This document shows positions 1 to 64,000 of a DNA stretch of 64,000 nucleotides, piece after piece. A program made the position numbers and the translations under genes. The notes beneath the pieces were generated by a model that was not told the DNA's origin, did not search any database, and was given only the letters and a program-made list of their open reading frames with translations. The number at the start of each line of letters is the position of its first letter. Positions within the stretch are counted from its first letter, which is position 1. Source of the stretch: Octopus vulgaris (lineage: Eukaryota); NCBI GenBank assembly GCA_951406725.2, contig OX597834.1, positions 22,072,001-22,136,000 of the forward strand, given 5' to 3'.

Positions 1-780
1 TTTGTTTATCTCTCTCTCTGTATTTATCTCTTATTCTCTCTCTCTCTCTCACTTTATCTTTTATTCTATCTTTCTCTCTTTCGCTCTCCATCCATAATAA
101 TGGATACTGGAGGTATCGATAAATAGGCAGTAAATTGCAAATAGAAAGGGGTTGTTTTTTTTTTCCATTTTCCAGGCAAAAAACAAAAAATAAAAAATTT
201 TTTTTTAAGAAGTGACAAAAAGAAAAAAAAAGAACAAAAAAAAACAAAAGCAATAGAGAAGGCGGAAAAGAAAAAAAAAAAGATCCTTCGAAAATATATA
301 CCGGAACAACTGTAGTGGAACGGTAAAGAAGAGAAGAAAAGAATGAATGTTTGCGAAGCACATTGAATTCTTAAATAGTCTTCCACAAAGAATATCCAGT
401 TAAAGTTGCAACATTGAAATCATGGAAGCTTCAGATCCAAAGTAATTTTTCTTGGCGACAGCGAAGAAAAAAAAGAAAAAAAAAGGAAAAACACAAAAAG
501 GAAAAACAAAAAAAAAATGCAAGGAAAAAGAAGAGAAATGGATTAGTTCTTTGGGGCTCTTTTTTTGTCCTTTTTCCTGTAAAACTATTGTCCCAAGACA
601 GTAATATTTTTTTTTTCAATTTTTTTCGGTTTTTCGCTGTGCTTTTTGTTCTTTGGATAATTTTTCCGACTCTGCTATCATCATCATCATCATCTTCATC
701 ATCGTCGTCATGACAATCACTACAAGAACGACTACAGCTGCTACAATGACAACAACAACAACAACAACAACAGCAACAAT

Positions 781-819
<39 letters not shown>

Positions 820-1138
820 GGTCACAGTCGCTGCCGCCGTCAGCAGTAACAACAACAGCAGCAACAGCATTGTCAGCATCTCGATGATTGGCATCGTCAG
901 AGCATCATCATCATCACCGTCATCATCATCATGTTTGTAGACTGTTTAACCGCTGCGACCGTCAGCAGCAACAAGTAAGATGTGGAAAGGATCACGGCTA
1001 CTTCGTGCATCAACGAGAGTTATCTATTGCAACTAAATAATTTATGTTGTGATATTTCAGATATTTATCACATATTCTACACGCATACACACTCATATAC
1101 AAGCACACTTATACACACGCACACACATACCTACATAC

Positions 1139-1183
<45 letters not shown>

Positions 1184-1907
1184 GACTGACACATACATAT
1201 GTTTATATACATACACTAAGACTGACACACACACACACACACACACAGACACTCACATATATCTATATTTATATATACATATATATATATATATACATGC
1301 ACACATACACACACACATATATACACACACACACATACATACACATTTATATACACAAAGACTAACACACACACAGACACTCACATATATCTATATTTAT
1401 ATATACATATATATATATACACGCACACATACACACACACACATATATATATACACACACACATACACACATTTATATACACAAAGACTAACACACACAT
1501 ATATCATATCGTCAGCTGGATACTTACCACACACACAAATCCTACACACACATACACACCTACTGTACACCATACTACATACACACTTCCCTTGATATAC
1601 ACATCCAAACACATATCCCACCCCACCAATAAACACACACATACACTCAAATATATATATATATATATATACATACATACATACGTCATAGCATTTGCTT
1701 GCTGGATTCCCTCTCTCTCTTTCTCTCTCTTTCTCTCTCTCTCCACACACACAAGTATATACACACACACACACACACATAAATAAATGATCTTCATATT
1801 GGCTGGATTCTCTACCCCACCACTCTACATATACACACACAAACCCCTCCTTCCTCTCTCTCTTTCTCTCTCTCTCTCTTTCTCTCTCTCTCTCCACATA
1901 CACAAGT

Positions 1908-1938
<31 letters not shown>

Positions 1939-2491
1939 CACATACATAAATGATCATCATATTGACTGGATTCTCTATACCACCACTCTACATATACATA
2001 CACAAACCCTCCTCTTTCTCTCTCTCTCCACACACTCACACACACACTCTATAACTCTCAGGACCATGGAAACAGCGGCAAATCTATCAACGCATCCATC
2101 CTAAACTAACAATGGAATAACACCAGAAACAGCCACAACCCTGTTCTTCATTCTGCAACTTATTTATTTTGGATTCCATGTTTATTTCTACACACACACA
2201 CACACACACATGCAATCACCTATATATATATAAAGAAAGAGACATACAAACATATATGTACATATGTGTATGTATCTATGTATATTTATATATATATATG
2301 CAAGTGAACCCCCAAAATGTGAGACATGCTAACAAAACCTTGCTGATGTTTTGAGTATACTTTCATCAAGATCAATTCGGTAGAATGGAACAACAAGATT
2401 TTTTGGGATTCATTAACCAAAATTACTGCCCAAGGTTTGAGAATTATTTTTTATTTACTACATCCATCTGTTCATACATATATAATTATAA

Positions 2492-2544
<53 letters not shown>

Positions 2545-2656
2545 GTGACCGACCAGGCTATCAGATGTTGTTACACATCGCTGGTCACAATGCGCTTTGC
2601 ATTGTTTTAGCCTTCAAATTACGCCACCCCGCTGGCTAAGCGAGCAGGCCAATATA

Positions 2657-2688
<32 letters not shown>

Positions 2689-2690
<2 letters not shown>

Positions 2691-2910
2691 CTAATAAAAA
2701 GGGTTCAGCAAAGAATTGCCTCACCACACACACCGAAGTTCAGAAATAGCAGCCAAAAATCTTAGTGTGTGGTGAAGCAATTCTTTGCTGAACCCTTTTA
2801 TTAGTATTACTAAAAATTTACCGTATAACGGTCCTGTTTTCATACTGAATTCTACTTGGTGAAATTTATTGATTACTTCTTAATTAATTAATTTTACCCT
2901 TTGTTATTAC

Positions 2911-2912
<2 letters not shown>
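2689..2912. mobile_element. Fold-back repeat in a (TA)n tract, probable Penelope-like inverted terminal remnant
   Basis: Arms 2689-2731 and 2765-2806 are ~42-bp inverted repeats (1 mismatch, 1 indel). 2765-2905 is homologous in reverse to 54435-54580. (TA)n flanks both sides. Confidence 0.55.
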
Positions 2913-2952
<40 letters not shown>

Positions 2953-3112
2953 TATATTAATATTTTGTTTTTAATGTTCGGTCATATTTAATGCAATTCT
3001 ACTTAACCAAAAGGAATACTCCATACTGTTGTAGATTTATGAATTTATAAATTTCTTTAAGAACAAGAATAGTGCTGACAGTGAGTTTGAAGTTTCAGCT
3101 AGCTAAGCCATC

Positions 3113-3155
<43 letters not shown>

Positions 3156-3516
3156 ATGTGTGTGTGTATATATATATGTGTGTGTGTGTATATATGTGTG
3201 TGTGTGTGTATATATGTGTGTGTGTGTATGTATATATATGTATGCATGTACATATATTGAGGTTTGGTTTGATGTCAAGTTACGTAGGGAAAAAAAAAAT
3301 TTTAACATTAAATTGAAGTATTGATTTCTCAGTACTCTTTCTGTTAGAGTACATATTCATTAATTTTTACAAGGTAAAGGTTGACAGTAACTTTGAAGTT
3401 TTGGCTTGCTGACAAATGTCATTCTGATGAAATGCTTACAAGTCGAAACTTTGTGGTCACAGTCAACTGTTTCCTTCTAAAATTTTATATATATATATTT
3501 ATATACACACACACAT

Positions 3517-3563
<47 letters not shown>

Positions 3564-3576
3564 ACATGTGTGTGTG

Positions 3577-3622
<46 letters not shown>

Positions 3623-3999
3623 CAGATTTCTCTTTCAATTGTTAATTCTAAATTCTTATACTGTACCTCTTCAAAAAACAAAGCAGTGGGGTGGAAGAAA
3701 GCAACAAAACAGGGACCAACCAGGGGCCAGAAAGCAAAAAACAAAAAGAAAGAACAAGACCAAATTTTGTTCCCTTATGTGAATAATTTCTAGGTAGGGG
3801 CATCAGTCTACACTTAATTGAATCCAACCCACCCCGTTTCCAGAGCCCTCACTACCCTCTCCTTGGAATCTTGCCCCATTCCTTCTGTCGGTTGGTTATC
3901 TCTTGAAAATCTACATCCATCCTGGTTGTATATTAACGTTCTCATTCGATATCTTCATCACATGTTTGTTTTTTTTTTAACGATGGTGTTGAATGTTTT

Positions 4000-4692
4000 A
4001 GACATGACTGTGTGGTTAAGAAGCTTGTTTTGCAACCTGTGGGTTCAGTCCCACTTCACAGCACCTTGGGCAAGTGTTTTCTAGTATGCCCCCACCCCCG
4101 ACGAACCAATGTCTTGTGAATGACTGTGTATGTGTGTATGTATGTATGTATGTATGTATGTATATGTATGTGTATACATGCAATTATGTATATATGTATG
4201 TGTGTGTGTGTATGTATGTGTATACATGCAATTATGTATATATGTATGTGTATGTATGTAAGTGTATGTGTGTATATGTATGTATGTGTCTGTGTATGTA
4301 TGTGTGTACATGCAATTATGTATATATGTATGTGTGTGTGTGTGTATGTGTATACATGCAATTATGTATGTGTGTATGTATGTAAGTGTATGTGTGTGTA
4401 TGTATGTAAGTGTATGTATGTGTATATATGCAATTATGTATATATTTATGTATGTGTGTGTGTGTGCATATATGTGATTATGTATATGTGTGTGTTTGTG
4501 TTTTCCCCACTGTCACCCCTCAGCAACAGGTGTTGGTTTGTTTATGTCCCTCATGACTTAGCAATTTAGCATGAGAGCAATAAAATAAATAAAAAAAAAA
4601 GTAAAAAAAGGAATTACTGGGATTGACTTGTTTGACCGACCCCTTTGTGACGCTGCTCCAGCATGACCACAGACCACTGATTGAGACAAAGA
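4000..4692 (+). mobile_element. Decayed SINE family A copy with an expanded internal microsatellite
   Basis: Head 'gactgtgtggttaagaagcttg...gggttcagtcccact' and tail 'gctccagcatgaccacag..actgattgagacaa' match the copy at 25137-25544. Confidence 0.7.
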
Positions 4693-5427
4693 GATTCGTA
4701 GGACACCATCTTGAAGAATTTTAGTCAGATGAACCAACCCCAGAACTTATAATTTTTCAAGCCTGATACTTATTCTATCGGTCACTTTTGCCGGACTGCT
4801 AAGTTACAGGGATATAAACACACCAACACCGATTGTCAAGTGGTAGTGGAAGACAAACATACACACACACACACACACACACACATGTGATGGGCTTCGT
4901 TCAGTTTCCATTTACCAAATCCACTCACAAGGCTTTACTTAATCCAAGGCTATAGCAGAAGCCACTTGCCCAAAGTGTCATGAAGGAAAGCTCAGCATTT
5001 TTTCTCTCTTCATTTCTTTGTTCCGACCCTTCCTAAATATGACTGTTCAGAGTTTCTGTCGCTCTGCCAGCACCAGAATAATTAACCTATTTCTCTTTCT
5101 TCTAAGTTGAAGCAAACACTTTACATGTTAATTTTTAGATATTTTTGATATTTCCCTTGTAGGTTGCGGGGCGGTGTTACAGTAGCATTGTTAATTACAG
5201 GTTACTGGGTCACTTCATTTTGTGACAGTGAGAGAGACAAGGGAGTATCTGTAAATTAGAGCAAAACAAACACCACAGGGGACATCATTTGAAATACACC
5301 AGTTTTAAAACTTTTCTTACTGATGTTTTTATCTTTTGCCAATATACATCAGCAAAAGGTGTATACACAGAAACATTTATTCCAACATACATATATATCA
5401 TAATGTTGTGTGTGTAATTCATACATG

Positions 5428-5463
<36 letters not shown>

Positions 5464-5593
5464 TTATATAGTGTATAGACATTATCTAATACAGGACTCA
5501 ATAGGAATTTTCAAATCCAAAGAGCCAGCACAGCAAACATTATTAGTAACTGCTATATACAAATATATCATCATTTAATGTCTGTCTTCCATG

Positions 5594-5649
<56 letters not shown>

Positions 5650-5879
5650 TTGCATATGTGTATGTATGTATCTATGTATACGTACATGCATGCACTCACA
5701 AACAATGGAGCTCAAGGCTTCCTTTGGCTCCTCAGTTCATGTGAAACTGTCCAACCCATGCCAACATGGAAAAAAAGGATGTGAAATGATGCGTGTGTCT
5801 CTTTATGTGTGTATATGTACATATACACACATGTGTGTATATGTACATATACACACATGTGTATATATAAGTTTATATA

Positions 5880-5923
<44 letters not shown>

Positions 5924-6112
5924 AGTGAGTTTATATGTTTATATATATATACTCTGTTGGGTGGTTGGTGTTAGAAAGGGCATCCAGCCATATAAGCAGT
6001 TCCAAAACAGACACTGAAGTCTGGTACAGACTTTACCTGGTCAGCTCTTGGCCAACCCATGGCAGCATGGAAAGCAAACATTAAACAACGATCATGATCA
6101 TGATCATGATGA

Positions 6113-6153
<41 letters not shown>

Positions 6154-6659
6154 TATATGAATGCATGTCTGTTTATGCTTACACATATTCTGTATAAGCT
6201 TCAACCAAGTTTCCACTAATCATATTCCGCTATAGGACACTGGCCAGCCTGAGGTCCACATTGGACAGCGCCTGCTTACTCAAAATGCTACACAGCAGGA
6301 TCGAACCCACCATTAGTCCACCAGCATCCTGGCAGCACCCCATGGTTGCATTGCTGACTCCTTAAACCATACAAAGCCCCTTTATTTCTTCTGTAAACTC
6401 CTTCTCTTGCCCACCAAAACAATCAATAGATCTTCTCCAGTCGTGTCTACCTCAGCAACAGCGAGTTAACTCACTAACTCGGTAAAACTGCTAAGTGAGG
6501 CAAGGATGGTTGCTCGGTCGCTTGGCCGGCCGGCCGGCTGGTCGGTGGGGGAATTATTATTGATCTGTAATCACTTGTATGTCAACATCTCCTGATATCA
6601 ATTATCCTATGTATTCTACTGTCCGTGTGTGTGTATGTGTACATACATATATATATGTA

Positions 6660-6691
<32 letters not shown>

Positions 6692-7236
6692 CATGCATAT
6701 ATATGCATGTGTGTGCGTACTTGCATATATATATATATATATACACACGTACACACACACACATACAGATATATATATATATATATATATATATACATGC
6801 ATAAACATTACTTGTGTTATGCATGTAGACATCTGATTACTTATTCAGATATCACTTACATTTTCATCCAGTCTCATCCACACACCCACAACACACACAC
6901 ACTCGCATATATACATGTACTCATTCTCTCTTTCCCTCTCTCTCTCTCTCTCTGACACACTACACACTCACACACACAGCACATAAACTCTCTCTCTCTC
7001 TCTTTGTATCTTTGTCTTTCTCTCTCTCTCTCTCACTCATACATAAAACATGCCCACTCCATATACATACTCTCTCTTTCTCTCCTTCTCTCTCTGTCCC
7101 TATCATTCGCTAGAAATAATTTTCCTTCTTTGTATTTTATTTCTCATGTCCATCAAATATCAGTTTTTGGGGTTTTTTAAAATTTAATTTAATTTTTATA
7201 TCCAAAAGCTTTATTTTTTCATGTTAAGGGTTAAGT

Positions 7237-8012
7237 TGGTAGCTGTCGTTATAAGGGAATTTGACTGTAATTTCTAGCACATTGTACAGCTATGTACAGG
7301 CTCCCTTGTACAGAGATTCTGTGGTTGCTGTTGTTGTTGTTGTTGTTACTGTTTATCCCTCACATGATCTCTTATTACAGTAGGCCTTGGATCAAAAGTC
7401 TTCCAGCCACGACCATCTCATCTGTTTTTGTCTTATTTTTGAAGGATAGTATACCTTGGACTACCTTATCCAGTTGTTACATATTTCTTTTTAGAGAAAG
7501 ACAATAGTTGTATGTATGATTTGAAGGGAGTTTGGCTGTTGTTTCTAACACACTGCACATCCCATGTTGTTGTTGTAGCCCTAGGTCAATCCTGATAGAA
7601 ACACTAGTGGTCAAAGGTGTTTCCATAGTAACCATCTAGTCCCTTTTTTTATGCCACAGTGTATCTACAACGATATCATTCATTGTGTCCTGTCTTATGT
7701 TAGAAGGAAATTTAGCTGCTATGTCTAGTGGATCAAGCAACTGTATACAAGTTCCCACATTGTCTCAAAAAGGATTTTTTAATAACTAGGTTATCATTGG
7801 TGTTTAGCCCTAGGTCAGGCCTTGTGGACACAGACCTTTGACAGACCTTGCACATATAACTTATGCATTTTTTTGCATGGGGGTGGTGGAGCGTTAGATG
7901 TATCCAAAACCACATTGCTTAATGTGTCCTGCTGTTCTTTTAAGACAATGTTGTTCTATGTACAAATTGGCTGGTGTTTCTAGCAAATCGTGGCACCACA
8001 TACAGGCAGCCT
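7237..8012 (-). repeat. Head-to-tail array of about 4 decayed copies of a ~200-bp interspersed repeat (family D, (AAC)n tail)
   Basis: Recurring 'tttggctgNNgtttctag' and 'tagccctaggtca' motifs. The same family recurs on + at ~40730-40955, 48714-49100 and 54885-55225. Confidence 0.6.
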
Positions 8013-8510
8013 CTTTGGTTCATTAACATTTAAATTTGCTGTATGAGAAACCATCATCATCATCATCTTCATTGTTTTACTTCAGCATTCTATGCAGGCA
8101 TGGGTTAGAGGTGTCATAGTCCAAGTCGCTTCTTTCTGGAAGCCATCGCTCTCAGAAAGACTAGTGCTTTGTACATAACATCTTTGACTCAGTTTCTATG
8201 ATTTGATGCCATTCCTATCACCAACCACTTTACAGAGTGTACTGGGTGCATTTTATCATGGTATGAGCAAAATAAACTACTAGACTACTCAACTACCAAA
8301 ATTAATTTAACTTCCTGCTTCACTTTATGTAAATATGATGATTGGTGAAATATTGACGAAACATGTAGGACACACTAGGTCTGTTCTCTGGCATGTTGGT
8401 GCCCCACAAAGTATTGAATCAGTGATGCCAAATAAGCAGTTCCATAACAGCTGTACCAAAATGTTTCATACTCACTTGGGAGTGTGTCGGGTCCTCAATG
8501 AGTTAGTACT

Positions 8511-8920
8511 CTTTTACTCTTTTACTTGTTTCAGTCATTTGACTGCGGCCATGCTGGAGCACCGCCTTTAGTCGAGCAAATCGACCCCGGGACTTATTCT
8601 TTGTAAGCCCAGTACTTATTCTATCGGTCTCTTTTGCCGAACCGCAAAGTGACGGGGACGTAAACACACCAGCATCGGTTGTCAAGCAATGCTAGGGGGA
8701 CAAACACAGACACACAAACATATACACACACATACATATATATATATACATATATACGACAGGCTTCTTTCAGTTTCCGTCTACCAAATCCACTCACAAG
8801 GCATTGGTCGGCCCCGGGGCTATAGCAGAAGTCACTTGCCCAAGATGCCATGCAGTGGGACTGAACCCGGAACCATGTGGTTGGTAAGCAAGCTACTTAC
8901 CACACAGCCACTCCTGCACC
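8511..8920 (-). mobile_element. tRNA-derived SINE family A, full length
   Basis: Minus-strand head with A box (tggctgtgtggt) and B-box-like ggttcagtccc; internal (TA/TG)n; 'gtaaaaga' tail repeats; 7-bp TSD TAGTACT at 8504-8510 and 8921-8927. Confidence 0.9.
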
Positions 8921-9723
8921 TAGTACTTAACGAACTTCACAATTCTATGCTATCTCTGCTTGTTTGCTAAGCATTTTTGTAATGTGAATTTTCATGTAAC
9001 ATAGTTAGTTCAGTACCTGTTGGTGTGTTGCGTCCTTCAGCAAGACACTTTACTCCACGTCGCTCCAGTCCACTCAGCTGGCAAAAACGAGTGGTACTTG
9101 TATTTCAAAGGGGCCAGCCTTGTCACATTCTCCCTGAGAACTACATTAAGGGTCGTCTGTGAAGTGCTCAAGCACTTGCATGTTAATTTGACAACCAGGC
9201 TTTTCTTTTGATAGGATTGACTGGAACACTCATCATGGTAACCAACAGATCGCCAGAAATGCCACCAACACAAGAGAAATTTTCAATCCCTTCTTGTGAC
9301 AATACCAAAAGGGACCCCGCAGCCCTACATTTTCTCTACTCATTTGCCATCCACTTTATAATGGTTACTGGGTACATATTCCTCAGACACCAAATCTTCC
9401 TCAAAGCTAGGCATCAGCATGGTTGTGTGGTATGACGCTTGCTTCTCGACCACATGGTTCTGGGTTCTGTCCACATGGTACCTTGGGCTGACCATAGCCT
9501 TATGATTGGATTTGATAGACAGAAACTGGAAGAAGCCTTGAGTGAGAAAACGGTATGGACAGATTTTTGGAGTCCAATATTACCCTGTACGCCTATTTGA
9601 TTATGAAGATTTACAAACATACTTTCCCAGTGATACTCAGTTTACCTACCATTATAAATAATACCAAATGTCCTTTCTCAGACCTTTCATAATGTGATAC
9701 AAGTCTTTGGTGTAGCAATTGCA

Positions 9724-9811
9724 TGCGGCTGAAGAGGGCTTTTAAACTATCTGTTATGTCAATTATACATTGATGTAAGAATAAGTTGTTTTATAAAGCT
9801 CGAAACATGTA
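9724..9811 (+). ncRNA. Hammerhead ribozyme motif (PLE type), interrupted after the cleavage triplet
   Basis: CTGAAGA 9729-9735; stem II GGGCTTT/AAAGCTC; GAAAC 9802-9806; palindromic ACATGT; GTA 9809-9811. The stem I partner of TGCGG ('ccaca') appears only after the CR1 insert, at 10050-10054. Confidence 0.55.
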
Positions 9812-10046
9812 ATAATAATAATAATTGTGTACAGTGCTCAGGTGCACTATAACTCATCTAAAGTGTATATATAATCAGGTGTAGTTTCGGCGGATTTCGG
9901 AAAGCATGAGGGCCTTAAAGGATGCAGTGTCATGGCAGTCAACAACTGACGCAGGCAGTTTATTCCATGCTTCAGCAACTCTGAGCGTGAAAAAATGTTT
10001 CCGAAAGTCATGGGAGCTGTGTTGTTTTCTGACTTTGTAGGCATGT
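9812..10046 (-). mobile_element. CR1-type LINE 3' fragment
   Basis: Minus frame HAYKVRKQHSSHDFRKHFFTLRVAEAWNKLPASVVDCHDTASFK matches the CR1 ORF2 C-terminal pattern (HFF..RV...WN.LP); ends in an (ATT)n tail. Confidence 0.85.
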
Positions 10047-10407
10047 GTACCACAACATCCTTTGTGTCCTGTTTTTCATTTTATTTCATTTGATACATTT
10101 ATCCTCTCACCTCTGTTACTAGCTGGCATATACAGGTGCTTACATTTATCAAGTATTCATCCTGAATTTAGAGATAGATATAGATAGATGTGTGTCTTTA
10201 TGTCAGTGTTTGTTCCCTACCACTTCTCTGATTCCTTTTGGGGTAACCTTAATTAGAGCAGGACCTGTGGAGGAGAAGTTGTGTTTCCATGTCTGTCTGT
10301 GTTGTGAGCCTGAATTTTGTAGGGGAAGTATGTATGGCACAGGGTCCCAGCCTTGGATAAATTCTGAATTTGATAAGGTCATTTGGGCAGTGCTGGAGAT
10401 ATATTAG

Positions 10408-10638
10408 GGCGGCGAGCTGGCAGAAACGTTAGCACGCTGGGCGAAATGCTTAGCAGTATTTCGTCTGCCGCTACGTTCTGAGTTCAAATTCCGCTGAGGT
10501 CGACTTTGCCTTTCATCCTTTCGGGGTCGATAAATTAAGGACCAGTTACACACTGGGGTCGATATAATCGACTTAATCCGTTTGTCTGTCCTTGTTTGTC
10601 CTCTCTATGTTTAGCCCCTTGTGGGTAGTAAAGAAATA
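10408..10638 (+). mobile_element. tRNA-derived SINE family B, full length
   Basis: ggcggcgagctggcagaa head, gagttcaaattcc B box, 'gtaaagaaata' end; 12-bp TSD GCTGGAGATATA at 10392-10403 and 10639-10650. Flanks look like an older decayed LINE fragment. Confidence 0.9.
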
Positions 10639-10827
10639 GCTGGAGATATACTTTCCCCAGTTCACCAATTACCCTACAGCTATTTTGACTGAAGGTCTAG
10701 TCACATGTTTTCTGTAATGAGTAACGAATGCTACTTTGAAAGATGCTTACATTGATTTGCTTCTATTAAAGAAGACTGTGTCATATACACACAAACATAT
10801 TATATATAGTGTATCTTTTCTGTTATA

Positions 10828-11229
10828 TACTCTTTTACTCTTTTACTTGTTTCAGTCATTTGACTGTGGCCATGCTGGAGCACTGCCTTTAGTCGAGCAA
10901 ATCGACCCCAGGACTTATTCTTTGTAAGCCTACTACTTATTTTATCGGTCTCTTTTGCCGAACTGCTAAGTTACGGGGACGTAAACACACCAGCATCAGT
11001 TGTCAAGCAATGTTGGGGGCACAAACACACACACATACATATATACATATATATATACACATATATACGACGAGCTTCTTTCAGTTTCCGTCTACCAAAT
11101 CCACTCACAAGGCTTTGGTCAGCCCGAGGCTATAGTAGAAGACACTTGCCCAGGGTGTTACACAGTAGAACTGATCCCAGAACCATGTTGTTGGGAAGCA
11201 AGCTTCTTTACCACACAGCCACACCTGTG

Positions 11230-11231
<2 letters not shown>
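10828..11231 (-). mobile_element. SINE family A
   Basis: Colinear with and highly similar to 8511-8920. Confidence 0.88.
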
Positions 11232-11293
<62 letters not shown>

Positions 11294-11531
11294 CATATAT
11301 ATATATATACATATATATGCACACACCAGGTGAGTCAGTCCTAAGCTTTACAGGGGCAAAACCAAAACCAACTCTATGACCAACCATAACTTTTAACTTC
11401 CTATAAAATACATTCCTGCTCTAATGCTTTAGAACAGGGGTTCTCAACCATTTTTTTATCTATGGGCCCCTTTTCATTTTGATTCTATTCTGGTGGACCC
11501 TATAGCCATTCAATGTTTAAAAACTAATTTT

Positions 11532-11935
11532 ATACTCTTTTACTCTTTTACTTGTTTCAGTCATTTGACTGAAGCCATGCTGGAGCACCGCCTTTAGTTG
11601 AGCAAATCGACACCAGGACTTATTCTTTGTAAGCCTACTACTTATTTTATCGGTCTCTTTTGCCGAACTGCTAAGTTACGGGGACGTAAACACACCAGCA
11701 TCGGTTGTCAAGCGATGTTGGGTGGACAAACACAGACACACAAACATATACACATATATATACACATATATATGACGGGCTTCTTTCAGTTTCCGTCTAC
11801 CAAATCCACTCACAAGGCTTTGGTTGGACCGAGGCTATAGTAGAAGACACTTGACCAAGGTGTCATGCAGTGGGACTGAACTCAGAACTATGTGGTTGGT
11901 ATTCAAGCTACTTACCACACAGCCACTCCCTATGC
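11532..11935 (-). mobile_element. SINE family A, adjacent to the left end of a hAT-like MITE (~11435)
   Basis: Colinear with 8511-8920; 'caggggttctcaacc' TIR-like start lies upstream. Confidence 0.88.
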
Positions 11936-12473
11936 CTATAAGAACACAAAACACACACATACACTGTTTCTACCTCTATTTCTCCTAATCACTTTGAACA
12001 CACAAAAAACAAACTACTTACAAGCAAAACAATGTCGAAACAAAGGAATAACAGGATCTGTTTAACTCTCAAATACAGTTTATTTCATGCCATATTGATG
12101 ATAATACATTCTGTTGTGAATCTGCAAAAGATGTGTTGTTATCGGCTTTGAATAACTGATTTAGCCCCGAGAAACACTCTCCTCCGTGTTGTTGGTATCA
12201 TTTGATTATTTTCTCCTTTGTTTTGGGGCTTGTTTGTTTTGTGGGGGTTTTTTTCTTTTGTTACTGTGGCACTGTGGAACTATATGTGTGTATGGTGAGA
12301 GTATGAAGTTAAGTCCCTATCTGTTTGAGCCCCAGGCAGAACAATGAATCCGATGGACCCCTGCTTCCGCTCCATGCTACTTTCGGATCATATAATGGAA
12401 AATAGAACTGAAGAGAGAGGGAGAGAGAGAAATATTGGATTGTTCTGAAATGTAATTTTGCATACATACATAT

Positions 12474-12945
<472 letters not shown>

Positions 12946-13192
12946 GATTGGATGCACTCAACGAGGGACAATTAAACTGCATGGGTTTCAACTCTAATGT
13001 TAAACATGCCACAGGTATTTCTCTTTCAATTGTCAGATAATGTGTTTGCTGCATGCTGGCCCTTTAAGCTGCATCAACATGTTGCATCTGTAATGTGGCG
13101 TCATGTGCTGCCGAATACTGAATCATATGTAACAAATGGAATGCAGGAATACCAAGTTACACTCCATGTTCTTTCCTCTTATGGTATATAGG

Positions 13193-13254
<62 letters not shown>

Positions 13255-13324
13255 CATACACACACATATATATATACACACACACACATATATATACACA
13301 CACACACATATATATACACACACA

Positions 13325-13400
<76 letters not shown>

Positions 13401-14584
13401 TATACATGTAACATTTGGCTTCCTTGAACAGGATTTGTTTATCTCCACATACACACATTGAGATCAGAATGGTGGAGAATGAGATTTGGGCGAGCAATGT
13501 CAGTTTGATTGAAATGATGTTACATGGAACAGACAACTGATTGCAGAAGATTTTTAGGGAAGCCCTTTCAAAGTAATTAATTCTTTCCCTTTCTGTACCC
13601 CCTCTCTCTTCACCTCTCTCCCTTTCTCTCTCATTTTCCTCTTTCTATCTTTCTCTTTCTCTCTTTATCTTTCTTTCCCCATCTCTTCCCCCCCTCCCCC
13701 ACTCTCTGTCTATCAGATCAATGCTCAGTTTAAGGAGCAACTAGAAAAAAAAAGGTGCTCCTCTTTTCACCACCACCACCACCACCTTTCGTCCCCTTTT
13801 CCACTTGCCTCTCTGCCCACCTGCCTCTCTGCCTTCCTCCTTTCCAACCTCTTTCTCGCTCTCTCTCTCTCTCACCCTTTCACCCACCCTACCCACCTGC
13901 CAATCAACCTACCTGCCACCTGTTTGAATGAAGAACTAAACCAATTCTCTTTGAGTGGGTGAATGAGTCAACAGTGAAAAGTCACTTGAAATTCCTTTGA
14001 GTTTGTAGGGTCTTTTTTTATTTTTCATGTTTTTTAAAGAATTTTTATCATTTCATTCCTGAATGTTTTTCAACAGGATCATAAAATTGTTTTGGGGCTG
14101 AAAAATTTTTCCAACTTTAATTTTAAAAAAAATTTTTTAATCAATTGGTTGATTGCTTTTTGTCTTTTTCTTTCCTTTTTTTTTGTGTTTTGCTTTGTTA
14201 TCTTATCATAGTTATTCTTTAATTTATGTAATTAATTACCTTTCATTTATCGAGTTTGAGGATTTTTTATAAGTTAGTCATGGGTTTGAGGAGTAGTACT
14301 ATCCACCCATCAGCTTTGGCTCTACTTTTTCCCATCACTTTTGGCAAGAGTGATTCTGCTGTAGCCTGGTCACAGCTCACAGGTTGAAAATGGGTAAAAG
14401 AAAGCCTCTCTGATGCCCACCCTCAATATACCCTCTACAAAATTAATTCATTAACATCTGCAACAAAACCCTGGAATGGCACTTGCTTGTGGCTGTCATT
14501 CTGCACTGACCAAAATCTTTAACAGTTGTCATAGTCGATTAGATTGAACCTCTTGTCCCCTTCATCAGAGCTTGATGATCTCTC

Positions 14585-15051
14585 TCTATCCACTCAGTCA
14601 AAGTCGACTCTCGGTCACTCATTCGATCAGTGTCCCCCAGTCAGTTCTATCCTGGGCTGCTTCTTTCAGATTGGCTATGTCCATTCTGGTATCACTCTTG
14701 ATGGTGTCAAGCCAGCGGGTTCTTGGTCGGCCTCTTCCTCTCTTGCCACTGACCATTCTGAGCATGATGTCCTTCTCCAGGGATTTTCTCCGCATAATAT
14801 GACCGAAATATGCCAATCTATGCTTTGTGATCCTAGCTTCTGGCGACATTTTCGGCCTTATCTGCTTAAGAAGTTCTCCATTGGTGAGCCTCGCTGTCCA
14901 TGGAATCCGCAAAAGTCTTCTCCAACACCAAAGCTCGAATGCATTAATTCTCTTCTGGTCAGCTTACTTTAGTGTCCAGGTCTCGCATCCATATGTTGTT
15001 ATTGGGAAGACAATTGCATTCACCAATCTGCATTTGGTAGCGAGTCTGATG
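14585..15051 (-). mobile_element. RTE-BovB-like LINE 3' fragment
   Basis: Minus frame TKCRLVNAIVFPITTYGCETWTLK*ADQKRINAFELWCWRRLLRIPWTAR...YFGHIMRRKSLEKDIML..GKRGRGRPRTRWLD follows the BovB ORF C-terminus motif by motif; contains in-frame stops. Confidence 0.92.
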
Positions 15052-16504
15052 ATAGGAGTCTCATTATTTTACTGCCCAAACCCCTGCTCCCTAAGGATGA
15101 AATGCTAGGTCTACCTTAACAGGAATTTATCTGAGAATTTAAAGCACATCCAGCCATTTGAAAGCAGGTAGACACATTGGATGATGGGTACCTGGGTGTC
15201 TACATGTGCTGTACATAGGTATCTACCTGTGGTTTACCTAGAAATCCCCTTGTGGTTCACCTAGATACCCCTGTTTATGCACCAAGGTACCCCTTGAGGG
15301 CACTAAGGGTCACGGCTCACTGTTTGAAATCCAATGATCTACACAATTGCTAGTCTTGCTAGAAACAGCAGCCAAATTTGTGTGTTTGTGTTTGTCCCTC
15401 TAGCATTGCTTGACAACTGATGCTGGTGTGTTTACGTCCCTATCACTTAGCGGTTCAGCAAAAGAGACCGATAGAATAAGTACTGGGCTTACAAAGAATA
15501 AGTCCCGGGGTCGATTTGCTCTACTAAAGGCGGTGCTCCAGCATGGCCGCAGTCAAATGACTGAAACAAGTAAAAGAGAAAGAGAAAGAGTGTCTTTGTG
15601 CCTCCTTGTCTTAATGTCATGATAGTTGTAAATGAGCACCCCTGTCGTTCAAGCGGTGTCATTTGGTGCCAGTCTTTCATGAAAATATGAGGAAAATATT
15701 ACCTTGTTCGGAAAACAGGTGAGAGACAAAAGCTGGCAACAGGAAGGGCATCCAAGCCATAGAAATCTGCCTTGCGGTTTCCATCCGACCGACCCTTGAA
15801 AGCATAGAAACGGCAAACATTAAAACAATGACGACAATGATGACGGAATTAAAACTGTTTCAGATCCTAAAAAAAGAAAGCCATGAGCACTTGTAACGGT
15901 CCTGCCATCCAAACGACCATTCTTTTATAATAATGGAGTAATCCTCTTGGAATAATAACATCACATTATTTATGAAAAGAAGAAAAAAAAAATGAAAAAG
16001 TGAAAAAGTGAAAAAGAAAGCATGAAAATTCCAAATTCTTTATTAGTTTTGGTATTGGGTTAATGAAATGGAGGATGCTTCTATCCAGAACATTTTGGTA
16101 GTTTTTGCAGTTTTGCAAGAATCTCTAGTGGCTTTCAAAACAAATCTTTATTCTTCATCTCATTCTTCTTTCTTATTCTTAATCTTGTTATGCAAATTTC
16201 TTTCATTCTTTCTTTCTTTCTTTCTTGTTTTCCCCATCAGATCTCCATCTTGCCCTCATTCTTTTCTTCCTTCTTATCTATTTTTTTCTTTCTCTCTTTC
16301 CTTTGTTTCCTTCTTTCTTTCTCTCTTTCCTTCGTTTCTTCTCTCTTTCTTTCCTGCTTCCTTCCTTCTTTCCTTCCTTCTTTTTGACTTCATCTTCAGA
16401 TTCCTCTTTTTATTTTTTCTTCCTTCTTCCTACGACCCTTCATTCCTTCCTCTCTCTCTCTATCTCTGTCCCTCTTCCTCTCTCTCTCTCTCTCCCTCTT
16501 CCTA

Positions 16505-16536
<32 letters not shown>

Positions 16537-17001
16537 CCTTATTTCCTTTCTCCCTCTCATCCTCTCTTTCATTCAATCTTGTTTTTGCCTTCTCCATCTG
16601 ATCTTTTCTTCTTTTTCATTTTCATTCTCATTCTTCTGTCTTTCTATCTCTTTTCCTTCTTTCTATCCCCCCCTCTCTCTCCCTCGTCCCCTCTCTTCCA
16701 CCTGTTAAAGTCTTTATTTCAATTTGATGATGAGAATCAGATAACTTAATCACAGACGCAAAAGTCCTATCTGCAACTTTTAAAAAACCAATCATAGCAT
16801 TAAATAAAATAAAATAAAATAAAAATAAATAAAATAAAACAAATAACTATATATAAATATATAATAAACAAGTAAACGAATAAAAGTTTATAAATAAGTT
16901 AAACAGAAATACAAGGAAATGGGTTTTAGATTTTCTTGCCATAGCGGCAATAAGAAGCAAAAACGGTTTGAAAGCCAGAACTGCTGTGAGCATTGTGTTC
17001 T

Positions 17002-17022
17002 AAATAATAATAATAATAAGAA

Positions 17023-17076
<54 letters not shown>

Positions 17077-17171
17077 TGATGATGATAATAATGATAATGA
17101 TAATAATGATAATTATAATGATAATGATAATAATAATAGTAATAATAATAATAATAATGATAATAATAAGG

Positions 17172-17207
<36 letters not shown>

Positions 17208-17245
17208 GTGATGATGATGAGGATGGTGATGATGATGATGATGCT
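17002..17245. repeat. (AAT/GAT)n trinucleotide tract
   Basis: Directly visible. Confidence 0.97.
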
Positions 17246-17806
17246 TACAGGTGTCGAGAAGGCACTTGACATGAAATGGAAACAAAACAGAAAGAAGAAA
17301 AATAATAATAATAATAATAAATATTGTAACTTGTAGAAGAGGAAGAAAAAAAATTATCCAATAATAATAATAATAATAATAATAATGGTGGTGGTGGTGG
17401 AGGGGATGATGCAGGTGGTGGTGGTGGTGGTCGTCGTCATGGTAAAGATGATAATGATGGTGATGATAGTGGTATCAATGACAACTTGTTCAAACTGATT
17501 GTTAGTTGATAAGAATTTCCAGCTAAAGTTCACTAAGTCAATCAATTGGAAGATTATTTACTTATATACGGAAGACAAAGACGGAGCGGAGAAAAGATTG
17601 CGGTTCCTGGGGTTTTGCTCTTTTTGTTCTTTCTTTTCTTTTCTCTTTTTGCTTTGTATTTTAATTTTTTTATTAATTTATTTGTTTTGTTTTGTTTTGT
17701 TTTTAATTTTGGGGTCATGTTGATTTTGATTGGCTCTGTTGGAGAGAGAAAGATTGGTAGATAGGTAGGTAAGTAGAGAGAGAGAGTGAGAGAGACAGAC
17801 AGACAT

Positions 17807-17841
<35 letters not shown>

Positions 17842-17857
17842 TGTAGGTAGGTATGTA

Positions 17858-18088
17858 GGCGGCGAGCTGGCAGAAACGTTAGCACGCCGGGCGAAATGCT
17901 TTGCGGTATTTCGTATGCCGCTACGTTCTGAGTTCAAATTCCACCGAGGTCGACTTTGCTTTTCATCCTTTCGGGGTCGATTAAATAAATACCAGTTACG
18001 CACTGGGGTCAATATAATCGACTTAATCCGTTTGTCTGTCCTTGTTTGTCCTCTATGTGTTTAATCCCTTGTGGGTAGTAAAGAAATA
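17858..18088 (+). mobile_element. SINE family B
   Basis: Near-identical to 10408-10638. Confidence 0.9.
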
Positions 18089-18236
18089 GGTGTGTAGGTA
18101 GAGACAGACAGACAAATAGTAAAAGACTTGTTCTATTTCTTTTCCTGAGTGCCATACTAATACATTTGTTTTGTTTGTACTCCACCTGCCTTTGTCTTTT
18201 GTTTATTTTCGTAAACCTTCCCGTTATATATATATA

Positions 18237-18595
18237 CTAGCAGTATCGCCCGGCGTTGCTCGGGTTTGTAAGGGAAATAACTATATAAGCATTTTTAGAG
18301 AGTTATAGCCAAAAAATAGCAAAAAAATGCATTAAAAATGGGAAAAAAATTATGGTAAATTCTTTTTTAAATCGTTGACTCATCGTAGACAATTTTTAGA
18401 TAATAGCGAAAAAAATGCATTAAAATGGAAAAAAATTATGGTAAATTTTTTTTTAAATCGTAGACGCGCGCTAATACCCAGAAGGGCTCGATATGAATCA
18501 CGACTATAAGATAGTTAAACTGCACCGCAAAATGTGGGAGTAGTTAGAAATCTAAATCGTAGGAGACAGACACACAACTTCACTTTTATATATAT
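18237..18595 (-). mobile_element. Non-autonomous Helitron
   Basis: Minus-strand 3' end has a cccgagcaacgccggg hairpin followed by CTAG|T; 5' end 'tatataaaagtgaagttgtg' is shared with 20186-20582. Confidence 0.8.
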
Positions 18596-19094
18596 ATACA
18601 CTTACTTACATACAAGCATATATACACACACATTCATATGCCATCCACAGAAATTCCCTTTTGTAATTCAAGCAATTGGCATTATCTCCCCTTCCTTTCC
18701 CCCCCTCCCTCCTCTCTCTCCCTCACCAATTCCATTGTTTACTTAGATATATCCAACAAGCAATCACTTGTTTCTTCTGAAAATCTTTCTCCCAATAAGT
18801 TTTAACATTAATAAATATCACATTATTTTCTTTCTATTTTTTTTATTCAATAATGTTTTGCATCTCAAACACTGATAGGGTCTTACCGATTCTATGTCAT
18901 TCTCTGCTAGACAGAAGACAGACAGCACTATGCGATTTACCTTATAATGTCTTCTAGCATATAATTCTACCATTCGCCAATATTAGTTCCTTTAACAGAT
19001 TAACCATTTGCCGACTGTTATCTTTTTTTTTTTTTTTTTTTTGGCTTTTTATTTCAATAATTATCCAAGAAAATATTGCCTGAAGGTTATAAAG

Positions 19095-19098
19095 TATG

Positions 19099-19138
<40 letters not shown>

Positions 19139-19335
19139 TCACGATAATAATAATAATAATAATAATGGCAATAATAATAATAATGGCAATAATAATAATA
19201 ATGGGAATAATAATAATAATAATGGCAATAATAATAATAATAATAATAATAATCATGATGATAATAATAATAATAAGAAGAAGAAGAAGAAGAATCATGA
19301 TGATAATAATAATAATAATAATAATAATAATCATG

Positions 19336-19370
<35 letters not shown>

Positions 19371-19596
19371 CATGATGATGATAATAATAATAATAATAAT
19401 AATCATGATAATAATAATAAGAATAATAATAATGATGATGATGATGATGATGATGATAATAATCATGATAATAATAATAATAATAATAATCATGATAATA
19501 ATAATAAGAATAATAATAATGATGATGATAATAATAATAATAATAAGAAGAAGAAGAATCATGATGATAATAATAATAATAATAATAATCATGATG

Positions 19597-19634
<38 letters not shown>

Positions 19635-19722
19635 CATGATGATAATAATAATAATAATAATAATCATGATAATAATAATAAGAATAATAAGAATGATGAT
19701 GATGATAATAATAATAATCATG

Positions 19723-19756
<34 letters not shown>

Positions 19757-19815
19757 TAATGGCAATAATAATAATAATACTGGTGATGTTGATGGTGATG
19801 ATGATGATGATGATG
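19095..19815. repeat. Long (AAT)n tract punctuated by CAT-GAT and AAG units
   Basis: Directly visible; source of the poly-N and poly-I pseudo-ORFs. Confidence 0.97.
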
Positions 19816-20185
19816 ATCTTATGGAAGTTTCTTTTATTCCATTTATGTTGCATTACTGGAATGAACACGGCGATTTTTGTAAAAGTATTAGCAGAATACT
19901 GATTCTAGTTTCTTGAGATACAGGAATGTGTGTGTGTGTGTGTGCGTAAATGTATGCATGTATGTATGTGTGTGCATGTAAGTATGTATGTATATGTATA
20001 TATGTATGTGCCTATGTATGTATGTCTGTATGTATGTATATGAGTGTATATGTATGTATATGCTGGTGTGCGTATGTGTATGTTTTGTGTGTATGTATAT
20101 GTTTGTATTTATGTATGTAATATATGTATATACGTAAATATGTGTGTGTGTAAGTATGTATGTATGTATAGCTATCTGTGCATCA

Positions 20186-20582
20186 TCTTTATATATAAAA
20201 GTGAGGTTGTGTGCTGTCTGTCTCCTACGATTTAGATTCCTAACTACTCCCACATTTTGCGGTGCAGTTTAACCAAAACCAGGTATCTTATAGTCGTGAT
20301 TCATATCAAGACCTTCTGGGTATTAGCGCGCGTCTACGATGAGTCTACGATTTAAAAAAAAATTTACCATCAATTTTTCCCATTTTTAATGCATTTTTGG
20401 CATATATAAGGGAAGTAACTCTCTAAAAATTTATTATTAAATCTCAGAATGTAAAAAGCTACAGTAACACCCCCCCCTTTATGGTTAGCCATATTGAGAT
20501 GGCTATTATACTTTACATCTCTAAAAATGCTTATATAGTTATTTCCCTTACAAACCCAAGCAACGCCGGGCGATATTGCTAG
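20186..20582 (+). mobile_element. Non-autonomous Helitron with complete termini
   Basis: A|TC...CTAG|T junctions, subterminal GC-rich hairpin (cccaagcaacgccggg), no TSD. Confidence 0.85.
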
Positions 20583-20719
20583 TACTTAATAAAAGTACTG
20601 TACAAATTTGTAGTGCTACTCATCAGAAACATAATTCCAAAAGAGTTAAGAGAAAGTTTGAAAATAAGAATACTGAGTCATGCCATTCCATGGATAAAGA
20701 GAGTCTCAGATGCCGATGT

Positions 20720-21332
20720 CAATGATAATGATAGCAACGACAGTGATGAAGATGACGATGATGATAACAACAATGACAGTAATGATGACAATGATTAGGT
20801 TGATAACAATGCTGATGATGATGATGATAACAATGATGACTGATGATGATGACAATGCTGATGATGATAACAATGATGATTATGATGACGATGCTGATGA
20901 CAACAATGATGATGATGACAGTAACAATGATGATGACAATGATAATGATAGTGACGAAGATGACAATGATGAGGATAACGATGACAATGATGATGATGAC
21001 AGTGACGATGATGATGATAACAATGACAATGTTGATGACAACGCTGATGATGATGATAACTGATGATGATGATAACGATGATAACTGATGATGATGACAA
21101 TGCTGATGATGATGATTATGATGACAATGCTGATTATGATGACAATGCTGATGAGTGATGATGATGACAACGATGATGATGACAGTGACAGTGATGATAA
21201 CGATGACATGACGCTGCTGCCGATGACAACGGTGATAATGCCGATGTTGTTGATGATGATGATGACGAGGAGGACAATGATACTGATAATAACAATGATG
21301 ATGATGATGACAGTGACGATGACCACGACGAC
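20720..21332. repeat. Degenerate (GAT/GAC/AAT)n tract
   Basis: Directly visible; the poly-Asp frame is broken by stops. Confidence 0.93.
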
Positions 21333-21737
21333 ATAATGCATTATCCTCCTTTTATTTCATACTCTTTAGGTGTTGAAACCAAATACAGACATACAACCAC
21401 ATACATACATACATACATACATACATACATCCATACATGCAGATATTGATATATTTACTCATATATATATATATACGCATAAATATACCTATATATGTTT
21501 CATGGTAGTCGTTGGTTGCGTTATCATTTTTTATACCTATTTTCCTGTGCTGGTGTGGTTTGGGATGCGACTCTTTGATGCAAGGTTTTATGTGGAGGCG
21601 GCATTCCTGGCGACAACACTTTCACTTTCACTCACCTCTTACATGTTCCTTGTGTACATACAGTAAAAACACCTGAAGTCACATGGTTTTGTGTGTGTGT
21701 GTGTGTGTGCATGCGTGAGTATATATTTATACATGCA

Positions 21738-21782
<45 letters not shown>

Positions 21783-21820
21783 TAAAAATACCTGAATTCA
21801 CATGGTTTTATGAGTGTGTG

Positions 21821-21865
<45 letters not shown>

Positions 21866-22698
21866 ATATAAATGTGTGTATGTGTATATATATCTGTGTG
21901 TGTGTGTATATACACCAATATATGTGTTTATACATATACACATACATAAGCTTTTATATATGCAAATATATGTATATGTGTGTGTGTGTGTGTGTATATA
22001 TGTGTGTGGGTGCATGCTTACACTTATGTATTTACATGCACATTTATATGTGTGTGTGCATGTATATACATATACACACACAGACACAATGCATATATGT
22101 ATATATACATATTTATATATATATATGTGTGTAAAACAAGGGTTTTACAAACACAGCAGTTCATCGTGGTAATCTTTATTCGTTTATTGATATATCGATT
22201 GGTTTTAGATCAATCACTCATTTTATTGTTTTATTTTTGTTTCGTTTTTTTTTTTTTATTCGTGTTTTTTTTTAGGTCGTTTTTTTTTTTTGGTCGTTTT
22301 TTTTTTCTTCTTTCCATTTCATTTTTAACATTAATGCTTGCGTTATCTAAAAAACGCGCGCAGCACTATTTTTTCAAGAACTCCTTAACAGTTATGGCAG
22401 CGACCACCATAACCATAACAACAACAACAACAGCAAAGAAATGAAATGAATAAAATATACAGAAAACAAAAAATAAACAAAACAAAAAAAAAAAAAATTG
22501 CGAGTTCGTTAAAGTACAAAAACACAAAGTACACATATACCTCAGTAACAAAAATATCATTAAACACCCCACCCCCCGCCTCCCCAAAATATACACAAAA
22601 ACCGATGCCATAATCCTCACCGAGGATTTTCAGATTGGAGGGAAAATAAATAAATAAAAAAATAACTTTATTATAAAGTGCACTTGATTTGTACTTAC

Positions 22699-22830
22699 CA
22701 TTATGTAAAGCGTAATTGTGTGTTTTGGGGGAGGTTTTTTTTATCATTTTATTAATTTTGTTTTGTTTGGTTTTTTTTATTTTATTTTTTTTATTAATAT
22801 TATTTTCTTAAGTAATGGCGGCCATATTTT
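22699..22830 (-). promoter_or_regulatory. Candidate promoter and first exon ending in ATG|GTAAGT
   Basis: YY1-like GCCGCCAT core on both strands (aatggcggccatatttt ~22814-22830); ATG at 22701-22699 directly followed by a consensus donor (22698-22693); local CpG retention; GC box ccccgcctcc near 22575. Confidence 0.4.
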
Positions 22831-23355
22831 CTGTCTTTTTCGAAAACAGAAAGAAAACGCGTTATTTTAAAATAGGTAGACTTAGAAATAGCCTAACTGC
22901 AACAATCAGAAATGGGGGAATTCAAGGTGGATTTAAGGTACATTGGGAGATAAAAAAACTTGTTTGTTTATTTATTTAGGGCTTTTTTTGCTTATTTATT
23001 CATTTATTTGGTTCTTTGTTGTTGTTGTTGTTTTCTAATGTTTTTTTTTTTAATGTTTTTTTGTTGTTGGTTTACTTGGTGAGGGTGAGATTAATCAGAG
23101 ACGTGTGTAGTTCTATATTTGTACGTCTAGAATTAAGATTTCTTGTAGCACGTGTGTATGTATACGGTTATTATGCTTATTATTATTATCATTATTATTA
23201 TTATTACCTGAAAATACTGTGACAGTTAATCAAATGCCTAGAGTTATCAAGATTAGCACAAAACTCAAGGAGTTTGAGTAAATTCTACAATATTCACAAG
23301 CAGCAGCAGTAGTAGTAGTAGTAGTAGTAGTAATACTAATAATAATAATAATAAT

Positions 23356-23388
<33 letters not shown>

Positions 23389-23679
23389 CCTTTCTGCTAT
23401 AGGCACAAGGCCTGAAATTTTGGGGGAGTAGGGTTAGATGATTACATCAACCCCCATCAACTGGTATTTATTTCATTGATGCTGGGAGGATAAAAGTCAA
23501 AGTCAGCCTCAGCGGAATTTGAACTCAGAATGTAAAGACAGACGAAATATCGCTAAGCCTTTCTCGTGCCTATATAGTAGAAAGTATGATTATTCTTCCT
23601 CATCATCATTAGTATTCATTGTCCATGCTGGTATGGGTTGGACGGTGTGACCAGGGCTTGTAAGCTGAGGGATGCCCTT

Positions 23680-24220
23680 CATCATCATCATCATCATCAT
23701 CATCATCGTTTAACGTCCGCTTTCCATGCTAGCATGGGTTGGACGGTTCAACTGGGGTCTGGCAAGCCCGAAGGCTGCACCAGGCCAGTCAGATCTGGCA
23801 GTGTTTCTACAGCTGCATGCCCTTCCTAACGCCAACCACTCCGAGAGTGTAGTGGGTGATTTTATGTGCCACCGACACAGGTGCCAGACGAGGCTGGCAG
23901 ACGGTCACGCTCAAATGGTGTTTTTTATGTGCCACTGACACAGGTGCCAGACGAGGCTGGCAGACGGCCACGCTCGGATGGTGTTTTTTATGTGCCACCG
24001 ACACAGGTGCCAGACGAGGCTGGCAGACGGTCATGCTCGAATGGTGTTTTTTATGTGCCACCGACACAGGTGCCAGACGAGGCTGGCAGATGGCCACGCT
24101 CGGATGGTGTTTTTTATGTGCCACCGACACAGGTGCCAGACAAGGCTGGCGAACGGCTACGATCGGATGGTGTTTGTTACATGCCCACAGCACGGGGCCA
24201 GTCGATGCGGTACTGGCTAA
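23680..24220 (-). mobile_element. SINE-like family C element (core ggttggcgttaggaagggcat, tail 'ggacgttaaacgatgatg') carrying an internal minisatellite
   Basis: Core and tail shared with 27670-27831, 35130-35280, 24770-25136 and 5955-6115. Confidence 0.75.
23864..24200. repeat. 63-bp minisatellite, 5 copies plus a partial sixth
   Basis: Unit starts at 23864, 23927, 23990, 24053 and 24116; each unit has a TGCCAG-6nt-CTGGC(A) hairpin. Confidence 0.95.
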
Positions 24221-24587
24221 TGCCAAAATCATTTAAAAATTTAATGTAAGACAACTTGAACAAGAACCAGTACAATCAGAATACTATTTGATGAGCTTTG
24301 CTATTGAAATTCAGGTATAAATTGTTGGAATGAATTCATCCAGGATTGATTTGTATATCTAAGATGCTTGCTTGATCAGAGATTTTTTTTCTTCTCCTCA
24401 GTTTTGGAAAGTTCCTGGCTGTGAATATTCCTTTCTCTTCTAGATTGCTTAATTTAATCAGAATCTGCCGGCTGGATAACTTCACTGGAATCCAGATTTT
24501 CTGCAGACATCTTGGAGCTGCTTTTTCTATTGATATTCTCCTCTGAATCAAAAGCTGTAACTGGCATATTGTCTGATGGTTCTCTCA

Positions 24588-24624
<37 letters not shown>

Positions 24625-24769
24625 GGCAAACTGGCAGAATAGATTAACATACTGGACAAAATACTTAGTATTTCATCCATCATTATGTTCTGAGTTCAAA
24701 TTACACCAAGGTAGACTTTGCCTGTCATTGCTGGCCTTGTGCCAAAATTTGAAACCAGTGTTCATCTTG

Positions 24770-25136
24770 CACACGATCACCTCTTCCAATGCCGCCTCCT
24801 TGCTCAAAAATTCCTTGTCTTGCAAGTTACTTGGTGACCCTGCCGATGCTGGTCCCATGTAAAAAGCGTCCAGTCCACACTGTGAAGTGGTTGCCATTTG
24901 GAAGGGAATCCAGCTGTAAAAACCATGCCAAAACTGACCTCACCTGTGCTGGTGCCATGTAAAAAGCACTCAGCCCACTCTATAGGGTGGTTAATGTTAG
25001 GAAGGGCATCCAGCTGTAAAAGCCATGCCAAAACAGACAGAAATCTGATGCAGTTTTCTGCCTGGCCAGCTCTTCTCAAACCATCCATCCTATGCCAGCA
25101 TGGAAGGTGGACGTTAAACGATGGTGATGAGGATGA
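24770..25136 (+). mobile_element. SINE-like family C element with a duplicated ~100-bp core
   Basis: The 'gctggt.ccatgtaaaaagc...ggaaggg.atccagctgtaaaa.ccatgccaaaac' block occurs twice. Confidence 0.7.
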
Positions 25137-25544
25137 GGCACAGGAGTGGCTGTGTGGTAAGTAGCTTGCTAACCAACCACATGGTTCCGGGTTCAGTCCC
25201 ACTGCGTGGCATCTTGGGCAAGTGTCTTCTGCTATAGCCTCGGGCCGACCAAAGCCTTGTGAGTGGATTTGGTAGACGGAAACTGAAAGAAGCCTGTCGT
25301 ATATATGTATATATATATATATATGTATGTGTATATGTTTGTGTGTCTGTGTTTGTCTATCTAGCATTGCTTGACAACCGATGCTGGTGTGTTTACGTCC
25401 CTGTCACTTAGCGGTTCGGCAAAAAGAGACTGATAGAATAAGTACTGGGCTTACAAAGAATAAGTCCCGGGGTCGATTTGCTCGACTAAAGGCGGTGCTC
25501 CAGCATGGCCACAGTCAAATGACTGAAACAAGTAAAAGAGAGTA
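25137..25544 (+). mobile_element. SINE family A, full length, young
   Basis: Reverse complement of 8511-8920 with few differences; lies directly after the GAT tail of the family C element. Confidence 0.9.
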
Positions 25545-25564
25545 TGATCATCATCATCATCATA

Positions 25565-26002
25565 GCTGTTACATTCTATATTGAGGTTTAGTGACAGCAA
25601 GTTGCCTCAAATCTCAAGAATCTTACCTAGGGTTCTTGCAGAGTGCAGGTTGGTTCTCTTCTACAGGTTGACAATGTAGAAGTCTCAATTCCAGTATCTT
25701 CCAACCTGTGAGATAGCCATTTGGATATTGTAAGAGTGCACCAATTACCACAAGAATAATTGTCATCTTAATCTCCAACAACCTCTTCCTCCCTCTGGTC
25801 CTGATATTTTTTTTTTCCCCATTTCTGTGGTATCCATTCTGTTAACATATGGCACTGCAAAGTCTGTTGATTTTGTCCTCTGTATTCATATCTGGCCTTG
25901 TTGCTTCAACAGTAAGTTCGGTCTTTAGGAGGAAGTCTCATGAAATCGTGTAATTTTTATTCTCCATCACAGCCTCAGATTTGTCTTCATATCTCCTCTT
26001 CC
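25565..26002 (-). mobile_element. R4/Dong-like LINE 3' fragment (restriction-like endonuclease domain)
   Basis: Minus frames give YEDKSEAVMENKNYTIS*DFLLKTELTVEATRPDM...DFAVPYVNRMDTTEMGKK.YQD...MTIILVVIGAL, i.e. the WDF / RPD / D-x-AVP / EK..KY / VIGAL motifs of RLE-type LINEs; frameshifted. Confidence 0.8.
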
Positions 26003-26177
26003 TCATCATCATCATCATCGTCATCATCATCATCATCATCAACATCATCATCAACATCATCATCATCATCAACATCAACATCATCATCATCATCATCAAC
26101 ATCATCATCATCATCATCATCAACATCACCATCATCATCAACATCATCAACATCATCATCAACATCATCAACATCAA

Positions 26178-26218
<41 letters not shown>

Positions 26219-26390
26219 ACATCATCAACATCATCATCAACATCATCAACAACATCATCATCATCATCAACATCATCATCATCATCAACATCATCAACAT
26301 CATCATCATCATCATCATCATCAACACCATCATCATCATCATCAACATCATCAACATCATCAACATCATCATCATCATCATCATCAGCAT
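26003..26390. repeat. (CAT/CAA)n tract
   Basis: Directly visible. Confidence 0.97.
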
Positions 26391-26819
26391 CATTATTTCT
26401 ATTAAGTCGCCGACCAGCTTACATCCAGCTTAGTGCTTTAGTGTTTTCTAGCAAGAATCTCCAGAGGCCTACGGATTAACTTTACCATTTTAGAAGCCAC
26501 CAGAATTTCCATCCTTAAACTAAAACTGTCAGAAGTAGGAGCGTTTCCTCCTAAGTTAATGCCTCTTTTACCATTTTCTCATAGACTTCTACTATCAACT
26601 ACAAAAACTCCTAAATACACACCCACACACACTTTCTATCCCCCTCCCCCACTCTTCTCTCTCTCTCTTTCTCATTTCTTTTGTTTTCTTGGCTTGTTTT
26701 CTTTTTTATTCTTTTGTGCTTTCCATTTTACTTTCTTTGTTTTGTTTTTGCTTAAGCTGTCATTCACATCTCTCTCTCTCTCTCTCTACACACACATATA
26801 TATCTATGTAGGTATATAT

Positions 26820-27049
26820 GCGGCGAGCTGGCAGAAACGTTAGCACGCCGGGCGAAATGCGTAGTCGTATTTCGTTAGCCATTACATTCTGAGTTCAAAT
26901 TCCGCCGAGGTCGACTTTGCCTTTCATCCTTTCGGGGTCGATAAATTAAGTACCAGTTGCACACTGGGGCCGATGTAATCGACTTAATCCGTTTGTCTGT
27001 CCTTGTTTGTCCCCTCTATGTTTAGCCCCTTGTGGGTAGTAAAGAAATA
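26820..27049 (+). mobile_element. SINE family B
   Basis: Near-identical to 10408-10638; flanking direct repeat ggtatatat. Confidence 0.9.
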
Positions 27050-27317
27050 GGTATATATGTTGTATGTATGTATGTATGTACATAGGATTAAGGTTTCAGT
27101 TCCTGGATTGGGCGATGCATTGTATTCTTGAGCAAAACACTTCCTTTGACGTTGCTCCAGTCAACTCAACTTGAAGAAATGCACAACCCTGTGACAGACT
27201 GATGTCCTACCCAGGGTGGGGAATATATGCACCACACAATCCAGGAAACTGGCCTTATGAGCCTATGGCTTGGGAAGGGCTGTTGATCCTTTTCACACAC
27301 ACACACACACACTTTAG

Positions 27318-27530
27318 ATTGAGGTCCCCCTGCTCTGCTCAGTGCTTGTGGCAGCAAGCTTCCTCCACTGGGTCCAGTTGGCCACTACTTTTGCACATCC
27401 ATTCTTTGTAATGTTGACTGTCTTCTGGTCATCTTGAAGTGTTTGCCACCAAGTGATCTTCAACCTTTCCCTTTTATGTCTGCTGACAGGTGGGACCCAA
27501 TTCATGACCGTTTTCAAATGCCAAGTTATA
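27318..27530 (-). mobile_element. RTE-type LINE extreme 3' fragment
   Basis: KTVMNWVPPVSRHKRERLKITWWQTLQDD...ANWTQWRKL resembles the RTE C-terminus (W.P.GKR.RGRPK.TW...A.DR..WR). Confidence 0.65.
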
Positions 27531-27846
27531 CCAGTGGTTCTCAACAGGGGTCCATATAAGATTTTCTTAGGATTTTAGGGGCAATAAATTGCTTATGCTT
27601 CTGCAATTCATTAAATATTTTTCTTTTTGTTTCTATAAAAATACTCTAGGATTTATATATATATATTACCCACTACACTCACGAAGTGGTTGGCGTTAGG
27701 AAGGGCATCCAGCCGTAGAAACATTGCCAGATCAGACTGGGCCTGGTGCAGTATTCTGGCTTCCCAGACCCCAGTTGAACCGTCTAACCCATGCTAGCAT
27801 GGAAAGCGGACGCTAAACGATGCTGATGATGATATATATATATATA

Positions 27847-28160
27847 GTGCAGGTGTGGCTGTGTGGTAAGAAGCTTGTTTCCTAACCACATGCTTCTAGG
27901 TTCAGTCCCATTGCATGGCACCTTGGGCAAGTGTCTTCTATCATAGCCTTGGACTGACCAAAGCCTTGTGAGTAGACCTGGTAGATGGAAACTGAAAGAA
28001 GCCTATCGTATATATGTTTGTGTGTGTGTGTATATGTGTGTGAGTGAGTGTCCAACCCATCCCTCCCACTTTTTGATAACTGGTGTTGGTGTGTTTACGT
28101 TCCTGTAACTTAGCAGTTTGGCAAAAGAGACCAATAGAATAAGTATCAGGCTTATAAAAA
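27847..28160 (+). mobile_element. SINE family A (3' incomplete), preceded by a family C fragment at 27670-27831
   Basis: Head and body match 25137-25544. Confidence 0.8.
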
Positions 28161-28420
28161 CTCAAGATAGATAGATACATACACACACGACGATATCAAA
28201 AATATGTTTAAGCGCGATCCTTTTTAGTGAGAATGTTTTTTTCATATTTCAACGAAACAAAGTACTGATTAAGAAATAAGAAGAAAAAAAATTTTAATAA
28301 CAAAAATGATCTTAAACACAGTCGTGTTTTATTAAAAATTGCTTGAATGCCTTCCCCTCCTCCCTCTCCTATGCAAATTTATGTGTGCACATAATTGTCT
28401 GTGTATGTATATATATATAT

Positions 28421-28930
28421 ATATATATAAAACTGTAGTTGTGTGAGTGTCTGTCCCCTTCGATTTAGATTCCTAACTACTCCCACATTTTGCGGTGCAG
28501 TTTAACCAAATTCGGGTATCTTATAGTCGTGATTCGTATCGAGCCCGTCTGAGTATTAGCGCGCGTCTACGATGAGTCTACGATTTTAAAAATAATTTAA
28601 CATCATTTTTTATTCCATTTTAGTGCATTTTTTTTCGTGTGTCGATGGCGGCGGAGTTGGCGTCCATGGTCACACCTGCACCTGCTTGCTTCTCCCCCTT
28701 CTTCCCTCCCTCGTGAAGCTGTGGGGAAGGCAGTGTAAGGAAATCAACGTCGTAAAGCGTTGTCAAGGAGACCAGCGTTCTTTTAGAACAACGACTTCAT
28801 GGCTTGAAGACACCAAAATTACCATCATTTTTTATTCCATTTTTAATGCATTTTTTTGCTATAACTCACTAAAAATGCTTATATAGTTATTTCCCTTACA
28901 AACCCGAGCAACGCCGGGCGATACTGCTAG
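28421..28930 (+). mobile_element. Non-autonomous Helitron with a GC-rich internal segment
   Basis: Same 5' block and hairpin-CTAG|T end as 20186-20582; segment ~28635-28815 is absent from the other two copies. Confidence 0.8.
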
Positions 28931-29467
28931 TATATATATATGAATGTATGTAAGTGTAGGCGTGAAACTGAGTAGCCAACAGCACAGTGGTGTGTTTTAG
29001 AACGTACATACATAGATACATATACACACTATTTCTTATCACATCAGTAACACAACTTTATCTTACGCTCACTTTATTTACTTTTCCCTTAAACTGCTCC
29101 TCTCTCTTTCTCTCTTCCTCTGTCTATCAATCTATCTCTCTCATACCTTCTTCACACTTTTCTTCTGCTCCATTCACTCTATACCTTTCTCTCTCTCTCT
29201 CTCATACCCTTATTCCTTCTTTCTTTACCTTTTCCTGTCTCCCCCTCTCTCGCCCAATCTATCTATCTATCTATCTTTTTTTTTAAATTTTATTTTATCC
29301 CCCCCCCCTTTTTTTGTCCTCTTTCTTTCCATTTACGATCCCTTTTGATCAAAAACCAAACCCCCTTCTTTTACCCCCAAAAGAAAAGCTCTACCTTGTA
29401 ATTTTGTCCTGTCTGTGTGCAGCCCTGTGTGGCTAATAAAGAAACATATCTATCTATCTATCTATCT

Positions 29468-29632
29468 ACGTTCTGAGTTCAAATTCTGTCGAGGTCGACT
29501 TTGCCTTTCATCCTTTCGAGGTCGATTAAATAAGTACCAGTTACGCACTGGAGTCGATATAATCGACTTAATCCGTTTGTCTGTCCTTGTTTGTCCTCTC
29601 TGTGTTTAGCCCCTTGTGGGTAGTAAAGAAAT
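29468..29632 (+). mobile_element. 5'-truncated SINE family B within (TATC)n
   Basis: Starts at 'acgttctgagttcaaatt' and matches the family B body and tail. Confidence 0.85.
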
Positions 29633-29715
<83 letters not shown>

Positions 29716-29717
29716 CC

Positions 29718-29751
<34 letters not shown>

Positions 29752-30061
29752 CTTTCTCTGATAATCTCTTCATTCTCTCTTTCTTTCCCTCTTATTCATT
29801 CATTCTTTCCATATTCTCTCACGCTTTCATTGAAATATCTGCATACGATCTTACAACACACTCGTTCGTGTCTGTGTTTGTGTGTGTGTGGTGAAAAATG
29901 AATTTATTCAGAATTATGTATAGACATCAAGATAAGCAGACAGACACTGAAAGCTAGACACACACACACAACAACACATATAAAGAGAGAGAGAGAGATG
30001 ATGTAGATAGGTAGATAGATGGAGAGAGAAACAGAGGAAGAAGAGTGTGGCATGTATACAC

Positions 30062-30092
<31 letters not shown>

Positions 30093-30881
30093 TATACACT
30101 ACAGACACGTACGCACAATACACAAGTGTCATACATGCGATATATTATAAACAGACACATTGAGCTACATTATGTGTGTCTGCGTGTGTGTATATCTATA
30201 CGTATGTGTATGTATACGCACATCTACATCCTTATGTATACAGAATTATATAAACAAAGGCAGATATCACCCAACACCTCAATTCATTCATTCACCATAA
30301 ACATACACGCATACACACCCATTCATACACATTCAGAAACAGACAGTACTATAGTATATGTGTTTATATACACGCCGGCATATACATACATAACTTACAT
30401 TACAGGTGTTTATATACGCTCGTTCATACAAGTACAGACAGAAAGAGGCGAACACACACACACAGATATCTGGATACACACACCTGGACACACGTTTATG
30501 TTATGAGAAAGGGAGGGGGAAGCATGTAGGGAGGGGAAGTGAGAGGAAGAGTGATTTATATATATATATGTAAGGAAGAGGGATAAGCACGGGGGGGGGG
30601 GGCTATAATGTGAAGGAAAGAGAAAGGTTTATATAGGGAAGTAGGGAGGGAGAGAGAGAGAGAGAGACCAATTTTATGAATGTAGACAAAAGTGAAAAAA
30701 ATGAGAGGCGATTTATTTGCTTTCCCCATCGTTTTGAGGAAAATTTGGTAATATGATGGATGGATGTACAGTCTTCACAAACTCTTTCACTTAATAAATA
30801 GTTATTTTTTTAAACATCGAAATATGTTTATTCTGAAGGTAAGACAGCCTTTTATCATTTTAGAACTAATATTTCTCTCTT

Positions 30882-30913
<32 letters not shown>

Positions 30914-32254
30914 TCCCTCTCTATAGTCATATCCTTAATATTTATGATGTAATAATTTCGTGATAATATTGAGAAAAAAAAATTAAGTTACTTAAAATTT
31001 TGGCAAATTTTTTTCCCCCCCAGTAGTTTAATTTTCTCTCTGCTTAGTCACACACACACACACAGACATATTAAACTTCAACATCACCAGTAATGATAAT
31101 AATAATAATAATGGTTCCTTTTCACCACGTGTGTAGATATGGGGGGGGACATCACAAGGGCAGTCGATGGTTTGTTGTGGGAGGTGAGCTATTTAAAAGA
31201 TGAGGGGAAATGGTTTAATCGATTCTTTTGACCCTCGTACTTCCCTAGTACTTTACTTTAACGACACCCCCAAAGGATGAAAGAAGCAGTTGCCTTTGAT
31301 GGGATTTGAACTCAGAATGTAGAGAGCAAATGACAACAAGAATAATGATGCTTTATTTATTCGCTGCTAAGGATTCGCAAGAAACATTAGTGACTTTACA
31401 GGACAATACAAGTGGAATTTCTTACATAAAAGCGGGTACCAATTGAAATAAATGAAATAGAAAATTCAGACCAGGAATATTTCTTTAAAATGTGGTGGAG
31501 AAACCTTGGAAGATTTTATTCCTGTTAACGAAACCACAGTCTCACCAGTCAAAGACAAGAGTCCTCTAGTAAGAATAATAATCCTTTCTGTTTCAGGTAC
31601 AAGGCCTGAAATTTGGGGGAAGGTGGTTAGTGGATTACATTGACCCTAGTTCTCAAATGGTACCTATTTTATCGACCCCGAAAGGAATGAAACACAACGA
31701 AGACCTCGGTGCAATTTGAGTGTAGAATGTAGACAGACGAAATGCCGCTAAGCACCTTGTCTACCTGAGGGGGGTTTCCAAGAAGTTGTTGTTTCTAATT
31801 TAGTCCCAAGGCCAGTAATTTTAAGGGAAAGGGCTTAGTCGATGCTGTCAACTCCAGTACTTGACTGTTACTTTATTTTATCAACCTTGAACGATAAAGT
31901 TAACCGCGGCTGGTTTTGAACTCAGATCGCAAAGAGCGGGAATAAAATGTCGGAAGGAATTTTGTCCAACGCTCTTGGTGTAAGGTCAGCAATTTTCAGG
32001 AAGAGGTCGATTACATCGACTGGTACTTTAGTTTATCGATTACATCGACTGGTACTTTAGTTTATCGATTACATCGACTAATTATTATTATTATTCTTAC
32101 TAGAGGGCTCTTGTCTTTGGCTGGTGAGATCGTGGTTTCGTAGGGTTAAAAGGCATAATCTTCCAAGGTTTCTTCCACCATATTTTAAAGAAATGTTCCT
32201 GGCCTGATTTTTCTGTTTCATTTATTTTATCGATTACATCGACTCGTACTTTAT

Positions 32255-32349
32255 GTGGCGAAAGTAAAGAATACGTACACCCGGCGTTTAGGGTTAGGGT
32301 TTTTTGTTACACTGAAAACAGGTGGTGTACGTATTCTTTACTTCCGCCC
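32255..32349. mobile_element. ~95-bp MITE with 25-bp TIRs and internal TTAGGG repeats
   Basis: TIRs 32257-32281 and 32324-32348 (1 mismatch); 'tttagggttagggtt' inside; flanking TTTAT direct repeat. Confidence 0.75.
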
Positions 32350-33027
32350 TTTATTTTATTGAACTCCGAGAGACTGAAAATTAAAATTGACCCCAATGGG
32401 ATTCGAACATAGAACGTAAATAGTTGGAAGAAATACTTCACAGCAAATTAAGTCAGACGCTCAGAAGATTCTTCTAAAATCGGTTCGGTCCATTGTTTTG
32501 TCACCAGGGACCATTGTTGAGGAAAACCACGTTGCAATAACAACAACAAAATGATAATTGAATAAAGTCTGGAATGGGGAGAGAAAGATGGCGCAGGTGT
32601 AACTGTGATTAAGAAACTCGCTTTGTAGTCACATGAAGCCGAGTTCAGTCACACTGCGTGGAAACTTTGGACAGGTGTCTTGTAGTTATAATCTTGGACC
32701 GACCAATGTCTTGTTAGTGTATCTGGAAGATGGAAACCGTGATGAAGCCTGCCGTGTGTGTATGTATATATATATATATATATACACACAAATAAGAAAA
32801 TTGAGGAACAAATTCATTTCGATCATCAACTTACAGATATTGCAGTTTCATATTATTTATTAATTATATAAATAGGAACATGAAAATGGAACAAAACAAT
32901 ATACATCAATATGCAAATTAATTAGATAACTGATATCCCATAGTGAGTTACCCTCATAACCCCTATCTTACTTTGTACTATATATATATATATATTTATA
33001 CATATATATATATACCCTTCCATATTG

Positions 33028-33115
33028 GCTAACTCTGATGAGTGTAAAATATATAATCGGATTGTTACTTAACACTCCTTTGTATTCCTTGTGTGAAACC
33101 GATTGGCAAGATCAG
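33028..33115 (+). ncRNA. Decayed hammerhead motif (family H, copy 1)
   Basis: CTGATGA 33035-33041, GAAAC 33095-33099, then CGATTG-GCA; homologous to 38361-38435 and 38770-38837. Lies in an insert that splits a SINE A (32590-32760 and 33218-33482). Confidence 0.5.
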
Positions 33116-33989
33116 CCGTGATGGATATGTAATACTATATATTTCGGATGGTATAGCCCCGTTTAGTGTTGGCTGTCGGTTTATGAAAAAAATTAGGACT
33201 GGAGGTCAGAGCCGCCTAATGAGTGGAATTGGTAGATGGAAACTGAAAGAAGCCCGTCGTATATATATATATGTGTGTGTGTGTGTGTTTGTGCCCCATT
33301 ATCACTTGACAACCGATACTGGTTGTTTACGTCTCCGTAAATTAGCGGTTCGGCTAAAGAAACCGATAGAATAAGTAACTAGGCTTACAAAGAATAAGTC
33401 CTGGGGGTCGATTTGTTCGACTAAAGGCGGTGCTTGCTCCAGCATGACCGCAGTCAAAATGACTGAAACCAGTAAAAGAGTAATATACAATTTTTCATTC
33501 ATTTTTCTATCAATATACTTTGGGGAAATAAGTGTCGAAATGCTGTCTATTCATTTGAAAGTAAAAATTTTTGGATAGAGATGGATGTTTCGTTTCAAAA
33601 AGTTTCTGAGATTGAAGTGGCTTCCTCTTTTATTCTTTGTTTTTGTTTCTTTTGGGTTTTTTTCTTTTTCATTTATTGAGTGTTAGTGGGTGGTGTGGTG
33701 TGGTGATGAGTATCGGTTTGTGTGAGAGAAAAATACTTTAAATGTATTTATTATGTTTTGCATGTATATTGGTCGTCGTTTTTTTTTTTTAAAGTTGTTA
33801 ATGCATATATATGTGCGAATATGCGCTTCTGCGCTAGATGTGTATATGTTTGAAAACACACAGACGAATATTGAGAGGAAATATGAAAACGGGGAAAAAA
33901 TTGTTTGGGCCATTTCAATAATCACTGGATCCATGCATGAGAAGTGTTGTGTGTATCTAACTACATTTATCGATCTATCTATCTGTCTG

Positions 33990-34036
<47 letters not shown>

Positions 34037-34548
34037 GTCTATTTGCCTATCTATCTATCTGTCTATCTATCTATTTGTCTGTCTATCTATCTATTTGTCT
34101 ATCTATCTATCTATTTGTCTATTTATCTATCTGTCTGTCTATCTATCTGTCTGTCTATCTATCTGACTATCTATCTATTTGTCTATCTATCTATCTGTCT
34201 ATCTATCTATCTATTTGTCTGTCTATTTATCTATCTATCTGTCTGTCTATCTATCTGTGTGCGCGTGTATCTGTCTATATCTATGTGTATGCGTCTACAT
34301 ACAGTGTATGTGTGCATCTATCTATATCTTTGCATGTATGTGTATATTAAAGTCACCGGCCTTATCTCTTATCTAACTTCAATATATACTGCTTAGAGTG
34401 TGCTTCTTTCTCTGGGTTATATTTACGGACGATCGATATATACACACATATATATATACACACAGGCACGCACATACATTGTGTTTATATTGTACATACG
34501 TGTGTGTATATGTCCCATATGCATACGTACTAAACTTACCTATTTATA

Positions 34549-34602
<54 letters not shown>

Positions 34603-35599
34603 CACACGTGTGTGTGTATGTACACACATCCCCTCGTGTGTATGTATGTATGTATGACTATATTGGTTAATGTGCCATTTCTTAACATGTTAAAGAAATC
34701 TCCATAGCTTTATCGAATAGTAAAGCACGGGAAGCAAAAAAATATATATATATAATAGTAAAGTAATAAAATTACTTTTAAACATTTGTATAAAAATAAA
34801 AATACAGATCGTAAGTTATCAAATAGAAAAATGCGAAAGTATTTTGATAATGCATAAAAGATGTTTACTTCAATTTTGTAAAAGTATATTTTACAATTCG
34901 ATAGTGTCGTAAGAGGGAAAAATCAGAAGTAGATCGAAGTGATTGGTGAATGTGTGAGATAAGTGAGTGAGTCTATGTTCAATGGTAGTGTCTGGAGAAA
35001 GGGGAAAAGGTGATCCCTGTGAACAGGACTTAACAGTTTTCTCCTCAGAAAAAGAGAGATCTGCGGGGTTTGAGCAAAGATAAGTGTTCCAGATGATATA
35101 TTACGGCAATATTTTATTTACGAACATATCTACACTCACGGAGTGGTTGGCATTAGGAAGGGCATCCAGCCGTAGAAACATTGCCAGATCAGCCTTCTAG
35201 CTTCCCAGACCCCAGTTGAACCGTCCAACCCATGCTAGCATTGAAAGCGGACGCTAAACGATGATGATGATGATGATGATCTAAAAACTAAATTGGCCTT
35301 TTAGATTAATTCAGAAGTTTCATACAGTTTGGATTATTTTGTACAGAGATCTAATTAGCTTAAGATAATTGCAAGTCGTATACATCTCTCTCTCTCCATA
35401 CACACACAAAGACACATATACATACCCACACATAATGGACTTCCACGCAGTTTCTATCGACCAGACTCACTCACAAGGTATTGGTCGGCCTGGGGATACC
35501 CAGGTGCCGCACATCGGGCAGGAACCAGAAACCAATGGCAAAACGGGCTTCTTAATCACACTGCTATGCTTACACCTTCTAAAATAAAATAAATATATA

Positions 35600-35821
35600 T
35601 ATTGGTAAAACGGTAAGATAACAAAAGAAAGAAAGAGACCTCAATATTATGTAAATAGAGGAAATTTATCTATACAATAATATGTTACATTACTCGATAG
35701 TCAAGATAAAACTCTGAGTTTCAGATGCCGAAGTGGGAATCCACGACATCTGTTCGGTTATCTGGCTATTTGAAAACGCTATCTTGACTATCGAGTAATG
35801 TAACATATTATTGTATAGATA
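35600..35821. mobile_element. Fold-back element with a perfect 42-bp inverted repeat around a hammerhead-like motif
   Basis: Arms 35667-35708 and 35780-35821; minus strand reads agataa-CCGAACA-GATGTCG/CGGCATC-T-GAAAC-TCAGA-GTT-ttatct. Confidence 0.6.
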
Positions 35822-36533
35822 TATATATATATATTTGTTAGCTTTGCTCAATGAAATCTATAGCTTGTCTTAGTGTTTCTAACAGAAAATAGATTTCACT
35901 CCTATTTCAGTCTTCAATGATTGTTAGCTAAGTAAACAGCTATGATAAACACGATTGTTCCCAAAATACAATGATTTAACGACCAGATCCACAACAACCT
36001 GCCATGCTGCCCATCCCAGTATGTATGCAATGAAATAATATGTAAAAACCATTTGGTTAAGAAAAATAGCTTGACGTTTAATAAGAGTCAATAAAAACTG
36101 TCTCTAAAGAATGAATATATATATATATATATATACATATATACATATATATACAGATCGCCATGTTGATTCGCTAGCTTCTGCACGCATTTTTTTTCTC
36201 TCCTTGTTTCTCTCCGTGTTTCCTTTCTGTTGAAGAGCATAGGCTCGAAACATAAAAGACTTGTTTTATTTATATTCCTGAGCGCCATACTAATACAATT
36301 GTTTGTTTGTACTCCACCTGCCTTCGTCTTTTGTTTATTTTCATAAAGCTTCCCGTTATATATATATATAATGGAGAAATTGTACAAAATGTACGAATGG
36401 ATGATGAGTAAAGCACTGGCACAGTTCCGATTACCTGTTGTTATCCATGGATTTACTGCAGGAACTTCGTAGTGGTGGTTGTGATAACAGTTTTAATAAA
36501 ATTGGAGATGGAATGTGTAATATACTTTATTGG

Positions 36534-36576
36534 GTACAACACATGTTTCGACACCATTCTGGGTCTCTTCAGGTAC
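36534..36576 (-). ncRNA. Minimal type I hammerhead ribozyme, apparently intact
   Basis: GTAC-CTGAAGA-GACCC agaat GGTGTC-GAAAC-ATGT-GTT-GTAC: full core, 4-bp stem I, bulged stem II, short stem III with palindromic ACATGT; AATAAA 2 nt downstream. Confidence 0.7.
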
Positions 36577-36997
36577 ATCAATAAAAAGTCTTACTAGAAA
36601 TTTCTTGAGTCGGCTTACATACTGCTAAATGTCCATCAAATTCGAGAATATATATAGATTAATTGCGTAAGTAAAATTGCATAATTTATTAACAGTGAAA
36701 CAGTTGTCTGGGGTTAATCTATATTTTTGTTATTTTTCATTTGTCCTGCTCACTTACATTCATAGTGTGCTAAATTTTTCTTGAGAACAATTCTTAGTGG
36801 TTGCGACTCATGTGGATCTCTCTTTAGCGTAAGAGCGTCCACATAGTGGATTCTCTCACATATTTGTGTGTATGTGTATGTGTGTGTATATATATATATA
36901 ATCACATACACACTTTATACATAAAAAAAAACCCCACAACTTTATCATTAACAGAAAGAAAACAGACCAACGAACACACCTATATATAGCCCCATTT

Positions 36998-37080
36998 AGG
37001 CAAGTGTCTTCTATAATAGCCTTGAGTGGAATTGGTAGACGGAAACTGAAAGAAGCACGTCATATGTATGTAGATATATG

Positions 37081-37113
<33 letters not shown>

Positions 37114-37335
37114 GAATATTTGTGTGTCTTTGTCTCCCCATCATCGCTTGACAACCAATGCTGGCATATTTATATCCCCGTAACTTAGTGGTTCAGCAAA
37201 AGAGACCGACAGAATAATTACTAGGCTTACAAAGAATAAGTCCTGGGGCCGATTTCTTTGACTGAAACCCTTTAAGGCAATGCTCCAGCATGGCCACAGT
37301 CAAATCACTGAAACAAGTAAAAGAATAAAAGAATA
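36998..37335 (+). mobile_element. SINE family A, 5' truncated and older
   Basis: Body and tail match 25137-25544. Confidence 0.8.
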
Positions 37336-37922
37336 CGTGACTTTTCGAAAATTAATTTTATTCCTGGTTTTTTTGTTTTTTGTTCTTTTTTTGTTTCTGA
37401 CTTTTATATTTTTTTTCTCTTGCTTGAGAATCTTAAAATTCTAACAGTAATTGCCAAGAAACAAGGAAGGCGCTGTTGAGGTGTGGAAGTGTTCTCCTCT
37501 TGTGGACGCACCAAAAGGTGGATGATTAGTGGCGGAAATTGGTGGATGGAACTACGTGGCGCACTGTCTTGTCGGTGGAGAACGATGATCAGGAAAAGGG
37601 GACACTTGCCTTTGGCGGCGAGGGTGACATCAGATCCATGGGGGGGGGGTCCCCAATTGGCCCTTGTTGAAGGTTGTACTGTATCAGGAGAGTGGTGAGG
37701 TGTGTGTAAAATAAGGCACCAGCTGAATACTGAGGGTTGGGTGTTGCAGAAATCTAACATGGGCTTTTCTATCCCCACCAAATTGTTTGTAGGTTTCTAG
37801 CAACATTAGACAGTGTTTAACATGAATCTGACAACTTTATTTATTTATAAATCTTTTTATTTATTCCTTTTGAAAATTTTTGGTTGTCATTATTATTATC
37901 ATTATTATTATTATCATTATTA

Positions 37923-37966
<44 letters not shown>

Positions 37967-38360
37967 CATTATTATTATTCCTTCGTAGTGATTAGAAATA
38001 ACTTTTTTTCAAAGGTATCTGATGGATTTTAATATAATTTATAATATATATATATATACTTATGTATATATGTGTGTATATAGATGAATAAATATTTATG
38101 TGTGTTTGTGTGTATGTACAGAAACCTACCTTCATTTGTTTATTTTTTAATTATCATTATTACATTAATTGAAAAGGAAATGAATGAATATTCAATAAAC
38201 AAATATCTCCATTTTCTTTCATTTTCATGTAGCCCATCAATTATACCAATGTATATAGTTGCCTAAAAATTCCAAAATCAGAAAAAAATAGGCACTTGTT
38301 ATATTTGTCACTAGAGTAGGTTACTAATCTTAAGATGCACATTGTTATAGAACCATTTCA

Positions 38361-38435
38361 GCCAATCTTACCAATCAGTTTCACACAGGAAATTTGATGG
38401 TTACATACATAATGCCACACTCATCAGAGTAGCTA
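38361..38435 (-). ncRNA. Decayed hammerhead motif (family H, copy 2)
   Basis: CTGATGA 38427-38421, GTGTGG..CTGTGT, GAAAC 38382-38378, TGATTG, GTA. Confidence 0.55.
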
Positions 38436-38769
38436 GCATGGAAAAACTGGTGACAGCTCTCTGCTAATCGAGATCGGCAAATGTCACTTCTGGTTTATGG
38501 ATGCTGTGAAAAAAGACAGAATTGAACCTGTGGGAGACAGTCAGAGGAAGACTCTATCAAGAGTTATGTTCCTTATCTAAAAAAAAAAAGAATATGAGTG
38601 GTAACTTCCAGCAAAGTGAGGTTTGGGTGTGGGAAGTGAGGTGTTGATGTGTGCAGGAGGTTATCAGAAGGAGGCGAGGGGAAGCAGCCAAGCCTTAAAT
38701 GCATGTGTATGTATAGCTGGGTGTGATCAGTACTATACTGGACTCTGGGGTTGTTATGGTGAGAAGACT

Positions 38770-38837
38770 GATAGCTCTGATGAGCACAGTGTTAAGTAGT
38801 CACCTAATTTCCTGTGTGAAACCAACTGGTAAAATCT
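38770..38837 (+). ncRNA. Hammerhead motif (family H, copy 3)
   Basis: CTGATGA 38777-38783, stem II GCACAG/CTGTGT, GAAAC 38818-38822, CAACTG, GTA 38829-38831; stem I is damaged. Confidence 0.6.
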
Positions 38838-39038
38838 GTTGAAATGGACCAACATTAAGATTAATATACCCACTTTATTAACCAATGCACAAGTGCCTGT
38901 TATTTCTGACTCATAGATACTTAGATGACTATATATATCTATATGGTGTATGTGTGTGTTTGTTTTTTTAATTCTTATTGGTTTGACTATGACAAAACGT
39001 TGTCTTAGATGTGGTTACTTGACTATTTCTTCCTTCAG

Positions 39039-39086
39039 AAACAGTAATGCTGCCTCCTGGAGTCCTAAGTCCAATGCTACTTTCAG
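39039..39086 (+). CDS. Candidate 48-nt internal exon of an unknown gene
   Basis: ttgac branch-like motif, atttcttccttcag acceptor, AG|GTACAG donor; frame-preserving; open as TVMLPPGVLSPMLLS or NSNAASWSPKSNATF. No recognised homology. Confidence 0.25.
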
Positions 39087-39363
39087 GTACAGAATTTCAT
39101 ACAATCTATGTTCTCCAAGTGTCTGTATGTGCCTGCATATGTGTGTGTTTGTGTGAATATGTATGTGTGCGTTTTGAGTGTTGGTAAAAACAAAAACAAC
39201 AAAAACACTCGCACAACTGGTGTTATTTTTTTAGCAATGTCTCAGTGTAGCACTAATGGCTAGTTTCATATATATATACACAAACACACACATATATGTA
39301 TATTTATACACACACACAAACATATATATATATATTTATATACACACACACATATATATTTAT

Positions 39364-39401
<38 letters not shown>

Positions 39402-39429
39402 TATACACATATATATATACACATATACA

Positions 39430-39463
<34 letters not shown>

Positions 39464-39634
39464 CATATATATATATACATATATATATACACATATATAT
39501 ATACACATATATATATATACATATATATATATACATATATATATATACATATATATATATATACACACATATATATATATATACACATATATATATATAC
39601 ATATATATACATACATACACACATACACACATCA

Positions 39635-39880
39635 CGTGACCAACCAGAATATCAGAAGTTGTTACACATTGCTTGTCACAATGCGCTTTGCATTGTTGTA
39701 GCTTTTTCAACAATGCCACCCTACCCCACTGGCCAGGTAAACAGGCCAGCATTCCCTGCTGATCAAAAGGGGGTTACTGGAGCAATGTGAAATGTGTTTT
39801 GCTCAAGAACACAAGATGCTGACTGGTCTGGGAATCGAACTCACATTGTGGCAATCATGAGTGCAACATCCTAACCACCA
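39635..39880 (-). mobile_element. Decayed tRNA-derived SINE (further family)
   Basis: Minus strand gtggttagg...gagttcgattcccag B box; tail shared with 2545-2650. Confidence 0.7.
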
Positions 39881-39918
39881 TCCATCTATCTGTCTATCTA
39901 TCAATCTATCTAACTATC

Positions 39919-39978
<60 letters not shown>

Positions 39979-39981
39979 GTA

Positions 39982-40303
39982 TGGAAGATGTTTATAAGCC
40001 ATTTAAAAACACACAAAAAACAGATTCACTTCAACATTTAAATTTAATCTGTGTCAAAATATTTTCAGCGCTTTGAAACCACAACCTGTTCATTGCAGCA
40101 TGAAGTTTTGTCAGTCAAGAGGTTGTGGTTTCGGTTTCAAAGCGACAAAAATATTTTGGCACAAATTAAATTTAAATGTTGAAGTGAATCTAACAGTTTC
40201 ATTGTGTGTTTTCTAAATGGCTTATAAACACCTTCCACGCTGCAATTGTTTTTGTTTCAGCACATGATCTCAGATCAAGTCACTTGCTATGCAAGTACAT
40301 CTC

Positions 40304-40305
<2 letters not shown>
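39982..40305. mobile_element. Fold-back element with ~110-bp imperfect arms between microsatellites
   Basis: 39982-40090 is the reverse complement of ~40120-40237. Confidence 0.65.
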
Positions 40306-40351
<46 letters not shown>

Positions 40352-42578
40352 TCACACACACACATGTACAGATAGAGAGGGAGAGAGATAAACATTAAGG
40401 CAGATAGATAGATAATAAAATGAGCCAAGAAAATTTTAATTAAGGTTATACCCATCTTGATGAGATGCAAACAAAAATCTTCATTACTTTATTGGCCAAT
40501 TTAAATAAGCAAAAATTAAATGTAGAATGGAGTGGGACCAGCGTCCCATCCAGCAGGGACTAGATACACTGCAAAAGCCAGAAAACCAGCCCAATGAGTT
40601 TATATGACTTGGGAAGGTGGTAAACCCTTTTTTCATCCATCTAAGGGGATCGACTCTGTAACCTTTTGTAGTTGCGAAACAAATTTCTTAAATGTTTGGC
40701 ATATTGCACCAGCTGATGCATTTTGATAGCAGGAGGCTTATGTATAGCCACTTAGACTGCTTGAAACAACAGCCAAATCTCACTGCCTTGAATTACATCC
40801 TTTCTCTTAATAAATAAGGAAGGAACAGGCATATTTCACCAGTTAGGATCTTTGATTGCTATGAAGACAGAACAGGGAGTGGGGTGTAAATGAAATCCCT
40901 TTGAGTGTAAATTCACTCTGTCAGGGCCAAGATAGACATACACAACAACAACAAGGTATATCTACATGTGTGACCACCCCCACTCCTTGGACTTTGTTTC
41001 CTCATAACTTCCAGAAATAGGGGTATAGTTGTAATCTGCACTGTCTGGAAAGTATTTGTAGAAAATTTCATTGGAAAATATCCATTTTTCTGTAAGTTAT
41101 AGAGAGACTAAGTCAGAGGCAGGATGCACACATCTGTAGTTGTGTGTAACAAAAATAGGATAAAATAGTCAAGAAACTAGATTGGCCATTGCTTCCATTT
41201 TCACTGCCAACACTGTTCACGTCACCATAAATACACTTGTAGCTTCCATTTTTTACTCTATTCACTTATTCTCATTTTCCTTGATTTTTTTTTTTTTCTC
41301 ACATAAAACTCAAGTAAAAGCACTTAATTTGTGTGGTTGTGTCTGTGTGAATATATATGCAGATATATGTATGTATATAGGCATAAATACACTTTGGTGC
41401 CCCAAACTGGCTTTGCTCCCTCAGAATTTTCTGAAAATGTTTGCAGAGATATATTTTCAAGGGTGCAGAACACTACAAATCGATTGATAAAGTTCAGAAA
41501 AACAATTTTTGAAGCATCTACATTTTTCCTATTTGTATTTTTTCAAGATCCTATTTCTGCAAAATGCCACTTAAAAATATGCATTTTAAACAGCTCTATG
41601 GACACAAAAGTCATGAGAAAAAGGGGCAGAGAATGATCCCAAAACTCCTCCCCCTAAAAATATATCTTTCAGATTTGACCAACATAATCCAAATCTATCC
41701 TCTCAACAATATATCTCTGCAAAATTTCTTAATAACTTTTTGGTTTACAAATTGGGGGCAAACCAGTAAGTTTGGTGGAGCCTCAAACTGTAGGTATGCC
41801 TATATATATATAATTGTTTACATATTTATGTATGCATATATGTATGCACGTATGTATGTATGTATGTATGTAAGTATGTATGTAAGTTCACAATCTTGGA
41901 GTTCATCTTAGCTTTCCGTGTTGCAGCTGGTTCACGCATATATATTTATTTTTTTAATTACCATTATACATCAAGCTACATTAATTAAACATTCATTTTA
42001 TTTTCATTTTCCGGTGCATTTTTATTATTTTATTTTTTCTTTCACCCTTTTTTTTTTCATTATTATCACACAGCTTCTTGGTCAGTTTAGTGTGTCATCC
42101 AAATGCTACTCTTTTCTTTTTCAAGAAATTGCACAGCTAATTACCATCACAATAATATCACACCTTATTTATTTCATATATATATATATAACAATTTTTG
42201 GTTTGTTTGTATTTGGTTGTGGGACAGTGGCAAATGTAATGGCATTTGTAGTGGTGGTCATGGATTGGATTTTAATTTGGTTTCATTTTTTTTTTATATA
42301 TTTGTTTCATTACCTGTTGCATTCATTATATATTATTATAATCATCATCTTCTGTTCAGCTACTGTGAGTTTTATTTAATCAAAAACATCTTTTTATTAT
42401 ATATATAAATATATATTTATATTTCAAAGTTGTGTACATGCTGGTATTGCATGAATATGTGTGATTACATAAATTTATACATACATATGTGTGTGTGTGT
42501 GTGTGTGTATGTATATGTATGTATATAATCATGTGTGCATGTATACATGCATGTGTGTGTATAGATATGGATGTATGT

Positions 42579-42633
<55 letters not shown>

Positions 42634-42691
42634 CATATATATATATGTATGTATATATGTGTATACATATGTATGTATAGATATGTGTGTG

Positions 42692-42736
<45 letters not shown>

Positions 42737-42751
42737 CGATATGTATATGTG

Positions 42752-42796
<45 letters not shown>

Positions 42797-42949
42797 CGAT
42801 ATGTATATGTGCCTATATATAACTATATACATATCTATGAATGTATAGATATGTATGTATATATACATATATATATGTATGTATACACATATGATCAATC
42901 AGAATCTAAAGAGACTGGTGTTGGCCTTCATCAGCAAGATTTATTTAAT

Positions 42950-43285
42950 ATCAATAAAAAGAATGGAAAACCCAGTGTTTCAGACAGAAGTCTTCTTCGT
43001 AGATGAGTTTGCAGGAGAGAAATTTATGAGAGACAATAGAGTTTTACATTCTCAGTGTCATAAAAACTGGCAGCAACTGGCAAAAAGTGCAGAACCTGTC
43101 TACATATGACACTTCCACAATCTCATGTTCCTCATCAGTTGCAGCCAATTTTTGTTTTAACTAAGAAGATGTAAAACCCTGCTGTCTCTCATTAGTTTCT
43201 CTCCTTTCAACTTTTCACTCTAGGACTGTGTCTGAAATGTTGGATTTCCCATTTTCCACAAGATCACTATACTCTTTTTGTTGAA
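42950..43285. mobile_element. Old fold-back element with ~120-bp arms
   Basis: aggagagaaatttatgagagacaatagagttttaca (from 43013) pairs with tgtaaaaccctgctgtctctcattagtttctctcct (to 43205); similarity extends outward and inward. Confidence 0.65.
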
Positions 43286-43497
43286 TTTTCTTTATGTGTA
43301 TGTGTGTATATATATATATATACATACACACATACATATGTGTCTACATGTCCCCAGGATCATTTAGAATAGAAAATGGTCCTTTGTTCTCATTCAGCAT
43401 ATTGGCATTTGTAATACCAAATTAATGTTCTCTCCTAGCTTATCTTATTATAATGTTAGCTCCACTCTGTTTCAATGCATATTAATATGCATGCATG

Positions 43498-43533
<36 letters not shown>

Positions 43534-45422
43534 TATACATATGTATGTTCACATGTACATTTGCATAGGCATTCACAGTTTCATATTTCTTCTTCTCATT
43601 ATATGCATATCACTTGAGTATTTTCATTGTTCTTTATATGTTCGTGTACATTTATATAAATATATATGCATCAGTGCATGATCAAAGGATTATGTATTTT
43701 CCAACAGTTGGTATTTTATTATTATACTCTCTCTCTCGTTCTCTCTCTCTCTCTCTTTCTCTGTCTCTTTCTCTCCCTCCTACTCTCTCCAATTATTAAA
43801 ATAACTTAATATCAAGCTTAGAACAACACTATTTCTTCTGATTCGTCTGTCTCTTGTATTCTAAAATCTCTTTCTCTCTACACACATTCAGACATCCTCT
43901 ACACACGCACACACACTCCTCAAACGTACGCACACATGCACATCACTCAAACACAATCTCACTCACATACAATCTCACTCACATACAGGTATACTTAAGT
44001 ACATAGATACATATCTATAAATGTATGTAAATACACATACATTCACATGTGTACACACAAACTAATGGAGAAAATGTCCAAAAGAAAGTGTCAAACCAAA
44101 ACTCCCTAGGCCCCAGGGATTGTTCATTTTTTTGTGTAAAAGGCATTGAGCATCTCTTAACCCTACCCAAATACATGTTGACTACAAACATGGAAGTTTT
44201 ATTCAAAATCAGTGAAGAACACAATAGAAAGAAATGAACCTTTATACTCAGGTGCTTTTGGAACCTAAAACTTCAGTACCTACATTACTTATGTGTTTTG
44301 ATAATTCAAAAAGGCCTGATGAAATGACCTGGTTATTTTGATCCATTATGTAATCTATTAATAAACATAAATAGTCATTATCATGGAAACATATTTAGCA
44401 TAATTGAAAAATCAACTCCATTCTTAATGATTTATTATTATTTTATTTATATCTTATTAAATGACAAGGGAACAAGAATCATGTAATTAATTTCATTAGC
44501 TTTCAGCTATTTTTGTTTAAGAAACATAAGCACTCAGCTCCAAATGCAATGCTACCTATAACAGAAACAGCTGTAAGCAAACGATGTTGATTATGTAATT
44601 CCTGTTTCCTTGTCTTTTAATAATTAATATTATGCTCTGTATTCACCTGAAGCATATGTTTATTGAGTTCTAACAATTGGTTTTTAGTATTGCTATGTGT
44701 AAGCAAAATCATACAGTATTCATATTTTTATATTTATAACCTTAATCATTTTTTTTTGGTACACTTGGTGTTCATTATTTAGTGTTAAGGTAGGTTTTTT
44801 TTTTTAAAGATAAAAATTTTTCAAGCAGAGAAAGAATTTGTATTCTTCAAATTTGATTTGTTTAAGAGGAACAATGAAATCTAAGCGAAGACTTTACGGA
44901 TCTTCAAACCTGCAACAATTATACTCCTATGGTTATCTATATTCTCGTGCAATTCAATTAATGGAACTGCTCTTTGTGCCCAAAATGTATGGAGGAGGAA
45001 AAGGAAGAAGAGGGTGAAACAAGCAAACAAATATTTGTGTATATTTTTTCTTTTGATTTTTATTTTGTTTTTTTTATTGATACATATATACACACATGTA
45101 GTATCATATATTTAGTCTCATAACAGTCAGTTCATGTTACCGAATGGTTTCATGTTAAAGAACCTTACTAACTGTGGAAAGGTAAATTAACAATCATCAA
45201 TCATGGCCAAATGAATGAGTAGAGTTTCAGCTCTTTTTTTTTTTCTTTTTAACTGGAGGTGTGAAAACACTATATCCAGTTTCAGAGGTATTATAAAAAT
45301 AAAAAAAAACTGTAGAAAAAATAATGGCTGGTTTTGTTCTGGTTTTCTCTTTTCTTAACAGTATCTTTGAGAAGTGTAAACTGCGTGTGGTGTTTTAAAA
45401 TCTCCAATAAAAATGAGCTTAA

Positions 45423-45641
45423 CCCTTTAGTGTTCAAATTATTCTATCAAACATAATGCTTATTGATTCACATTGATTTGAATTAATCATGCATTATCTC
45501 ATATCATCAAGATCTTGATGGTGTTATTAATTAATATAGAATAACATTGTAGGGTAGGTGTGAGAGCCTGGATCTGGTCAGTTTGAACATAAAACAGATT
45601 AACTATTTTGGCCGGATATGGCCGGTTTAAATACTAAAGGG
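45423..45641. mobile_element. piggyBac-type MITE
   Basis: TTAA|CCCTTTAG...CTAAAGGG|TTAA. Confidence 0.85.
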
Positions 45642-46132
45642 TTAAACTATACTTCATTCAGCTATGTCTGATAGCTGTTATTTGACACTTCCACACTTTG
45701 AAAGTTGTTTAACTCAAAACCATTTGAATTAGCTGTTATAAGACTAAATTTATATAGTAGCATATAAATTATATACTCACTGTATTAACCAATACGGTGC
45801 CTGAATTTCTTTCTGGATTCCTAAAAACTTAACGAACAACTATATATTTATAATAGTTACATCAGTAAACTTTTTTTTTTTTTTGGCATTCTGTATGCGA
45901 AGATTGTATTTTGGCATATATGGTAATATAACTTTTAAAGTTCAAAAATGTTTACATCACCAAAATTTCTGAAAAACATATTTAAATTCAATTACATATA
46001 GCATTTTAATTATCTAAATTTTTCATCTCATAGTTTTTATTTTTGTTTACAGTTGTCTTGGTATATGTCAACATAAAATTTTTGCAGCTTAGAAAACCTG
46101 CAGATTTGTTTCTCTTTTTTAAGAGTCATTTT

Positions 46133-46180
<48 letters not shown>

Positions 46181-46329
46181 TATGTTTTAAGATCCATCTT
46201 TGATGGTGATGGAAGGAAGGTTTAGCAGATTCATTGTCACCAATATAGTTGTTATTGTTGTTATATTAGTTGCCGTGTGGTGCACCCATTCACACCAAAT
46301 TGTTTTTGTAGCAGGAATTATTCTTTTAA

Positions 46330-46551
46330 CCCTTTTAGCAGTCAGATTATTCCGTCAAATGCAATGCGTGCTTATTCACATTGTTTTGAATTAATCATGC
46401 GTTATCTCGTAGCTTTGAGGTTTTGATAATGTGATTCCTTATTTTTAGTATGGCATTGTTGGGTAGGTGCGTGAGGCCAGATATGGCCAGTCTGATCATA
46501 AAACTGGTAGAATATTTGGGCCAGATATGGGCTGGTTTAAATGCTAAAGGG
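46330..46551. mobile_element. piggyBac-type MITE of the same family (third, decayed copy at ~47128-47341)
   Basis: TTAA TSD, CCC...GGG ends, internal similarity to 45423-45641. Confidence 0.85.
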
Positions 46552-46579
46552 TTAAAGAGTTACACATGTAGTATATGTA

Positions 46580-47046
46580 TGTAGTGATGCTACTGTGTAA
46601 GTTTCAGCACACATGCGCAGAATTGGATTACTTCCGGTTGGCCACCGGAAGTTTTCCTCATGCGCATGTGCAGGAACTGGAACCTAAAAGCCTGACCGCT
46701 GAATTGGTCTTTCTGGCATGAGCAGCACTAGCGGTCAGACGTGGCTTGACTTTCTCTCGGGGAACAACCCTACACTCAGAGAACCTCACCCCAATGAAGC
46801 GGGAGCGAACCGACAAATCGTCTTGATTTGCACGAGAAAGCATCGCAACCAGTCCTGCGGATTCGGCTGCCGGTTTCCCTACTTGATATACACGTGCACT
46901 AGTTCTTACCTGTAACCGCAGAATAAACTACCACTTACTGTTATCGAAGACTGCCTGACTTTGTCTCCGTTTATTCAACTTAAATTGTATGTGACAGGAT
47001 CAGATCGGACACCCCTCCGGTGTTCCTGAACTCTCATCCTGTTACA
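46580..47046 (+). mobile_element. Solo LTR, probably Ty3/Gypsy-type
   Basis: TGTA...TACA termini, 4-bp TSD TGTA (46576-46579, 47047-47050), AATAAA 46922-46927, CpG-rich relative to flanks, no second LTR in the window. Confidence 0.7.
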
Positions 47047-49251
47047 TGTAGTAGTATATCCAAGTTAATGGTTTGCAGTGGTGATGGTACAAATGGATTC
47101 TTTTCCAGGGTGGCTACAGCTTGTCTGTTCAGCATTCAGATTACCTTGTCAAATGTAATCCTTATTCAAATTGTTTTGAATTAATCATGCATCATCTTGT
47201 AGCTTTCAGATTTTGATGATGTGATTCTATATTTTTAGAACGACATTGTTGGATAGGTGTGAGAGGCCAGATCTGGATGGTTTGAACACAAAACAGGTAG
47301 AATATTTGGGTCAGGTATGGCTGGTTTAAATGCTAAAAGGTCTATCAGCAAAGGGTGTGTGTGTCTATATTTGTGTGCATGTGTGTGTGAATAAATGGGT
47401 GTGTGTTCATGTGAGGCGGGGGGCTAACTGTAGGCACATGGGTTAATGTCAGATAATGGCATATGGGGTGAATGTCTTTTATCAGAGCCGCAGGTCTTGG
47501 GAATGGAATTTGGTTGATGGAAACCCCACAGTCTGTCTTGCATGTGTGTGTCTGTCAATGTTTCTGGTTCTATGCTCGACATGCGACCACCTGCGGAAAC
47601 AAAACAGGTGTTGTGTCTAAAAATAAAAGAAATGGTGTCTTAACCCAATCGATAGAATATAGATAGATAAGATCAATACCTGATTGAATAAAGTATTACT
47701 TATGACTGACTCATTTAACTTTCATCTTCTCTCCTTTGTTTTTCTCATTTCAACTAAGTCTTTAATATTCATAATTGGCACCCCTTAATCTCTTCTGAAG
47801 TAAAAAAGGATTTAAATGGTCATGAATGAAAATTCCTTGAGTTATAGAGTTTCTCAAACAAAGCTGACCTGAAACTAAACAGCAACATCCATTAATGCAC
47901 TACTACCACTACTACTACTGCTGCTGCTGCTGCTGATAATGATCATATAACAACATTGGTATATCTAACTTACTATCAAACAATATCCTCTGAATTGTTT
48001 ATCATTATGTGCTCTTTGGGGAGGCTTATATAGAGATAACGGGTTGGGAAGTTTTATATTTAACCATAATTAACCTTCAGAGTTAAGAATTTAAGCTGGA
48101 CTTTAAAAAATTATTTTATAATCCATCAACATTTTAATTTGTCATCATGGACATGGCATTTAATTAAATTTTATATTTCCGTTTTTTTTTTTTATTACAT
48201 TTTTTACTTTTTCTTCTACTTCTAACTTTGAACCTTTTTAAGCCCCCTGATCACGAGATATCTCATAACTAAATGACTTAAATTACCCTTTTAAGACAAG
48301 CCTACTAGATGCTTTCGTTAGGTATATTTTTGTTTTTGTTTTTAATATAAACTTTCTGTTTTAAAATATTTGTATTTAAATGAAAAGCTTTCCATCTTAA
48401 TTTCAATTGAGCCCTTTTTTTTACGTTCATTAAGAAACATTTCTGACACCAGTTTAATAATAATATTAAATTGTTTTACTAAATTAGTCTAAATTCTTAA
48501 TTAATTTCAAAATTAATTGAAACATGGACAGTGCATTTTATTGGAAACTTGGTCACGAAAGAGTGAAAGGGTTAATTACATTATTTAGAATATTTTGTAT
48601 GTTTATGTTTGACCCTTTTTATATTAGCTATTTGCATAATATTACTGAAAAAATTGTGTGTGGGTAAGTGGACGTTTTGATGTGTGTTTGTGTGTGTGTG
48701 TGTATGCAGTCATGAGCCTACAAAGAACCTTCTGTGTGATACTTTACCTGCAAGAAATAACAGTCAAGCCTTTCTCATATTAAGTACAGTTGTCTTAACA
48801 AAATAAAGTGAAGGATGTTTTGGATAATGTACTTCAAGCTGCACAATGCCTGAAAAATATGAAGGAGCGATCACTGATTGAACACCTTCAAGGCCCTCTG
48901 AATTATGAATGATTTGGGGGCTAAACAACAAGGATTGAATAACGTAGTCTTAGATTGATTGTGCCTGAATAAAAAAAGATGAAATGGGCACAGTCAGAAC
49001 ACACTATTTGCTCATGGCTCTGCTGGACCAGAAATGGCTTTGATTTAAACATTTATGTCCCATTGGATTGTGTAGTCCTAAATATGCTATGACTGAAAAG
49101 ACGGATCACTGTTGGGACATATTTAACCTTTAGCACACTGAAGGCAAATCTTGTTGTCATTTGAGTTTTCTCCCCTCTCAATGCGACACAATGCTTCTGC
49201 AGCTACTGGGGAGAAAACTCATACAGTGACAGGATTTGCCTTCATCTAGGG

Positions 49252-49452
49252 CAGTGGTTTTCAACCAGGGTTCCGCCAGTACAGTCCAGGGGTTCCGCAA
49301 GAAGTTACAAAAATGCTAAAATCGACAGTAATTTTTAATTCTCCTGTGCAGATATGTGTGCATAAGACAATTAAATTATTGCACAGGAATTCCTCGAGCC
49401 AGTGGAATGTTTCCTTGGGGTTCCGCTCCAGCAAAAAGTTTGAAAAGCACTG
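49252..49452. mobile_element. hAT (Charlie-like) MITE
   Basis: CAGTGGTTTTCAA / TTGAAAAGCACTG TIRs; perfect 8-bp TSD ATCTAGGG at 49244-49251 and 49453-49460. Abuts a palindromic TTAA-type MITE (49122-49244; sister copy ~59730-59865). Confidence 0.9.
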
Positions 49453-50380
49453 ATCTAGGGTATCTATGGTGGTGTCTGTGGCGGTACTCATGGTTGGGAA
49501 ACAGTATTTTTTATATCACATCATTCAACAGAAAAACAAAAAAAAGCACACCTGAGAAGCCACTTACCTGACTGAATGAGTGTGTGTGTTCATAAACAAG
49601 AGGCAAATGTGTTGGTGTCTGTGGCGGTGGTCGTGGTTAGGAAGCAGTATCCTTTATATCACATCATTCAACAGAAATTCCAGAACATCAGTTTATGTAA
49701 ATTATTTATGTTTCAATATTTCTTCCTGGCATTTTTATCTCGTCAGCCAAATCTATTGATACGCAAACGCTAGCGGAAGAACCGTTTTTATTTATTTATT
49801 ATTCCACAGGTGAATTATGTTGTTTCCTGTCTTGAAGTCTTAAAAGTTAAGCTTAAAAATATTATGTCGGCAGCGTTTGAATTTTGTTATGTAGCAGCTG
49901 TTAAAATATATATTAGTTTTTATTGATATTTTTATTTTCATTTCCGAACTTTTGCTGTTAGGAAGGGAAAAAAAAGAGAGAATTTTTTTTTTTTTAATCA
50001 TTGTTAACATAAACAAGCTTTCATTTTAAGTCTGTTTATATGCATGTGTGTGTGTCTGAATGTGTTTGAATATATATGTGTATGTGTATGTGTTTTGTTC
50101 TCCAATATAAAATCGTTCCTGAAAGAATGTGGTTTATCCTCATGTTTGTATTCCAGAGTTTAGGTTAATAGCGTTTTTATTACGGCAATGAATGGCCGAA
50201 CCAGCAGAGCATTGGAGAAAATAATCAGGGGAGAGTGTCAGGCAAATAAGATAATCGGTAGAGCATTGGGATAAAATTAATTAATCAATTGGAAGTCAGA
50301 CAAACGAAGTAATTAGTTCAAATCCTGTCTCAGCTGATTTACTTTTCATCCTTCCAAAATCAGTAAAACAAAATAAAGGG

Positions 50381-50713
50381 TAAAGACCCCCTTCGGTCAT
50401 GAATGACCATGGGATTGCACCTAGAAAGTTACCCTCCTAGACACAAGTCCGGGCAAGGTTGTTTATGGAAGACCAGCAGTCGCCCATGCATACCAGCCTC
50501 CCCTCTCTACGCCACCAGTGTTATCCAAGGGAAAGACAAAGGTCGATACAGCTTGGCACCAGTGACGTCGCAACTCATTTCTACAGCTGAGTGAACTGGA
50601 GCAACGTGAAATAAAGTGCCTTGCTCAAGAACACAACATGCAGCCCGGTCTGGGATTCGAGCTCACAACCTCACGATCGTAAGCTCGACGCTCTAACCAC
50701 TGAGCCATGTGCC
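50381..50713 (-). mobile_element. tRNA-derived SINE (further family), full length
   Basis: Minus head ggcacatggctcagtggttagagcg...gagctcgaatccc; central 'ttgagcaaggcacttt..gctccagt.cactcagctg' block shared with 9020-9250 and 27085-27290. Confidence 0.8.
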
Positions 50714-51530
50714 AAATGGCTCAGTAAAACAAAATAGGGGGTGCATAAATGGTGAGATTGTGAGAGGAGGAAAGAGGTGGATAGACATGCTAAGCAAAGG
50801 TGGCACCACCAGCATGGTCGTAGTGAAATTATAGAGAATCAGAAATTTTAAAAAATGAAGGAATATTAGTCTTTGATGTCAGTGTTACTATTAGTTGTTG
50901 CTTAATTCTATCATTTAAGCCTCGTCTCTGTCTTTGTTTTAAACACTTTGTTAAAAGATTGTTAATGGTTTCTCTTTATGAGAATTCACCATTTTTATCA
51001 CTGCTCTTATAACCATTATCATCATCATCATCGTCATTATCATTGTCATCACCTCTACATTCATTTCCCCGTGGCAGCATTATTTGGAGCTAAAAGACAC
51101 ATTTGCAATATTTTTATACATGCATATATTATACAAGTGAGTTGGTATTTTACAGAAAATAAAGGAAATCTTGAAAGCAGCATAGCCGTGGAAACAGCTT
51201 ACAAAATTGGTTAAATACTCTTAGAAAACAGAAATAAGTGACCAGCAGCTGCTACCTAGAACTGAATCCTATATCTCTCAAATTCTGGCTGACCTCTCTA
51301 AGCTAAGTAACACCTGACAACAGATACCATCTTTTATAACCCTTTTTTTTTTTGTTTTATAAATAATAACCACAATTTAAGAGGTACAAGGTTTGATTCT
51401 TTGAAACGTCTTGCTGGCCATTATTTATTTTTTTCAGTCTTCTAAGGGTATTTACCTGATCTAAGCTGTTTTCACAGCTATTCTGCTTTCAAGATTTCCG
51501 TTATTTTCTGTAATATATATATATTTATAT

Positions 51531-51705
51531 ATATTTAACAGAAGCAACAGAGTGACTCAAAATCCAAGAGTTTCGTGTGTTGGCACTTATCAAACTAGAA
51601 ATGCTCAGACCTTGAGTCAATCTGTTGCTTCTGCTAAATATTAATAGAAATATACATATACTCATAGTTGGAGTTCCATTTTTCTTGTTTGCACCAAGAT
51701 ACCTG
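51531..51705. mobile_element. Fold-back element with a 30-bp inverted repeat around a degenerate hammerhead-like spacer
   Basis: Arms 51531-51560 and 51612-51641 (2 mismatches); minus spacer TTGATAA-GTG ccaaca CAC-GAAAC; TA-rich tracts on both sides. Confidence 0.55.
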
Positions 51706-52667
51706 TATATGTATGTATATATATATATATATATATATACATACATACATTCATATTTCAGCCCTTCGTCATTTCATCTTTTGAGGAGGCCTTAACGTTC
51801 TCAACAAAGATTTTTATGTTGCTGCTTTCATCCAAAGCTGTCTTTGCCTACCACCACGATCATCGTTAGCTTTACCTGCCTTCCTAACACCTCCAACTCA
51901 TGTGGCGCTATCTCAACACTGCATGCATCATCCATTCACATGCGTCCTCATTAGTACATGTTCGCTGGCTCTCAAGCACACTTTGGCCTAATGCCTGCCA
52001 TATATCCAGTTGCTTTTTCATTCCACCTACACCCAACTAGTTTCAGAAATTACACTGCGCATTCAACCAGCACATCACACTCGTCTCATCTCATGCACTC
52101 TTTCTCTCTCTCTGTCTCTAATCGCTGCACTTTCTCATCAGTCATTTCACTTTCACTCATAAAACACAAATCATTATACTCATCTTCACACTTTATATTC
52201 ATCTTTTCTGACTCTAAAAGAACAACTAATATTTACTACTTGAGAAAACTCAAAAACTTCTTTGAAATACATAATTTTTTTCTCAGCAGTAGTAAAAATT
52301 CTTTCATACTGCCATCTTCAATATGACTCAACACAAAACATCATGCATTTTCCATTTTCTCTTCATTACTCATATTTCCTTTCCTCTCTTCTTTTGTTCT
52401 TCTCTTCTTCTAACTCTCCATGCTTCTGAAGAAGAGCTTCAACTCAAAATGTCAAGAACACTTTTGCTTTCTTTAATCTCTCATTGAGTATCCTTCTAAT
52501 AATTGCTCTTTATTTTTCACTTTTTTCCTTCATTGTTATATTGTTATTGTCATTCTCATCATTAACTATGAACATACACATGTATGTATGTATGTTACAT
52601 ATATTTGCATCCACATATTTATATATACTTGCTTATGTATGTGTGTGTGTGCATATATTTCTATATC

Positions 52668-52706
<39 letters not shown>

Positions 52707-53168
52707 CTTTTCCATCAATATCCTGTGTTTCAAACTATTCATTCTATCTCTCATTTTCTCACTCATTCCCTCTCATTCTCTCTCTCTCTCTCTCTTCAAA
52801 TTATCATTGAATTGTTGTTAAACCTCATCCCTTTTTTTCTCCCTCCCATTTCATTGTGTTCATAAAATGTTACAGGGGCCTCCCTCCTGCCACCTTGCAT
52901 TACAGAAGCATTAAGTTGAGACATTTTGTTGCAACATGCAATTCTGTAATGTAAAACCTGTTTCTCACGATGGAATCACGCATTACAGCATGATTTTTGT
53001 GAATGAAACTTTTCTAATGTCGGGGGAAAAGATGCCTCTTCTCACATTTCCCTCTTATCATCGCTTTTGTCTGAGTCGTCTCAGTGCAAATGTTTGTCAT
53101 TTTGCATGTGTTGATATACATTTATATGTATATAAAATTGTATATTCATATATCTATCTATATATATG

Positions 53169-53215
<47 letters not shown>

Positions 53216-53222
53216 GCACATA

Positions 53223-53288
<66 letters not shown>

Positions 53289-53417
53289 TATATATGTGCA
53301 TATATATATGTGTGTGTATATGTATATACATAATATATATGTGAATATATATATATATGCAAATGCATATATATATGTATATACATATATATATGTGAAT
53401 ATATATATATATGCAAA

Positions 53418-53466
<49 letters not shown>

Positions 53467-53757
53467 ATGTATGTGTGCTTGTTTAATAAGGTATACTTCA
53501 ATATGTATTTTATTTGTTGTTGTTGTTGTTATCATATATCTTTAAGCTCATTCTGTATGCCATTAGAAATCATGAAAATTATATTGGTAATTCCACCCCC
53601 ACCCCACCCCCCAGTTCCTAATTATTTAAAAAAAATTAATTTATCCTAAAAAGTTTTTAATTCTAAAAGCTTTTGTCCTAAAATGAAATAGAACTGAAAT
53701 GAATTTTAAATTGTAAATATTTAAACATTTCACATGAATTTGTCAATAATAATAATA

Positions 53758-54114
53758 ATAAGAGCAATCAGAGAGCGCAAACCTCCACCAAGGCAACACC
53801 AACATCCTCTCAATGATTAGCCAGAGATGTTTTGTTAAGATGAGAATATCTGAAATAAACTCAAATGTTCTCACAAATGAGAATACTAAAAATGAATCGA
53901 CCGCTCTCAAAAATTAAGTAAAAAAAACAGAAAAACAATCCAGAATCCTTGTCCAGTAACGGATTGATCCCAAAATCTAATCAGTTCGTACCAGTCACAA
54001 GGCCAAACATCCCTGAAAGTTTCATCCAAATCCATCCAGCGGTTCTTGCAATATCTTGTCCATGGACAAATAAACACGACTGAAAACAATACCTCTGCCT
54101 TTGCTAAGGCGGAG
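53758..54114. mobile_element. Helentron-associated / DINE-1-like non-autonomous element
   Basis: 'aagagcaatcagagagcgcaaacctccaccaagg' at one end and an 'acctctgcctt tgct aaggcggag' hairpin at the other (subterminal repeat plus palindrome); inserted in (AAT)n. Confidence 0.6.
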
Positions 54115-54129
54115 ATGATGATGATGATG

Positions 54130-54182
<53 letters not shown>

Positions 54183-54578
54183 CCTTTCCAATATAGGCAC
54201 AAAGCCTGAAATGTTGGGGGATGGGGGCCAGTCAATTACACCATCCCACCCAGTACACAGCTGGTGCTTTATTTTATTAACCCACGAGAGGATGAAAGTC
54301 AATGTCGATCTCAGCTGAATACAAACTCAGAACATAAAGGCAGTCGAAATGCCACAAAGCATTTTGTCCAACAGGCTTGCCATCTTTAATGATAATGTAT
54401 ATATATATATATATATATATAATTCAATACAGATAAAGGGTGAAATATAATTAATTTAATAAAATCAATAAATTTCACCTAGTAGTATTTCGGTATGGAA
54501 AAGGACCATATTCGGTAAACATTTATATAATTATAATAATAAGGGTCTTTTGCAACAAGTTGCTTAACCCACATACCG

Positions 54579-54648
<70 letters not shown>

Positions 54649-55539
54649 CATACATACATTCAACTGGCCTTTGTTCAGAGATTTTGCTTGTATTTTAGTA
54701 GAATTAAATGGATATAACTTAATGAGATAATATAACCCCTATAAAATAATCAACGAATGAATTAATTCATTTTATATAGCTACTGTTGCCAATTTTATGG
54801 CCCTTATTAACAAATGAATTAATCCATTTTATATAGCTACTGTTGCCAATTTTATAGCCCTTATTAACAAATTATCATGTGTTTGGTCAGAAATAGCTGC
54901 CAAATCTATAAATCACACCTTACATTCTTAAACAAAGGACCCTTTGGGTTATATTAGTCCCAGATACTCTTGGCATAAAAAACTGAGATGGTCTTGATCA
55001 AAATGCTGTTAAATAAGGGTTAAACAATCATGAAAGTAAGTTAGGGAGTCTACTTTGTTACTTGCTGGAAATAGCATCCAAATCTTTCAAATATCACATC
55101 CCTGACAAGAGATAAAACATTGTATGATATGATGTTAGAAATATCCCTTAAAAGACAGGAGTATGTATCCTGGAATGGTTTTGAACATAGGTCTGTCTAT
55201 TCAAAAGAAGGTTGACCTTAAAATTAAGTTAAAGCTGAAGTCTCTCTCGAGCTTACAGTTCTATTAGACTGGATCATAATCTGGTTTTCATGGAATGCAA
55301 GTGACTGTGCGCAGAAGACCCAAAACATCCACTTGCATCAGCAAGCAGACTTCATGAATGCTTAATTGATTGCCTGTGATATCATATCTGAATACTTTAG
55401 CAGAAGAGTTCATAAACATTTTGACCAACTGTCACCTGGCTTAACACCCCCACCCGTTGTTCTTGGGTGCCTTCAACTGAGTGTCCTCTTTGTTGTTGCA
55501 AATATTTGGACCAATGTTGTCCAGTTTAACACCACCACC

Positions 55540-55770
55540 TCTTTCTTTATTACCCACAAGGGGCTAAACATAGAGGGGACAAACAAGGACAGACATAGGT
55601 ATTAAGTCGATTACATTGACCCCAGTGCATAACTGGTACTTAATTTATCGACCCCGAAAGGATGAAAGGCAAAGTCGACCTCAGCAGAATTTGAACTTAG
55701 AACGTAGCGGCAGACGAAATACCGCTAAGCATTTCGCCCGGTGTGCTAACGTTTCTGCCAGCTCGCCACC
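55540..55770 (-). mobile_element. SINE family B
   Basis: Reverse complement of 10408-10638; flanking direct repeat tttaacaccaccacct. Confidence 0.88.
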
Positions 55771-56356
55771 TATTTAACACCACCACCTGGTCCTCGGGTA
55801 CCTTTAGAAGAATAGTCACCCTGTTGCAAATATTTGGGCCACCAACTGTCACCTGGCTTAAACACCCCCACAATCCGTTGACCAGGCAGCCATTACTACC
55901 TAAGCTGAATGAATTTCTGTTGCTTCTTTTCATCTTTGTCCAGTTTAACACCAATGTCCACTCTTTCTTTATTACCCACAAGGGCTTGTACAACAAATAA
56001 CTGTCTTGTGTTTGCCATCATGTGTCATTTTTCTTGTTCGTTAAGTTGTTAATTATTTCCATTACACCTCTATATCATTACACCTGTTTCATTAAAAAGT
56101 CTGTCAGTTGAATTTCATTACCATTTTCATCCATTTCCTTCATTTCATTCACTCATGGCATCAGAATACCAAATAGGGTTTTTGTGTCCCTAAAATATTT
56201 ACAATCTTTATCATTTCATCATGTATATGTGGCAGTGTATTTCTTGACCAGATATTATTTCAGGCCAGATAATGACCACATTGCTTGACTAGCTTAAAAT
56301 TTAGTTTCCAAAGTTTTTTCTTTTACTCAACAATATATATCTTTGTACTTTGATGA

Positions 56357-57345
56357 GGCAAAATTGGTAATTTTTTGAAATTTGTTGAGAAAATTAATTT
56401 TTTCATTAAGAACAATCTGTTGTTTTAGAATATGACTCTTCGTATTCTGTTACATTTATCACAGAAATGACAATATTTAAATAATTAGCTAATTCTCAAT
56501 TAAACTAAAGGAATAATTAACTAAAATCTAATTTATTTCCTAAGAATTTACAAATTTTAAGAAAATGTGAAATACTTCATTTTTAACTGTAGAACTCAAA
56601 GAAGATGAAGCCATATATACTAGCATATATGTATCGGATTAAAACCTCAATGCTTATATGCTGATATTCATAGCTCTGAAGTAGGGTGGTGAGCTGGTCA
56701 AATTGTTAGCACACCAGATGAATTACTTAGCATTCAAATTCCACTGAGGTCAATTTTGTCTTTTGTCCTTTCGGGGTCGATAAAGCAAGTAATCGACTTA
56801 ACCCCTCCTCCAAAATTGCTGGCTTTGTGCCAGAATATGAAATTATTATGAGTCGCTATAATTAAGGCAGCAGCTGGTAAAATCATTAGCATACTGGGCA
56901 AAATTGGTAATTTTTTGAAATTTGTTGAGAAAAATTGATAATTTTTTTCATTAAGAACAATCTGTTGTATGACTCTTCATATTCTGTTACATTTATCACA
57001 GAAATGACAATATTTAAATAATTAGCTAATTCTCAATTAAACAAAAAATAATTAACTAATTTATTTCATTTTCAAGAATTCTACAAATTTAATAAAATGA
57101 GAAAATTTACTTTTTGAATTTGTAGAAAAAGAATGATACCATATTTAAGATATGTTCATTATAACGAGCAAACTTATTTCTTTCTGAATAATGGTGAGCT
57201 TTCAAGAAATGTTAAATACTAGCATTCTAGGGTTTTGTCTTTCTCCTTATAAAATAATATATTTTCCTAAAAATTGCTGCTTTAATATGAATTTGTTTAA
57301 AATTAAGGCAGCATGCTAGATATTAATACTAGAAAATAGCTTAGA
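56357..57345. repeat. ~540-bp tandem duplication with a progressively degraded second copy
   Basis: 'ggcaaaattggtaattttttgaaatttgttgagaaaa' at 56357 and 56897; colinear landmarks continue to ~57340. Confidence 0.8.
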
Positions 57346-57780
57346 GGTATTTTGTTTTGCTTATGCTCAAGAATTTCCATATCTTGCTAGGTAGATTTCT
57401 TTCATATATGTTAAATTAAAAATTAATGCTGCTTTGATTAGCATATTCTAAATCAAAAAAAGAGTTGTATTTAGTTCATGTTACAGTTCTTCATTTTCCT
57501 TTTTTAGAAAACTAGTTCAAATCCTACCATTCAAATTTGCTTTCAGTCCTGCCATTGCAAATGAATCTATTAAAATGTTCTCAAAATTAAATGTTTTAGT
57601 AACCACAGAAGTTAATGACTATTTCCCTTTAATTAAATTAAGATCACACCCTGCAGATATATATATATATATATATATGTCTGTATTTCTGTATATGTAT
57701 ATATATGTCTGTGTGTTTCTGTATATGTATGTATGTATAATATATATATATATATATATGTCTGTGTGTTTCTGTATATG

Positions 57781-57823
<43 letters not shown>

Positions 57824-58005
57824 GTGTGTGTTTTTAGTAGTTTTGACTTTAAGAGTCCCTCCTAGCGTGTGGCATTTATGTGTAGTAATGCCCTCTATAT
57901 ATAAATAAATATATTTAAGTGAAAAAATTGGTGGACATTTTTCTCTTATGAGGTTTTTCACGCTGACTACTTGATAAATTCTTATAAAGATTTTATCCTA
58001 TTTTT

Positions 58006-58064
<59 letters not shown>

Positions 58065-58795
58065 TATACTTGTCTTTGCATAGTCAGGCACATTACACCA
58101 GCATTGCGCTCTTGAAATCCCATGCCACTTGGAAACCTAAGAGAAAATATATTTTGTGATATAGAATTCCATAATTAACACAAAATTTTTCCATGACTGC
58201 AACACTTCTGTATTGCAGGAATTGCTTCGACACATACACACAGGTAAATCCAGGGATATATACAACAGCATAGTTTCTCTTTTAATGTGTTATATCACTT
58301 TATATTAACTTTATTTACTATTTAATACTATTTCATAGCTTTTGCTCAAAAAAAATAGTTGAAACTTGATAATTTTGTATTTTCAAACCAAAAAATTATT
58401 ACAGTTGAAGAATATTTTTTAGTCTTTTTTTTTTAAAGATTTAAGATATTTTGAAGATCTCACATCTTTTTAATGATTTTTTTGTTTTTTAACGATAAAT
58501 CGAAATAATATCTCTTGAAACTGACAGGTATTCAAATAAAAAAAAATGACTTCAAATGTTTTTTTTCTTTCTGTTTTTTTCATCCCCTTTTCTTTTGCGT
58601 TGTCACATTCAAGGTGACAACATCCACTGCCCGAAGGAGAGAAAGGAATGGTCTAAGCAATCCTCGAAGAATCCTCTTTGAATACTCATTGACTTTTGTT
58701 ACCTATATTGCTTTTATCATCGTTATTATTATTATTTTTATTATAAATGAATTAATTTTTTTATTTTTTATTTAATGCTATGGTTGCATTTCCAG

Positions 58796-58867
58796 GCTGT
58801 CCCTATATCCTGATTTCTACTTCCATTGTCCATCCTTTGAAAACACGGAACTTTCAAAAAGTGATGG
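58796..58867 (+). CDS. Candidate 72-nt internal exon of an unknown gene
   Basis: ttgcatttccag acceptor after a T-rich tract, GG|GTGAGT consensus donor; frame-preserving; open as LSLYPDFYFHCPSFENTELSKSD or CPYILISTSIVHPLKTRNFQKVM. Confidence 0.4.
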
Positions 58868-60228
58868 GTGAGTCCTTCAGGGCCTTATAAATAAACAAAT
58901 AACAGCACATTACAGCTCTCCTTGCTAATTGCCTTTTCGATTTTGATTTTTTTTTTGTTCGTTACCCTTCATTGATGAAAGAAAACGATGAATGAGACCC
59001 TTAGACTCTTTTAATATCATCATCGGACCCTGTTCAATAACAAATCACCTTATCACTGCTTCTCTCATCACCCTCGTACATTTAAAATTTTTTCTAATTT
59101 GATTAGAGGTTTTGTTACGTTATTATTAATTTGTTCGTTTTGTTGTAATAATAATGTTATCATTATAACCTTGAGCTTTTGTTAAAAGTTTCACCGAAGA
59201 AAACCAGAAGTCATACCTAGAGCGCATCTATTGTTGGTATTGACTATTAAATCAATACATGTCATTTTAAGGTATCACTCTTTGGATTTCTAGACATTCT
59301 TTAACATTTCCCTGACATTTATTCGACCATTTTATCTATCAATGCGTACTGAACTTTATTTAGAATTAATCTTTTATATTGTTATTGCTAAAAAAAGAAA
59401 CCTTGCTTTTTATCTTGTATTTTTTTTTTTTGCTACAAATATTTTCCTTTTTTTAAAGTACAGTTGTACTCATATCGAAAAATGGTAAATATTACATGAA
59501 TCACACAGAAAGGGTTGTTGACTCAGATTAAAGTATATTTTTCCAAAATAGGGTCAGGGGAAAGACTAATGTAATCTATAACAGACATAGCAACCAGTCA
59601 CTTTGGGGGCAAGCATTTTGGTCACTTCAGCCCTTTTTGAATATACGGAAGTCCATTCACAGCTTCATAGATTCTATAACAGACATGGTGACTTTGGAGA
59701 CAGACATTTCAATCCTCTTAGCATGCTTTCACCTTTAGCACACTGAATGCAAATCATGTTACCATATGAGTTATCTCTGCTCTTAATGCAATACAACATG
59801 CCTGCAGCTATAGGCAAGAAAACTCATGGAGCAACAGTATTTGCTTTCAGCATGCTAAAGGTTAAATATACAAAAGTCCATTCACATCTTCACAGTCAAA
59901 TCACCGTTCACAAAGACTTCACTGAAATATTTCTGTACGATAAATTTAGCTTAGGTTATGCACTTTTGTTTTGTATTTTCTGTTCTTTTCAATTTATGGG
60001 CATGATCTCTTGTTGGTCGTGTGGTTCTGCAAATTTAAAAGTTTTGCATGATTTGTTGAAAAAGGATTTCAGCCAAAGAAAACTGCGTTGTTCATTACCT
60101 TGTTTAATCAACCAAAAAGTTAAAATCAAACACACACACACACAAATATATGTGAATGCACATGGTCTGTATATAAATACAGAGATAGATTATGCATGTA
60201 TGCATATTTATAAGTATATATTAGTATA

Positions 60229-60440
60229 TTTTACTCTTTTATTCTTTTACTTGTTTCAGTCATTTGACTGCGGCCATGCTAGAGCACCGCCTTTAGTCGA
60301 ATAAATCGACTCCGGGACTTATTCTTTGTAAGCCCAGTACTTATTCTATCGGTCTCTTTTGCCGAACCGCTAAGTGACAGGGACGTAAACACACCACCAT
60401 CGGTTGTCAAGCAATGCTAGGGGACAAACACAGACACAAA

Positions 60441-60515
<75 letters not shown>

Positions 60516-60671
60516 CATATATACAAGGGGCTTCTTTCAGTTTCTGTCTACCAAATCCACTCACAAGGCTTTGGTCGGCCCAGGGCTATAGTAGAAGACA
60601 CTTGCCCAAGATGCCACGCAGTGGGACTGAACCCTGAACCATGTGGTTGGTAAGCAAGCTACTTACCACAC
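60229..60671 (-). mobile_element. SINE family A
   Basis: Colinear with 8511-8920. Confidence 0.88.
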
Positions 60672-61504
60672 TGGGGTTGATGTGATCGACTAGTCTCCTC
60701 CCCAAAATTTTAGGCCTTGTGTCTTTACTAAAAAGGATTATTATTATTACTATATAGGTTATACTGTGTGGACTGGCCCTTGTTATTTAAAAATAAAATG
60801 CTAATGCATACGATATGTAAATTAGTTGCCCCAGTTCTCTGTTGTTACTGGATTTGTTGAGTATATAAACAAATTGGTTGTCTCTTTTCTGTGGGATTAG
60901 TCTAAATTGATGTAGACACCTCTGAAGAGGAACCAATAAGGTTCCAGAGTCAATTAAGGTTGCTCATCATTTTTTCAATCGATGAAGAAACAGCCATGTT
61001 TTCTGAAGAAAAACGAAAACCTTGCTCTAGCTTATGCATAAATGCACAGTTACTTGGCTGGCCCTTTCTTGTGGAGGCCCTTTTTTGTCTCAGCTGTAAT
61101 TACAGTATATTTACCTCTGGCAGTCGTCATGGTTTTTCAGGTTTTATCTACTATAAATGCTTTAATGGGTTTTATTTGTGATTCTAAATTAATGGATGTC
61201 AGAGGCAGTAGGGTGGATGTCAGAGGCAGTGGGTGGATAAATGCACTATAAAGCAAAAAGACAAGAAAAGAAAAACAAAACAGCTTATATATATTGGATA
61301 TTGAATAATTTGACAATGTATATATTTTTTGCGTTCAATGAAATGCATCGGTAAATTTTTTAGTCATATCGAATATATATAATATATATATATATATATA
61401 TAGACATAGACAGATATGTACACTCACACACAAACACATTCAATATGAACAAAACATTTCCTGTATATTGTTGAACAATATGTATATGTATGCAGCTATA
61501 TATA

Positions 61505-61541
<37 letters not shown>

Positions 61542-62379
61542 GTAGAGAGAGAGCCCATCAGAATAATATTTGCAGTTTTAATTCTTTATGTGGGAAGATA
61601 TAAAAAAGAACAAATGCTGGATTAATGGGATATAGATGTAAATAACTGACTGTTAATAATAATAATAATTATTATTATTATTATTATTATTATTATTGCT
61701 ATTATTATCATTATTGCTATTATTGAATGAGCAGCAGATATAACCTGTGGAGTATATCTTGTTTATTAATTACATGGAGAACGACATGGAAAAAATTTGC
61801 ATTTTGTTATCCTCGTTATTACTGTAGCTAGAAACTATTAATGTCATTAGTTAATTAGCTCTTGTTTAAAATGGCTAACATGCCATTTATTTCTTATTTT
61901 GTTTCTTTTGTTTTTGCTTCTTCTTTTTTTTTTTTCCTGTCATCATTCTCCTTAATGGCATTGTCATTGTCGTCATCACTGCCAGCATCATCCCAATCAT
62001 CATCATCAGCATCATCATTACTGTCTTCGTTATCATTAATAGTGATTTTAATTGTTCATTCCAAGAGTGTAATGGGTTAAACACAATTGGATCTTTTGTT
62101 TTATTCGCTTGGGAGGAGGAGGAGGATTTTTCTTTTTTTTTTTCTTTTGCTCTTTTACTGGTTTCAGTCATTAGATTATGGCCAGGCTGGGGCAACACCT
62201 TCAAGGGTACGTTCAGTTTTTTTTTTTGTTTTTTTTTTTCATTGATTATATCAATGAGTGTGTATTTATTAGTCTCCTGCTCATATTTTATCTGTTTCAG
62301 TTGAACGGTAAGTGCAACTGGGTTATGTCCCTTAAGAGAGTAGTTTCTCTTTCATTGACTACTTTCATGCTTACACAAA

Positions 62380-62613
62380 CACATATATGTCCATATCTAT
62401 CTATATGTATATATGTGTATACATATAATACATATATATATATATATATATTACACAAACACATATATGTCCATATCTATCTATATGTATATATGTGTAT
62501 ACATATAATACATATATATATATATATATATATATACATACATATATGTATATATGTGTATACACACATATATATATGTATATATGTGTATACATATATA
62601 TATATGTGTATAC

Positions 62614-62665
<52 letters not shown>

Positions 62666-62719
62666 GTGTATACATATATATATATGTATACATATATATA
62701 TATATATGTATATATGTGT

Positions 62720-62773
<54 letters not shown>

Positions 62774-62864
62774 GTGTATACATATATATATATATATGTA
62801 TACATATATATATATATATATATGTGTGTATATATGTGTATACATATATTTGTGTATATATGTA

Positions 62865-62910
<46 letters not shown>
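62380..62910. repeat. Compound (TA/TG)n microsatellite (one of many)
   Basis: Directly visible; similar tracts at 1080-1500, 3115-3260, 13190-13410, 39270-39630, 42480-42890 and 53155-53470. Confidence 0.97.
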
Positions 62911-63444
62911 GATGCAGTCATGAACATAAAGTTTGTGTGTATGTGTATACACCACTTTTTTTTTCTTGTTCAAAACTAATATCAAATGTTTGTATCATTT
63001 TTATTATTTCGTTCACATAGCTGTAATTGTTTCTCATATGCAGTCTTCATTAAAAGAAGAAAATGTATGGCTTCCTTGTAAATATTTCATTTCCATTGTT
63101 GGTATGGGTTGATTAGGTCTGTAAATATTAATACTTGCATTCACACATTACTTTCATTTCTTACATTGAACCACATTAGAAATAAATATAACATAAATTT
63201 TGAAATGAATTCTGCTTTGCACCATTTTTCTAACAGACATTCTAATTTTTGGTCACAGCTGCTGCCTTTTAAATAAATGAAAAAAAATCAACCAATTATT
63301 ATTAGTTTTACTAGTTTGGTAAACATTATAAATTCTATATTTCTATGCCTTTTAGTTTATTCTCTGCTGCTAATAATAGTTGGTTTGTTGGACAGTAGAC
63401 ACTAAATTGATATCAGAAAAAAATTCCTGATTTTTATTCAACTA

Positions 63445-63830
63445 GAGTGGCTGTGTGTTAAGTAGCTTGCTAACCAACCACATGGTTCTGGGTTCAGTCC
63501 CACTGTGTGGCACCTTGGGCAAGTGTCTTCTTCTATAGTCTCAGACCAACCAAAGCCTTGTGAATGGATTTGGTAGACAGAAACTGAAAGAAGCCCATCA
63601 TATATGTGTGCGTTCATCTATATGAGTGTATCTAAACCCCCCCCCCCATCATCGCTTGTTAACTGGTGTGTTTACATTCCCATAACTTAGCAGTTTAGCA
63701 AATGAGACTGATAGAATTAGTATCAGGTTTTTAAAAAAAAGCCCTGGGGTTAGTTTATTCGACTAAAATCCTTCGAGGTGGTGCTCCAGCATGGCCACAG
63801 TCAAATGACTGAAACAAATAACAGGACAAA
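63445..63830 (+). mobile_element. SINE family A, older copy
   Basis: Head gagtggctgtgtg...ggttcagtccc and tail gctccagcatggccacagtcaaatgactgaaaca. Confidence 0.82.
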
Positions 63831-64000
63831 AGAAGACACACACACACCTGCATGGATCAGATGGAATTCGTTCAGGTAGACAGATACTCTTCCTGTTGCC
63901 AGTTCTCTTCTGCTTTCAGTGAAAAGCCAAGGTAATAATTTCTCCGTGGCTTGAAATGTTTTCGTGGAAGGTTGAATGTGGACACCACTTGTATGATGGT

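What the first reader, a model, noticed from the sequence alone, without database searches (positions are those of the whole stretch)
33028..38837. Three-copy hammerhead family degraded by CpG decay, with a reconstructable ancestor
Seen: stem II 5' strands are GTGTAA, GTGTGG and GCACAG; 3' strands are TTGTGT, CTGTGT and CTGTGT; stem III interiors are CGATTG, TGATTG and CAACTG. Most differences are CG>TG or CG>CA. Inference: the ancestor was CTGATGA-GCGCGG...CCGCGC-GAAAC-CGATCG-GTA, a canonical hammerhead with a palindromic stem III. This suggests germline methylation eroded the ribozyme stems while the CpG-free core survived. Since invertebrate methylation is mostly in gene bodies, it also hints that the region is intronic.
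Basis: partly seen in the sequence, partly recalled or inferred. Interest (0 to 1): 0.7.

Follow-up and report, generated by a model that had tools for sequence, protein, structure and literature searches.

The report
Fossil Penelope hammerheads in octopus intron
These three motifs are decayed tail ends of an old Penelope-type jumping gene, each carrying a hammerhead-shaped RNA that is predicted to be inactive, lying in an intron of an octopus neuron navigator gene; their CG-site decay likely records patchy germline DNA methylation, and the arrangement is a known one.

Summary
The three motifs are real (3 hits, 0.05 expected). They belong to a genome-wide family: the 3' UTR hammerhead of an old Penelope-like retrotransposon with Hydra-clade motifs. 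In 20 of 29 loci picked by its endonuclease, the motif follows on the same strand. Site 1 is a lone truncated end. Sites 2 (minus strand) and 3 form a head-to-head pair, a known insertion shape.

CpG decay is confirmed: 57% of CpG sites against about 8-10% of other sites. It tracks flanking CpG depletion (rho -0.63), not divergence. The region is intronic (neuron navigator).

The proposed single ancestor fails. Stem III was CCGATTGG (second site TG in 70 of 87, CA in 0). Site 1 descends from GCGTAAGG/CCTTGCGC. No exact GCGCGG or CCGCGC occurs in 211 parsed copies. The core is not CpG-free: G12 is lost in 14 of 63 copies.

All three copies are predicted inactive, and site 3's apparent ortholog in a relative has lost core bases. 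One oddity is unexplained: non-CpG core bases diverged about half as much as expected. The scan earlier reported similar Hydra-type foldbacks on other DNA. Verdict: a new family of a known kind.

The parts
33009..33158 (+). Site 1: lone 5'-truncated 3' end of the Penelope-like element (younger subfamily A1), next to a (TA)n run
   Evidence: Profile hit E 5e-38; 81-87% identical to its 22 best matches; coverage
33035..33108 (+). Site 1 hammerhead: core 33035-33041, GAAA 33095-33098, triplet GCA (U16.1>C), stem II reduced to four G-U and two A-U pairs; predicted inactive
   Evidence: stem II pair probability 0.02 or less
38250..38775 (-). Site 2: long arm (about 520 bp) of a head-to-head pair, older subfamily, antisense to the host gene
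   Evidence: Homology to L260 and L256 over 38242-38775
38369..38427 (-). Site 2 hammerhead: core intact, stem II with five G-U pairs, hammerhead fold not predicted
38766..38935 (+). Site 3: short inverted arm (about 170 bp) joined to the 5' end of site 2; the start boundary is approximate
   Evidence: the two arms pair in the predicted fold of 38260-39100, z -3.4
38777..38831 (+). Site 3 hammerhead: core and GUA intact, stems II (6 bp, G10.1-U11.1) and III complementary, stem I only 1 bp next to the core; predicted misfolded
   Evidence: stem II probability 0.0 alone and in context; core changes in the apparent ortholog
39039..39086 (+). Host gene: 48-nt alternative exon of neuron navigator (AG/GT flanked), about 100 bp downstream of site 3
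   Evidence: present in some isoforms, absent in P0046 and P0047
58794..58868 (+). Host gene: second alternative exon, about 72 nt (tblastn limits; splice sites not checked)
   Evidence: 100% identity over 25 aa

Best explanation
The three sites are 5'-truncated 3' ends of an old Penelope-like retrotransposon family, likely of the Hydra clade, lying in an intron of a neuron navigator gene, and each carries a type I hammerhead motif that is predicted to be inactive today. In the active parents the ribozyme, 400-900 bp behind the endonuclease, would have cut the element RNA near its 3' end (inferred from known PLE biology; not assayed). Target-primed reverse transcription at (TA)n then likely left mostly short stumps, often with an inverted second arm, as at sites 2 and 3. 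After insertion the copies decayed, fastest at CpG, likely by deamination of methylated cytosine where the surrounding region was germline-methylated. Site 1 and sites 2/3 come from different subfamilies with different stem II ancestors.
For: Family: 178 exact hits of a 3' flank pattern, control 0; 82 core-pattern hits, control 15. Parent: L122 and L045 share about 920 bp upstream that reach an endonuclease remnant. 20 of 29 endonuclease-selected loci have the motif downstream on the same strand, 2 only on the opposite strand, 7 none. RT, endonuclease and hammerhead are colinear in L231, E 2e-62 against an intact Hydra-type ORF. CxCX5C, CxxC and CxH motifs are present, as defined in PMC8557442 section 11. 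Inverted arms: 36 of 91 rows listed, 2 of them downstream, as described in PMC4209133 and PMC8557442. A microsatellite lies within 160 nt in 68 of 91. Subfamily majority sequences fold into the three-way junction as their minimum-energy structure. CpG decay is 57%, correlates with flank CpG o/e (rho -0.63, p 1e-6, n 50 of 63) and not with other divergence (rho 0.18, p 0.2). Intron.
Against: No Rfam hammerhead model matches these sites or the well-preserved copies L031, L190 and L092, even at E 10. Covariation over 68 copies does not exceed shuffles (65 of 500 reach it), although 86% of cells pair against 28-43% for slid controls. Pfam names none of the protein pieces. No full-length old copy was found, so RWK, DKT and paired pLTRs are unseen, and no tree was built. 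Non-CpG core bases are more conserved than simple neutral decay predicts (22 of 630 against 46-54 expected). PMC9476566 reports low present-day somatic methylation on octopus transposons. In L031 and L190 the proximal stem I pairs have low predicted probability (0.06 or less), and in L190 stem III too.
Confidence: 0.9

Rival explanations
1. One reading: one free-standing hammerhead family with a single ancestor GCGCGG/CCGCGC and CGATCG, and a CpG-free core.
For: CpG decay is real. GCGCGG fits the 5' strand of sites 2/3. Non-CpG core bases are well kept.
Against: Second stem III site TG 70, CA 0 of 87. T at position 4 in 30 of 30 site-1 relatives; 0 of 211 exact GCGCGG or CCGCGC, 2 of 211 CGATCGG. 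G12 lost in 14 of 63. The motif is physically linked to a retrotransposon ORF.
Confidence: 0.03
2. The site 2/3 foldback, or the sense hammerhead of site 3, has been co-opted by the host: it would form double-stranded RNA, or cut the pre-mRNA, and so affect inclusion or editing near the 48-nt neuron navigator exon.
For: The foldback ends about 100 bp before the exon's acceptor. The arms pair in the predicted fold, z -3.4. Site 3 keeps all 11 fixed core bases and GUA. The pair appears to predate the split from organism E.
Against: One contig of organism E spanning both arms differs at about 6% of letters and carries G8>A and U16.1>G in site 3 (38782, 38830; a single contig). Hammerhead helices have probability 0.0 in context. 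About a third of all copies have such inverted arms, so the shape needs no host function.
Confidence: 0.06
3. The stumps are a non-autonomous, retrozyme-like element that spread as short hammerhead RNAs using the Penelope enzyme in trans.
For: Most copies are 100-300 bp. Animal retrozymes are reported to derive from PLE pLTRs (10.64898/2026.07.22.740005). The core is under-diverged.
Against: 5' ends are ragged and grade into the ORF. Copies are dispersed; I saw only occasional nearby same-strand pairs (e.g. L077/L078), not tandem arrays. Unrelated copies differ hardly more than the two arms of one insertion (8.4-8.6 against 7.9 of 55 columns), which leaves little room for secondary sources.
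Confidence: 0.07

Closest known systems
Hydra-clade Penelope-like elements, including Hydra-1_Obim of Octopus bimaculoides (Craig et al. 2021, PMC8557442; I saw passages, section 11 and supplement parts 2 and 52)
   Same: RT followed by a C-terminal endonuclease; CxCX5C linker; CxxC before the conserved E and CxH after the conserved N; (TA)n insertion; hammerhead near the 3' end; inverted truncated copies. By eye, the thumb, linker and endonuclease region closely resembles Hydra-1_Obim.
   Different: A different hammerhead sequence from Hydra-1_Obim's. It has 39-58 nt between the two core halves (long branched stem II), against roughly 12-25 nt in the published Hydra table, and an extended, bulged stem I. 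The 3' UTR is longer (400-900 bp). The family is extinct in the copies seen, with several subfamilies.
Hammerheads of metazoan PLE pseudo-LTRs (Cervera and De la Pena 2014, PMC4209133; I saw parts 1-2 of 4)
   Same: Type I topology, a larger-than-usual helix II, a short near-palindromic helix III, mostly single dispersed motifs, and pairs 100-700 bp apart on opposite strands.
   Different: Helix III here has 3 bp plus a 4-nt loop, so monomer folding is predicted for intact copies. The palindrome is imperfect (G-U pairs).
Non-LTR retrozymes (10.64898/2026.07.22.740005; I saw part 1 of 5)
   Same: Type I hammerhead related to PLE pLTRs, non-coding as found.
   Different: Not organised as tandem repeats; directly continuous with a PLE ORF in long copies.

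Membership tests
Hydra-clade PLE | Single ORF, RT then C-terminal GIY-YIG endonuclease | tested here: met
   Colinear remnants in L231, L232, L249 and L250; 35% identity of P0001 to the 683-aa P0002
Hydra-clade PLE | CxCX5C linker | tested here: met
   CSCRGNTTC in L188 and L191; CSCMGNTTR in L190
Hydra-clade PLE | No CCHH cysteine pair between GIY and YIG; CxxC and CxH around the conserved E and N | tested here: met
   Translations (CRLC before E; CPH after N; no Cys pair between the two motifs)
Hydra-clade PLE | RWK and DKT motifs in the N-terminal RT region | not tested
   No colinear old copy fetched reaches further upstream than residue 200 of the young ORF
Hydra-clade PLE | Insertion at (TA)n | tested here: met
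   Microsatellite of any listed type within 160 nt in 68 of 91; (TA)n beside sites 1 and 3; no random control was run
Hydra-clade PLE | Placement in the RT phylogeny | not tested
   Published reference sequences could be read but not loaded into the tools
PLE (general) | Pseudo-LTR tandem and inverted 5'-truncated structures | tested here: inconclusive
   Inverted arms are common; no old copy with two flanking pLTRs was found
Type I hammerhead ribozyme | Core C3 U4 G5 A6 N7 G8 A9, G12 A13 A14 A15, U16 H17 (PMC3088659): family majority, sites 2 and 3 | tested here: met
   35 of 63 copies keep all 11 fixed bases
Type I hammerhead ribozyme | Same core in site 1 | tested here: not met
   U16.1>C at 33107
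Type I hammerhead ribozyme | Three helices around the core, family majority | tested here: met
   Minimum-energy folds of three subfamily majorities and of natural copy L031; 86% of cells paired; covariation not above shuffles
Type I hammerhead ribozyme | Three helices in the window's copies | tested here: not met
   Predicted folds lack the junction
Type I hammerhead ribozyme | Match to an Rfam hammerhead model | tested here: not met
   the long stem II is a likely cause (inference)
Type I hammerhead ribozyme | Self-cleavage 3' of H17 | not testable with these tools
   Needs a bench assay
Non-LTR retrozyme | Tandem repeat units each with a hammerhead | tested here: not met
   Dispersed single or inverted copies in the fetched loci

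The most novel reading that the evidence does not exclude
The hammerhead core stays under constraint after insertion, or foldback arms are copied from different RNAs of a ribozyme-selected pool: even the two arms of one insertion differ at only 7 of 166 non-CpG core positions against 19.5 expected. If this is real, hundreds of apparently dead Penelope stumps in octopus pre-mRNAs are kept cleavage-competent or record RNA-level selection.
Probability: 0.1. Interest if true: 0.65.

Novelty: new member of a known kind. Interest (0 to 1): 0.25.

Why it matters
As it stands this is modest: a further octopus Penelope family with a long-armed hammerhead that Rfam misses. Two things are usable. First, the copies act as a fossil methylation reporter: CpG loss varies strongly between loci (overdispersion p 1e-8) and follows regional CpG depletion, in an animal whose transposons are reported to be little methylated in somatic tissue. 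Second, 12 of 63 natural copies still pass core and stem criteria, so the ribozyme can be assayed without any reconstruction. It is also a caution: three copies from two subfamilies gave a wrong ancestor, and core survival was partly an effect of searching by the core.

Tried and rejected
Rfam found nothing for the family. Pfam gave no significant hit on four remnants, P0001 or P0002. The protein atlas returned no result. Two patterns for the site-2/3 subfamily found only 2 hits each, so that ancestor rests on 18 loosely defined relatives. The first tblastn used a wrong fragment and was redone. One search stopped with an error after folding L031, so four further natural copies were not folded there. 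One search's arm comparison included core-selected copies and was redone without them. A context calibration from other repeats did not remove the core deficit (46 expected, 22 seen), but it rests on few positions per context. Expression: no RNA holder listed. Contigs of runs only guessed to be RNA cover parts of 38183-38830 with no joints and no interpretable editing, so they were not used as evidence. The identity with Hydra-1_Obim was rejected (different hammerhead). The identity with the young intact family L211-L230 was rejected (no profile hit). Rows dropped before counts: L121 (99% duplicate of L120); 3 of 90 truncated rows; 46 of 109 copies not homologous across the core; 13 of 63 with under 1 kb of flank in the correlation; 74 of 285 segments that did not parse as a full motif.
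Full report
Observation. The quoted stems are in the sequence: site 1 at 33035-33099 (+), site 2 at 38378-38427 (-) and site 3 at 38777-38822 (+). The core pattern has 3 matches against 0.05 expected. The three align beyond 300 shuffles each, and a family profile finds only these three in the window. Site 1 has GCA instead of GTA at the cleavage triplet.

The family. The own genome (G000, 2.8 Gb) holds many copies. A 30-letter 3' flank pattern has 178 exact matches with 0 for the control. A core pattern has 82 against 15, and an older-type flank pattern has 36 against 0. The profile found 285 distinct segments in the fetched loci, of which 211 parsed as full motifs. Several hundred to a few thousand copies is my estimate, not a count. 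Most copies are 5'-truncated stumps of 100-300 bp, and 68 of 91 end within 160 nt of a microsatellite. Of 91 flank-selected rows, 36 show an inverted partner nearby, 2 of them downstream. Sites 2 and 3 are such a pair: a long arm 38250-38775 (-) joined head-to-head to a short arm of about 38766-38935 (+).

The parent. Two copies share about 920 bp upstream, reaching a broken endonuclease frame. Using that frame as query, 20 of 29 other top loci carry the motif 380-880 bp downstream on the same strand, 2 only on the opposite strand, and 7 not at all. In L231 RT, linker, endonuclease and hammerhead are colinear. The remnants show CxCX5C, CxxC before E, CxH after N and no cysteine pair inside GIY-YIG, the features that PMC8557442 gives for the Hydra clade. 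The published Hydra-1_Obim looks like a sister by eye but has another hammerhead. A young intact family in this genome also has another hammerhead. RWK, DKT and a tree were not tested.

The ribozyme. Majority sequences of three younger subfamilies fold as a type I hammerhead: an extended bulged stem I, an 8-bp stem II capped by a long inner hairpin (54 nt between the core halves) and a 3-bp stem III. Over 68 copies 86% of cells pair, against 28-43% for slid controls, but covariation does not beat shuffles. One pair in site 1's subfamily covaries (G-C 8, A-U 5, G-U 3, A-C 0 of 16; p 0.03, chosen after inspection). Rfam misses the family. Site 1 fails the core definition of PMC3088659. Site 2 is antisense to the host and has five G-U pairs in stem II. 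Site 3 keeps the core but has one stem I pair next to the core, and its stem II has predicted probability 0.0 alone or with the inverted arm. One contig of organism E that spans both arms carries G8>A and U16.1>G in site 3. Inactivity is predicted, not shown.

The ancestor. In 87 of 90 flank-selected copies, the first stem III dinucleotide is CG 27, TG 27, CA 25, the signature of a decayed CpG. The second is TG 70, CG 2, CA 0, so it was TG. The ancestor read CCGATTGG, self-complementary only with G-U pairs. Site 1's 30 relatives give GCGTAAGG/CCTTGCGC, with a GCGTAAAG/CTTTACGC variant. For sites 2/3 the 5' strand GCGCGG is plausible, but the 3' strand shows TG without matching CA in 18 loosely defined relatives, which favours CTGTGC over CCGCGC. 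The core contains a CpG across C11.1-G12: G12 is changed in 14 of 63 copies. A search that requires GAAA cannot see those copies.

Methylation. In 63 of 109 copies chosen without core letters, 191 of 333 CpG sites have decayed, against about 8-10% change elsewhere. Decay is overdispersed (p 1e-8). It follows flank CpG o/e (rho -0.63, n 50) and not the copy's other divergence (rho 0.18). Regional germline methylation is the likely cause (inference). PMC9476566 (passages) reports methylation enriched in introns and exons and low on transposons.

Host gene. Two large exons flank the window, 98-99% identical to a protein named neuron navigator 2-like of an Octopus species. The splice sites are phase-compatible GT/AG, and two alternative exons lie inside the window, at 39039-39086 and about 58794-58868. 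All three sites lie in the intron of about 82 kb before the first of them. I could not label the other loci as intronic or not.

Unexplained. Non-CpG core bases changed 22 of 630 times against 46-54 expected, and 7 of 166 against 19.5 between arms of 28 inverted pairs. Arms share subfamily marks yet differ almost as much as unrelated copies (7 pairs). The fastest columns lie in CC/GG runs, which the core lacks, so mutation context is my leading explanation; my calibration did not confirm it.

Novelty. Hammerheads in PLE ends, opposite-strand pairs and an octopus Hydra element are published. Searches showed no paper on this particular family. The scan's earlier notes describe similar foldbacks elsewhere; I reached this reading before looking. 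Verdict: a new, extinct family of a known kind, interest 0.25.

Noticed in passing
window 36534-36576 (-): A fourth hammerhead, from another and younger family, lies inside the finding's range. It has an intact core, a 4-bp stem I and a palindromic stem III (Rfam Hammerhead_1 20.2 bits, E 0.39). At least 40 genomic copies at 89-94% identity. Antisense to the host gene.
   Followed up: partly
window 36200-36330 (+): Another repeat with a hammerhead-like GAAGAG...GAAAC motif lacking the leading C. 15 matches in 1.29 Mb of fetched DNA, some from overlapping loci. It may be one of the rewired hammerhead families in the scan's notes; not tested.
   Followed up: partly
L211-L230 (e.g. G000:C12:36373432-36375477): A young Hydra-type family with intact open frames of about 727 aa (65 scored matches, most without stops). 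A compact hammerhead lies downstream in 20 of 20 loci and also upstream in 14 of 20, as pseudo-LTRs would give. Probably recently active.
   Followed up: partly
window 39039-39086 and 58794-58868 (+): Two small alternative exons of neuron navigator, used in different combinations among annotated isoforms.
   Followed up: yes
window 16000-36000: CpG o/e is higher here (0.70-0.88 in four of five 4-kb bins) than in the rest of the intron (0.2-0.57), so methylation looks patchy within one intron.
   Followed up: no
L239:7305-7476 (G000:C21, about 63 kb upstream of the window): A further copy of the same family; the only one found in 160 kb of flanking DNA.
   Followed up: no
L120 and L121 (G000:C5:28.88 and 29.27 Mb): Two loci 99% identical over at least 1.7 kb: a recent segmental duplication or an assembly duplicate.
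   Followed up: no
window 14535-15105: Remnant of a non-LTR retrotransposon-like reading frame on the minus strand (the label is recalled, not tested).
   Followed up: no
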